Position numbers and translations under genes: made by a program. Positions 1 through 32,000 of a DNA stretch of 32,000 nt are shown in pieces. How positions within the stretch are numbered: the stretch's first letter is position 1; the number at the start of each line of letters is the position of its first letter. The stretch spans positions 1-32,000 of the forward strand of contig JAGVOT010000122.1 in the NCBI GenBank assembly GCA_020052615.1, written 5' to 3'. The notes beneath the pieces were generated by a model that made no database searches, was not told the origin of the DNA, and was given only the letters and a program-made list of their open reading frames with translations. The stretch comes from Nitrospirota bacterium. GTDB taxonomy: Bacteria; Nitrospirota; UBA9217.

Positions 1-3008
<3,008 letters not shown>

Positions 3009-3012
<4 letters not shown>

Positions 3013-3491
3013 CCAAAAAAGTCCCGATGACCAAAGAGGGCTACGACAAGATCAAGAAGGACCTCGACCACCTGATGAAGGTGGAGCGTCCGAAGAACAT
3101 CAGGGACATCGAGGAGGCCAGGGGCCACGGAGACCTCTCGGAGAACGCGGAATACCACGCGGCGAAGGAACGCCAGGGGCATATCGACGCCAAAAAACGC
3201 GAGTTGGAGTACAAGCTTTCCAACGCCCAGATCATCGATATCTCGAAGCTGACGAACGAAAAAGTGGTGTTCGGGGCGACGGTAACGCTCGCCGATACCG
3301 ATACGGGAGAAACGAAAAAGTACACGCTCATCGGCCAGGAAGAGGCGGACCTGAAAAAAGGGAAGATATCCGTGCAATCGCCGGTGGGCAAGGCGCTGAT
3401 CGGGCACAAGGTCGGCGATGTCGTGACGATCAAAACACCCGCCAAGACCGTGGAATACGAGATCCAGGAGATCGAGATTGCCGTCGAATAA
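3009..3491 (+). CDS. greA: Transcription elongation factor GreA
   Basis: 160 aa; [41 protein letters not shown] and C-terminal [21 protein letters not shown] are GreA hallmarks; 4-nt overlap with carB stop. Confidence 0.96.
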
Positions 3492-4296
3492 ACTGCACCG
3501 GGCAAAGGTCCTCCTGCACCGCCCCGCGGGGAGAGGGTACTACCGCCTTGTGCTGCTGGCGCCTGGCCTGGCCGCGGCGGCGGCTCCCGGCCACTTCGTC
3601 ATGCTCAGGGTCTCGGCGAACCTGGACCCGCTGCTCGCACGCCCCTTCGGCATTTCCTCGGTCATTGCGAAACGGTCCATAGAACTGTACTATCGCGTTG
3701 CGGGGAGGGGAACGACCCTGCTCACGGCCGTGGAGCCGGGACGGACGCTCGACCTGCTCGGTCCGCTCGGGAACGGCTTCCCGGTCCCGGACAGGGCGGC
3801 AACACCTCTGCTGGTGGCCGGGGGCAGCGGCTTTCCTCCGCTTCTTTACTTTTCCTCCCGGTACGGAAAACAGGCACGCCTCTTTGTCGGGTCCCGGGAC
3901 AAAGAGTGCCTGCCGCCTGCCGCCGTGATGAAGGACCTTCGCTCACGGACAAAGGCAGTTCATTACGCCACCGAGGACGGAAGCCGGGGGGCCTGCGGCT
4001 TCGTGACCGATACCCTGGCAGCCTACCTTGCCCGTCCCGCGGCCGGCGAGTCGCCGGTGATCTACGCCTGCGGCCCGAACGCCATGCTCGCGTCGGTAAG
4101 CAGGCTGGCAGCGGAGCATTCCATTCCCTGCTATGTCTCGTTGGAGGAACGCATGGCCTGCGGCCTGGGAGTGTGCATGGGCTGCTCGGTGTCCATGAAG
4201 TCGGGCGGCTACAAGCGTGTCTGCAAGGAAGGGCCGGTGTTCGATTCGCGGGAGATCGACTGGGGCGGGAAAACGATCTTGCAGGTGGGAAGGTAA
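3478..4296 (+). CDS. pyrK: Dihydroorotate dehydrogenase electron transfer subunit (PyrK-like, ferredoxin reductase fold)
   Basis: ARPFGISS, VAGGSGFPPLLYF, CGPNAML and C-terminal cluster CGLGVCMGCSV...C; sits directly upstream of pyrD. The exact start is uncertain because it overlaps greA. Confidence 0.88.
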   Translation: MPSNKLHRAKVLLHRPAGRGYYRLVLLAPGLAAAAAPGHFVMLRVSANLDPLLARPFGISSVIAKRSIELYYRVAGRGTTLLTAVEPGRTLDLLGPLGNGFPVPDRAATPLLVAGGSGFPPLLYFSSRYGKQARLFVGSRDKECLPPAAVMKDLRSRTKAVHYATEDGSRGACGFVTDTLAAYLARPAAGESPVIYACGPNAMLASVSRLAAEHSIPCYVSLEERMACGLGVCMGCSVSMKSGGYKRVCKEGPVFDSREIDWGGKTILQVGR

Positions 4297-4304
4297 CAAA
4301 AGCA

Positions 4305-4390
4305 GAAGGTAGGAGGGTAGGAAGGAAAGAAGGCAAGACAAGTTGTTATTGAAGTTTCCTGCCTTCTTACGTTCTTACCATCTTACCATC
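4305..4390. repeat. Imperfect long inverted repeat, 33-nt arms (4305-4337 / 4358-4390), 20-nt loop
   Basis: Left arm GAAGGTAGGAGGGTAGGAAGGAAAGAAGGCAAG; right arm reverse-complements to GATGGTAAGATGGTAAGAACGTAAGAAGGCAGG: 26/33 identical, plus 2 further positions that could form G-U. Confidence 0.75.
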
Positions 4391-4414
4391 GTCCTTGTTT
4401 GCTGACGCATACCT

Positions 4415-5350
4415 ATGCCATCAAAAAAGAAAACAAAGCCCGACCTCTCGGTGGACTTCGCCGGGATCAGGCTCAAGAACCCCGTGCTGACCGCGTCGGG
4501 GACCTTCGGGTACGGCGAGGAGTTTGCCGATATCATCGACCTGAACCGGCTGGGCGGCGTGATCGTCAAGGGTATTTCGCTCAAACCGATCACGGGCAAT
4601 CCGCCGCCGCGCATCTGGGAGACGCCGTCGGGCATGCTGAACGCCATCGGGCTCGAGAACCCGGGCGTGGACGTCTTTCTCCGGGACAAGCTTCCCTTCC
4701 TCCGGAACTATGATATCGCTGTCCTCGTGAACATATTCGGGTACTGCCTCGAGGACTACGTGGGCGTTGCCGAGCGGCTTGACGGCGTCCCCGGCGTGTC
4801 AGGCCTCGAGGTGAACATATCCTGCCCCAACGTGAAGGCCGGCGGCATCGTGTTCGGCACGGATCTCAAGGCGGCCTTCGAACTGCTCTCGGCGGTCCGC
4901 AAGGCCACCCGGCTGCCGGTCATCGCCAAGCTTTCTCCGAACGTGACGGACATCACCGCGTTCGCGAGAACGGCCCGCGACGCGGGGTGCGACGGGCTTT
5001 CGCTCATCAACACGCTCCTCGGCATGGCCATCGACATCCGGAGCAGACGGCCGAGGCTGGCGAACTGCACCGGGGGACTGTCGGGCCCGGCGATCCGGCC
5101 GGTCGCCGTTCGCATGGTCTGGCAGGCGGCAAAGGCGGTGGACCTCCCTCTCATCGGCATGGGCGGCATCATGACCCATGAGGACGCCCTCGAGTTCATC
5201 CTCGCGGGGGCGTCGGCCGTGGCCGTGGGGACGGCGAACTTCGTCAATCCCCGCGCGACACTGGACATCATCGGGGGCATGGAAGCCTTCCTCGTGCAGG
5301 AAGGCATCGGCAGCGTCAGGGAACTGGTGGGAAAGGTGTGCGTGGCATGA
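4415..5350 (+). CDS. pyrD: Dihydroorotate dehydrogenase, class 1B-like
   Basis: 311 aa; [73 protein letters not shown]-like motif, [12 protein letters not shown]. Confidence 0.96.
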
Positions 5351-6834
5351 GGTTCGTCTCGAGCCTGAAAAGCAAGATCATCCTGGCGGTGTCCGCGATC
5401 CTGGCGGTCATCATCGGGACCGGCACGTGGATCAACATCGGGTACCAGCGGTCCCAGATGGAGGGCGCCCTCGAGGACAACGTCCTGATCATTGCCAACA
5501 CGATCGAGAAGAGCCTGGACAACGCCATGCTTGACGGGAAGAGCAAGGAGGTGCAGCATATCCTCGAAGCCGTCGGGACCTATCATAATATCCAGGAGCT
5601 GAAGATCTTCAGCCCCAACGGCGTGATCCTGAAGGCCTCAAAGCCCGGTCTCATCGGCAGAAAAGTGGACGGCACGACCCAGAAGTGGTATCTCGAGGGC
5701 AAGTTCAAGCGGCCCATCAAGCGCCGCGACGAGGGCGTCTTCTCCGTGCTGTTCCCCATCGAGAACACGGAACGGTGCTTTCACTGTCACGGCTCCAAGG
5801 CGAAACTGAACGGCATCCTGTCCGTGGACGTGTCCATGGCGCAGACGCAGGCGAAGGTCGGCGAGCTCAGCAAGACCATGGTCCTCTGGGCCTTCGGCAT
5901 CACGGCGACGCTTGCCCTGTCGCTGGGCATGTTCCTGACCAGGTTCGTCACGAAGCCGATCCAGGACCTGATCGCCACCATGGAGCGTGCGGAGCGGGGG
6001 CTGGAGGCGCGGGTGCAGGTGAAGAGCTCCGACGACATCGGACGGCTGGGCGAGGCGTTCAATTCGCTCCTGTCCAAGCTGGAGCGGGCGCGCCGCCGCG
6101 TTGAACGGTATCATTACGAGCAGATGAAGAGGGCTGACCGCCTGGCGTCGATCGGCGAGATGGCGGCCGGCATCGCACACGAGATCAAGAACCCCCTTGC
6201 GGGCATTGCCGGCGTGATCCAGGTGCTGAAGAAGGACCTCCCGCCGGGGGAACCGAAGCGGGCCGTGCTGGACGAAGTGCTTTCCCAGGTGGAGCGCATG
6301 GACAAGGCCGTCCGAAACCTCCTGTCCTTCGCCCGGCCTCCGGAACCCAAGATGACCCTCGTGGATGTCAACGAACTCATCGCCAAACTGCTCGATTTTC
6401 TCGCTCCGCAGTTCGCGAAGCATGGGATCGCGGCGGAACGGAAGCTTAGCACGGGACTGCCCTGGCTCGCTCTGGACCCCGACCTGCTGCAGCAGGCCCT
6501 TCTGAACATCTCCCTGAACGCCATCAAGGCCATGCCCGAAGGAGGCAGCTTCTCCATTGAAACCCGGCTGGAACTGCCGGAAGGAACGGGTCAGGGCGCC
6601 ATCAGGATCATTTTCTCGGACACCGGCGAGGGGATCCTGCCGGAGAACCTGGGCAGAATATTCAGTCCGTTCTTTACGACGCGCCAACAGGGTACGGGGT
6701 TGGGACTGGCCATTACCCAGCGGATCGTCGAGCAGCATAATGGGGAGATCAGCGTGATGAGCACTCCGGGACGGGGGACTTCCTTCACGATCAGCCTCCC
6801 GTTGTCCGTGAGCGAGCAGGCACAAGGAGCGTAG
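5347..6834 (+). CDS. Membrane sensor histidine kinase (TM-sensor-TM-HAMP-HisKA-HATPase) with a CXXCH haem motif in the extracytoplasmic domain
   Basis: [15 protein letters not shown] just before TM2; HAMP; H-box [20 protein letters not shown]; N-box [14 protein letters not shown]; SDTGEGI; [13 protein letters not shown]. The supplied ORF starts at 5338; ATG at 5347 looks more natural. Confidence 0.94.
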
Positions 6835-6839
6835 GGACT

Positions 6840-8207
6840 ATGCCGCAGAAGATCCTGGTCATTGATGATGAAAAACTGATCCGCTGGACCCTGGAACAGC
6901 ACCTTGCAAAGGAAGGGTTCGAGGTGGTGACCGCGGATTCCGCGGAGAAGGGGCTCGAGATCATCAATGAGGATGCTCCGGACCTCATCCTTCTCGATAA
7001 CCGCCTGCCGGAGATGACGGGTCTCGAGCTCCTGGAGCAGTTGAATGTGCCGGAGCGGGGCCTCATGGTCATCATGATCACCGCGTACGGGCTTGTGGAA
7101 ACAGCGGTCAGGGCGATGAAACTGGGCGCCTACGACTACATCAGCAAACCCTTTAACCTCGAAGAGATCACCTTCGTGATCCGGAAGGCCATGGAGGCGG
7201 GGTCGCTCCGGTACCAGGTAAGGCAGCTGCGGGACAAGGTCAACACGATCATCGGAGAGAGCGACCAGATGGTGCAGGTGAAGAACCTCATCCTCAAGAT
7301 CGCCAAGAGCGACGCGACGACGGTGCTGATCCAGGGTGAAAGCGGTACGGGGAAGGAACTGGTGGCCAAGGCGATCCATTACAGCAGCGCACGGGCCGAC
7401 AAGCCGTTCATGGCCATCAACTGCGCGGCGCTGCCGGTCACGCTGCTGGAGACCGAGCTCATGGGCCATGAAAAGGGGGCGTTCACCGACGCCAAGGCGG
7501 CAAAGAAAGGGCTGTTCGAACTTGCCGACGGCGGCACCCTGTTCCTTGACGAGATCGGCGACATGGACCTGAGCATGCAGGCCAAACTTCTGCGTATTCT
7601 CGAAGAAAAGACCTTTCGCAGGGTAGGGGGGGTCAAGGATATCAAGGTGGATGTACGGGTCATTTCCGCAACGAACCAGGATCTTTCGACTACCCGGAGC
7701 GACATCCGGTTCCGGAAGGACCTCTACTACCGACTTCAGGTGGTCCCCATCCTTCTGCCGCCGCTGCGGGAGCGGGGACAGGATGCACTTCTTCTCGCAC
7801 GGCATTTCACCGATTATTTCAGCCGGGAATGCCACAAGAGCGTCAAGGGGATATCCAAGGACGTGGAGCGTGTGCTGCTGTCCTACCACTGGCCGGGGAA
7901 CGTGCGGGAGCTCAAGAACGTCATCGAGCGGGCCATGATCTTCGATGTCGAACAGGAGCTCCTTCCGGAGCACATTCCCCAGGAGATCATGGAGTCCGGG
8001 ACGGTACCGGTCGTGCATGCTGAATCTGCCATCTCGCTGGATTGTCTCGTCATACCCGAGACGGGGATATCCATTGAGGATGTCGAGCATGCCTTGGTCA
8101 AGAAGGCACTGCAGATGGCAGGAGACAATCAGACGCGTGCGGCTCAGCTGCTCAGGATGCCCCGCGACGCGTTCCGGCGGAGGATGAAGCGGTTTGGACT
8201 GATCTGA
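6840..8207 (+). CDS. NtrC-family sigma-54 dependent response regulator
   Basis: Receiver KILVIDDEKLIRWTLEQ...LILLDNRLPEMTG; AAA+ GESGTGKELVAKAIHYSS, GAFTDAKAAKKGLFELADGGTLFLDEIGD; C-terminal Fis-type HTH (AAQLLRMPRDAFRRRMKRF). Confidence 0.96.
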   Translation: MPQKILVIDDEKLIRWTLEQHLAKEGFEVVTADSAEKGLEIINEDAPDLILLDNRLPEMTGLELLEQLNVPERGLMVIMITAYGLVETAVRAMKLGAYDYISKPFNLEEITFVIRKAMEAGSLRYQVRQLRDKVNTIIGESDQMVQVKNLILKIAKSDATTVLIQGESGTGKELVAKAIHYSSARADKPFMAINCAALPVTLLETELMGHEKGAFTDAKAAKKGLFELADGGTLFLDEIGDMDLSMQAKLLRILEEKTFRRVGGVKDIKVDVRVISATNQDLSTTRSDIRFRKDLYYRLQVVPILLPPLRERGQDALLLARHFTDYFSRECHKSVKGISKDVERVLLSYHWPGNVRELKNVIERAMIFDVEQELLPEHIPQEIMESGTVPVVHAESAISLDCLVIPETGISIEDVEHALVKKALQMAGDNQTRAAQLLRMPRDAFRRRMKRFGLI

Positions 8208-8449
8208 GGGAGGTGAATGCCGTCGCAGGCACGTCCGCACGGCCGCTTGCTCAGCAGATCACTCTGGCATTTCCACCGGCATGACGAAACTACAAACAGA
8301 TCGATCCTCATTGATCTGTTATCTGTTCATCTCCCGATGATATATCGATGGATTCGCAGTCCCTTCCCTGGAACATCGAACACCGCGACGATCCCGCGCC
8401 ATACTTCCCGTCATGCAGTTTCTTGAAGGCTTCTGAAGACTCTCAAAAT

Positions 8450-8566
8450 GTCATTGCGAGGAGCGCTTTCGCTAGCCTGCCCCGGCATGGTTCAAGCAGG
8501 GGCGGCAATCTTGCAGGTATGGATTTCTTTCAAGCCGAGATTGCTTCGCTTTGCTCGCAAAGACGG
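8450..8566. repeat. Candidate dispersed non-coding repeat with degenerate inverted ends
   Basis: Begins GTCATTGCGAGGAGCG... and ends GAGATTGCTTCGCTTTGCTCGCAAAGAC, which reverse-complements to GTCTTTGCGAGCAAAGCGAAGCAATCTC. Confidence 0.55.
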
Positions 8567-8642
8567 CAATAGGACCTATATCGTGACCTGCTGCACAATC
8601 GTGTTCCGTTGCGCGTTCGCTTTAAAGAGGTCCGATGAAAGG

Positions 8643-9428
8643 TCAGTTCAGGTCGGGATGGCATCTTCTGCAATCCTGGATGGGGAAGGCGACGGTGAGG
8701 TGGCAGACGCCGCAGAATTTACCATTCTTGATGTAGTCCATGCGAAAGTGCTTGGTCCCTTTTTTCTGGATATTGAAGATGTCGGGATGGCAGTCGGCGC
8801 AGTCGAGCCATTCGGTGTGCTTCTGATGGGGGAACGAAGCACGCGTCTTGACCATGCGCCATTCCGGTTCAAGGCGGAGGTTCTTGTCAAAAGGGAGGGA
8901 CTCAAAATCCGGATTGAAGAGGCTCTGTTTTGGCTTGATAAGGCCAATTTTCAGGGCCTTGACCCAGTTGATCCGGTCTCCATACCGGGCCCTGGGAAAA
9001 TCCTGCAGCTCTTTGAACCGCGCGTCCGAGGAACCGACGTTGCCCGTATGGCAGGTCTTGCAGGTTTGTTCCGTTATCCCGAAGGCGATCTTGCCGTTAT
9101 GACACGCCCCGCAGTATTCGCCTTTCCGGATCTTCGCATCGGTCATGTCCGTGGCGTTCGTCTTCATCGCGAAGTTCAGTTCGAAATGGCATACGCGGCA
9201 GGTGAAACGCCGCCGGTGGACCCAGTGGGAAAAGGCCACCGGCGGGTGGGTGCTGCTGAACGTGAGCCTGCTGATGAGGACATTCCCGTACTGCGAGGGA
9301 GGAAGGAGCGCGGGAAGGCTCCAGACCGTGTCGAACTGGGTCCCCCGCACCGGTTCCCTGCTGTCGCTCATGCAGGAAAACGAACTTCCCGCAAGCAACA
9401 GGGCAAGGACAATGACTATCGTTCGCAT
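8643..9428 (-). CDS. Hexahaem c-type cytochrome, exported (paralogue of the 9482-10273 product)
   Basis: Six CXXCH: CRVCH, CGACH, CKTCH, CADCH, CGVCH, CRRCH. N-terminus MRTIVIVLALLLAGSSFSC; start moved to the internal ATG at 9428, with an AGGAA-type SD just upstream on the minus strand. Confidence 0.9.
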   Translation of the reverse strand: MRTIVIVLALLLAGSSFSCMSDSREPVRGTQFDTVWSLPALLPPSQYGNVLISRLTFSSTHPPVAFSHWVHRRRFTCRVCHFELNFAMKTNATDMTDAKIRKGEYCGACHNGKIAFGITEQTCKTCHTGNVGSSDARFKELQDFPRARYGDRINWVKALKIGLIKPKQSLFNPDFESLPFDKNLRLEPEWRMVKTRASFPHQKHTEWLDCADCHPDIFNIQKKGTKHFRMDYIKNGKFCGVCHLTVAFPIQDCRRCHPDLN

Positions 9429-9481
9429 GCGTTCCTTTGTTCGTGAGACCGCCTCTTCATGCCCGGAGTGTCCCGAATGGA

Positions 9482-10273
9482 TCAATAGACCTCTTTCAGA
9501 TGACAGAGCTGACAGTCATAGAACGGGAACGCGACCTTGGCGTGACAGCTGCCGCAATACTTGCCGGCGAAGATGTCCTGCATATTGTACTTGGTGGCGC
9601 CCTTCTTGGCTCCGAAGATCTCGGGATGGCAGAGTTCGCATCCGTTGATGTCGGCGTGGATCTTGTGGGAGAAGATGATGTCCGGCATGCCGAGGATCGT
9701 GGACTTGATGTCGAAGTCCTTTGGCCGGGGAATGTCCTGCCGCTTGATGGAAATTCCTTCGACCTGGTCGCTGAGCTTGATGAGGTTCTTGTCAGCGGCC
9801 TTCATCCAGTCGACCCGGTTGCCGAACCGTGCCGGCGGGAAGCCCTTCAGGAATTCGTTGAAATCCTTCTGGTTCTTCACGTCCTTGCCGTAGGAGTGGC
9901 AGCGTTCGCAGTTCTGGACCTCGGTTACCAGCTTTTCCCGCGTTGTGGGACCGAAGGCCTCTTTGCCGTTATGGCAAGACCCGCAGTACAGGTGGTTCGT
10001 GTTGTCGGCTTCCCTGATATCGCTGCCGCCGGCCTCCATTGCGAATCCGAGATCGACATGGCAGACCCTGCAGGTGTATTTGGCCCGATGGATCCAGTGT
10101 TTGAATACGACCGGCGCGATGTTGTTCTTCTCGGAATAGTTATTGATGATGACATTGCCGAACTCTTCGGGCCGCGGCATTCTCTTCTTCGTGCCGAAGC
10201 TGCTGGTGGCGGCGATGCCTATGGATGCGAACACGAACAACAGTAGAGCGATGATCAGGACTTTGCGATTCAT
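9482..10273 (-). CDS. Hexahaem c-type cytochrome, exported
   Basis: Six CXXCH: CRVCH, CGSCH, CERCH, CELCH, CGSCH, CQLCH. Signal peptide MNRKVLIIALLLFVFASIGIAA. Confidence 0.92.
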   Translation of the reverse strand: MNRKVLIIALLLFVFASIGIAATSSFGTKKRMPRPEEFGNVIINNYSEKNNIAPVVFKHWIHRAKYTCRVCHVDLGFAMEAGGSDIREADNTNHLYCGSCHNGKEAFGPTTREKLVTEVQNCERCHSYGKDVKNQKDFNEFLKGFPPARFGNRVDWMKAADKNLIKLSDQVEGISIKRQDIPRPKDFDIKSTILGMPDIIFSHKIHADINGCELCHPEIFGAKKGATKYNMQDIFAGKYCGSCHAKVAFPFYDCQLCHLKEVY

Positions 10274-10412
10274 TTTGTGGTTCTCCTTCCTAATTGCCTA
10301 ATTGGTGCGGCGTGATAACGTGAACACGATCAATTGTCGGGCAGGACGCTGGGGCCCGGCGCGCAGACTCCCGTGATGCGGATACGAAAATGCCTTATGC
10401 TCCTTTAAAAGA

Positions 10413-10549
10413 TCTTTGACACTGAAGACCCTGAGAACGGCTATGATAACTGCGGATACATCGATTCATTATCATGCCTCTTCATAAGAAGTCATCCGCC
10501 ACTTCTGTGTCAAAGAATCCAGGATCCTGATTTTCTTTGACACGGAAGA
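10413..10549. promoter_or_regulatory. Three-copy motif TCTTTGACACNGAAGA (10413-10428 direct, 10503-10517 inverted, 10533-10549 direct) that could form alternative hairpins
   Basis: 10503-10517 TTCTGTGTCAAAGAA and 10533-10547 TTCTTTGACACGGAA are complementary with one mismatch over 15 nt; the loop contains the palindrome CAGGATCCTG. 10413-10428 TCTTTGACACTGAAGA is a further direct copy. Confidence 0.55.
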
Positions 10550-10551
10550 TA

Positions 10552-12012
10552 CTATCGATGGCAGTGCTGGCACAGATCGGCGGGCTTTTCCGCCTTATAC
10601 CGGAAAAGGCCTTTCCAGTCGGAGCTGTGCGCATTATGGCAGCTGATGCAGGCCATGGTCCTGTTGGCGCGTTTCGGATCGTCCACCTTGTCGATCGGAT
10701 GGCCGGATTTCCCGCCTTTCGGCTTTACCTTGATGTCGCCGGGAAGGGGCGTGTCCGGGTGCTGGCCGTTGAACGCGCTGCTGTGGCACTTCCGGCACAT
10801 GTCATTGCCTTCGGCTTTCGCGAGGCCCTTGAACGGAGAGGTATGGTTGCCGTGGCAATCGAAGCATCTGCCGTCGGCGACGGGTTTGTGCACATACTTG
10901 CCCGTGAACCCTTCCGTGCTGTGGCACGTATAGCAGAGGTCGGGGGACTTCCCGATGAGGAGCTTCTGGGACTGGCTCTGATGGGACGAGTGACAACTGC
11001 TGCACATGCCGATCTTGAAAGGACCGTGCTTTTCCCTGCCCATGAGCTCTTCGTTCATATGGCATTCAAAACAGAGCCCCGGGGTAGATTTGGTCAGCAG
11101 GAACTTTGATTTCGCATTATGCGCCTTGTGGCACGTGGTGCACCGTCCGCCTGCAACGGGCTTGTGGCCGTATTTGCCGCCGGTGAAGGATTTTTTATCG
11201 TGGCATTTATAGCAGAGCTCAGGCTGCTTTGCCTGCAGGAGCTTTTCCGTCCGGGACTGGTGCGAACTGTGACAGGACAGGCAATTTCCCTGGGCAACGG
11301 GTTCGTGAATGATACCGCTTGTGTATGCATTCTTGTCGTGGCAGGTGTAGCAGAGCCCCGGCGATTCCGCGACGAGGAGGTCCTTTGCATTCTGCGAATG
11401 GGGATTGTGGCAGGCGGTGCACTTGCCCGAAATGACCGGCTGGTGCTGCATCGCGGTCTTGTCGGCGATGCTCGCCCGGTCATGGCATCTGAAGCACAAC
11501 TCGGGCATGTTGAACGTCAGCAGCTTCTCATTGTTGTCCGAGCTGTGCGCGTCGTGGCAGAACCCGCACAGGGCGGCAGCGGTCGGGAAGTGGATGTTCT
11601 TCCTGGCCGAGATGTTCTTGTCGTGGCACTTGTAGCAGAGATCGGGCATGGCGGTGCTGAGCAGGCGGACGTTGTTGGAGGAATGCGGGTTGTGGCAGCC
11701 GGTGCATTTCCCCGTGGTTACCGGTTTGTGCTGGTAGCGCCTCAGGAACAGCGACCTGCTGTGGCAATCATAACAGAGGTCGGGCTGTTCGGACTTGAGG
11801 GAGAGAACGCCCTTGTTCGTGCCTCCCGCATGGGGCGCGACATGGCAGACACCGCAGCCTTTTTTCATGGCCCCGTGCAGCACCCTGCCTTTGCTCATTG
11901 CCTGGTGGCACTTGTTGCAGTCCTCATCGGCAGCGAAGGCGACCTCCGCGAACAGGAGCATTGCGGCAGCGCAGAGGAACGCTGATACTATCGGAAGGTT
12001 CTTGAAGTTCAT
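10552..12012 (-). CDS. Multihaem c-type cytochrome with 19 CXXCH motifs (doubled-CXXCH repeat type), exported
   Basis: Signal peptide MNFKNLPIVSAFLCAAAMLLFAEVAFA; 19 CXXCH counted, arranged in repeats of the form LCYxCHxxx...HxPVxxGxCxxCHxxHxS. The supplied ORF starts at a GTG (12033); ATG at 12012 gives a cleaner signal peptide. Confidence 0.95.
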   Translation of the reverse strand: MNFKNLPIVSAFLCAAAMLLFAEVAFAADEDCNKCHQAMSKGRVLHGAMKKGCGVCHVAPHAGGTNKGVLSLKSEQPDLCYDCHSRSLFLRRYQHKPVTTGKCTGCHNPHSSNNVRLLSTAMPDLCYKCHDKNISARKNIHFPTAAALCGFCHDAHSSDNNEKLLTFNMPELCFRCHDRASIADKTAMQHQPVISGKCTACHNPHSQNAKDLLVAESPGLCYTCHDKNAYTSGIIHEPVAQGNCLSCHSSHQSRTEKLLQAKQPELCYKCHDKKSFTGGKYGHKPVAGGRCTTCHKAHNAKSKFLLTKSTPGLCFECHMNEELMGREKHGPFKIGMCSSCHSSHQSQSQKLLIGKSPDLCYTCHSTEGFTGKYVHKPVADGRCFDCHGNHTSPFKGLAKAEGNDMCRKCHSSAFNGQHPDTPLPGDIKVKPKGGKSGHPIDKVDDPKRANRTMACISCHNAHSSDWKGLFRYKAEKPADLCQHCHR

Positions 12013-12054
12013 AGGTTTTGTCCGAAAAGCCACGAAAGTCTATCAGAATATACG

Positions 12055-12087
12055 AAAAAAATCAAATGGTTCGCCCGATCATTTGAT
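12055..12087 (-). terminator. Candidate rho-independent terminator overlapping the stop codon of the TPR gene
   Basis: Minus strand reads ATCAAATG-atcgggcgaac-CATTTGAT-TTTTTTCG: perfect 8-bp stem followed by a T run. Confidence 0.5.
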
Positions 12088-13377
12088 CTGCTTGATGAAC
12101 TGCTTCAACTCAGCGTCGTTGGGAGCTATCTTGAGCGCCCTTTCCCATGTCTCGCGGGCCTTGTCCTTCTTCCCGATCGCGTAGTAGCCCGAGCCCAGGC
12201 GTTTCCAGGCGAGAATATTGTCGGGCTGAAGTTCGATGACGATCGTGCACTCCTGGATCGCAAGGTCGTATCTTCCTTCATAGATGTGGTTCAAGGCGGC
12301 AAAGAGGTACTGGTCGACGATGTTCATGTCGCCGACCGGCGCTTCCATGGTGCTCAGGATCGACACATACTTGAGCTCAAGAAAGCCTTTGACGGCGATG
12401 GTGAGCGAGGACGGGTTCAGCTGGAATGCGTACCAGGCTCCCGCCATCGAAGCCTTGCGGTTGCCGTCAGCGGCGATATAGTTGCTCATTGCTTTCCGCA
12501 TCATGTCGCCGGCCTGGCCCTTTTCATCGATCCTGAGCGCGACCTTGACGACATCGTCGAGGCGAGAGAGCATGGTCTTGACATCGATATCGGTCGGGTT
12601 GTCGGAGAGGATCTTGTTGTAATAGTCCCGCGCGATGATGTAGTCGCCCCGCTCGTAGGCCTGCCTCGCTTCGGCGTAAGTCGTTCCCATCTTCTCTTTC
12701 ACAGCGGATGCGATATAGCGCGATGCGGCTTCCTGCGACCCGTCGATCTCCAGGATCTTCCTCCATTCGGCAATGGCAAGATCGTATTTCTTTTCCTTCA
12801 TGTATGCATCTGCCTGGTCGTAATGCTTCTTGGTGCGCACATCGACGACGTTGCTCTTTGCATTGTTGTACAGACTGCGGGCCTTGCCGTCATAGGGCCG
12901 GACCACGAGGATCTTTTCCAGCTCGTTCAATGCCGACTTGTAGTCGCCATCCTTGATGAACTGCTCGGCGTGCTGGTACATCTCGTTGGTGGTCTTGTCG
13001 GTGATGAGGTTCTTGGTGATGTCGATCAGGTTCGCGAAGCGCCGGTCATCGGGGTTCATCTTCAGAAGCTTGTCCCAGACCTCGATCGCCGCCGCGTAAT
13101 TCTCGTTCTGAAAGGCCTCGGCGGCGTCCTTGCAGAAGGGCTCCATGACCTGCTGTCTGGCGATGGCCTGGTACCGGGAAGCTGTCTTGTCAAAGGGATC
13201 GATCGCCAGGATCTCGTTCAGGAGCGGGCCCGCCTGATCGAACTTGCCCTCTTTGAAAAGGACGACGACCTCTTTCTTGAGCTGTTCGATCCGTTCAAGC
13301 TGCTTCGGTGTGACAGCGTCCGCCCCGGTTGCGACGGCGAGAACGAGTATTGTGATAAGTGTAAGGAAGTTTTTCAC
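12079..13377 (-). CDS. Exported TPR-repeat protein
   Basis: 432 aa; signal peptide MKNFLTLITILVLAVATGADA; repeated helical units such as DGDYKSALNELEKILVVRPYDGKA, KKYDLAIAEWRKILEIDG, RGDYIIARDYYNKILSDNPTD, EGRYDLAIQECTIVIELQPDNILAWKRLGSGYYAIGKKDKARETWERALKIAP. ATGA overlap with the upstream gene. Confidence 0.85.
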   Translation of the reverse strand: MKNFLTLITILVLAVATGADAVTPKQLERIEQLKKEVVVLFKEGKFDQAGPLLNEILAIDPFDKTASRYQAIARQQVMEPFCKDAAEAFQNENYAAAIEVWDKLLKMNPDDRRFANLIDITKNLITDKTTNEMYQHAEQFIKDGDYKSALNELEKILVVRPYDGKARSLYNNAKSNVVDVRTKKHYDQADAYMKEKKYDLAIAEWRKILEIDGSQEAASRYIASAVKEKMGTTYAEARQAYERGDYIIARDYYNKILSDNPTDIDVKTMLSRLDDVVKVALRIDEKGQAGDMMRKAMSNYIAADGNRKASMAGAWYAFQLNPSSLTIAVKGFLELKYVSILSTMEAPVGDMNIVDQYLFAALNHIYEGRYDLAIQECTIVIELQPDNILAWKRLGSGYYAIGKKDKARETWERALKIAPNDAELKQFIKQIK

Positions 13378-14039
13378 CCGTTTGCCCCTCTGACGATGGT
13401 GATTTCGATGCGCCGGTTCTTTGCCCGCTCTGCGTCGGTCTCGTTCGACGCAGCAGGCCTGAACTCTCCGAGCCCATGGGCGACAAGCCGCTCAGGGGCA
13501 ATGCCCTTGTTGATGAAATAGTAAATGACGCTGAAGGCCCTCGCAGACGACAGTTCCCAGTTTGAATCATACTGAGCGGTGTGTATGGGTATATTGTCCG
13601 TATGCCCTTCGGCGATGACCCTGTTGCTCATGGGTTTCAGCTGTCCGTGCAGATGTTCCAGAAAGGCCCCGATCCCCGGTTTCAGCTCGGCGCTGCCGCT
13701 GTCGAAGAGCGCAAAGCTCTCCATCTTGATCTTGATGTGGTGCGGGGTGATGACGAGCTGGATATTGTCGGTCATCCTGTTCTTTTCGATGAAGTCCCGG
13801 ATGTTCTGCGCCAGCGCGATCTCCTGTTTCATCTGCTTCACCCGCGGATCGTTCGGATTCGTCTCGGCAAGGTCGGAGAGCGCGGTCTCGTATTCCACGG
13901 AACCGGAATAGGAAAAGGCGTAGAACATGATGAAGAGGATGACCAGCGTGAGCATGAGGGTGCTGTAGGGCAGCATCCACAGCTCGGTCTCTTCCAGGTG
14001 CTCTTCGGTGTATTGTACGAACTTCCGGAGTACCGACAT
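13374..14039 (-). CDS. MotB/OmpA-like membrane protein lacking the canonical channel Asp
   Basis: N-terminal TM helix WMLPYSTLMLTLVILFIMFYAFS; OmpA-like domain FALFDSGSAELKPG...AEGHTDNIP...NWELSSARAFSVIYYF...KNRRIEITIV. Confidence 0.88.
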   Translation of the reverse strand: MSVLRKFVQYTEEHLEETELWMLPYSTLMLTLVILFIMFYAFSYSGSVEYETALSDLAETNPNDPRVKQMKQEIALAQNIRDFIEKNRMTDNIQLVITPHHIKIKMESFALFDSGSAELKPGIGAFLEHLHGQLKPMSNRVIAEGHTDNIPIHTAQYDSNWELSSARAFSVIYYFINKGIAPERLVAHGLGEFRPAASNETDAERAKNRRIEITIVRGANG

Positions 14040-14716
14040 TACAGCGTGCTCCTCGCCTGGCGGACCAGGGTGATTTCGATGCGCCGGTTCCGGGCCCGAT
14101 TCACGTCCGAGTCGTTGGGATATGCCGGGTGGAACTCACCGTACCCTGCTGCCACGAGCTGCCCGGGGTCCATGCCGGAGGCGGTGAAAAAATTGACGAC
14201 GCCGACAGCCCGTGCGATGGACAGTTCCCAGTTGGAACGGTACGCGCCTCCGCGGACCGGGATCGCGTCCGTGTGGCCTTCGATGATGATGTCGTTGGGG
14301 AACGCCTCGATCAATCCAACGAGGCTTTCCAGGACATTGACCGTGCCGGGATTGAGCCTGGCGCTTCCGATGGAAAAGAACGTTTCGGGATTCAGGGCGA
14401 TCTTGACGGTCTTGTCCGTTACCGCGATGGTCGCCTTCCCGGAAAGTTGCCCATCCGAGGCCGCCTGCTCGATGCGCTTGATCGCCGCTTCTTCCCTTGC
14501 CATCTTCGCCTGGCGCTCCAGTTCGGCCTGCTCCCGCGCCGATTGGTTGACCACCGTGCTTTCCATGCCGGCGACCACCATCTGCTTTTCCACGGCGGTC
14601 ATGCGCGTCATGGAGAACAGCATAAGGAAGAACAGCATGAGGTTGGTCGTAATATCGGAAAAGATGATCAGCCAGATATTGCCGAACTCTTTCCTTTTTT
14701 CAGTCTGTGCATGCAT
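14039..14716 (-). CDS. MotB/OmpA-like membrane protein retaining the channel Asp
   Basis: N-terminal TM helix WLIIFSDITTNLMLFFLMLFSM with Asp21 in the MotB position; OmpA-like domain FFSIGSARLNPG...IEGHTDAIPVRGG...SNWELSIARAVGVV...RNRRIEITLV. Confidence 0.9.
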   Translation of the reverse strand: MHAQTEKRKEFGNIWLIIFSDITTNLMLFFLMLFSMTRMTAVEKQMVVAGMESTVVNQSAREQAELERQAKMAREEAAIKRIEQAASDGQLSGKATIAVTDKTVKIALNPETFFSIGSARLNPGTVNVLESLVGLIEAFPNDIIIEGHTDAIPVRGGAYRSNWELSIARAVGVVNFFTASGMDPGQLVAAGYGEFHPAYPNDSDVNRARNRRIEITLVRQARSTL

Positions 14717-14748
14717 GCCCGTGTCCGATCCCGTGTAGCTTCTTCCGG

Positions 14749-15519
14749 CTACTTCTGCCGAATATGCGCCATGATGAAAGCGGTCAGTTTCTTCCTCAGG
14801 ATGAGGGGGACGTCGCCCTGCTGGATCGACATGACGCCTTCAGCGATCATCTCCTTGCTGATGATGTCCCGCTCGCTGTGGTCGGTGAGCTTCGTCGCGA
14901 TCGGGATGAAGACGTTCGCCGAGAAGATCCCGTAAAAGGTCGCCGTGACGGCATTGGACATCGCGGCGCCCATGCTGGCGGGATTGGAAAGGTTCCTCAG
15001 CATTTCCACAATGCCCATGAGCGTGCCGAGAAGTCCGAAGATGGGGGCGACCGTGGCCATGGTCCGGAAGGCCCCTGAGACCTTTTGCTGATTGTGGCGG
15101 GTATAGAATATCTCGCGGCCGAGATTGTCCTTGATGACGTCGTGTTCAAGACCGTCAACGAGCATCTGGACGCCATGGACAAGGAATTTGTCCTCCATTT
15201 TCGGTATCTCGGCGGAAAGGGTCTCGATGCCGTCACGACGCGCCTTTTCGGCAAGCGAGGCAAGGTAATCGATCTTGTCCTCCATGTCCTTGTCGGAGTG
15301 CTTGCTGGGGAACAGCATGATGCGCAGGGACGGAATGATCTCCCGCACGACCGACCAGGGATAGGCTATCAGGGTAGCGCTGAACGTGCCGCCGTAGACA
15401 ATGACGAGCGCCAGGGGATTGAACAGCATGTGCAGGATGTTGCCTACCGCCAGAACATACAGGATCGTCAGCAGGATCGCGACGAGCCCGACAATTGTCA
15501 TTTTATCCATTTTTTCCAT
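14749..15519 (-). CDS. MotA-family stator-like proton channel protein
   Basis: MEKMDKMTIVGLVAILLTILYVLAVG..NPLALVIVYGGTFSATLIAYP; cytoplasmic EKARRDGIETLSAEI; VAPIFGLLGTLMGIVEML; TATFYGIFSANVFIPIATKL. Start placed at ATG 15519. Confidence 0.9.
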   Translation of the reverse strand: MEKMDKMTIVGLVAILLTILYVLAVGNILHMLFNPLALVIVYGGTFSATLIAYPWSVVREIIPSLRIMLFPSKHSDKDMEDKIDYLASLAEKARRDGIETLSAEIPKMEDKFLVHGVQMLVDGLEHDVIKDNLGREIFYTRHNQQKVSGAFRTMATVAPIFGLLGTLMGIVEMLRNLSNPASMGAAMSNAVTATFYGIFSANVFIPIATKLTDHSERDIISKEMIAEGVMSIQQGDVPLILRKKLTAFIMAHIRQK

Positions 15520-15520
15520 G

Positions 15521-16942
15521 TTAGTTGTTTTCAACCTCCACAAGGCCTTCGTTGATCAGGCGGCGTACCACGACCATCAGGTTCTGTTTCTCCCGCCGGA
15601 GACGTGTTGCTGAGAGGGGACGGCTGAATTCCATCTCCTGCTTGAGCCGCTCGGCGGCACCGGCGCTCAAGGATGAGAGGACCTTCTGCTGGATGTCCTC
15701 GGAAGAGGTCTTCAGGATCTGGGCGAAGAGCGCGGCCTCGACGTTCCGGGTGAGCGTCTGGATGCCCTGTGCCGGAAGGTCGCGGATGATGTTCTCCAGG
15801 CTCCTGATGCGCTGCTTCAGGCGCGCGGCGGTGGGGGCGTCCTTCGCCTCGAGCGTCTTGACGATCTTCTCGCGGACCTCCTCGTTGGTCATATCGAGCA
15901 GCGTGACCAGCTTGTTTTCGCCGCCCACGACGTAGGTGAGCTTGTTCTTGACCATCTCTTCGAGGGCGGTAACCTTCTCGACGCTGATCTCTTCCTTGCC
16001 GAGGGATATCGCGACCTCGACCTGCTTCTCCTTCGGGAAAAGCTCGAGGAACCGCATGGCAAGGACGGGGTCAAGGTAGTTTGTCACGATCGCAATGTCC
16101 TGCGCCGCCTTGTCCTTCAGGAGGAACGCGAGGCCAGGGAGGTCGCGCTCGCGAACGAAGGAGAAGGGAAGCCCCGCTTCCTGCGCGGAGACGGCTGCGG
16201 CGGCCGCAACCGCGCTGCCTGCCATGACCTCCCGCTCATAGGTCGAGGTATGCTCCACGTTGACGGTCTGTGCCGTAGCACCTCCGCCCCGGATGGCGCT
16301 CCAGTCGATCTCCTTGAGGGCCGGGATCACTTTCTTAAGCGGATCCATCAGGAACAGTCCGGCCATGACCATCATGAAGCCGCCAACGATGGTCAGGATC
16401 AGCCACAGGAAGTTCGGAAGTGCGAAGAGCGTTCGGAAAAAGCCCTTTGATTCGAAGTCAACTTTCTTTACGTTGATCTGGTCGCCCCGGGTCTGGCTGA
16501 ATCCGATCACGTTCTTCGCCATGTCCTCGATAAGTTCCACGATCGACCCCGGAACGCTGCTGTCGATCCAGATGGAAAGGGTGATCTTGTTGACCCGGTA
16601 CTTGCTGCTCCCGGCGCCGAACAACATCTCGGACTGCCCGGCGCCGAACTCCTTCTTTTGCGGAACGCCGGGGAGCACCAGCGCGTTCGTCTTCTTTTTT
16701 TCGAGAAGCTGGTCGCTGCCGCCTCGCGCGGACACCAGCTCGGCATTCACAAAGATGACGACCTTGTCCGTACCGGTTATTTCCTGGATGACCTGTTTGA
16801 GCTTGCGTTCAAGCTGGCTCTCCAGGGAGATCTTGAGAGCATAATCATCATTTACCTCGGCGTGCGACACCGGGACGGCCGTGAGAAGAATAAACATGAC
16901 GAGAAGAAGCAGGAGTGGACTGCGAGTGATTGTTCGAACCAT
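15521..16942 (-). CDS. Exported/membrane FliF(C-terminal)-FliG(M+C) fusion protein
   Basis: Signal peptide MVRTITRSPLLLLLVMFILLTAVPVSHA; FliF/YscJ C-terminal-like segment (LESQLERKLKQVIQEITGTDKVVIFVNAEL...LPGVPQKK...YRVNKITLSIWIDSS...IVELIEDMAKNVIGFSQTRGDQINVKKVDF); TM FLWLILTIVGGFMMVMAGLFLM; then FliG-like PFSFVRERDLPGLAFLLKDKAAQDIAIVTNYLDP...VGGENKLVTLLDM...IRSLENIIRDLPAQGIQTLTRNVEAALFAQILKTSSEDIQQKVLSSLSAGAAERLKQEME...VVVRRLINEGLVEV. Confidence 0.88.
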   Translation of the reverse strand: MVRTITRSPLLLLLVMFILLTAVPVSHAEVNDDYALKISLESQLERKLKQVIQEITGTDKVVIFVNAELVSARGGSDQLLEKKKTNALVLPGVPQKKEFGAGQSEMLFGAGSSKYRVNKITLSIWIDSSVPGSIVELIEDMAKNVIGFSQTRGDQINVKKVDFESKGFFRTLFALPNFLWLILTIVGGFMMVMAGLFLMDPLKKVIPALKEIDWSAIRGGGATAQTVNVEHTSTYEREVMAGSAVAAAAAVSAQEAGLPFSFVRERDLPGLAFLLKDKAAQDIAIVTNYLDPVLAMRFLELFPKEKQVEVAISLGKEEISVEKVTALEEMVKNKLTYVVGGENKLVTLLDMTNEEVREKIVKTLEAKDAPTAARLKQRIRSLENIIRDLPAQGIQTLTRNVEAALFAQILKTSSEDIQQKVLSSLSAGAAERLKQEMEFSRPLSATRLRREKQNLMVVVRRLINEGLVEVENN

Positions 16943-17232
16943 GTTTGTATCCCCTATTAAATTAATTATTGAAAATGGAACGATGTCGGCAAGGGCGATT
17001 GTCGATCAAGCGTCAATTTTGCAACCAGAATATCGATGCAATATATGTACCTGTAGTTTCACACTAATAATTGTTGGATGTGATATTCAAGTATGTGAAA
17101 AATAAGAATTAATTAAAAAATAATTTGCGCCTCTATGGGATTTAACAAATATTTAACCGAGCGAATGTGCTCACCCGGTGCTTGTTAGTGCTCTCTAATG
17201 TTTACGAGTAAGCGTCCCAAATTAGCACAGTG

Positions 17233-17259
17233 CAAGATTATTTGTAAAGTGGAATCTTG
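17233..17259. promoter_or_regulatory. Perfect 7-bp inverted repeat CAAGATT-N13-AATCTTG in the divergent AT-rich intergenic region
   Basis: Direct reading of 17233-17239 and 17253-17259; lies between the fliG-like start (16942) and the RCC1 gene start (17382). Confidence 0.35.
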
Positions 17260-17381
17260 TCTTTTATTTCGAGAGTGTGTATGATATTCCGTTCAGAGAT
17301 CATGTGTCGGCTGTTCTTTGGCCAGGATTTCGGTGCTCTGTATCGTAAAATCCACCGGCAAAGATCAGCGGGAAGGGACCT

Positions 17382-19022
17382 ATGAAAAAAATAGCGATGA
17401 TCGTTATGGGTTTGTTCATTCTGTTGACCGTCGGCGGCGCAAATGCAGCGACAAGCAGGAAGGCAACTCCCAAGGACAAGGCGCCGGCAGTCAAGGACAG
17501 GAGCGCGGCGGGTGCTCCCGCAAAAGCGGAGAAGACGTCTGTGCCTCTCAACGAGCGTTATACCGACAAGGGCGACGGCACGATCCTTGACAAGAACACC
17601 GGCCTGATCTGGCTCAAAGATGCCAATATCAGCAATCTGCCCCTGCCCGGCGAGGGCGCAAAGCAGTATCTTCAGGAAATGAACAGCGGAAAAAAACCGA
17701 ATTTCGGCTACTCCGATTGGCGCCTGCCGACCATCAATGAGATCGAGACGCTCGTGGAGAAATCCCGGTTCTATCCGGCGCTTCCGGTCGGCCACCCGTT
17801 CACGAATGTGCAGAACCATTTCTACTGGTCGTCGTCGACGGGGAAAGATGTTCTCGATTACGTATGGATCGTGGACCTGGCATCGGGCGAGATGACCATG
17901 GACTATGTTTCCTATTGCAGTTACAAGTTCCTCTGGCCGGTCAGGAGCAGCTGGATGCCGACGACCGCCAAGGCGAGCACCGTCATGACCGGCGGCCTGA
18001 ACGAATTCGGCCAGCTCGGCGACGGCTCCACGGGGGACCGGGACGCATTCCTGCCGGTAAGCGGCCTGGAGAACGTGGTCAAGGTCTCCGCGGGCCTTGA
18101 ACATGCCGTGGCGCTCAAGTCAGACGGGTCTGTTTGGACGTGGGGACGGAACAACCGGGGCCAGCTGGGGAACGGCACCGTCGAAGACAGCCGGGTGCCG
18201 GTCGCTGCCAAGGACCTCTGGAGGATCACCGATGTCGCGGCGGGCATGTTCCATACGCTCGCACTTGCGTCCGATGGAACGGTCTGGGCCTGGGGGCGTA
18301 ATTCCTACGGACAGCTCGGGAACGGATCCAACGAGGACAGCATAACACCGGTGCGGGTCAGCGGTCTGTCGGGCGTCGTGAAGATCTCCGCGGGGATGTA
18401 TCACTCGGTCGCGGTCAGGTCCGACGGATCGGTCCATGCCTGGGGCAGGAACGTGTACGGTCAGCTTGGCGACGGCTCGAACAAGGACCGGAACAGTGCA
18501 GGTCAGGTTTCCGGGATATCGGGAGCCGTGAACGTCACTGCGGGGCTTCATCATACGGTGGTCCTGAGATCCGATAAGACCGTCTGGGCATGGGGCTGGA
18601 ATATCAACGGCATGCTCGGTGACGGGACGGGAACCGATCAGTTCAAGCCGGTGCAGGTCAAGGGCCTTGCCGACATCGTGGACATCCAGGCGGGACTGCA
18701 TCACACCATTGCGCTCAGGTCCGATGGGAGCGTCTGGACATGGGGGGGGAACGAATACAGCCAGCTTGGCAACAAGTCGGCAAGCGGATCAACGGCGATC
18801 AAGATCGATGGCTTGGGGAACATCAAGAAGGTATCGGCGGGAATGTACCACTCCATCGCTGTGATGACGGACGGTACGATCTGGGTATGGGGCAAGGACC
18901 TGAAGAACCAGCCGTTGAAACCCTATCCCGTACGGATATGGGATGTTGCCGGGATAAACGATGTCGCTGCCGGACGGTTCTATACGGTCGTGTTGAGCGG
19001 CGGAAAATCTGCCGTGCAGTGA
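17382..19022 (+). CDS. Exported protein with N-terminal DUF1566-like domain fused to a 7-repeat RCC1-type beta-propeller
   Basis: Signal peptide MKKIAMIVMGLFILLTVGGANA; YTDKGDGTILDKNTGLIWLKDA...GYSDWRLPTINEIETLV...HFYWSSS..YVWIVDLASGEM...FLWPVR; seven units of the type VSAGxxHxVALxSDGSVWTWGxNxxGQLGxG. SD GGGAAGGGA upstream. Confidence 0.92.
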   Translation: MKKIAMIVMGLFILLTVGGANAATSRKATPKDKAPAVKDRSAAGAPAKAEKTSVPLNERYTDKGDGTILDKNTGLIWLKDANISNLPLPGEGAKQYLQEMNSGKKPNFGYSDWRLPTINEIETLVEKSRFYPALPVGHPFTNVQNHFYWSSSTGKDVLDYVWIVDLASGEMTMDYVSYCSYKFLWPVRSSWMPTTAKASTVMTGGLNEFGQLGDGSTGDRDAFLPVSGLENVVKVSAGLEHAVALKSDGSVWTWGRNNRGQLGNGTVEDSRVPVAAKDLWRITDVAAGMFHTLALASDGTVWAWGRNSYGQLGNGSNEDSITPVRVSGLSGVVKISAGMYHSVAVRSDGSVHAWGRNVYGQLGDGSNKDRNSAGQVSGISGAVNVTAGLHHTVVLRSDKTVWAWGWNINGMLGDGTGTDQFKPVQVKGLADIVDIQAGLHHTIALRSDGSVWTWGGNEYSQLGNKSASGSTAIKIDGLGNIKKVSAGMYHSIAVMTDGTIWVWGKDLKNQPLKPYPVRIWDVAGINDVAAGRFYTVVLSGGKSAVQ

Positions 19023-19033
19023 CCGAAAAAAGG

Positions 19034-19348
19034 CTATTTCTCCGCACCCTGTTTCGATTCGATCATGAATTCAAAGAGTGCCCTGCACTTTTTCAACCGC
19101 TGCAGGTAGATCTTTTTCGACGGATCATCGGATGCCTGTATTTCCGGCATCAGCTTGTCCGACCGCTCTATCAGGGAAGAAAGTTCCTTGATGCTCAACG
19201 TATCGGACCCCTGCGTTTTTGAACAGATATCGTTAAAAGAGTCCTTCCAGTTCCCGGCGGCCGAAGGCGTCGGGAACATTGCCAGTGTCAGCAGGAGCAT
19301 CACTGCCAGTCCAAGTATCATGTGTTCTGTCTTTATTTTATTTTTCAT
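19034..19348 (-). CDS. Small exported protein, function unknown
   Basis: 104 aa with signal peptide (MILGLAVMLLLTLAMFPTPSAA); convergent with the RCC1 gene with an 11-nt gap; fills the interval on the minus strand. Confidence 0.65.
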   Translation of the reverse strand: MKNKIKTEHMILGLAVMLLLTLAMFPTPSAAGNWKDSFNDICSKTQGSDTLSIKELSSLIERSDKLMPEIQASDDPSKKIYLQRLKKCRALFEFMIESKQGAEK

Positions 19349-19570
19349 GGCATATATTTAATCGAAAAATACATTTTCTGTCAAGAACTATATCTTTAAT
19401 TTTTCTTTTCGGTGTTCATGGTAAGGCCGCAGCTCTGCAAGAGACATATTTGACCGACCTGTCGCTTGAACCGGACATCAATTTCCCATAAGCATCTAAT
19501 GTTCGATTACCACGATAATTAGTTGTGGTGCTAAGAGCGCTTATGAACACTTTTTGAGCGTATATGCTCA

Positions 19571-19601
19571 TTGTTTTCGTAACGCACTTTTTTTATATAA
19601 T
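19571..19601 (+). promoter_or_regulatory. Weak candidate sigma-70-type promoter upstream of the 15-motif cytochrome
   Basis: Perfect TATAAT at 19596-19601; partial -35 TTGTTT at 19571-19576 with a long 19-nt spacer. Confidence 0.25.
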
Positions 19602-19723
19602 ATTAGTTCATAAAATCATGTAGTTATGCTTGATATCCCTATGTTGCAGGAGGCATGTTTATTGCAATTAAATGATAACTACCTGTTGTTATTTCACCTT
19701 GAACATCAAGGAGTTAAACGAAT

Positions 19724-21079
19724 ATGAGGAAACAAAATGCGTTGGGAACGATCTCTCTGGTAGGATTGATCGGATTCCTGCTCATCATTTTTGCTTTTCC
19801 CGGCCATGGCACGTCCCAGACGCCGGCTCCTGCTTCGGAGAGCTGCGTCAGCGCAAATTGTCACGTCACCATGGGCAAGGAGAAGGTCGTCCATAATCCC
19901 GTAAAGGAAGGCATGTGCACGACCTGCCATCTTGCCGCGGATGATCCTCTCAAGAAGACCAGGCATCCAGGCAATCTTGTCATCTCCCTCGTGCAGCCGG
20001 TGGCGGACCTTTGCACAATGTGTCATGAGCCAAAGAACAAGAAAAAGGTCGTCCATGCGCCGATCCAGGGGGGGGATTGTACGTCCTGTCATAACCCTCA
20101 TCAGTCGCCGAACAAAGGCATGCTGAAGGACGTCATGCCGAATATCTGTTTTCAGTGTCATCCGGACAGCATGGTGAAGCATGCCGTCATGCACCCGCCG
20201 GTGGCGGGAGGGGATTGCTCGGGTTGTCATGACAATCATCAGAGCGATTTTCCCAAACGGCTGGTCAATGAGGGGAACGCCCTCTGTTTCCAGTGTCATC
20301 CCGATAAGGAAGAGGGCCTCAAGACCAGGAAGGTAGCCCACTATCCCGTCAAGCAGTCCTGCACCCAGTGCCACAATCCCCATGGATCGTCCGCGAAGGC
20401 CATGCTCACCGCACCGGTACCGGAGCTTTGTTCAACCTGTCATCCGAACGAAGTGATGCTGCGTCAACGGGCCGCCACCAAGCACGGGCCCATGGCCGAT
20501 CAAAAGAGCTGCCGCATCTGTCATGATCCGCATTTCTCCGATCAGCCGCGGCTTCTCGTCACCTCGCAGATGGCGCTGTGTCTTGCCTGTCATGACAAGG
20601 AGCTCGAGACCGGCAAGGGCAAGGTCATGAACATGAAGGCGTTTCTCGAGGCGAACAAGAACACCCATGGCCCTCTGAAGGGCGACGATTGTGTTTCATG
20701 CCATAATCCGCACGGCTCGGACTACTGGAGGATCCTGGTGAAGTATTATCCCCCGGATTTCTATGCGTCCTACTCCGAGGGGAAGTATGCACTGTGTTTC
20801 TCCTGCCACGATAAGGCGGCATTCACGGAGCGGCGCACGAAAACGGCCACGGGCTTCCGTGATGGTGAACAGAACCTCCATTTCGTTCACGTGAACAAGG
20901 TCAACAAGGGGAGGACGTGCAAAGCCTGTCACGAGGTGCACGCGGACAGCGGACAGAATGCACATGTGAAACAATTCGTTGGATTCAGCGGGTGGGCGAT
21001 GCCCATGAACTTCACGCAGGGCAAGGACGGCGGGACCTGTGCGCCGGGGTGTCATGGGGAAAAACGGTACAACAGGTAA
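19724..21079 (+). CDS. Multihaem c-type cytochrome: 13 CX2CH plus one CX4CH and one CX3CH
   Basis: N-terminal hydrophobic segment LGTISLVGLIGFLLIIFAF; first motif CVSANCH (CX4CH), last motif CAPGCH (CX3CH), 13 canonical CXXCH between them (CTTCH, CTMCH, CTSCH, CFQCH, CSGCH, CFQCH, CTQCH, CSTCH, CRICH, CLACH, CVSCH, CFSCH, CKACH). Confidence 0.94.
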   Translation: MRKQNALGTISLVGLIGFLLIIFAFPGHGTSQTPAPASESCVSANCHVTMGKEKVVHNPVKEGMCTTCHLAADDPLKKTRHPGNLVISLVQPVADLCTMCHEPKNKKKVVHAPIQGGDCTSCHNPHQSPNKGMLKDVMPNICFQCHPDSMVKHAVMHPPVAGGDCSGCHDNHQSDFPKRLVNEGNALCFQCHPDKEEGLKTRKVAHYPVKQSCTQCHNPHGSSAKAMLTAPVPELCSTCHPNEVMLRQRAATKHGPMADQKSCRICHDPHFSDQPRLLVTSQMALCLACHDKELETGKGKVMNMKAFLEANKNTHGPLKGDDCVSCHNPHGSDYWRILVKYYPPDFYASYSEGKYALCFSCHDKAAFTERRTKTATGFRDGEQNLHFVHVNKVNKGRTCKACHEVHADSGQNAHVKQFVGFSGWAMPMNFTQGKDGGTCAPGCHGEKRYNR

Positions 21080-21162
21080 ACGGCGTTTGGCGGTCCTGTC
21101 CAGGCAGGAAAGAATACGTGGGTCCTAATAACAGCGCAGCAGACCGATGTCGGGGGAATAAT

Positions 21163-23124
21163 TTGAACAGACCATGGTCAATCATGATGGCGGCGGCAAT
21201 TGCGCTTACCGTTATCCTCATTGCGTATTCATTCTCGGCGGCCCAACCGGCGACATCACCCTCGATCTCGATCCTGTATCCGAAGCATAATGCCCTGGTC
21301 GGGAAAAAGGTCAATCTCGTCGTTGACCCGGCGACCGACTGGACAGCGGCTCCTTTTCTTCAGGTCGTGGTGGGCAACACCGAATACCCGGTGATCGACA
21401 CATCCGCCGGCCGTCATGCAGTTCAGGGTCTTTCTCTGGAGACGGGATCCAATACGATAACGGTCAGGGTGCTCGCCGTTGTTCCCGGTCCGGATCAGGC
21501 AAAGGGAAACAACCGGGAACAAGAGCAAGCAAAGGATTCTGCGAAAAAGAAGTATACCCAGGTCCTGTCGCGCTCGATTACGGTCTTTAACCGGGAGGGC
21601 AGCTTTGCGACCACTCCGCCGCAATTCACGGCACAACACTTCCATTCACGGGAGCAGGAAGGCGAGTGCTCGGGGTGTCACCGTCTTGAGGCCGAACCGA
21701 AGGATCTCAAGCCGGCGAAGCCTGAAGAGATGCTCTGTTATGCCTGCCACCGCGAGATCCCGACCGGCAGGCACATCCATGGGCCGACGGCGGTCTGGAA
21801 CTGCCTGTCATGCCATAACACCGAGATCTATCCGGTGAAGTACCAGTTCATATCCTACAATCCATGGACGGTCACCAAAACGACGCAGTCCGTGGAGCCT
21901 GCCGTGTTCACCTTGTCCTCTGACGTTCTTTTCAAACCCAAATCGGCCCTGTTCGTGAGCGAAACGTCAACACTTCAGCTCAGCAAGAAAGATCGGAAGA
22001 ACAAAAAGAAGCTTGAGGAGTTTAACAGGGCAAAGGCGGCGGAACTGGCATTAAAGCGCGAACAACAGCGGGAACTTTTTAAGGATTTTCTTGAATTCAT
22101 CAAATTGAATCCAGCGGACAAGATACTGGTCGAGGCCCATGTAGATTCCGGCCATTTTCCGCCCGCAAAAGGGAAGGCGAAGGGATTCAAGAACGATGTG
22201 CAACTGACCGCGGCGCGGGCAAAGGCCCTTGTAAAACTGCTGAAGCATTATGGTGTCGCCGGGAAGAACCGCGTTGCGGCCGCCGGCATGGGCAGCACCC
22301 TGCCGAAGGCGCCCAATACGAGCAAAGAGGGAAGGGAATTGAACAATCGTATTGAGATCGTCGTCTATCCGCCGGACGTCAAGATCAAGAACAGCATGAA
22401 ACTTCCCGTCCTCAAAGACCGGGAGCGGGTGGTCGTAACCATGAGTTATCAGCGGGGTGCCGAGGTCGGAAAACTGGCGGTCACGGAACACCTCCCGAAG
22501 GGATTTCTCTATATGCAGGGGAGCGGGGTATTTCGCGGCGCCATTAAGAACCCGCAGGTCAAAGGAAGCGATCTGACCTGGCAGCTCGGGAATTTCGGCA
22601 CGAATTTCCAGGAGACCCTGTCATTCATCGTTAAAAAAGGGAAAGAGGTCACCGCTCCGTTAAGCCCGGTCGTGAATCTCTCGTTCAAGATCGGTCAAAA
22701 GGACGAGCGATTGACGTTCGATCCGGAAAAGCCGTTCAAACCCGGCCTTACCGTCAAAGAGACCTGCGAAAAGTGCCACATGAGCCTGCTTGCATATCCC
22801 GTCAAGCATGGTCCCGCTGAAGCGGGTCACTGCACGCTTTGCCATGATCCCCATGCCAGCAAGTACCCTTCATGGACCCGTAACCAGTCCTGGCGCCTGT
22901 GCACGACCTGCCACGCTGAGAAAAAGACCGGTGTGCACCTGATCGCGGGCTTTGTTCATGGGGTCTCCCATCCCACGAAAAAATGGCCCGATCCATCACG
23001 GCCGGGAAAGCGCCTCACCTGCGTGAGCTGTCATTCACCGCACAGCTCTCAAACGAAGGAACTCATGGCTTTCGACGTCCGGAACAAATATGAGTCGTGC
23101 AGATATTGCCACGCCCAAAAGTGA
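21163..23124 (+). CDS. Octahaem c-type cytochrome with internal OmpA-like peptidoglycan-binding domain and a DUF11-like beta domain
   Basis: TTG start at 21163 (MNRPWSIMMAAAIALTVILIAYSFSAAQ) behind a GGGGGA SD. CXXCH: CSGCH, CYACH, CLSCH, then OmpA-like domain (FLEFIKLNPADKILVEAHVDSG...NDVQLTAARAKALVKLLKHYGV...NRVAAAGMGSTLP...NNRIEIVVYPP), then DUF11-like LAVTEHLPKGFLYMQGSGVF..., then CEKCH, CTLCH, CTTCH, CVSCH, CRYCH. The supplied ORF upstream of the TTG overlaps the 19724-21079 CDS out of frame. Confidence 0.88.
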   Translation: MNRPWSIMMAAAIALTVILIAYSFSAAQPATSPSISILYPKHNALVGKKVNLVVDPATDWTAAPFLQVVVGNTEYPVIDTSAGRHAVQGLSLETGSNTITVRVLAVVPGPDQAKGNNREQEQAKDSAKKKYTQVLSRSITVFNREGSFATTPPQFTAQHFHSREQEGECSGCHRLEAEPKDLKPAKPEEMLCYACHREIPTGRHIHGPTAVWNCLSCHNTEIYPVKYQFISYNPWTVTKTTQSVEPAVFTLSSDVLFKPKSALFVSETSTLQLSKKDRKNKKKLEEFNRAKAAELALKREQQRELFKDFLEFIKLNPADKILVEAHVDSGHFPPAKGKAKGFKNDVQLTAARAKALVKLLKHYGVAGKNRVAAAGMGSTLPKAPNTSKEGRELNNRIEIVVYPPDVKIKNSMKLPVLKDRERVVVTMSYQRGAEVGKLAVTEHLPKGFLYMQGSGVFRGAIKNPQVKGSDLTWQLGNFGTNFQETLSFIVKKGKEVTAPLSPVVNLSFKIGQKDERLTFDPEKPFKPGLTVKETCEKCHMSLLAYPVKHGPAEAGHCTLCHDPHASKYPSWTRNQSWRLCTTCHAEKKTGVHLIAGFVHGVSHPTKKWPDPSRPGKRLTCVSCHSPHSSQTKELMAFDVRNKYESCRYCHAQK

Positions 23125-23192
23125 TATGCCAACGATGAGGTTTTTGTGGTATACTAATTCCTTGTTGTAGCAAACAACCCTGTTGACTTGAT

Positions 23193-24200
23193 ATGCTCAG
23201 CTGCCGATTACTCATAACGACCCTGCTCATTGCGGTGAGCAGCGCTGGTTGTGCCTTTATTGCCGGCCAGGACGACCCCGGCGCGCCCGGCGAGGGCGTT
23301 AAACACATCCGGCTCAATTATGTCGAGACGCTGAGGAACCAGGCCAGCCTTCGCGGAGAAGGCTTCCTTGACGTTGTTCACACGGCGGGCACTCCGACGA
23401 CCCTCCAGCGGCCCAACAGCGTGTTCGCCGACGCGTTCCGCGTCTATGTGACCGATCAGGCGCAGCCGCCCCGGGTCTTCATCTTCGACCGTGGCGACCG
23501 CACGGCGAGCATCCTTGCCGTCCCCGTCCCGCCCGCCGCAGGATCGCTCGTGAATCCGCTGGGCATTGCGGTGGACATCGACGGCGTCATCTACGTCGCC
23601 GATGCTCAACAGGGAAAGGTATTCGGCTACGACAGGAACGGGGCGCTGCTCCTGACGTTCGGGAAAACCGGCGACCTTGCTTATCCGACGGGAATTGCCA
23701 TCGATAAAAGAAGGAATCGCATCCATATTGCGGATTCCCATGCGCATTTGGTCAAGACCTTTACGATACTGGGAGAACGGCTTTTTGAGATCGGCGTGGC
23801 GGGTCCCGCCGACCAGCGGCCAAAGTCTCCGGCCGGGATCGCCCTCGACGGGGAGGGGAGGATCCACGTTCTCGACAGCCGGTCCCGACGCGTGTTGATC
23901 TATGATCCCGAAGGCAGGTTCATGAGGTCGTTCCCCCTGTCTCGCGGCGGCGCCGGCGACTCGGTGAAGCCCGGGGGGATCGCTGTGGACTCGGCGGGAC
24001 ATATCTATGTGACGGACAGCGTCAATAACAATATCCTCATCTTCGAGTCCGACGGCAGTTTTTTAAGAACTTGGGGCAAAACCGGGAACTTGAAGGGTGA
24101 TTTCTGGTCGCCCCAGGGTCTGTTCATTGACGAACGCGACATGCTCTATGTTGCAGATCAAACCAACAGCCGTGTCCAAGTCTATCAATTCATAAAATGA
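23193..24200 (+). CDS. NHL-repeat (beta-propeller) lipoprotein
   Basis: Lipobox VSSAGC; repeats PNSVFADAFRVYVTD, NPLGIAVDIDGVIYVADAQQGKVFGYD, KPGGIAVDSAGHIYVTDSVNNNILIFESDGSFLRTWG, SPQGLFIDERDMLYVADQTNSRVQVYQFIK. Confidence 0.9.
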   Translation: MLSCRLLITTLLIAVSSAGCAFIAGQDDPGAPGEGVKHIRLNYVETLRNQASLRGEGFLDVVHTAGTPTTLQRPNSVFADAFRVYVTDQAQPPRVFIFDRGDRTASILAVPVPPAAGSLVNPLGIAVDIDGVIYVADAQQGKVFGYDRNGALLLTFGKTGDLAYPTGIAIDKRRNRIHIADSHAHLVKTFTILGERLFEIGVAGPADQRPKSPAGIALDGEGRIHVLDSRSRRVLIYDPEGRFMRSFPLSRGGAGDSVKPGGIAVDSAGHIYVTDSVNNNILIFESDGSFLRTWGKTGNLKGDFWSPQGLFIDERDMLYVADQTNSRVQVYQFIK

Positions 24201-25231
24201 TTGTGAACACGACCCGTCTCAGCGCGTATGCATCGGTAGTTGTTGCGCTTGCATTGATGTTCCTTGCTTCCTGCGGACCTCCCCCCCGGCCACCGGAGCC
24301 GACCGACCTGTTCTGGCCGCTGCCTCCGGATCTTCCGAAAATACAATATGTCAAGTCGATCTACAATGAGGACGATATCGGCCGTGTCTATACGCTGAAG
24401 GAAAAGCTCTTCGGCAAGGATTACTTGGACAGTCTGACCAGGCCGTACGGTGTTCATACGCGGCGCGGCATTATGCTTGTTTCAGACATTTCCCGGCGAA
24501 GGGTGCTTCTCTTCGATCTGGTGAACAAGCGGCTTCGTGTCCTGGGAGACGACGGTGCTATAACGACGCCCGCGTCCGCCGCGACGGACCTCTCCGGAAC
24601 CATCTATGTCGCCGATACCGGCGGGTCCAAGATCGCTGTCTATGGTCCCGATGGGGCCTATCGGACGGCATACATCTTCAAGGGGAGCAGGCTGGTGTCC
24701 GTGGCGCTCAACGAAGCACTGGGACGGGTGTACGCCGTGGACCGTGAGGGCCATCGTGTCGTTGCTTTTGGACTTGATGGACGTCATCATTTTGAGTTCG
24801 GAGGGCGGGGAAGCGCTGACGGGAAGTTCAATTACCCTCTCGATATTACGGTTGCCGCCAACGGCGATGTGTATGTGCTTGACGCGGGCAACTTCCGGGT
24901 GCAGATCTTCTCGGCGGAAGGCAGGTTCCTGTCCAAGTTCGGGTCGGTAGGCGACCGTCCGGGCATGTTCGCCAATCCCAAGGGGATAGCTGTCGATTCC
25001 GAGGGCCATATATACGTGACCGATGCCGCTTTCAGCAACCTTCAGATATTTGATCGTGAGGGGAATGTCCTTCTCTTTATAGGACAACTTGGTCCCCGGC
25101 GGGGTGATTTTCATCTCCCCGGCGGGGTCTCCATTGACGAGAACGATCGGATCTACGTTGCCGATCAAATGAACGGACGAGTCCAGGTGTTCCAGTACCT
25201 GAAAACGCAAGGGTCGACCAGCACGCCATGA
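24197..25231 (+). CDS. NHL-repeat (beta-propeller) lipoprotein, paralogue of the preceding gene
   Basis: Lipobox LASC; repeats GTIYVADTGGSKIAVYGPDG, YPLDITVAANGDVYVLDAGNFRVQIFSAEGRFLSKFG, NPKGIAVDSEGHIYVTDAAFSNLQIFDREG, LPGGVSIDENDRIYVADQMNGRVQVFQYLK; ATGA overlap with the previous gene. Confidence 0.9.
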   Translation: MIVNTTRLSAYASVVVALALMFLASCGPPPRPPEPTDLFWPLPPDLPKIQYVKSIYNEDDIGRVYTLKEKLFGKDYLDSLTRPYGVHTRRGIMLVSDISRRRVLLFDLVNKRLRVLGDDGAITTPASAATDLSGTIYVADTGGSKIAVYGPDGAYRTAYIFKGSRLVSVALNEALGRVYAVDREGHRVVAFGLDGRHHFEFGGRGSADGKFNYPLDITVAANGDVYVLDAGNFRVQIFSAEGRFLSKFGSVGDRPGMFANPKGIAVDSEGHIYVTDAAFSNLQIFDREGNVLLFIGQLGPRRGDFHLPGGVSIDENDRIYVADQMNGRVQVFQYLKTQGSTSTP

Positions 25232-27042
25232 CTCAGAAGAAACCATCCTTCCGGGGGATCATCCAATCGCTCGGTCTTGTCTTCGGCGATATCGGCACGA
25301 GCCCCATTTACACCCTCACGGTCATCTTTATGCTCGCAGAACGGAATGAGAAGAATGTGATCGGTGTTCTTTCACTCATTTTCTGGACACTCATCCTGCT
25401 TGTCACAGTCCAGTACACGTGGCTTGCCATGAGCCTTGGTCGTCGGGGTGAGGGCGGCACGATCGTTCTACGAGAGATTCTCGTCCCTCTTCTGAAATCC
25501 AGTCGCACTGCGGCCTTCGTCACGCTCCTGTCGTTCATAGGGATTTCGCTGATTGTCGGCGATGGCGTGATCACGCCGGCTATCAGTATTCTCTCGGCCG
25601 TGGAAGGTCTGCTCCTGATTCCGGGACTGGAACAGACTCCCCAGACCGCACTCATCTTGATTGCCGGCATCATTGCGATCGTGCTTTTCTCCTTCCAGAA
25701 AAAGGGGACGGATAAGGTTGCCGGCGCTTTTGGACCAATCGTGTTGATATGGTTCCTGGTGTTGTCAGTCTCGGGTGTGGCCGCGATTGTTCGGGTGCCG
25801 GGCGTGGCGAAAGCGATGAACCCCTGGTTCGCCATCCGATTTTTTCTCGACAATGGCGTAGCGGGTTTCTTTGTCCTGTCCGAGGTCATCCTCTGCGCTA
25901 CAGGAGGTGAGGCGCTCTATGCCGACATGGGGCATCTGGGCAGAACGCCTATCGTACGCGCGTGGTCCGGTGTCTTCATCGCGCTAGTGCTGAACTACTT
26001 TGGCCAGGGCGCATTCATCCTGGCAAATCCCGATTCAAAGAACGTGCTGTTCGAAATGGTCTATTCCCAGGCCAGCTTTTTGTACATCCCGTTCCTGCTG
26101 CTGAGCATCATGGCTACGGTCATCGCGTCCCAAGCCATGATCAGCGGCATGTTCTCCATCGTGTACCAGGGCATCGCCACCCGCGTCATGCCCATGTTCA
26201 AGATCGACTATACATCTCGCGAGCGCCAGTCACAGATCTACATCGGGGTTGTCAACTGGTTCCTGCTGCTGGCCGTCCTGTTCATCATGTTCGAGTTCCA
26301 AAAATCGAGCAACCTGGCAGCGGCTTACGGACTTGCCGTGACCGGCACTATGACGATCACCGGAGTTATGATGATCGGGATTTATTCCCTGCGACGGAAA
26401 TTCTTCCGTGCGGGCGTTGCGTTCTTCGTGACGATTGTGTCGGTCGCCTACTTCATCTCCAACACCTACAAGATTCCGCACGGAGGCTACTGGTCGCTCA
26501 TCATTGCAGCGATACCGTTCAGCATGATCATGCTGTACACGCGGGGGCAGAAGAAGCTCTACAATGCCCTCCAGCCGCTGCCGCTGGACGTGTTCCTGCC
26601 GAGCTACAACCAGATCTACAAGGCGGTGAACAAGATCAGCGGTACGGCCCTCTTCTTCGCCAAGGACGCGAAAGAGGTCCCTCCCTATGTCGTTCATACC
26701 ATGTTCAAGAACAACATTCTCTATGAGGACAATATCATCGTATCCATTGTCCGGCGGGACGACCCGTTCGGCGTGACCGGTTATTTCAAGGAGGAGATTG
26801 CCCCCGGGCTCCGGTCGTTCGAGATCCAGGTGGGCTACATGGAGATCCCTGATGTGGAAGAGATCCTGCGGGAGGCCGACATCCGGGAGAAGACCATCTT
26901 CTACGGCGTCGAGGACATCACGGCAACGAATATCTGCTGGCAGGCTTTCTCGGTCATCAAAAAACTGACGCCGAACATCGTCCAGTTCTTCAAGCTCCCG
27001 GCCAACAAACTGCATGGCGTGGTGACGAGGGTGGAGATGTGA
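25228..27042 (+). CDS. kup: KUP-family potassium uptake transporter
   Basis: SLGLVFGDIGTSPIYTLTVIF, RRGEGGTIVL, ISLIVGDGVITPAISILSAVEG, EVILCATGGEALYADMGHLG, NYFGQGAFIL, GLAVTGTMTITG; ATGA overlap with the NHL lipoprotein gene. Confidence 0.96.
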   Translation: MTQKKPSFRGIIQSLGLVFGDIGTSPIYTLTVIFMLAERNEKNVIGVLSLIFWTLILLVTVQYTWLAMSLGRRGEGGTIVLREILVPLLKSSRTAAFVTLLSFIGISLIVGDGVITPAISILSAVEGLLLIPGLEQTPQTALILIAGIIAIVLFSFQKKGTDKVAGAFGPIVLIWFLVLSVSGVAAIVRVPGVAKAMNPWFAIRFFLDNGVAGFFVLSEVILCATGGEALYADMGHLGRTPIVRAWSGVFIALVLNYFGQGAFILANPDSKNVLFEMVYSQASFLYIPFLLLSIMATVIASQAMISGMFSIVYQGIATRVMPMFKIDYTSRERQSQIYIGVVNWFLLLAVLFIMFEFQKSSNLAAAYGLAVTGTMTITGVMMIGIYSLRRKFFRAGVAFFVTIVSVAYFISNTYKIPHGGYWSLIIAAIPFSMIMLYTRGQKKLYNALQPLPLDVFLPSYNQIYKAVNKISGTALFFAKDAKEVPPYVVHTMFKNNILYEDNIIVSIVRRDDPFGVTGYFKEEIAPGLRSFEIQVGYMEIPDVEEILREADIREKTIFYGVEDITATNICWQAFSVIKKLTPNIVQFFKLPANKLHGVVTRVEM

Positions 27043-27373
27043 TTATAGTAGAACAATTTGCGAACTAAAAAAAGGCTTCAATGAAGCGATAAAGGTAGTT
27101 TAAAAGAACGAATTATATGTTATGCAAGCCTTCTCTTGATCGCAATTCTGCTTTTGATCGTATCCTTATCCGCAGCTAAATAGAAGCGCCTACTTCTGGT
27201 ATACACGTCCCTCCCCAAAGTAAAAGCCCTAATTGAAAATACGGTAATTCCTGGTGTCGTGTTTACGCCATGTAGCCCTTTAGTTTTTTCCTCGCATTGC
27301 AATAATCTGTTCACTATGATACATTTTATAAAAGGAAACGCAGTGTCACGACGACAATAATGAAGAAACGGAC

Positions 27374-27703
27374 ATGAACACGTTCGATGTCACGAGCAAG
27401 GTATCCCTGTCGGGAGAGTACATCCCCGGCGCCGGGCAGACGGGCAGTCATGCCTGTTATCTCATCTACGGGGTACTGAAGGCAGGCGAGCGGGGGAGAG
27501 TGATCAAGCCCGGGAGAGGGCACGAGGAGATCATCCTTGTTCTCCGCGGCGATATTTCCTCGCGTGGGCACTTTACGGGCGCGCTCAGGCAGGGACAAGC
27601 GCTCCATCTCCGGGGCGAGGAATCCTGCCTGCTTGATAATCCGGGCGATGGTGAAGCCGTCCATGTCATTGCAGGAGGCCACGCTGAAGGAGAACATCAT
27701 TGA
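27374..27703 (+). CDS. Small cupin-like protein
   Basis: 109 aa; GAGQTGSHACYLIYGVLKAGERGRVIKPGRGHEEIILVLRGDISSRG...LRQGQALHLRGEESCLLDNPGDGEAVHVIAGGHAEGEH resembles a metal-binding cupin barrel; 4-nt overlap with the next gene. Confidence 0.75.
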   Translation: MNTFDVTSKVSLSGEYIPGAGQTGSHACYLIYGVLKAGERGRVIKPGRGHEEIILVLRGDISSRGHFTGALRQGQALHLRGEESCLLDNPGDGEAVHVIAGGHAEGEHH

Positions 27704-29340
27704 TGACCCGGAATGATGACGTCCAGAACCATGAATGGCTCGATAGATACAAGAAAAAGATCATTCTCGGGATCGCAGCTCTCATGACGTTGAGCCTCAC
27801 CGTCACGATGATCTATATCGCCTGCACCATGCGTTCCCGGCTCCTGGAGGAGCGCGCGGTCCAGGCGGAAGAGCTCGGGACCATACTCCACTCGAGTCTC
27901 AATCACCTCATGGAGTCCCGCGATCCGGGAAAAATGCAGGACGCGCTTGTCGTCATCGGGAAAGAGAACCCGGCCATCGTCAGGGCGTTCATCCTTGACA
28001 ACAGGGGGAAGGTGGCATACTCATCGCACGAACAGGACATCGGCGTCACCATCGACCGGTTCTCGGATGTTTCCTGCACGGGCTGCCACAATGGTCCGGT
28101 CACCGTGCCCCATGACAGGACCATGACCGTGACCGTTGATGACAAACGGGTCCTGCGGCATGTCCATATCATTGAGAACCGTCCCTCCTGCCACCGGTGC
28201 CATCCGGCCGGGGTCCGGATAAACGGGAAACTCGTCATCGATAGCTCCCTGGAACCCACGGATTCCCTGATCCGTACGGTCATCCTGATCATCCTCGGTT
28301 CTTCGTTCGCCTGTCTGGCCGTCCTTATCCCGTTCCTGTGGCGGACCCTGTCAAAAGGCGTCAATACCTATATCAATGAGATCCGCATGAAATCGGCTGA
28401 ACTCCTGATCCTCTACAGCATCGTCGACCGCTTGAGCGCGACAATAGAATTTGAGGAGCTGAAACAGATAGTCATCGAGATCATCAGTGATGCACTGGGC
28501 GCCGACGAGATCGACATGGTCCTCCCGAACGAATACCGCGAGCTTGGCGTGATCGTATGGACGAGGAACAGGAGCGCCATGGTCAGGAAGAAGGTCGAGG
28601 TCGCATCAGCGCTCCATGATATCATCTATGGGTGGGTGGAAGGCAGGATCACGGAACACACCATCGTCAACAATGGAAAAGAGATCCATATGCCAGTTGC
28701 CAAAGCCGGTAATCGTCTTGCTTTCATTATTATACGCAGCACGTCCGGCGTGTTCGAGCCGTACCAGCTTACCCTCGTCCGGGGAATGGCGAACCACATC
28801 TCCGTGGCCTTTGAGAATGCCCTGTTATACCGCATGGCCATCACGGACGAACTGACGGGACTCTATTCGAGCCGTCACTTCAGGCAGGCCATCGGGAAGA
28901 AATACTCCCTGTTCCATGAGTTCGGGGAAAAGATGACGCTCCTCATGATCGACATAGACAATTTCAAGAGGATCAACGATACTTACGGCCATCCCGCAGG
29001 CGATGCGATCCTGAAGGAAGTGGGGAAATGCATTTTGAGCTCGATCAGGGAGCCGGACCTGGGATTTCGGTATGGCGGCGAGGAGTTCGCCGTGATCCTG
29101 CCCGCGTCCGACATTCCAGCCGGGAAGGTGGTCGCAGAACGAATGCGCGCCTTGATCGAGCACTACCCGTTCAAGGCAGATCAACACGTCCTGAAGGTGA
29201 CCGTGAGCATTGGCGTTGCTTCCTGGCCGGCAAGCGCTGAGAGCATCAAGGAGGTCATCGCCGAGGCCGATAAGGCGCTGTACGATGCAAAGCACGGCGG
29301 GAAGAACCAGGTTGTCGTGCGGGCTCGTGGTGAAAAGTAA
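27700..29340 (+). CDS. Membrane diguanylate cyclase-like protein with two CXXCH haem motifs in the extracytoplasmic sensor and a GAF-like region
   Basis: TM1 IILGIAALMTLSLTVTMIYIACT; DVSCTGCHNGPV and PSCHRCHPAGV; TM2; GAF-like region; ELTGLYSSRHF...FLMIDIDNFKRIND-type core and REPDLGFRYGGEEFAVILP (A-site GGEEF and I-site RxxD present). Confidence 0.94.
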   Translation: MMTRNDDVQNHEWLDRYKKKIILGIAALMTLSLTVTMIYIACTMRSRLLEERAVQAEELGTILHSSLNHLMESRDPGKMQDALVVIGKENPAIVRAFILDNRGKVAYSSHEQDIGVTIDRFSDVSCTGCHNGPVTVPHDRTMTVTVDDKRVLRHVHIIENRPSCHRCHPAGVRINGKLVIDSSLEPTDSLIRTVILIILGSSFACLAVLIPFLWRTLSKGVNTYINEIRMKSAELLILYSIVDRLSATIEFEELKQIVIEIISDALGADEIDMVLPNEYRELGVIVWTRNRSAMVRKKVEVASALHDIIYGWVEGRITEHTIVNNGKEIHMPVAKAGNRLAFIIIRSTSGVFEPYQLTLVRGMANHISVAFENALLYRMAITDELTGLYSSRHFRQAIGKKYSLFHEFGEKMTLLMIDIDNFKRINDTYGHPAGDAILKEVGKCILSSIREPDLGFRYGGEEFAVILPASDIPAGKVVAERMRALIEHYPFKADQHVLKVTVSIGVASWPASAESIKEVIAEADKALYDAKHGGKNQVVVRARGEK

Positions 29341-29379
29341 GATGTGCGAATTTAGAAGGAGGAAGGAAAAAGCAACAAA

Positions 29380-29396
29380 TGCCGTCTAGAGCGGCA
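29380..29396 (-). terminator. Weak hairpin overlapping the rmuC stop codon
   Basis: TGCCG-tctagag-CGGCA; on the minus strand followed by TTTGTTGCTTTTTCC. Confidence 0.3.
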
Positions 29397-30513
29397 GTTT
29401 CTTCGTTTCCTCAAGCGCCGGTGATGCATCGCTCAGGGACTGGAGCTTGTCTTCGAATTTTGCGAGTTTCTTGTCTGCTTCGTCATATCTCGATTTCGTA
29501 TTCGTCAGATGCTTTCCCACCAGGTCGAATTCTTCCTGGAACTTCCGGAAATCCCCCGACAGCCTCGCGAGGCTGGTCAGGATGTCCTGGGCGCGCTCCT
29601 CGATGTGCATCCCCTTGAGGCCGAGCAGGATGGTCTGGAGATATGCGTAGAAGCTGTTCGGCGAGACCGGGATGACCCGTTTCGCGAAAGCGTAGTTCAG
29701 AAGGCCTTTGTCCGTGTCCATGGCCTCGTCCTTGATGATCAGCTCGTAGTACACGTTCTCCGCCGGGATGTACATGAGGGCGAAGTCGAAGGTCCCTTCG
29801 TCCGGCAGGATGTATTTCCCCGAGATGGCGTCGATGTGCTTCTTCACGTCGGCGATGAACTTTCTCTTTGCCGCCCGCTGCTCCTCTTCCGACGATACCT
29901 CGATCACGCGTTTGAAGTTTTCCAGCGGGAACTTGGCATCCACCGGGACAAGGTTGTGGCCGAGCCGGATGACGGCGTCCACGACCTCGCCGCTCTTGAA
30001 CCGGTGCTGGAGGGTGAAGTGGGCGGGCGGCAGGATCTGGGCCAGGAGATCGCCGAGGAACAGTTCGCCCAAGCCGCCGCGCAGTTTCGGTGAACGCAGG
30101 ATCTCCTGCAGGCTCGCGATGTCCTTGCCCACCTCGAAGACCTTCTTCGTCGCCTCACCCAGGCTGCCGAGCCCTTTGCTTACCTCGGAAACGACCTTGG
30201 CCGCGTTGTCCAGCCGCGTGTTCAGGTCGCCCGTGGATTTCTGGAGCTGATCGGTGACCTGGCCGAGCCGTGTGTTCACCTGCGAGGTGATCTGCCCGAG
30301 CTGGGTATTCACCTGCTGCATGACATGGCCGAGCTGATGGTTGACCGCATCCTGGTTCTTGATCATGGCGTCGGAGAGCTGGCCGCGGAGCGACTGGACC
30401 TCCTGCTGCAGCAGATTCACGGCAGGGTCAACGGTCTTCTTCTGCGACTGGAAGATGAACCAGACGAGGAGGAGCAGGGTGAGCGCAAGAAGTATGAGGA
30501 TGGCGGTGAGCAT
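29386..30513 (-). CDS. rmuC: RmuC-family DNA recombination protein
   Basis: N-terminal TM, coiled coil (QLGQITSQVNTRLGQVTDQLQKS), then GLGELFLGDLLAQILPPAHFTLQHRFKSGEVVDAVIRLGHNLVPVDAKFPLENFKRV...KYILPDEGTFDFALMYIPAENVYYELI...RVIPVSPNSFYAYLQTILLGLKGM. Confidence 0.94.
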   Translation of the reverse strand: MLTAILILLALTLLLLVWFIFQSQKKTVDPAVNLLQQEVQSLRGQLSDAMIKNQDAVNHQLGHVMQQVNTQLGQITSQVNTRLGQVTDQLQKSTGDLNTRLDNAAKVVSEVSKGLGSLGEATKKVFEVGKDIASLQEILRSPKLRGGLGELFLGDLLAQILPPAHFTLQHRFKSGEVVDAVIRLGHNLVPVDAKFPLENFKRVIEVSSEEEQRAAKRKFIADVKKHIDAISGKYILPDEGTFDFALMYIPAENVYYELIIKDEAMDTDKGLLNYAFAKRVIPVSPNSFYAYLQTILLGLKGMHIEERAQDILTSLARLSGDFRKFQEEFDLVGKHLTNTKSRYDEADKKLAKFEDKLQSLSDASPALEETKKLPL

Positions 30514-30754
30514 GGTGTTGGAATGCGAAAAACGTCAGACAGAGCGAGGCCTCTCTCCCATAATGACGTTCATTATACCATTCATAGCAGGAAGAGTAAA
30601 CTATTGCCATGACGACGGTAAAAAGAAAGCGCCCGTAAGCAGGGAGGAGGTGATCGAAGAGTAAAACCGGGACCAAGTCCCTGCCTTGGGCTGCAGGGAA
30701 GACAGCAAGGCGGCACGCTATATCTGCGCTCCGGCTGGAATCTGCTCCAGGGAA

Positions 30755-30784
30755 AAGAAGGCAGCCCTTGCGGGCCGCCTTCTT
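30755..30784 (-). terminator. Candidate rho-independent terminator for the 30808-31281 gene
   Basis: Minus strand AAGAAGGCGGCCC-GCAA-GGGCTGCCTTCTT-TTCCC: 13-bp stem with one mismatch, GNRA-type tetraloop, then a short T run. Confidence 0.65.
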
Positions 30785-30807
30785 CACAGCATCATGGTGC
30801 GTTGCGC

Positions 30808-31281
30808 TCAGTTCTTAATCCCGACGACATTCACCGGCACGGTACACCCGTCGTCAAGACAGGTCAGCGTCGCGGTCCCGCTGAAGCTCGTGCCCGCGGC
30901 ATTGATCGTGAGGTTGTATGACCCCCGCATATTGCTGCACCCGCCGACCGGATAGCGCGATCCGTTGAAGGTCACCACGTAACCGCTGATCGTGGCCGGG
31001 ACCGCGTTCGCCGCACCGGCCCGGGTATCGTAGACGCTCAGGCTGTTCCCTGACTGCGAGGCGACGACGCCTGTCCAGCCATCCCACGTTCCCAGGGGAA
31101 CGCCGCACGTGTTGCTTCCGCTCGACACGGTGTCGGTGATGTCCCAACTCGTTCCTGCAAGGTTCGTGAACGCCGGCGGACTCAGGGGGGTGGTCCCGCC
31201 TCCTCCCCCGCCTCCGCCACAGGCGGCCGTAAGAGCTGCGAACAACAATGCTGCGACTGCTGCGTACCCTTTCTTTTTCAT
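30808..31281 (-). CDS. Small secreted lipoprotein, function unknown
   Basis: MKKKGYAAVAALLFAALTAACGGGGGGGG (lipobox TAAC plus glycine linker), then a compact beta-rich domain with paired Cys; start moved to ATG 31281. Confidence 0.75.
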   Translation of the reverse strand: MKKKGYAAVAALLFAALTAACGGGGGGGGTTPLSPPAFTNLAGTSWDITDTVSSGSNTCGVPLGTWDGWTGVVASQSGNSLSVYDTRAGAANAVPATISGYVVTFNGSRYPVGGCSNMRGSYNLTINAAGTSFSGTATLTCLDDGCTVPVNVVGIKN

Positions 31282-31589
31282 GCTTGCCCCTCCTTTTGAA
31301 TTGCCGGATGACGGCCCTGCACAAGCGCCCCCTATGATCCGGTTTGTAAGCAGTGGTGCACGCCCCACGGTTGCCCGGTCAGCCGGGATTCCGCTGAAAC
31401 CGCGGCCGAACAAGCCATCTTTCTACGGCTCGTACGGCGGCAGGTCCGCGATCATATCGTCCGTCACGGCGGAAAAGAACCCGCTCAGCCCCGCCTCCAG
31501 CTCCGGCTGAAAGAACCCCAGCACGATATTCGCCGTGTATGATCTATGATATCTTCCTTTCTCTTCGGGGATAGATGTCAACATCCCCG

Positions 31590-32000
31590 TCAATAGATCC
31601 CGCTCATGCCGCTGCCTGGTCCTGCAAAGAGATCGAACACCATCTCCGTTCCCGCTTCCGTGCCGTCGGTCCGCCAGAGCTCCCCGCCGGCGGCGTTCAC
31701 CGCTGTAAAATACGCGGCGCTTCCGGCAATGGTAAAGAACAGCGGTTTGCTGTCCATGCTGCCGGGATTGATGTCCCTCACCAGCGCCGTGCCCGATGCT
31801 GTTCCGTCGCTCTTCCAGAGCTCTCCGCCGTTCGACCCGTCATCGGCAACGAAATAGAGCGCGCCGCCCATCGCGCCGAGCGCGTAGGGAGCGCTGCTCC
31901 CGGCGCCCGGATTGATGTCCTTCACCAGCGCCGTTCCCGCCGCTGTCCCGTCGCTCGTCCAGAGCTCCATGCCGTTCGCGCCGTCATCGGCCCGGAAGTA
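31590..32000 (-). CDS. ELWxxDGT-repeat protein, 5' part beyond window edge
   Basis: Repeats ELWTSDGTAAGTALVKDINPGAGSS, ELWKSDGTASGTALVRDINPGSMDS, ELWRTDGTEAGTEMVFDLFAGPGSG; frame stays open to base 32000 (YFRADDGANG upstream of the Met at 31970). Confidence 0.85.
   Translation of the reverse strand, partial: YFRADDGANGMELWTSDGTAAGTALVKDINPGAGSSAPYALGAMGGALYFVADDGSNGGELWKSDGTASGTALVRDINPGSMDSKPLFFTIAGSAAYFTAVNAAGGELWRTDGTEAGTEMVFDLFAGPGSGMSGIY

Follow-up and report, generated by a model that had tools for sequence, protein, structure and literature searches.

The minus strand of the DNA analysed here (a 32,000-nucleotide stretch from a Nitrospirota bacterium, referred to as the window) carries between positions 16942 and 12079 a conserved unit of five genes, encoding a FliF–FliG fusion, a MotA, two MotB paralogues (MotB1 and MotB2) and a TPR protein, which is probably a free-standing, non-flagellar, ion-driven rotor–stator machine acting on the envelope, endowed with lineage-specific clients and sharing ancestry with, or deriving from, the flagellar torque core. 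The parts fit the proposal, made in the initial annotation, of a stator that is driven by ions, has MotB arms anchored in the peptidoglycan and acts on a FliG-like protein fixed in the membrane; that annotation knew of no described system of such composition, and none was found in the searchable literature either.

All eight minus-strand open reading frames between 16942 and 8643 are present in the order and at the coordinates originally reported, i.e., fusion, MotA, MotB1, MotB2, TPR protein and the 19-, 6- and 6-haem cytochromes (Table 1), and Pfam matches above the gathering cut-offs confirm the domains that had been attributed to them. The motor-like genes constitute a single tight and conserved unit, and all the junctions that had been described are found in the sequence: fusion and MotA are separated by 1 nt (TAA-C-ATG), MotB1 and MotB2 overlap by 1 nt (TAATG) and MotB2 and TPR by 4 nt (GTGA, the TPR start overlapping the MotB2 stop), while the MotA–MotB1 gap is 32 nt. 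Signal-peptide-like N-termini can be read on the fusion, the TPR protein and all three cytochromes. A Pfam scan of the other large open reading frames of the window revealed no FliM, FliN, rod, hook, filament or export-gate domains, so that the absence of these flagellar genes, already remarked upon, holds.

Table 1. Features of the motor locus and of its surroundings (positions within the window)
Feature	Position	Strand	Remarks
Sensor histidine kinase	5338-6834	+	candidate regulator pair with 6840-8207
NtrC-type sigma-54 activator	6840-8207	+	candidate regulator pair with kinase 5338-6834
Second 6-haem cytochrome	8643..9485	-	2 c7-type triheme domains (TIGR04257); 6 CXXCH
6-haem cytochrome	9482..10273	-	2 c7-type triheme domains (TIGR04257); 6 CXXCH
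19-haem periplasmic cytochrome, DmsE/MtrA type	10552..12033	-	9 paired-CXXCH units (Pfam); 19 CXXCH
Exported TPR protein, fifth core gene	12079..13377	-	432 aa; Pfam TPR repeats
MotB paralogue 2	13374..14039	-	Pfam MotB_plug and OmpA; YST at Asp position
MotB paralogue 1	14039..14716	-	Pfam MotB_plug and OmpA; TM helix with channel Asp (FSD)
MotA/PomA-type stator A subunit	14749..15519	-	256 aa; Pfam MotA_N, MotA_ExbB
FliF(RBM3)–FliG(M+C) fusion, rotor candidate	15521..16942	-	473 aa; Pfam, AF2, Foldseek, alignments
Sigma-54-type promoter motif GGTACATATATTGCA	17037..17051	-	about 95 nt 5' of fusion ATG
Exported Lcl_C lectin-like domain and RCC1 beta-propeller protein	17382..19022	+	divergent from fusion; Pfam
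Second sigma-54-type motif GGCATGTTTATTGCA	19652-19666	+	heads neighbouring cytochrome operon
Neighbouring cytochrome operon	19652..25231	+	13-haem cytochrome, OmpA-like/8-haem protein, 2 NHL-propeller genes

The fusion consists of a periplasmic ring-building domain of the FliF RBM3 type linked through a single TM helix to the cytoplasmic middle and C-terminal domains of FliG; a signal peptide precedes the former and a disordered linker follows the helix, whereas FliG_N, RBM1 and RBM2 are absent. The Pfam matches are to YscJ_FliF_C (aa 113-163), FliG_M (271-338) and FliG_C (363-468), and the AF2 model, of moderate confidence (pLDDT 69), displays a periplasmic part folded as alpha-beta-beta-alpha-beta, followed by a TM helix (177-210) and the FliG_MC helices. 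Foldseek matched the protein to the FliG middle and C-terminal domains (E 3e-10); its matches to FliF RBM3/S-ring structures have E about 1e-4 and target TM-scores not exceeding 0.58. Family alignments locate invariant residues in both the periplasmic and the cytoplasmic domains: LPGVPxKKE and RGD are invariant in a short collar-like insert of the RBM3-like domain (disordered in the model), and E436 of the FliG_C torque helix, at the position of D289, is invariant in all 25 sequences aligned. On the other hand, three of the four E. coli FliG charges that contact MotA are not kept (R281→G, D288→Q, R297→S) and, since the MotA equivalent of E98 is Ser as well, the rotor–stator interface is altered. 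Alignment to T. maritima FliG shows that the FliM-binding EHPQ motif and the MFXF hinge are likewise missing, a loss that suggests a switchless motor.

The stator genes are flagellar in type. The nearest solved relatives of the MotA product are flagellar MotA and PomA (E from 4e-41 to 1e-22), TolQ matching only with E 3e-4, and the equivalent of R90 (E. coli numbering) is kept as R/K. The distinction drawn previously between an Asp-bearing and an Asp-less MotB is correct, MotB1 having FSD and MotB2 YST at the channel position; the Asp → Thr replacement in MotB2 occurs in all Nitrospirota members, with the OmpA-like domain intact. In a neighbor-joining tree the position-2 MotBs of Nitrospirota and Elusimicrobiota group together, so that the pairing of MotBs is an ancestral feature.

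The TPR gene is kept with the module in both phyla, but in Elusimicrobiota it is relocated upstream and its product carries LysM. Directly upstream of it, about 15 Elusimicrobiota-type loci have an outer-membrane barrel of the PorV/PorQ family, a PorV-like barrel is fused to the TPR protein in three loci (L072, L073, L077), and genes for cargo with a T9SS-type C-terminal domain adjoin the module in some relatives. The barrel next to or fused with the TPR protein hints at an envelope-spanning assembly.

The five genes occur together in 78 fetched loci of Nitrospirota (where their order is fixed), Elusimicrobiota and further lineages; because the same set is found again in dozens of independent contigs, its co-occurrence is far beyond chance. 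Carriers of the module include the complete genomes CP070669.1 and OY969767.1. In L073 the fusion has no neighbouring MotA or MotB. An exhaustive profile search yielded, among the best 150 matches, about 130 full-length and mutually diverged relatives, and every gene is under purifying selection (dN/dS 0.05-0.26). The context is non-flagellar in every locus examined, and the possibility initially envisaged, that the homologues always lie beside ordinary flagellar genes, is not what is found: no flank examined contains flagellar structural or export genes, and flbD, next to motA in L077, is the sole flagellar-family gene in any Pfam-listed flank.

With the flagellar torque core (FliF MS-ring, FliG, MotA5B2/PomA5B2) the module shares RBM3, the FliG middle and C-terminal domains, a PomA/MotA-type A subunit, the plug, channel Asp and OmpA-like anchor of MotB, and a charge pair of the R90–D289 type. 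Unlike that core, it has neither RBM1, RBM2, FliG_N, FliM and FliN nor nearby export-gate, rod, hook or filament genes; FliF and FliG form a single polypeptide that has lost EHPQ and MFXF, two MotB paralogues (one without the Asp) are present and a dedicated TPR partner is added. A natural FliF–FliG fusion exists in Chlamydiaceae, where it comprises RBM2, another RBM and FliG_M only and is thought to act with the type III secretion system (Bergeron 2016, PeerJ, PMC4768692); it too is a short FliF-like membrane protein with a C-terminal FliG-derived cytoplasmic domain in a non-flagellated setting, but it lacks the FliG_C torque domain and a MotAB partner. The engineered or spontaneous fusions of Salmonella and Vibrio demonstrate that covalently joined FliF–FliG can form rings (PMC10941966, PMC11481574; PDB 8z4d, which is among the sequence matches of our fusion), yet they join full-length FliF to full-length FliG within a complete flagellum, whereas the present fusion is natural, truncated and stand-alone. 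GldLM/PorLM (type IX secretion, gliding), AglRQS (Myxococcus gliding), ExbBD, TolQR and ZorAB are A5B2-type ion-driven units powering a non-swimming envelope process, as proposed here, and AglRQS also combines one A with two B subunits; none of them, however, has a FliG/FliF-type rotor ring, the MotA of the module is of flagellar rather than ExbB/TolQ type, and neither ZorA, ZorC or ZorD matches nor GldL or GldM were found with the module. In the flagellar motors of Campylobacterota the periplasmic TPR scaffolds PflA/PflB position the MotB-containing stators round the rotor (PMC12054838), and by analogy a similar role of the TPR protein is possible, although its matches are generic, specific PflA/PflB homology was not detected, and PflA/PflB belong to complete flagella.

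Judged from sequence, the whole set appears to be sigma-54-controlled via the adjacent kinase and NtrC-type regulator, which remain next to the cluster in the clade of the window even after the rearrangement seen in L017. The GGTACATATATTGCA motif is a conserved island within otherwise diverged upstream regions in 8 of 13 clade members and, in this clade, sigma-54-type motifs are conserved not only at the motor operon but also at the cytochrome operon nearby, which is possibly co-regulated with it. The Lcl_C/RCC1 gene adjoins the module in most Nitrospirota loci.

Could the module then be a dedicated cytochrome machine bound up with extracellular electron transfer, its motor assembling, inserting, gating or moving a multihaem electron conduit? 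The coupling to cytochromes initially suggested stands in part. Of the 23 distinct Nitrospirota loci, 16 have the 19/6/6-haem triad beside the module. In 15 of these it comes directly after TPR at an operon-like distance of 5-109 nt (45 nt to the 19-haem gene in the window, with no terminator-like site detected in that interval), and in L018 it has shifted upstream but still adjoins the module; the association persists at fusion identities of 41-47% and with differing outer flanks (L007, L075, L018) and includes the deep branches L007 and L075, at 46-47% identity to the window's fusion. The second cytochrome operon and its conserved motif point in the same direction. The triad is nevertheless missing from seven Nitrospirota loci, including the close relatives L001 and L022. 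No gene with at least four haem motifs was found in the 34 Elusimicrobiota or other loci, which keep the same five genes and have as their neighbours either a PorV-like barrel plus a kinase or pilC together with pilins; in sister Nitrospirota, too, pilC and pilins occupy the slot after TPR. The cytochromes themselves are of ordinary periplasmic types without a filament-forming signature: the 19-haem protein passes the cut-off of the DmsE family (TIGR03508, 195.5 bits vs 192.2), and the 6-haem proteins, the second of which likely starts at the ATG at 9428, have c7-type triheme domains. They recall the Mtr/Pcc-type systems, but no gene for a porin was recognised next to them and no such system is known to contain motor proteins. 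When their conservation beside the motor genes elsewhere is considered, the cytochromes are thus clade-specific companions, not the defining partner of the module: the link is real yet lineage-bound, being confined to part of one phylum, and a dedicated cytochrome machine is rather unlikely.

A sensory or regulatory device, in which stator engagement, or the flow of ions through a small dummy rotor, would inform a two-component system about envelope state, load or ion-motive force instead of performing mechanical work on a client, is in our opinion unlikely. It would account for the Cache-HAMP-PAS histidine kinase that, in every Elusimicrobiota-type locus of sufficient length, comes directly after the second MotB, the HAMP kinase in the same place in L076, the response regulators adjoining the fusion in L073 and L074, the persistence of the kinase–regulator pair in the window's clade and the lack of any recognisable axial or output component. 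The kinases of different lineages, however, are not orthologous and are missing from several Nitrospirota loci (L005, L006, L007, L019, L075), so that they may just regulate expression, and a complete ring-building domain, a pair of MotBs anchored to the wall and a TPR/outer-membrane partner represent a heavy kit for a sensor. Every motor part is flagellar-type by sequence, some Nitrospirota are flagellated and flbD adjoins motA in L077, as might be expected of an accessory to a genuine flagellum whose genes lie elsewhere in the genome, e.g., additional stators working with a specialised rotor protein; this is quite improbable, the fusion, which brings a ring-building domain and a TM helix of its own and is without FliG_N and EHPQ, being unable to replace FliG on a FliF ring, the examined flanks being devoid of flagellar structural and export genes, and the described Elusimicrobia not being known to have flagella. 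That the module has only some of the flagellar parts could finally be taken to indicate the decaying, functionless remains of a flagellar gene cluster that has been lost, a reading hardly credible and already contradicted by the intact frames, the low dN/dS of all genes, the fused architecture and gene order conserved across two phyla, and the invariant residues on both sides of the membrane.

How might the free-standing rotor–stator machine work? From homology alone we infer ring formation, rotation and whatever output the module has. The fusion would assemble into a membrane ring, while wall-anchored units of the MotA5B2 type would conduct ions, their B subunits being probably MotB1/MotB2 heterodimers with, in Nitrospirota, a single working Asp; the ring would be turned by the conserved Arg of MotA pushing against the invariant Glu in the torque helix of FliG_C. 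More speculatively, the periplasmic ring and the TPR protein may transmit this work to a client in the periplasm or outer membrane, one that varies with the lineage. Because the accessory genes (cytochromes, pilins, PorV-like barrel, kinases) also vary, no one client can be named for the family; in the lineage of the window the most likely clients would be either or both of two neighbours, the co-transcribed multihaem cytochromes of the periplasm and the divergently encoded surface protein with Lcl_C and RCC1.

All eight minus-strand genes that the initial annotation had arranged in one line, from a FliF–FliG fusion to the second of two 6-haem cytochromes, were recovered at the same coordinates in an ORF check (see the table), and the tight spacing of the motor genes is borne out by their junctions TAA-C-ATG, TAATG and GTGA. 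A Pfam run on the window matched the expected domains above cut-offs and found no flagellar part in the other large ORFs, as had been proposed. The five genes encoding the fusion, MotA, two MotB-like proteins (MotB1 and MotB2) and an exported TPR protein are hereafter called the module, and the three cytochrome genes that follow, with 19, 6 and 6 haem motifs, the triad. The other large ORFs of the window are carB, greA, pyrK and pyrD upstream, together with the genes of a sensor kinase and an NtrC-type regulator; beyond the opposite end come an Lcl_C/RCC1 protein, a further two cytochromes, a pair of NHL propellers, Kup, a GGDEF protein and RmuC. Rfam and tRNA scans gave no matches, and no pilin motif is present in the window.

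Coordinates of features in the window and, where an L number is given, in the fetched loci of relatives
Feature	Location	Strand	Basis or remark
FliF–FliG fusion	15521-16942	-	Pfam YscJ_FliF_C, FliG_M, FliG_C above own cut-offs
MotA	14749-15519	-	Pfam MotA_N and MotA_ExbB above cut-offs
MotB1	14039-14716	-	Pfam MotB_plug and OmpA above cut-offs
MotB2	13374-14039	-	Pfam MotB_plug and OmpA above cut-offs
TPR protein	12079-13377	-	many Pfam TPR families above cut-offs
19-haem cytochrome	10552-12033	-	nine paired-CXXCH units (Pfam)
Two 6-haem cytochromes, last two genes of cluster		-	c7-type cytochrome domains (Pfam)
Gap between 19-haem and first 6-haem gene	10274-10551		278 nt
Weak sigma-70-like site in this gap	10495-10468	-	
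Sigma-54-type motif before fusion	17051-17037		GGTAC-N5-TTGCA, exact sigma-54 spacing, ~95 nt upstream of fusion start
Second sigma-54-type motif	19652-19666	+	GGCAT-N5-TTGCA, GGCATGTTTATTGCA, 58 nt before 13-haem gene
13-haem cytochrome	19724-21079	+	haem-motif count
OmpA-like/8-haem ORF	20917-23124	+	OmpA-like peptidoglycan-binding domain aa 381-476, eight C-terminal haem motifs
Two NHL-propeller genes	23193-25231	+	follow OmpA-like/8-haem ORF
pilC/pilin block after TPR	L005 11146-17594; L006 14936-21401; L048 15049-21419		
PorV/PorQ (UPF0164)-like barrel fused to or just upstream of TPR	L072 3501-6065; L073 8407-9972; L077 525-2105		
PorV/PorQ-like barrel with TPR, Elusimicrobiota example	L028 7849-9991		
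flbD homologue	L077 8267-9370		directly upstream of motA
Lytic transglycosylase (SLT) gene	L007 2548-3057; L019 6617-7321; L074 8865-9482		few kb upstream of module

The fusion, a rotor candidate of 473 residues, was modelled by AlphaFold2 on 25 family members with moderate confidence (mean pLDDT 69). The model begins with a hydrophobic helix and an alpha-beta-(disordered, 73–112)-beta-alpha-beta periplasmic domain, and continues with one long TM helix (177–210), a disordered linker and the helical middle and C-terminal domains of FliG. In a Foldseek comparison with the PDB its top matches were FliG MC structures (E as low as 3e-10), followed by more than 12 FliF MS-ring/RBM3/S-ring structures (E ~1e-4, target TM-score ≤0.58); since a profile run against PDB sequences hit the FliG half but not FliF, the link to FliF is provided by Pfam and Foldseek. 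Pfam, model and Foldseek indicate a single RBM fold, resembling RBM3/S-ring structures, in a periplasmic part of ~140 residues. In the alignments the disordered insert occupies the position of the FliF beta-collar and contains the invariant family motif LPGVPxKKE, and a conserved small-x-Ala ahead of residue 29 is suggestive of signal-peptide cleavage.

Neither Pfam, nor alignment, nor model revealed a FliG_N domain, FliG_M beginning at residue 259, past the disordered linker from the TM helix. Alignment with Thermotoga FliG indicates that FliG_M opens with an almost unchanged PFSFVR, that the FliM-binding EHPQ position reads KAAQ (within LLKDKAAQDIA) and that the MFVF hinge position reads RSLE; within the torque-helix ridge R281/D288/D289/R297 the D289 position alone is retained, as the invariant Glu436, the others being G, Q and S. 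The fusion reaches 80.7 bits for the FliG equivalog TIGR00207, whose cut-off is 226.7, the M and C domains alone being matched. The domains and motifs retained and lost thus characterize the protein as a minimal FliF (RBM3 only) covalently joined to a FliG without its N domain, and it is predicted to have no provision for a FliM/FliN switch.

MotA is a four-TM MotA_N plus MotA_ExbB subunit whose closest solved relatives in the PDB are flagellar MotA/PomA (E 4e-41 to 1e-22), the match to TolQ reaching only E 3e-4; as its score remains below the NCBIfam equivalog cut-offs (178 vs 340), it is a divergent member of the flagellar-type stators. The columns equivalent to R90 and E98 (E. coli numbering), which were set with a PomA sequence and are consistent with the HMMER alignment to PDB relatives, contain R or K in all family members in the former case and, in the latter, S, A, Q or D in the Nitrospirota members and E in those of Elusimicrobiota. 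MotB1 has a plug, the TM Asp and an OmpA-like peptidoglycan-binding domain; MotB2 keeps plug and OmpA-like domain with Thr at the channel Asp position, a change which, judging from the sequences, is a Nitrospirota feature, and the OmpA-type peptidoglycan-binding motif is retained in both. In a neighbour-joining tree, drawn without bootstrap values, first-position MotBs form one group and second-position MotBs another across phyla, so that the two-MotB composition seems to predate the divergence of the lineages; its simplest reading is a putative MotB1/MotB2 heterodimer.

The module recurs among relatives in loci collected by a word-indexed protein search, a one-genome-per-species scan, a metagenome scan and encoding-contig look-ups (78 loci in all). 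The Nitrospirota order is fusion, MotA, MotB1, MotB2 and TPR, usually with an Lcl_C/RCC1 gene divergent upstream. In Elusimicrobiota, where the fusion is 22–25% identical to that of the window, the order is a PorV/PorQ-like outer-membrane barrel, a TPR protein with LysM, fusion, MotA, MotB, MotB and a Cache-HAMP-PAS histidine kinase; the barrel accompanies the TPR gene in ~15 of these loci. In other lineages a PorV-like barrel is fused to the TPR protein in three loci (L072, L073 and L077), some add cytoplasmic TPRs at the C-terminus of the fusion, and in L076 the module is followed by a kinase and a Kelch propeller. Exceptions to the compact arrangement are L073, in which MotA and MotB do not adjoin the fusion, and L077, in which MotA lies 4.5 kb away beside flbD, the only other flagellar-family gene seen near any member. 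Genes with T9SS-type C-terminal sorting domains occur near the module in L026, L052, L072 and L073, with a weak case in L076. The SLT gene near the module in three distant loci might serve wall-spanning assembly or be there by chance.

The non-flagellar setting originally proposed also holds among the relatives, no flagellar structural or export gene being found in any of their Pfam-listed flanks; export gate, rod, hook and filament genes are absent from the 32-kb window and from the relatives' 10-kb flanks, and FliM/FliN domains from the window and the Pfam-listed flanks. When 1.84 billion cluster representatives were searched exhaustively with a profile, 280 matched at E <1e-30 and, among the best 150 of these, ~130 span the whole profile, with lengths of 430–800 residues. 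Taxonomy is known for few members, and the cluster look-ups gave only Nitrospirota, Elusimicrobiota and "bacterium BMS3Abin07" as names; word-indexed searches with mixed or divergent alignments returned mostly close Nitrospirota, few extra relatives and no new phylum. On these comparative grounds the module is judged to be real, functional and widespread, and has so far been seen solely in uncultivated lineages. In the long contigs of L017, L022 and L001/L025, fusion, MotA, TPR or RCC1 genes are broken into pieces, probably by assembly indel errors rather than as pseudogenes.

The claim that the motor is coupled to cytochromes stands only in part. Nitrospirota is represented by 23 distinct loci whose flanks are long enough: the 19/6/6 triad directly follows the TPR gene in 15, with gaps of 5–109 nt, and is relocated upstream of the RCC1 gene in one (L018); it is missing from the remaining seven (L001, L005, L006, L019, L020, L022 and L048), and ORFs with at least four CXXCH motifs occur in none of the 34 loci of Elusimicrobiota or other type. 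The triad is retained where the identity of the fusion is only 41–47% and the outer flanks differ (L007, L075 and L018), which argues for an association that would exceed inherited synteny; with common upstream flanks, L007 and L019 nonetheless differ in the triad, which is therefore gained or lost while the module stays. In the window the triad is probably co-transcribed with the module, and each small cytochrome has two "nanowire_3heme" triheme domains (NCBIfam). The gap preceding the first 6-haem gene, with its sigma-70-like site, may hold a candidate internal promoter. In sister Nitrospirota loci (L005, L006 and L048) the slot after TPR is filled by pilC/gspF, a GspG-like gene, four or five pilins and a 660-residue TPR membrane protein. 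No PilB/GspE-type ATPase motif was found within the 10-kb flanks of these loci, nor a GspE/PilB Walker-A motif across L001–L071. The motor genes of this sister clade occupy the place where pilB and pilT often lie.

As to regulation, the sigma-54-type motif upstream of the fusion forms a conserved island amid diverged upstream sequence in 8 of 13 clade members, and the motif preceding the 13-haem cytochrome gene is kept in six other related loci. Bordering the cluster, the NtrC-type activator and its kinase remain with it after rearrangement in L017. Sigma-54 co-regulation of the cluster may reasonably be inferred. The 13-haem, OmpA-like/8-haem and two NHL-propeller genes move as a four-gene block in the window's clade.

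The module differs from each known system with which it was compared. In the flagellum FliF and FliG are separate proteins, held together by binding of the FliG N domain to the C-terminus of FliF, whereas here the two are fused and FliG_N is missing. Zorya, with its long-tailed ZorA, ZorB, and ZorC/D or ZorE, was rejected: PADLOC and HMMs gave no ZorA match for MotA and no ZorC or ZorD, and the ZorB matches were weaker than those to flagellar MotB. Tol-Pal and Ton use ExbB/TolQ-type A and ExbD/TolR-type B subunits, whereas the B subunits of the module are MotB-type with OmpA domains. Of the type IX secretion/gliding components (GldLM/PorLM, PorV, SprA and sorting-domain cargo) none is in the window, PorV-like barrels and sorting-domain cargo lying beside distant relatives only. 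The Mtr/Pcc conduit combines an MtrA/DmsE-type decahaem, a porin and an outer cytochrome; the 19-haem protein passes the DmsE-family TIGR03508 just above cut-off (195.5 vs 192.2), and no outer-membrane porin for such a conduit was recognised in the window. The TPR protein matches only generic or designed TPR proteins in the PDB.

The nearest natural precedent is the Chlamydiaceae FliF–FliG fusion (Bergeron, PMC4768692), which differs in having RBM2 plus one RBM, FliG_M only and no MotAB, and in being tied to type III secretion. Engineered FliF–FliG fusions assemble rings in Vibrio and Salmonella (PMC10941966, PMC11481574), and in a survey of MotAB homologues from 2025 (PMC12505986) the flagellar-type stators group in a single flagellar clade. 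In a survey of how flagellar genes are lost, the only comment is that filament-less rotor proteins "could have an alternative function", and a full-text literature search found no description of this gene set.

What, then, could such a set of proteins do? Composition, folds, conservation and selection of the module are matters of observation. Mechanistically, the fusion would oligomerise through its RBM3 domain into a membrane ring, wall-anchored MotA/MotB units would conduct ions via the Asp of MotB1, and the conserved Arg of MotA would act on Glu436 of FliG_C to turn the ring, yielding a motor without switching. More speculatively, the periplasmic ring and the TPR protein would work on lineage-specific periplasmic or outer-membrane clients; in other lineages this protein is linked to an outer-membrane barrel and, via LysM, to peptidoglycan. 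An equally speculative alternative is that it may merely scaffold the stators, like PflA/PflB of Campylobacterota.

Several rival explanations were weighed. A sensor for neighbouring kinases would be in keeping with the kinases found near the module in the window, in Elusimicrobiota and in L076. A dedicated cytochrome machine would suit the Nitrospirota loci that carry the triad, but its distribution across all loci makes the cytochromes a clade-specific companion and not a defining part. A flagellar accessory would account for the ancestry of the domains and for flbD in L077, and the Pfam-listed flanks otherwise show no flagellar gene. A decaying remnant of a flagellar cluster was rejected, dN/dS being 0.05–0.26 for all nine cluster genes (pairwise against four relatives). 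With low confidence, we advance the possibility of an unrecognised class of envelope machine, in which wall-anchored MotAB-type stators would turn a flagellum-free fusion ring; from the periplasmic face of the ring, torque would be passed via TPR protein and outer-membrane barrel to secrete, move or position surface or periplasmic clients. These might be cytochromes or the Lcl_C/RCC1 adhesin here and pseudopilins or PorV-dependent cargo elsewhere, and this tentative machine might be a repurposed, reduced flagellar motor or a surviving relative of a pre-flagellar rotor–stator core.

To our knowledge, FliG/FliF-type rotors occur solely as parts of flagella, and we know of no FliG/FliF ring in the other 5:2 ion-driven motors (Ton, Tol, gliding/type IX secretion and Zorya). 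The module offers a concrete object on which to test whether torque can be generated independently of type III export and which other processes a membrane ring is able to power; in the window's lineage, furthermore, it may hint at how uncultivated groundwater and sediment Nitrospirota handle multihaem cytochrome systems.

Follow-up and report, generated by a model that had tools for sequence, protein, structure and literature searches.

On the reverse strand of the window (the whole stretch of 32,000 nucleotides that was analysed), a gene at positions 15521..16942 with an ATG start encodes a protein of 473 aa in which the RBM3 part of FliF, a transmembrane (TM) helix and the middle and C-terminal domains of FliG are fused. 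Its product is a naturally occurring, single-piece form of the flagellar rotor, made up of the ring-forming end of FliF, a TM helix and the torque-receiving part of FliG. The gene is the first of a tight operon, and it is followed by genes for a MotA-type stator subunit, two MotB paralogues and an exported TPR protein. The genes are separated by a 10-nt gap or joined by overlaps of 1 nt and 4 nt, the latter between the stop of the second motB and the start of the TPR gene. This five-gene cassette, in the order fusion-MotA-MotB-MotB-TPR, recurs in Nitrospirota and Elusimicrobiota with 25-45% identity.

Domain composition of the fusion protein

Three Pfam domains were found in the fusion protein: YscJ_FliF_C (aa 113-163, profile positions 93-147 of 147, E 2.7e-6), FliG_M (aa 271-338, E 2.4e-6) and FliG_C (aa 363-468, E 4.8e-18). 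The Pfam search found neither FliG_N nor YscJ_FliF (RBM1/2, PF01514). The NCBIfam model for FliG, TIGR00207, aligned only from model position 110 and scored 80.7 bits against a cut-off of 226.7, and the FliF model TIGR00206 scored 25.9 bits against 129.75. Hydropathy identified only two hydrophobic segments, aa 1-31 and approximately aa 168-202. The sequence-only reading had described a signal peptide, only the C-terminal part of FliF with one TM helix, and FliG_M and FliG_C without FliG_N, and this architecture was confirmed by Pfam, the TIGR00207 alignment, hydropathy, AF2 and Foldseek.

The signal peptide (aa 1-28, positions 16859..16942, reverse strand, as for all parts of the gene) lies in the first hydrophobic segment and is modelled by AF2 as a helix of aa 2-21. 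Cleavage is predicted between VSHA and EVND. In the family alignment the leader is variable, and the mature N-terminus AEVNDDYALKISLE is kept.

The mature periplasmic part comprises only about 140 aa and corresponds to an RBM3-like ring-building domain (aa 29-165, positions 16448..16858), assigned from AF2 secondary structure, Foldseek and an alignment with true FliF proteins that includes the GYDxxRGD motif. In the AF2 model, an alpha helix (32-56) and a beta strand (61-71) are followed by an insert, a beta strand (115-127), an alpha helix (132-146) and a beta strand (155-161), with RGD at 152-154. The best 18 Foldseek matches in the PDB were all FliF RBM3/S-ring structures (E 2e-6 to 3e-5, TMq 0.52-0.61), and the FliF S-ring structures among the matches are 33- to 35-mers. 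Between the first and second beta strands of RBM3 lies a short collar-equivalent insert (aa 72-114, positions 16601..16729) with an LPGVP motif at aa 90-94. It is approximately 43 aa long, compared to about 90 aa at the same RBM3 position in the aligned true FliFs, an insert that we take to be the beta-collar of published FliF structures. The P91-G92 pair of this motif is present in 92/92 sequences, three true FliFs among them. Pfam, the AF2 model, Foldseek and the PG and RGD motifs are thus consistent with the FliF arrangement of RBM3 with a beta-collar-type insert, followed by TM2.

The single TM helix (aa 172-199, positions 16346..16429), recognized by hydropathy and modelled by AF2 as a helix of aa 177-210, is the equivalent of FliF TM2. 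A Lys-rich stretch, DPLKKVIPALK, is found directly after it. The following cytoplasmic linker (aa 200-258, positions 16169..16345) is Ala/Gly-rich, variable in the family alignment and flexible, with pLDDT below 50 for aa 219-255, and it has the highest dN/dS of the gene. It replaces the interface between the FliF tail and FliG_N, so that the chain runs from the TM helix through a disordered linker directly into FliG_M. The AF2 monomer gives no model of the collar insert (pLDDT <50) and is only of moderate quality as a whole (pLDDT 67-68).

The FliG middle domain (aa 259-339, positions 15926..16168) was delimited using Pfam FliG_M and an alignment to Thermotoga maritima FliG and starts at a conserved PFSF. 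It is followed by a Gly-Gly linker (aa 340-341) and the FliG C-terminal domain, together covering aa 340-473 (positions 15524..15925; Pfam and Foldseek). The C-terminal domain matches FliG structures in Foldseek with an E-value of 2e-9. A weak Pfam match to MgtE_N (aa 381-438, E 6e-6) was also obtained. Such a match is expected, as FliG and MgtE_N are known to be related through a FliG-like fold in Mg2+ channels. An MgtE-type transporter was rejected: the match is weak, CBS and MgtE membrane domains are absent and FliG_C scores far better.

The torque interface and the stator genes

Individual residues were compared using the alignment to T. maritima FliG (PDB 3ajc/1lkv, E ~1e-18). Matches as strong as this one and those from Foldseek are far outside what chance would give. 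At the position of the FliM-binding EHPQ motif the fusion protein reads KAAQ (K278-A279-A280-Q281), and the R160-equivalent is Ser, which agrees with the earlier suggestion that this motif has been lost. Across 92 relatives, His is absent among the eight most frequent residues at the EHPQ His position, and the Arg position is variable. The MFXF hinge is replaced by IRSL, and the Gly-Gly linker is retained.

The torque helix (aa 426-437, positions 15632..15667 by the same alignment) reads S-A-G428-A-A-E431-R432-L-K434-Q435-E436-M. The torque residues had been proposed from the sequence alone to be altered, and the individual substitutions were reproduced: K264 is retained as K, R281 is G428, D288 is Q435, D289 is E436 and R297 is S444. 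Hence R281 and R297 are missing from the classical set of five charged torque residues. T. maritima FliG itself has Glu at the D289 position, and in the wide family Glu is found at position 436 in 77/92 members and Gly at position 428 in 73/92. At the position of D288, most family members carry Glu or Gln, which means that the torque helix has kept its acidic end. Among 38 close homologues, G428, R432 and E436 are invariant.

The gene for the MotA-type stator A subunit (positions 14749..15510, reverse strand) encodes 253 aa from an MDKM start and carries Pfam MotA_N and MotA_ExbB. The longest possible MotA reading frame starts from a TTG at 15543 and overlaps the fusion gene. The best PDB matches of this MotA are flagellar MotA proteins (9lu9, 4e-41; 6ysl, 2e-37), and the channel prolines P167 and P214 are invariant. 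All scores for NCBIfam MotA equivalog models are under their cut-offs. The first MotB paralogue (positions 14039..14716, reverse strand; Pfam MotB_plug and OmpA; PDB 6ysf MotB, 3e-37) has a plug, a TM helix with the proton-binding Asp (FSDITTN) and an OmpA-like peptidoglycan-binding domain. The second (positions 13374..14039, reverse strand; Pfam) has the same architecture with the channel Asp replaced by Thr (PYSTLML). This replacement is seen in 6/6 Nitrospirota-type loci and in L030; the Asp is retained in L024, L027 and L029, and L028 has Asn. Judged by these sequence features, the stators encoded here belong to the flagellar type and not to the ExbB, TolQ or ZorA type.

The fifth gene of the cassette (positions 12079..13377, reverse strand) encodes an exported TPR protein of 432 aa with a signal-like N-terminus, TPR families in Pfam and no lipobox. 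It lies immediately 3' of the second MotB gene in 10/13 contexts. A PDB sequence search with this protein gave nothing informative.

Among the rotor-stator interface pairs described in PMC7564593 are R90-D289 and E98-R281, each between MotA and FliG. The R90-equivalent of MotA is basic here and in 7/7 cassettes. The E98-equivalent is Ser here and is acidic in only 2/7, and the R281/E98 pair is mostly missing on both the FliG-like part and MotA. The co-variation of FliG R281 and MotA E98 is imperfect, because MotA of one cassette (L026, P0169) keeps E98 and its FliG-like part still lacks R281. As far as the sequences can tell, the torque interface is reduced and simplified, and not lost or degraded. 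The protein had initially been viewed as a switchless rotor-like or scaffold element and not as a standard flagellar switch protein, a view that fits the domain, residue and family evidence. Given Glu at position 436 in most of the wide family and a basic MotA R90-equivalent in all seven cassettes, a rotor is favoured over a mere scaffold.

Neighbourhood, family and selection

Annotation of 12 related loci recorded no flagellar gene families, FliM and FliN included, and none were detected among the window ORFs of at least 150 aa. Divergent from the fusion gene lies a gene on the forward strand (positions 17382..19022) for an exported protein with Pfam Lcl_C and an RCC1 beta-propeller. Such a gene is found at the same position in the Nitrospirota-type loci L001, L005-L010, L013-L015, L017, L019 and L021-L023. 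Directly 3' of the cassette and on the same strand are three genes for multihaem c-type cytochromes, identified using Pfam, NCBIfam and haem-motif counts, with 19 CXXCH (10552-12033), 6 CXXCH (9482-10273) and 6 CXXCH (8643-9485) motifs. Their order is kept in most Nitrospirota loci, and these lineage-specific neighbours possibly share the cassette operon.

The cassette neighbours differ by lineage and include multihaem cytochromes, pseudopilins, giant surface proteins and Kelch/RCC1 propellers. PorV-like barrels also adjoin some of the relatives, together with giant surface proteins and pseudopilins. Linkage to type IV pilus-like genes is seen only in L001 and L002 and is absent from the window. 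PDB sequence searches with two conserved neighbours, the 643-aa protein of L028 and the 824-aa protein of L026, gave nothing informative.

A candidate sigma-54 promoter, AGGTAC-N5-TTGCA (positions 17037..17052, reverse strand), was found by pattern matching approximately 95-110 nt 5' of the fusion gene start. A box of this type is also present at -101 to -131 in L008, L013, L014 and L017, with 0.17 expected per region; the number of pattern matches in the whole window is not above chance. A sigma-54 response regulator is encoded at 6840-8207.

The fusion protein has 81 close homologues of approximately 470 aa, and the family of its periplasmic domain comprises approximately 311 clusters at 50% identity. 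FliG_C is carried by 88/92 scanned family members, and FliG_N is matched in 17/92 members of the wider family. Further profile-based homologue searches added no new taxa. Many family members are annotated as 'flagellar motor switch protein FliG' in the source records. The dN/dS of the fusion protein is 0.08-0.26 and is lower in the periplasmic and FliG regions than in the TM helix and linker in 5/5 comparisons.

In the literature searched, FliG and the FliF S-ring occur only as parts of the flagellum, and the described non-flagellar motors of the MotAB family are all without them. Nothing specific was found there on FliF and FliG being fused in nature or on FliG working with MotAB outside the flagellum, apart from an aside in one preprint. 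Elusimicrobiota without flagellar structural genes have been described that still carry fliG and motAB homologues (preprint 10.1101/2022.07.08.499144). Fused FliF-FliG proteins of Salmonella and Vibrio have been engineered, for example PDB 8z4d/8z4g (PMC11481574, PMC6079021), whereas the fusion described here is natural.

A proposed rotary machine and its alternatives

A cassette that brings its own MotA and MotB and has no other flagellar genes beside it points to an undescribed non-flagellar rotary machine. Like the flagellar rotor, it has an RBM3/S-ring part that includes a collar-type insert, the second FliF TM helix, and FliG middle and C-terminal domains with a torque helix and a Gly-Gly linker, as well as a MotA/MotB-type partner whose gene adjoins the fusion gene. 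It differs from FliF in having a signal peptide in place of RBM1, RBM2 and TM1 and a collar of about half the length, and from FliF and FliG together in the flexible linker that replaces the FliF tail and FliG_N and in the loss of EHPQR, MFXF, R281 and R297. Unlike in flagellar loci, genes for FliM/FliN, the export apparatus, rod, hook and filament are absent near the fusion gene.

We consider it rather likely that the gene encodes a single-polypeptide rotor, in which a switchless ring is turned by proton-driven stators and drives a cell-envelope process. After export of the N-terminus, copies of the RBM3-like domain with its short collar insert would assemble in the periplasm into a ring resembling the S-ring of flagella. 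Each subunit would span the inner membrane with one TM helix, and beneath the membrane the FliG middle and C-terminal domains would form a second ring, held by the flexible linker. Stator units of the MotA5-MotB2 type, formed from the products of the next three genes and anchored to peptidoglycan through their OmpA-like domains, would conduct protons and rotate against the torque helix of the FliG part. The contact kept from the flagellar motor would be that of the basic MotA R90-equivalent with Glu436, the equivalent of FliG D289.

The periplasmic TPR protein probably positions the stator units. Periplasmic TPR scaffolds of stators are known, such as PflA/PflB of Campylobacter and Helicobacter and the collar TPR proteins of spirochaetes (PMC12054838, PMC7990780), and the cassette resembles these systems in that an exported TPR protein is encoded and conserved alongside MotB-type stators. 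The likeness of the TPR protein itself to these scaffolds lies in generic TPR repeats, and its scaffold role is proposed by analogy. Since FliG_N, EHPQR and FliM/FliN are absent, the machine is proposed to have no chemotaxis switch and to turn one way; since RBM1/RBM2, export gate, rod and hook are absent, its output is proposed not to be a flagellum. What it drives instead would be some process in the periplasm or envelope, different from lineage to lineage. FliG ring contacts in the flagellum are buttressed by FliM/FliN, and the absence of both here counts against the single-polypeptide rotor. So do the loss of R281 and R297, the imperfect co-variation in L026, the moderate AF2 monomer with its unmodelled collar insert, and neighbouring genes that change with the lineage.

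The absence of FliM/FliN also favours another explanation, in which the protein acts as a force transducer: a monomer or small oligomer like TonB/TolA would form no large ring, its FliG_C would be gripped at the cytoplasmic face by a single MotA5B2 unit that pulls or turns it, and motion would pass through the TM helix to a periplasmic domain that acts on the TPR or propeller protein. An adaptor of this kind would fit with the length and disorder of the linker (aa 219-255) and with envelope neighbours that vary, and in every other non-flagellar 5:2 motor known the coupling is to a transducer and not to a large ring (PMC12204202). However, what lies in the periplasm is specifically RBM3, the domain with which FliF builds its ring; it has a collar-type insert and motifs found in true FliF, and the S-ring structures that it matches are 33- to 35-mers. 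In addition, the known transducers, to our knowledge, bind the motor at the pentamer edge with a TM helix and not with a FliG torque helix. We regard a transducer as unlikely.

Multiple FliG or stator paralogues are known in some bacteria. By analogy, a normal flagellum with its genes elsewhere in the genome could use the protein as a second, FliG-like rotor subunit, accessory or alternative, that inserts in or near the MS/C-ring with dedicated stators. The FliG annotation of many members and the flagellar type of the stators are in line with this. Such a subunit would, however, have to work without FliG_N for docking to FliF and without EHPQR for binding FliM, and the fusion protein has an RBM3 and TM helix of its own. 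Flagellar genes are linked in 0/13 contexts, and relatives occur in Elusimicrobiota reported to be without flagellar structural genes (10.1101/2022.07.08.499144), which makes an accessory role quite improbable.

A decaying remnant of a lost flagellum, or a Zorya-like anti-phage module on MotAB homologues without rotor function, would account for the degenerate FliM-binding and hinge motifs, the MotB2 channel Asp lost in this lineage and the PADLOC matches of the MotB proteins to ZorB models, but it is largely refuted and extremely improbable given purifying selection and the length, motifs and gene order kept across phyla. A pseudogene or relic was rejected on the basis of dN/dS and conserved synteny. 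A Zorya defence system was rejected too: PADLOC gave no match to ZorA, ZorC, ZorD or ZorE, MotA and the fusion protein match nothing there, and the ZorB matches are due to general MotB homology. The MotA/TPR/OmpA envelope proteins of Fibrobacter (PMC4619616) were also rejected as a counterpart, being of the ExbBD/TonB type with FliG unmentioned.

Non-flagellar 5:2 ion-driven motors are among the closest known systems. GldLM (gliding and T9SS), AglRQS (Myxococcus gliding), SiiAB, TolQR, ExbBD and ZorAB are likewise proton motors of the MotA/MotB family with a non-swimming envelope function, and AglRQS likewise has two different B-type subunits. The giant-protein, PorV-like and pseudopilin neighbours of the cassette relatives recall SprB/GldLM and SiiE/SiiAB, in which SiiE is a giant adhesin of a T1SS. 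In contrast to the cassette, these systems have no rotor derived from FliG or FliF; their coupling runs via the B subunit's periplasmic part or via a transducer of the TonB/TolA type. The stators of the cassette, unlike those of other 5:2 motors, are closest to true flagellar MotA/MotB, and their coupling partner is a FliG domain.

A broader and more tentative proposal, which we hold with less confidence than the rotor itself, is that a free-standing ion-driven rotary engine, consisting of a minimal FliF-RBM3/FliG ring and MotAB-type stators without type III export apparatus, rod or filament, may occur widely among uncultured bacteria of the Nitrospirota, the Elusimicrobiota and further lineages. 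In each lineage it may have been harnessed to move, assemble or secrete envelope components such as multihaem cytochromes, pseudopili or giant adhesins, and it could either have come from the flagellar motor by reduction or be a relative, surviving to this day, of a rotor-stator module that preceded the export apparatus.

The significance of the fusion gene lies in its tie to an operon of MotA, two MotBs and a TPR protein and to a wide non-flagellar family, a tie that the sequence-only reading had not made. If the proposal is true, it would reveal a new use for the torque-generating core of the flagellum and would offer a far simpler, five-gene system in which to study ring rotation by 5:2 stators. 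It would also give direct access to a long-standing question, whether the flagellar rotor-stator module and the type III export apparatus arose separately. The cytochromes of the extracellular-electron-transfer type in Nitrospirota, and the giant surface proteins elsewhere, suggest unexplored envelope mechanics in these uncultured bacteria.

Architecture of the fusion protein

The ORF at 15521-16942 on the minus strand encodes a fusion protein of 473 aa, in which Pfam recognizes, in order, YscJ_FliF_C (aa 113-163, covering only the final third of the model), FliG_M (aa 271-338) and FliG_C (aa 363-468); neither FliG_N nor YscJ_FliF (RBM1/RBM2) is found by Pfam. The alignment to the NCBI fliG equivalog begins at model position 110 and scores 80.7 bits (cut-off 226.7). 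Only two hydrophobic segments are present, aa 1-31 and about 168-202, the first of which looks like a predicted signal peptide ending in VSHA before a Glu. The residues after this leader (AEVNDDYALKISLE...) are near-invariant among homologues, and the leader itself is variable. The sequence-only reading, which had described a signal peptide, a C-terminal FliF segment with one TM segment, and FliG_M and FliG_C without FliG_N, is therefore accurate. The source's gene call, P0001 (458 aa), begins 15 codons too late and cuts off most of the signal peptide.

In the AF2 model (pLDDT about 67), the periplasmic domain is ordered as alpha (32-56), beta (61-71), an unmodelled insert (73-113), beta (115-127), alpha (132-146) and beta (155-161), followed by a long TM helix, a disordered linker and the FliG helices. 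When the isolated domain was compared with the PDB using Foldseek, the best 18 matches were FliF RBM3/S-ring structures (E 2e-6 to 3e-5, TMq 0.52-0.61), with PrgK and EscJ ranking weakly after them; as modelled, the domain is a FliF RBM3. When three true FliFs are aligned to the protein, its insert occupies exactly the site of their roughly 90-aa insert, which, from our reading of published FliF structures, we take to be the beta-collar. P91-G92 of the insert aligns to the FliF 'xPGx', and a C-terminal 'G(Y/F)xxxRGD' motif is common to the fusion protein and FliF. Based on the predicted fold, its matches and this alignment, the fusion protein therefore consists of a signal peptide, an RBM3 with a half-length collar, TM2, a linker and FliG_MC, the covalent link taking the place of the FliF-tail/FliG_N interface.

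Using phmmer against the PDB, aa 259-468 align to Thermotoga maritima FliG_MC (3ajc, 1lkv; E about 1e-18). The proposed loss of the EHPQ motif is borne out in this alignment, where K278-A279-A280-Q281 occupies its position and Ser stands at the R160 position. The MFXF hinge is changed to IRSL, and the protein retains the Gly-Gly linker. All five torque-helix positions also read as had been proposed by eye: K264 is K, R281 is G428, D288 is Q435, D289 is E436 and R297 is S444. T. maritima FliG itself likewise carries Glu in place of D289; at D288, Gln or Glu is the consensus of the family. The modelled FliG_MC (15524-16168) fits clockwise-state Salmonella FliG (8wiw, 8umx, 8vib) at an rmsd of 5.4-6.5 A and counter-clockwise-state structures worse, at 14-15 A; this clockwise-like conformation may be a modelling accident.

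Stator genes and the predicted rotor-stator interface

The fusion gene is followed on the minus strand by MotA (14749-15510, after a 10-nt gap), MotB1 (14039-14716), MotB2 (13374-14039, overlapping MotB1 by 1 nt) and an exported TPR protein (12079-13377, overlapping MotB2 by 4 nt). The longest MotA ORF has a TTG start and shares 23 nt with the rotor gene (15511-15543); the MDKM methionine at 15510, which leaves the 10-nt gap, is the start in homologues and in the gene calls of related loci. The best PDB matches are 9lu9 (4e-41) and 6ysl for MotA and 6ysf (3e-37) for MotB1, and by these matches genuine flagellar stators are their nearest counterparts. Both channel prolines of MotA are invariant, and MotB1 has the plug, the Asp and the peptidoglycan-binding domain. 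In MotB2, the proton-binding Asp is replaced by Thr (PYSTLML) in all Nitrospirota-type loci. Among more distant cassettes, three retain the Asp in the second MotB and one has Asn there, which suggests that the pair of paralogues is old and the loss of the Asp lineage-specific, and implies that in the Nitrospirota-type lineage the stator axle would be a heterodimer with only one protonatable Asp.

In flagella, according to PMC7564593, the residue pairs are MotA R90 with FliG D289 and MotA E98 with FliG R281. All seven cassettes examined have a basic residue at the R90-equivalent; at the D289-equivalent, 77 of 92 family members have Glu, which is invariant in 38 close homologues. At the E98-equivalent, only two of the seven cassettes have an acidic residue, and 73 of the 92 members have Gly at the R281-equivalent. 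Retention of the first pair and loss of the second, each on both proteins, would look like a working but simplified rotor-stator contact; the co-variation is imperfect, as one cassette (L026) has E98 without R281.

Distribution and genomic setting

Close homologues of about 470 aa number 81, and the two with an organism name are both Nitrospirota/Nitrospiraceae MAGs; among the GTDB genome loci, 15 of 16 are named Nitrospirota/Nitrospiria and the remaining one is titled 'Bacterium BMS3Bbin05'. Searching 1.84 billion representatives with a profile built from just the periplasmic domain gave a family that forms 311 clusters when grouped at 50% identity, of which 84 reach E<=1e-10; Elusimicrobiota and Endomicrobiales are among the named members. 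Nearly all members are 430-700 aa long and carry the domain between residues of about 30 and 170; the few true FliFs among them have their match near residues 350-430. Of 92 members scanned, FliG_C occurs in 88, FliG_M in 85 and additionally FliG_N in 17, and three are true FliFs. The fusion gene is maintained and no relic, because its pairwise dN/dS with five relatives is 0.08-0.26, the TM and linker segment exceeding both the periplasmic and the FliG regions in all five comparisons; a pseudogene reading was rejected on these values.

The order fusion-MotA-MotB-MotB-TPR recurs at 25-45% identity in nine related loci (L001, L002, L003, L005, L006, L024, L027, L028 and L030). A histidine kinase and a 1248-aa Kelch propeller replace the TPR protein in L029, L026 has a single MotB, and the L025 rotor protein itself carries fused TPR repeats. 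Nitrospirota neighbours include a divergent exported Lcl_C+RCC1 propeller, a small exported protein and, downstream, three multihaem cytochromes (19, 6 and 6 CXXCH). In L001 (11146-17594) and L002 (14936-21401), at 42-43% identity, the cassette is directly followed by a PilC/GspF-like platform protein accompanied by five or six pseudopilin (N_methyl/GspH) genes, with no assembly ATPase visible in the stretches retrieved. Elusimicrobiota-type neighbours include a ~640-aa protein without assigned function, FecR and CARDB proteins, and giant fn3/CarboxypepD_reg proteins of about 2,900-5,200 aa. A 16,931-aa protein, PorV-like (UPF0164) barrels and a PilZ protein occur in L026 (1-8090), and FecR-domain and CARDB proteins accompany giant proteins of 2,892 and 5,243 aa in L027 (1-2810, 19261-21500) and of 2,988 aa in L028 (1-7379). 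The pairing of such cassettes with giant proteins recalls motor-plus-giant-adhesin systems.

In the window, a multihaem cytochrome island (8643-12033, minus strand; 19724-23124, plus strand) flanks the operon on both sides, an arrangement kept in most Nitrospirota loci. It comprises proteins with 19, 13 and 8 CXXCH motifs, the last of which also has an OmpA-like domain, and two hexahaem proteins of c7 type with the 'nanowire_3heme' domain, and is followed by two NHL beta-propellers (23193-25231). The second hexahaem cytochrome is encoded by the minus-strand ORF at 8643-9485 (280 aa, 6 CXXCH), which shares 36% identity with its c7-type neighbour at 9482-10273; the overlapping plus-strand ORF at 8448-9446 (332 aa), with neither a Pfam match nor a haem motif, was rejected as a gene and is almost certainly its antisense shadow. 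Candidate sigma-54-type boxes (GG-N10-GC) lie upstream of the rotor operon (AGGTACATATATTGCA, 17037-17052, minus strand) and of the cytochrome gene at 19724 (AGGCATGTTTATTGCA, 19651-19666, plus strand). The former is conserved in four related loci; across the window, such boxes number no more than expected by chance. The sigma-54 response regulator and the histidine kinase encoded at 5338-8207 are syntenic in relatives. A GGDEF diguanylate cyclase (27700-29340, plus strand) carries a sensor domain of the class-40H MCP type, which the histidine kinase (5338-6834) also has.

A proposed rotor-stator core outside the flagellum

The most economical reading is that the fusion protein is a switchless non-flagellar rotor driven by its own proton-driven stators, for which we infer a ring, rotation and an output; by analogy with PflA/PflB-type TPR scaffolds, the TPR protein is a possible periplasmic scaffold. 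The main rival is a TonB/TolA-like transducer, which would form no large ring. An accessory role within a normal flagellum is unlikely because FliG_N and EHPQR are missing, the protein has its own RBM3 and TM helix, the cassette is unlinked to flagellar genes (no flagellar families are recorded in 12 annotated related loci or in the window's ORFs of at least 150 aa), and Elusimicrobiota without flagella have been reported to retain fliG/motAB homologues (10.1101/2022.07.08.499144). A Zorya reading was rejected, as PADLOC left ZorA, ZorC and ZorD unmatched.

Full-text searching of the literature returned engineered FliF-FliG fusions and flagellar-motor papers, and no natural FliF-FliG fusion or non-flagellar FliG-MotAB machine; a recent list of 5:2-motor functions is likewise without any such machine (PMC12204202). 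We class the cassette as a flagellar rotor-stator core used outside the flagellum, and the chance is substantial that it merits the name of a new class of machine.

Follow-up and report, generated by a model that had tools for sequence, protein, structure and literature searches.

The gene at positions 21163..23124 (+ strand) of the window, a 32,000 nucleotide stretch of DNA from an uncultured Nitrospirota, encodes an octahaem cytochrome that carries an OmpA-like domain between its third and fourth haem motifs. This domain is the first half of a cassette that has been inserted into a widespread octahaem family. The most likely function of the protein is that of a periplasmic electron relay tethered to peptidoglycan, and such a relay, acting with co-encoded partners, is probably the best explanation of the locus as a whole. 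Nothing relevant was found in the literature searched on an OmpA domain inside a multihaem cytochrome.

The gene was identified from its open reading frame, Pfam matches and homologues. The stop-to-stop frame runs uninterrupted from 20917 to 23124 on the + strand. From the TTG at 21163, which has a GGGGGA Shine-Dalgarno-like run before it, the product is 653 aa; from the alternative ATG at 21184 it is 646 aa, and residues are numbered from this ATG throughout. Either start yields an N-terminal Sec-type signal peptide (MMAAAIALTVILIAYSFSAA, followed by QP) at aa 1-22 (21184..21249, + strand), read from the sequence, which is without a lipobox cysteine and is probably cleaved after SAA. AxA-like sites are present in the orthologues, and AF2 pLDDT is low over aa 1-25. 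The cytochrome is predicted from this to be secreted. An N-terminal beta-sandwich follows at aa 28-136 (21265..21591, + strand), common to the short octahaem relatives. Approximately 70 full-length homologues, 69 of them in the alignment, were found in NCBI, JGI, ENA and Logan from independent samples. They are 37-100% identical, all come from Nitrospirota metagenome-assembled genomes, and keep the full set of eight haem motifs together with the OmpA signature.

The initial annotation had counted three CXXCH motifs before the central domain and five after it, and there are exactly eight. The first three (CSGCH, CYACH and CLSCH, at C162, C185 and C207) make up a tri-haem segment defined by motif alignment (21631..21849, + strand), which closes with the conserved PxKY(Q)F motif at the point of insertion. 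The other five (CEKCH, CTLCH, CTTCH, CVSCH and CRYCH, at C528, C550, C573, C613 and C639) make up a penta-haem segment (22744..23121, + strand), an MtrA/DmsE-like doubled-CXXCH region; the match to the doubled-CXXCH model PF09699 (PF09699/TIGR01905) is 86 bits against a cut-off of 20.6. Within the OmpA-cytochrome family the eight motifs are invariant or at least 90% conserved. Histidines 154, 199, 542, 557, 585, 596 and 620 are conserved in the short relatives as well, so that the obvious distal histidines number only seven for eight haems. By its motifs, its distal histidines and a domain match above threshold the protein is a predicted multihaem c-type cytochrome, with putative haem attachment at each motif. 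The haem regions of the AF2 model are of low confidence.

MtrA/DmsE-type decahaem cytochromes (Shewanella MtrCAB; PDB 6R2Q chain A) have the same doubled-CXXCH haem-wire sequence type, and the family profile matches MtrA (6r2q_A) in the C-terminal haems (E 7e-10). By analogy, the role proposed here would be that of MtrA/DmsE, the passage of electrons across the envelope. This is a resemblance only, and membership was rejected: TIGR03508 (DmsE/MtrA decahaem) scores 48.9 bits, where the cut-off is 192.2, and there are eight haems rather than ten. The locus also differs from MtrCAB in having no porin or MtrC partner. MtrA itself has no peptidoglycan-binding domain and is sheathed by the MtrB barrel. 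MccSep polysulfide reductase was likewise rejected as a match, being a different, pentahaem selenoprotein.

The central OmpA/MotB-like peptidoglycan-binding domain that had been proposed (aa 228-395; 21865..22368, + strand) is borne out by Pfam, AF2, Foldseek and profile searches. Pfam OmpA (PF00691) matches aa 292-387 with 34.8 bits, above the gathering cut-off of 27.2, and matches 67 of the 69 family members, with a best E of 1.9e-16. Against solved structures the family profile finds the peptidoglycan-binding domains of OmpA, MotB, TssL and Pal, with E values down to 5e-12. AF2 pLDDT is above 90 over aa 228-395. The top Foldseek matches in the PDB are MotB periplasmic domains (3s0y, 3s0h and 3s02), followed by TssL (4b62), OprF (5u1h) and AbOmpA (3td3), with E values of 1e-7 to 5e-5 and a probability of 1.00. 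The modelled domain has the beta-alpha-beta-alpha-beta-beta fold of OmpA-C/MotB-C. Domains of MotB/PomB, Pal, OmpA/OprF, TssL and YfiB share this fold and the signature residues (ExHxD, LTxARA and NRRxE). In those proteins the domain is C-terminal on a membrane-anchored or lipoprotein carrier, whereas here it is internal to a cytochrome.

The signature residues are E317-x-H319-x-D321, L341-T-x-A-R345-A346 and N387-N-R389-I-E391. They align to GHTD...LSxxRA...NRRVE of the solved OmpA domains, with D321 and R345 aligned to the GHTD and LSxxRA of 5wtp. Among the 69 members, D321 is conserved in 61, R345 in 65, N387 in 67 and R389 in all. Park et al. are said to have reported in 2012 that the diaminopimelate (DAP) carboxylate is bound by Asp271 and Arg286 of A. 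baumannii OmpA. The sequence thus keeps both the Asp/Arg pair canonical for DAP binding and the NRxE motif, and peptidoglycan binding itself is predicted. D321 is lost in eight of the 69 members and R345 is replaced by glutamine in four, which suggests that peptidoglycan binding is not universally required. In the family alignment the OmpA core is conserved to the same degree as the other domains, with a mean pairwise identity of 0.49 compared with 0.42-0.62. Of the 69 relatives, 31 have a charged helical arm (aa 263-300). The loop from the HxD motif to the LTxxRA helix is approximately 8 aa longer than in the Pal/OmpA type, and aa 328-332 are modelled with low confidence.

This longer pocket loop also distinguishes the domain from MotB, as does the lack of a plug and transmembrane (TM) helix. 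Domain searches found no MotB_plug or TM match in the cytochrome, whereas both neighbouring MotB genes carry them. Its scores against the NCBIfam MotB models are 38-40 bits, far below the cut-offs of 259-300, and a role as a flagellar stator MotB was rejected.

The second half of the cassette is a DUF11-like beta-sandwich at aa 413-513 (22420..22722, + strand). Such a domain had been proposed at the outset. AF2 predicts a confident beta-sandwich, and the region aligns with the Pfam-annotated DUF11 domains of two giant-type proteins, P0098 (605 aa) and P0094 (2198 aa). Pfam DUF11 (PF01345) itself has no match in the window protein at E<=0.1 and only weak matches in seven of the 69 relatives (best E 3.8e-4). 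P0094 and P0098 are DUF11-repeat/OmpA proteins with the same contiguous OmpA-linker-DUF11 cassette. The cytochrome cassette is 27-29% identical to theirs over 181-195 aa (E 1e-18 to 1e-19), has the same 'FKN' loop type, and gives collinear two-domain matches of 73-78 bits. The giant proteins differ in having no haem motifs and many DUF11, SdrD_B and CarboxypepD_reg repeats. On these alignments they are the probable donor type of the insertion. The OmpA domain of the cytochrome is 27-31% identical to the two local MotBs, with scores of 40-44 bits. Its origin by duplication of a neighbouring MotB was rejected on this difference in score, and the suggestion that a shared OmpA fold links the two halves of the locus is not supported, the domain being nearer to the OmpA-DUF11 cassettes.

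Insertion-free relatives occur in many phyla, and those of approximately 335-350 aa match aa 1-220 and 524-646 only. At least 575 members of this octahaem family, typically of approximately 330-350 aa, were found. Those of approximately 320-360 aa annotated as 'cytochrome c3 family / doubled-CXXCH' include proteins of Desulfocapsa, Desulforhopalus, Desulfuromonadaceae, Sulfurimonas, Hydrogenimonas, Thermodesulfovibrionales, Aquificales and others. In common with the window protein they have the N-terminal beta-sandwich, eight CXXCH motifs in matching order, the conserved distal histidines and the PxKY motif; they have no OmpA or DUF11-like domain and carry generic names only. Their genes usually adjoin one for a 13-haem cytochrome, and often NHL propeller genes too. 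The spacing from haem 3 to haem 4 is 22-31 aa in the short relatives compared with 321 aa here, and the eight haems of the short proteins match DmsE/MtrA-type models across the haem 3/4 junction. As judged by these comparisons, the cassette of approximately 300 aa has been inserted into this family between haems 3 and 4. The tree indicates a single gain of the cassette, with secondary loss in a few relatives. Two close relatives (L016 and L017) are without the cassette and one (L015) has the DUF11-like domain only. Since such close relatives function without the whole cassette, the anchor is best seen as accessory.

The genes that accompany the cytochrome are conserved. Immediately upstream, in the window and in every orthologous locus with enough contig on that side, is a gene for a multihaem cytochrome of 451 aa (19724..21079, + strand) with 13 CXXCH, one CX3CH and one CX4CH motifs. 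Downstream are two genes for NHL-repeat beta-propellers. The first (23193..24200, + strand) encodes a six-bladed propeller that is a probable lipoprotein (..VSSAGC), and the second (24197..25231, + strand) encodes a lipoprotein with an LASC lipobox; the latter gene overlaps the former by 4 nt and the start of kup by 4 nt. The order 13-haem cytochrome, OmpA-cytochrome, NHL, NHL is conserved in 14 of 14 orthologous loci. The genes are separated by short intergenic gaps or overlap, and a terminator and sigma-70 scan, otherwise uninformative, found no strong terminator inside the operon. No inner-membrane quinol dehydrogenase or outer-membrane porin is recognisable in the operon.

A sigma-54 -24/-12-like element, aGGCAtgtttaTTGCA (19651..19666, + strand), lies 58-73 nt upstream of the 13-haem gene, and an equivalent element is at this position in 13 of 15 orthologous loci. 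Over the whole window the consensus is not enriched, with 7 found compared with 13.5 expected, and weight attaches only to the conserved position of the element ahead of the 13-haem gene. The window also contains genes for a sensor histidine kinase (HAMP/HisKA/HATPase) and a sigma-54-dependent response regulator (5338..8207, + strand), the regulator gene being at 6840-8207. Because this pair is directly upstream of the cytochrome operon in seven orthologous loci, the two proteins are its probable regulators.

Taken together, these features favour the wall-anchored electron conduit that had been suggested at the outset, given the conserved DAP Asp/Arg pair and NRxE motif and the conserved multihaem/NHL operon. 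The protein would be a Sec-exported, periplasmic, MtrA-like octahaem c-type cytochrome with an OmpA-DUF11 cassette in its haem 3/4 loop. Its eight haems probably form one continuous wire, as in the insertion-free relatives, with the cassette looping out of it. The OmpA-like domain would bind the meso-diaminopimelate stem peptide non-covalently through Asp321 and Arg345 and so hold the wire in place at the sacculus. With its likely partners, the 13-15-haem cytochrome and the two NHL lipoproteins, which are presumably transcribed with it, it would form a static relay across the periplasm and wall, in contrast to a freely diffusing carrier. This relay would belong to a system for electron transfer in the outer envelope or outside the cell, in which the direction of electron flow and the substrate are putative. 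The adjacent histidine kinase and sigma-54 activator would switch the operon on through the -24/-12 promoter.

It is possible, if unlikely, that the OmpA-like insertion mainly binds an NHL propeller lipoprotein rather than the wall. The OmpA-like domain of Pal binds the TolB beta-propeller, and this binding competes with peptidoglycan binding; the insertion could toggle with peptidoglycan in the same way. The two six-bladed NHL propellers invariably encoded directly downstream are in keeping with such docking, and the sequence matches of the domain include the Pal chains of TolB-Pal complexes (2hqs and 2w8b). However, NHL propellers also accompany the short relatives, which lack an OmpA domain, and therefore the propeller partnership predates the insertion and does not depend on it. 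In addition, it is the DAP pocket whose residues are conserved.

It is rather doubtful that the cassette, captured from a surface protein, is a spacer, oligomerisation or adhesion module that does not bind the wall, in a cytochrome that is perhaps exported to the surface. Its nearest relatives are in giant DUF11-repeat proteins typical of the cell envelope or surface, the pocket loop is lengthened, a minority of members has lost D321 or R345, and the cassette is dispensable in L015-L017. Against this, D321, R345, N387 and R389 are present in 88-100% of members at a domain identity of only approximately 49%, a pattern which suggests that the ligand pocket has been kept. In all of the solved matches the OmpA-like domain is a periplasmic binder of peptidoglycan, and the cytochrome has no evident secretion-system signal.

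The window also contains a motor-like module, recognised by domains and synteny (12079..16942, - strand), which encodes a FliF-C/FliG fusion, MotA, a MotB with the TM Asp, a MotB without it and a TPR protein. The divergent MotB-like genes of the initial annotation are present as a pair with OmpA domains, at 13374-14039 and 14039-14716 on the - strand. The module adjoins the cytochrome operon in approximately half of the fetched loci and one third of the long contigs. It is adjacent in the window, L002, L003/L008, L004, L012 and L086; L002 has the full set of twelve genes in collinear order on a single strand. A FliFG-like gene is also found on at least 11 OmpA-cytochrome contigs, as judged by contigs of equal length in the two sets of matches, and the FliFG gene, too, has a sigma-54-like element in front of it in the window, L004 and L002. 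However, seven of 14 orthologous loci (L001, L006, L007, L009, L010, L011 and L013) have the histidine kinase and response regulator followed directly by the cytochrome operon, with no motor genes. In L016 the motor is beside the OmpA-less version of the cytochrome, and in the distant relatives L084 and L085 it is found with a GspF platform and pseudopilins, with no cytochromes and no visible ATPase. Its presence on the tree is patchy. The association is real but facultative, and an obligatory link was rejected on this synteny. Nothing relevant on FliG/MotAB with cytochromes or pseudopilins was found in the literature searched.

Two readings give the motor a part. In the first, which is speculative and fairly improbable, the octahaem protein would be the periplasmic leg of a new envelope-spanning conduit without a porin, made up of the 13-15-haem cytochrome, the anchored octahaem and the NHL propeller lipoproteins. 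In approximately one third to one half of lineages this would be coupled to a non-flagellar, ion-driven rotor/stator consisting of the FliF-FliG fusion, MotA and a MotB heterodimer with the proton-binding Asp in one subunit only. The proton-motive force would then serve to build, lengthen or gate a fibre or array of cytochromes that crosses the wall. In the second, raised in the initial annotation and very unlikely, the OmpA-cytochrome is a scaffold that sets the cytochromes beside the FliF/FliG-MotA-MotB2 machine and works within an ion-driven complex. The adjacency of the module, the collinearity of L002, the contigs with FliFG-like genes and the shared promoter-like elements are in its favour, but it does not hold generally across the loci just described, and the OmpA domain of the cytochrome is not derived from the local MotBs. 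Finally, the joining of separate cytochrome and OmpA genes by a frameshift, chimeric assembly or mis-called frame can practically be dismissed, the same architecture being kept in a single frame in the homologues from independent assemblies, and no support for it was found, although some nanopore-type contigs fragment neighbouring genes (L001, L002 and L086).

By gene content, the locus resembles extracellular electron transfer (EET) clusters that combine multihaem cytochromes with six-bladed beta-propellers. Such clusters are found in Desulfovibrio ferrophilus (DFE_0448-0465; PMC5815863, PMC8322314), in the SEEP-SRB1 / Ca. Desulfofervidus operon (PMC5539420) and in Ca. Tenderia (UetH/I; bioRxiv 10.1101/2022.05.06.490989). 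Secreted multihaem cytochromes, NHL/beta-propeller (lipo)proteins and the lack of a recognisable porin are common to all; the locus here differs from them in haem numbers and gene sets, and has no PPIase. The D. ferrophilus island includes an OmpA-family protein, DFE_0455, among its multihaem cytochromes and beta-propellers (PMC8322314). In these clusters OmpA is a separate protein, whereas here it is a domain inside the cytochrome. By analogy, the Nitrospirota fusion is consistent with the same OmpA-cytochrome partnership as in the D. ferrophilus island. As regards the DFE_0461-0465 type of cluster, no D. ferrophilus name is among the best 120 matches of the short octahaem family.

The significance of these findings is drawn from sequences and predicted structures in uncultured organisms. 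They define a large unnamed octahaem family of many sulfur- and metal-cycling phyla, and point to a candidate sigma-54 regulon for it in groundwater Nitrospirota. Close relatives that have the anchor, only half of the cassette or none of it provide a natural experiment. The passage of electrons over approximately 20-30 nm of periplasm and peptidoglycan is a weak point of models of extracellular electron transfer. In the systems that have been studied, electrons are carried by periplasmic cytochromes that diffuse (Shewanella STC/FccA, Geobacter PpcA-E) or by MtrA sheathed in a barrel. A haem wire with its own peptidoglycan-binding domain suggests a possible third way, a stationary relay fastened to the wall.

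The frame encoding the OmpA-cytochrome is open from 20917 to 23124 on the + strand, and the likely start is either a TTG at 21163, with a GGGGGA run 6 nt upstream, or an ATG at 21184. With either start, the N-terminus is a hydrophobic Sec-type signal that lacks a lipobox cysteine. There are exactly eight CXXCH motifs, with haem cysteines (646-aa numbering from 21184) at C162, C185 and C207 and then at C528, C550, C573, C613 and C639. Pfam places an OmpA domain between these groups, at 34.8 bits against a curated cut-off of 27.2, and doubled-CXXCH domains on the haem parts. The reported ORF is thus real, and the central OmpA-C match, the absence of which the initial annotation had named as a refutation, is present. 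All NCBIfam matches are below threshold: MotB, MotS, TssL, YiaD and YfiB in the centre, and the DmsE/GSU2203 decahaem families at the C-terminus. Membership tests place the protein among the OmpA-like domain proteins and the doubled-CXXCH multihaem cytochromes, and reject it as a MotB and as a DmsE/MtrA family member.

A search of 5.8 billion proteins identified approximately 70 full-length relatives (37-100% identity, 583-686 aa), nearly all with precomputed OmpA and CXXCH Pfam annotations. Where named, their sources are Nitrospirota MAGs, and every organism bearing the fusion is uncultured; the closest genome locus, L004, is from a groundwater 'Nitrospiria bacterium' (84% identity). All CXXCH Cys and His are invariant or at least 90% conserved in a 69-sequence alignment. 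It is clear that the OmpA-in-cytochrome fusion is genuine and conserved.

Across 185,579 species genomes scanned for relatives, the long architecture was found at 13 loci (L001-L013, where L008 duplicates L003), with L014 a 5'-truncated long form. The same scan found dozens of proteins of ~330-350 aa that match only residues 1-220 and 524-646 of the target. These short forms have eight CXXCH each, with haems 3 and 4 spaced by 22-31 residues versus 321 in the target, and DmsE/MtrA-type models match them across the haem 3-haem 4 junction. Their hosts are Thermodesulfovibrionales, Desulfocapsa, Desulforhopalus, Desulfuromonadaceae, Sulfurimonas and other Campylobacterota, Aquificales, Acidobacteria and Binatia, and the short family has at least 575 members, under generic names only. 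To judge by these alignments, and as the main new result, the target is a widespread octahaem cytochrome into which an OmpA-DUF11 cassette has been inserted. Long and short forms share a conserved PxKY(Q)F motif, and the insertion point immediately follows it. This PxKY motif after haem 3 (PVKYQF, residues 217-222, window 21832-21849) is invariant in the long family. There are only seven obvious conserved non-motif histidines for the eight haems, so an atypical distal ligand close to the insertion point may serve one of them.

Some Nitrospirota proteins have a reduced cassette or none. Of the two cassette domains, L015 (467 aa) has the second beta-sandwich alone; it is a paralogue of the full-length L010 in the same MAG (JBGPHF01); the two form a natural pair, full cassette versus DUF11-like domain alone, for what OmpA adds. 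L016 (388 aa) and L017 are without both domains, and L017 still has the long-form flanking linkers 'DPWKVSK...QP' and 'DPKxP'. In an unbootstrapped neighbour-joining tree of the regions common to long and short forms, the cassette-bearing proteins are all in one clade, with L016 nested beside L012 and L015 beside L010. This nesting indicates that the cassette was probably gained once, followed by a few secondary losses.

In a search with the ~300 aa insert against 1.84 billion representative proteins, the only cytochromes in the best 150 matches were members of the target's own family. The next best were giant DUF11-repeat/OmpA proteins, whose OmpA-then-DUF11 order is collinear with the insert (27-29% identity, 181-195 aa, E 1e-18 to 1e-19). 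This alignment supports the label 'DUF11-like' first given to the beta domain, for which Pfam DUF11 has weak matches in 7 of 69 relatives and none in the window protein. The window MotB genes share 27-31% identity with the target OmpA domain (40-44 bits) and are more distant than the giant proteins; the domain therefore did not arise by local duplication of MotB. At such identity the fold alone is no link between the two halves of the locus, as had been proposed.

An AlphaFold2 model from the 69-sequence alignment (mean pLDDT 77) predicts a signal peptide (residues 1-22), an N-terminal beta-sandwich (28-136), a tri-haem stretch (~150-222), an OmpA-like alpha/beta domain (228-395, pLDDT mostly >90) with a long charged helix (274-308), a second beta-sandwich (413-513, pLDDT >90) and a penta-haem stretch (521-646). 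The last is of low confidence, as expected in the absence of haem, and the model as a whole is unreliable in its haem parts. The best Foldseek PDB matches are H. pylori MotB periplasmic domains (E 1e-7, probability 1.00), then TssL, OprF, YiaD, TagL and A. baumannii OmpA. The target family profile matches solved OmpA-like domains down to E 5e-12, and Shewanella MtrA (6r2q_A) at the C-terminal haems. A highly charged helical arm (KKDRKNKKKLEEFNRAKAAELALKREQQRE) inside the OmpA-like domain (residues 263-300, window 21973-22086) occurs in 31 of 69 relatives; the others lack it.

The + strand of the window carries, in order, carB, greA, pyrK, pyrD, a HAMP histidine kinase and a sigma-54 response regulator, and later the 13-CXXCH cytochrome, the target, two NHL-repeat propeller lipoproteins, Kup and a GGDEF protein. 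On the − strand are two six-haem c7-like cytochromes, a 19-haem cytochrome, a TPR protein, two MotB, MotA and a FliF-C/FliG fusion. The four-gene core runs 13-haem cytochrome, OmpA-cytochrome, NHL, NHL, with short gaps or overlaps and, in a terminator scan, no strong terminator between the genes. Both NHL genes are downstream in 14 of 14 orthologous loci, and the 13-haem gene is upstream in all 12 with upstream sequence (L005 and L014 are cut off there). Lower-identity 13-haem and NHL genes also accompany the short octahaem family, and the partnership is therefore older than the insertion. The Kup potassium transporter gene (25228-27042, +) overlaps the NHL2 stop by 4 nt (ATGA) and follows the operon in L003, L004, L006 and L008; other orthologous loci are without it. 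L010 has c7-like genes between its two NHL genes and no motor.

In 13 of 15 loci the 13-haem gene is preceded, at a distance of 35-86 nt, by a sigma-54 -24/-12 element, GGCAY-N5-TTGCA (window copy 19651-19666, +), and a kinase and sigma-54 activator are directly upstream of the cytochrome operon in seven loci. This pair would regulate the operon. A similar element upstream of the FliFG gene (17037-17052, −) is found only in the window, L004 and L002; such elements thus occupy both divergent intergenic regions of the window.

In a profile-to-structure alignment, E317-x-H319-x-D321 is equivalent to GHTD, L341-T-x-A-R345-A to LSxxRA and N387-N-R389-I-E391 to NRRVE. Among the relatives D321 is kept in 61/69, R345 in 65/69, N387 in 67/69 and R389 in 69/69, and mean pairwise identity is 0.49 in the OmpA core and 0.42-0.62 in the other domains. 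This pattern suggests that the predicted ligand pocket has been retained under purifying selection. The D321-L341 loop exceeds that of Pal/OmpA types by ~8 residues and is poorly modelled, and a minority clade has lost D321 or has R345Q.

The target would be exported by Sec and loaded with eight haems, which, to go by the contiguous short homologues, would form one MtrA-like wire. The cassette would loop out between haems 3 and 4, and its pocket, with the conserved Asp/Arg, may bind peptidoglycan and so hold the wire within the wall layer; the membrane-proximal ends may be formed by the NHL lipoproteins. As a whole, this reading of a wall-fixed haem wire with a looped-out peptidoglycan-binding cassette is moderately probable. 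In the MtrCAB structure, the haems of MtrA are spaced at roughly 1 nm per haem. At this spacing 8 plus 13-15 haems could be enough for most of the periplasm. The operon encodes no quinol dehydrogenase or porin. A Pal-TolB-like docking of the NHL propellers by the OmpA-like domain is unlikely; the NHL genes are constant neighbours of the long form, and also accompany cassette-less relatives. Slightly less likely again is a cassette that acts as a spacer or adhesion module and does not bind the wall, to be set beside both the pocket conservation and the minority clade.

The motor module (12079-16942, −) consists of FliFG, MotA, two MotB paralogues and a 432-aa TPR protein, and is apparently a compact non-flagellar rotor/stator; literature searches found no description matching it. 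The 473-aa FliFG protein has a signal/TM segment, a FliF-C-like periplasmic region, a second TM helix and FliG middle and C domains, with ~80 homologues at 60-88% identity, mostly Nitrospirota. The tandem MotB paralogues (13374-14716, −) are 35% identical; MotB1 (14039-14716) has the transmembrane Asp (FSDITT) and MotB2 (13374-14039) Ser/Thr instead (PYSTLM), a difference that points to a B-subunit heterodimer in which only one ion-binding site is left. A second cytochrome set (8643-12033, −) lies downstream of the TPR gene: a 493-aa protein with 19 CXXCH, and two c7-like proteins of 263 and 280 aa that have six apiece. The total for the window is 52 CXXCH, or 54 when the CX3CH and CX4CH variants in the 13-haem cytochrome are counted. 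A secreted, seven-bladed Lcl_C/RCC1 propeller protein (17382-19022, +, 546 aa) and a small secreted helical protein (19034-19348, −, 104 aa, no Pfam match) accompany motor and cytochrome operon in L003, L004, L012 and L016. In relatives 42-43% identical (L084 6182-17594; L085 10001-21401), the place of the cytochromes after the five motor genes is taken by a GspF/T2SS-F platform protein and 5-6 prepilin-type (N_methyl, GspH) genes, with no ATPase visible within 10 kb; the RCC1 protein adjoins the motor in L084 too.

The motor module with the 19-haem and c7 cytochromes adjoins the OmpA-cytochrome operon in the window, L002 (all twelve genes collinear), L003/L008, L004, L012 and L086. Matching contigs by length between two homologue searches put the FliFG gene on at least 11 OmpA-cytochrome contigs, including ~4 of the 12 longer than 30 kb. 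Seven orthologous loci lack the module and have the regulator genes directly next to the cytochrome operon, and the module also adjoins the cassette-less L016. With the pseudopilin-type relatives, this patchy presence means that the motor association is real but facultative, and it does not track the OmpA insertion. The idea of the initial annotation that the OmpA-cytochrome positions cytochromes relative to a motor-like complex is quite improbable. A frameshift or assembly artefact as the source of the fusion has a negligible chance, as ~70 full-length relatives have the same architecture with CXXCH motifs kept.

Porin-less clusters of multihaem cytochromes and beta-propellers are known from Desulfovibrio ferrophilus, the ANME-partner SRB and Ca. 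Tenderia (PMC5815863, PMC8322314, PMC5539420, bioRxiv 10.1101/2022.05.06.490989). The D. ferrophilus island has a separate OmpA-family protein (DFE_0455), whereas in the Nitrospirota target the OmpA domain is inside the cytochrome. Full-text literature searches turned up no multihaem cytochrome reported to contain a peptidoglycan-binding domain. Compared by description, the Nitrospirota protein looks like a fusion of partners that are separate in D. ferrophilus; every component is of a known kind, and the combination appears to be new.
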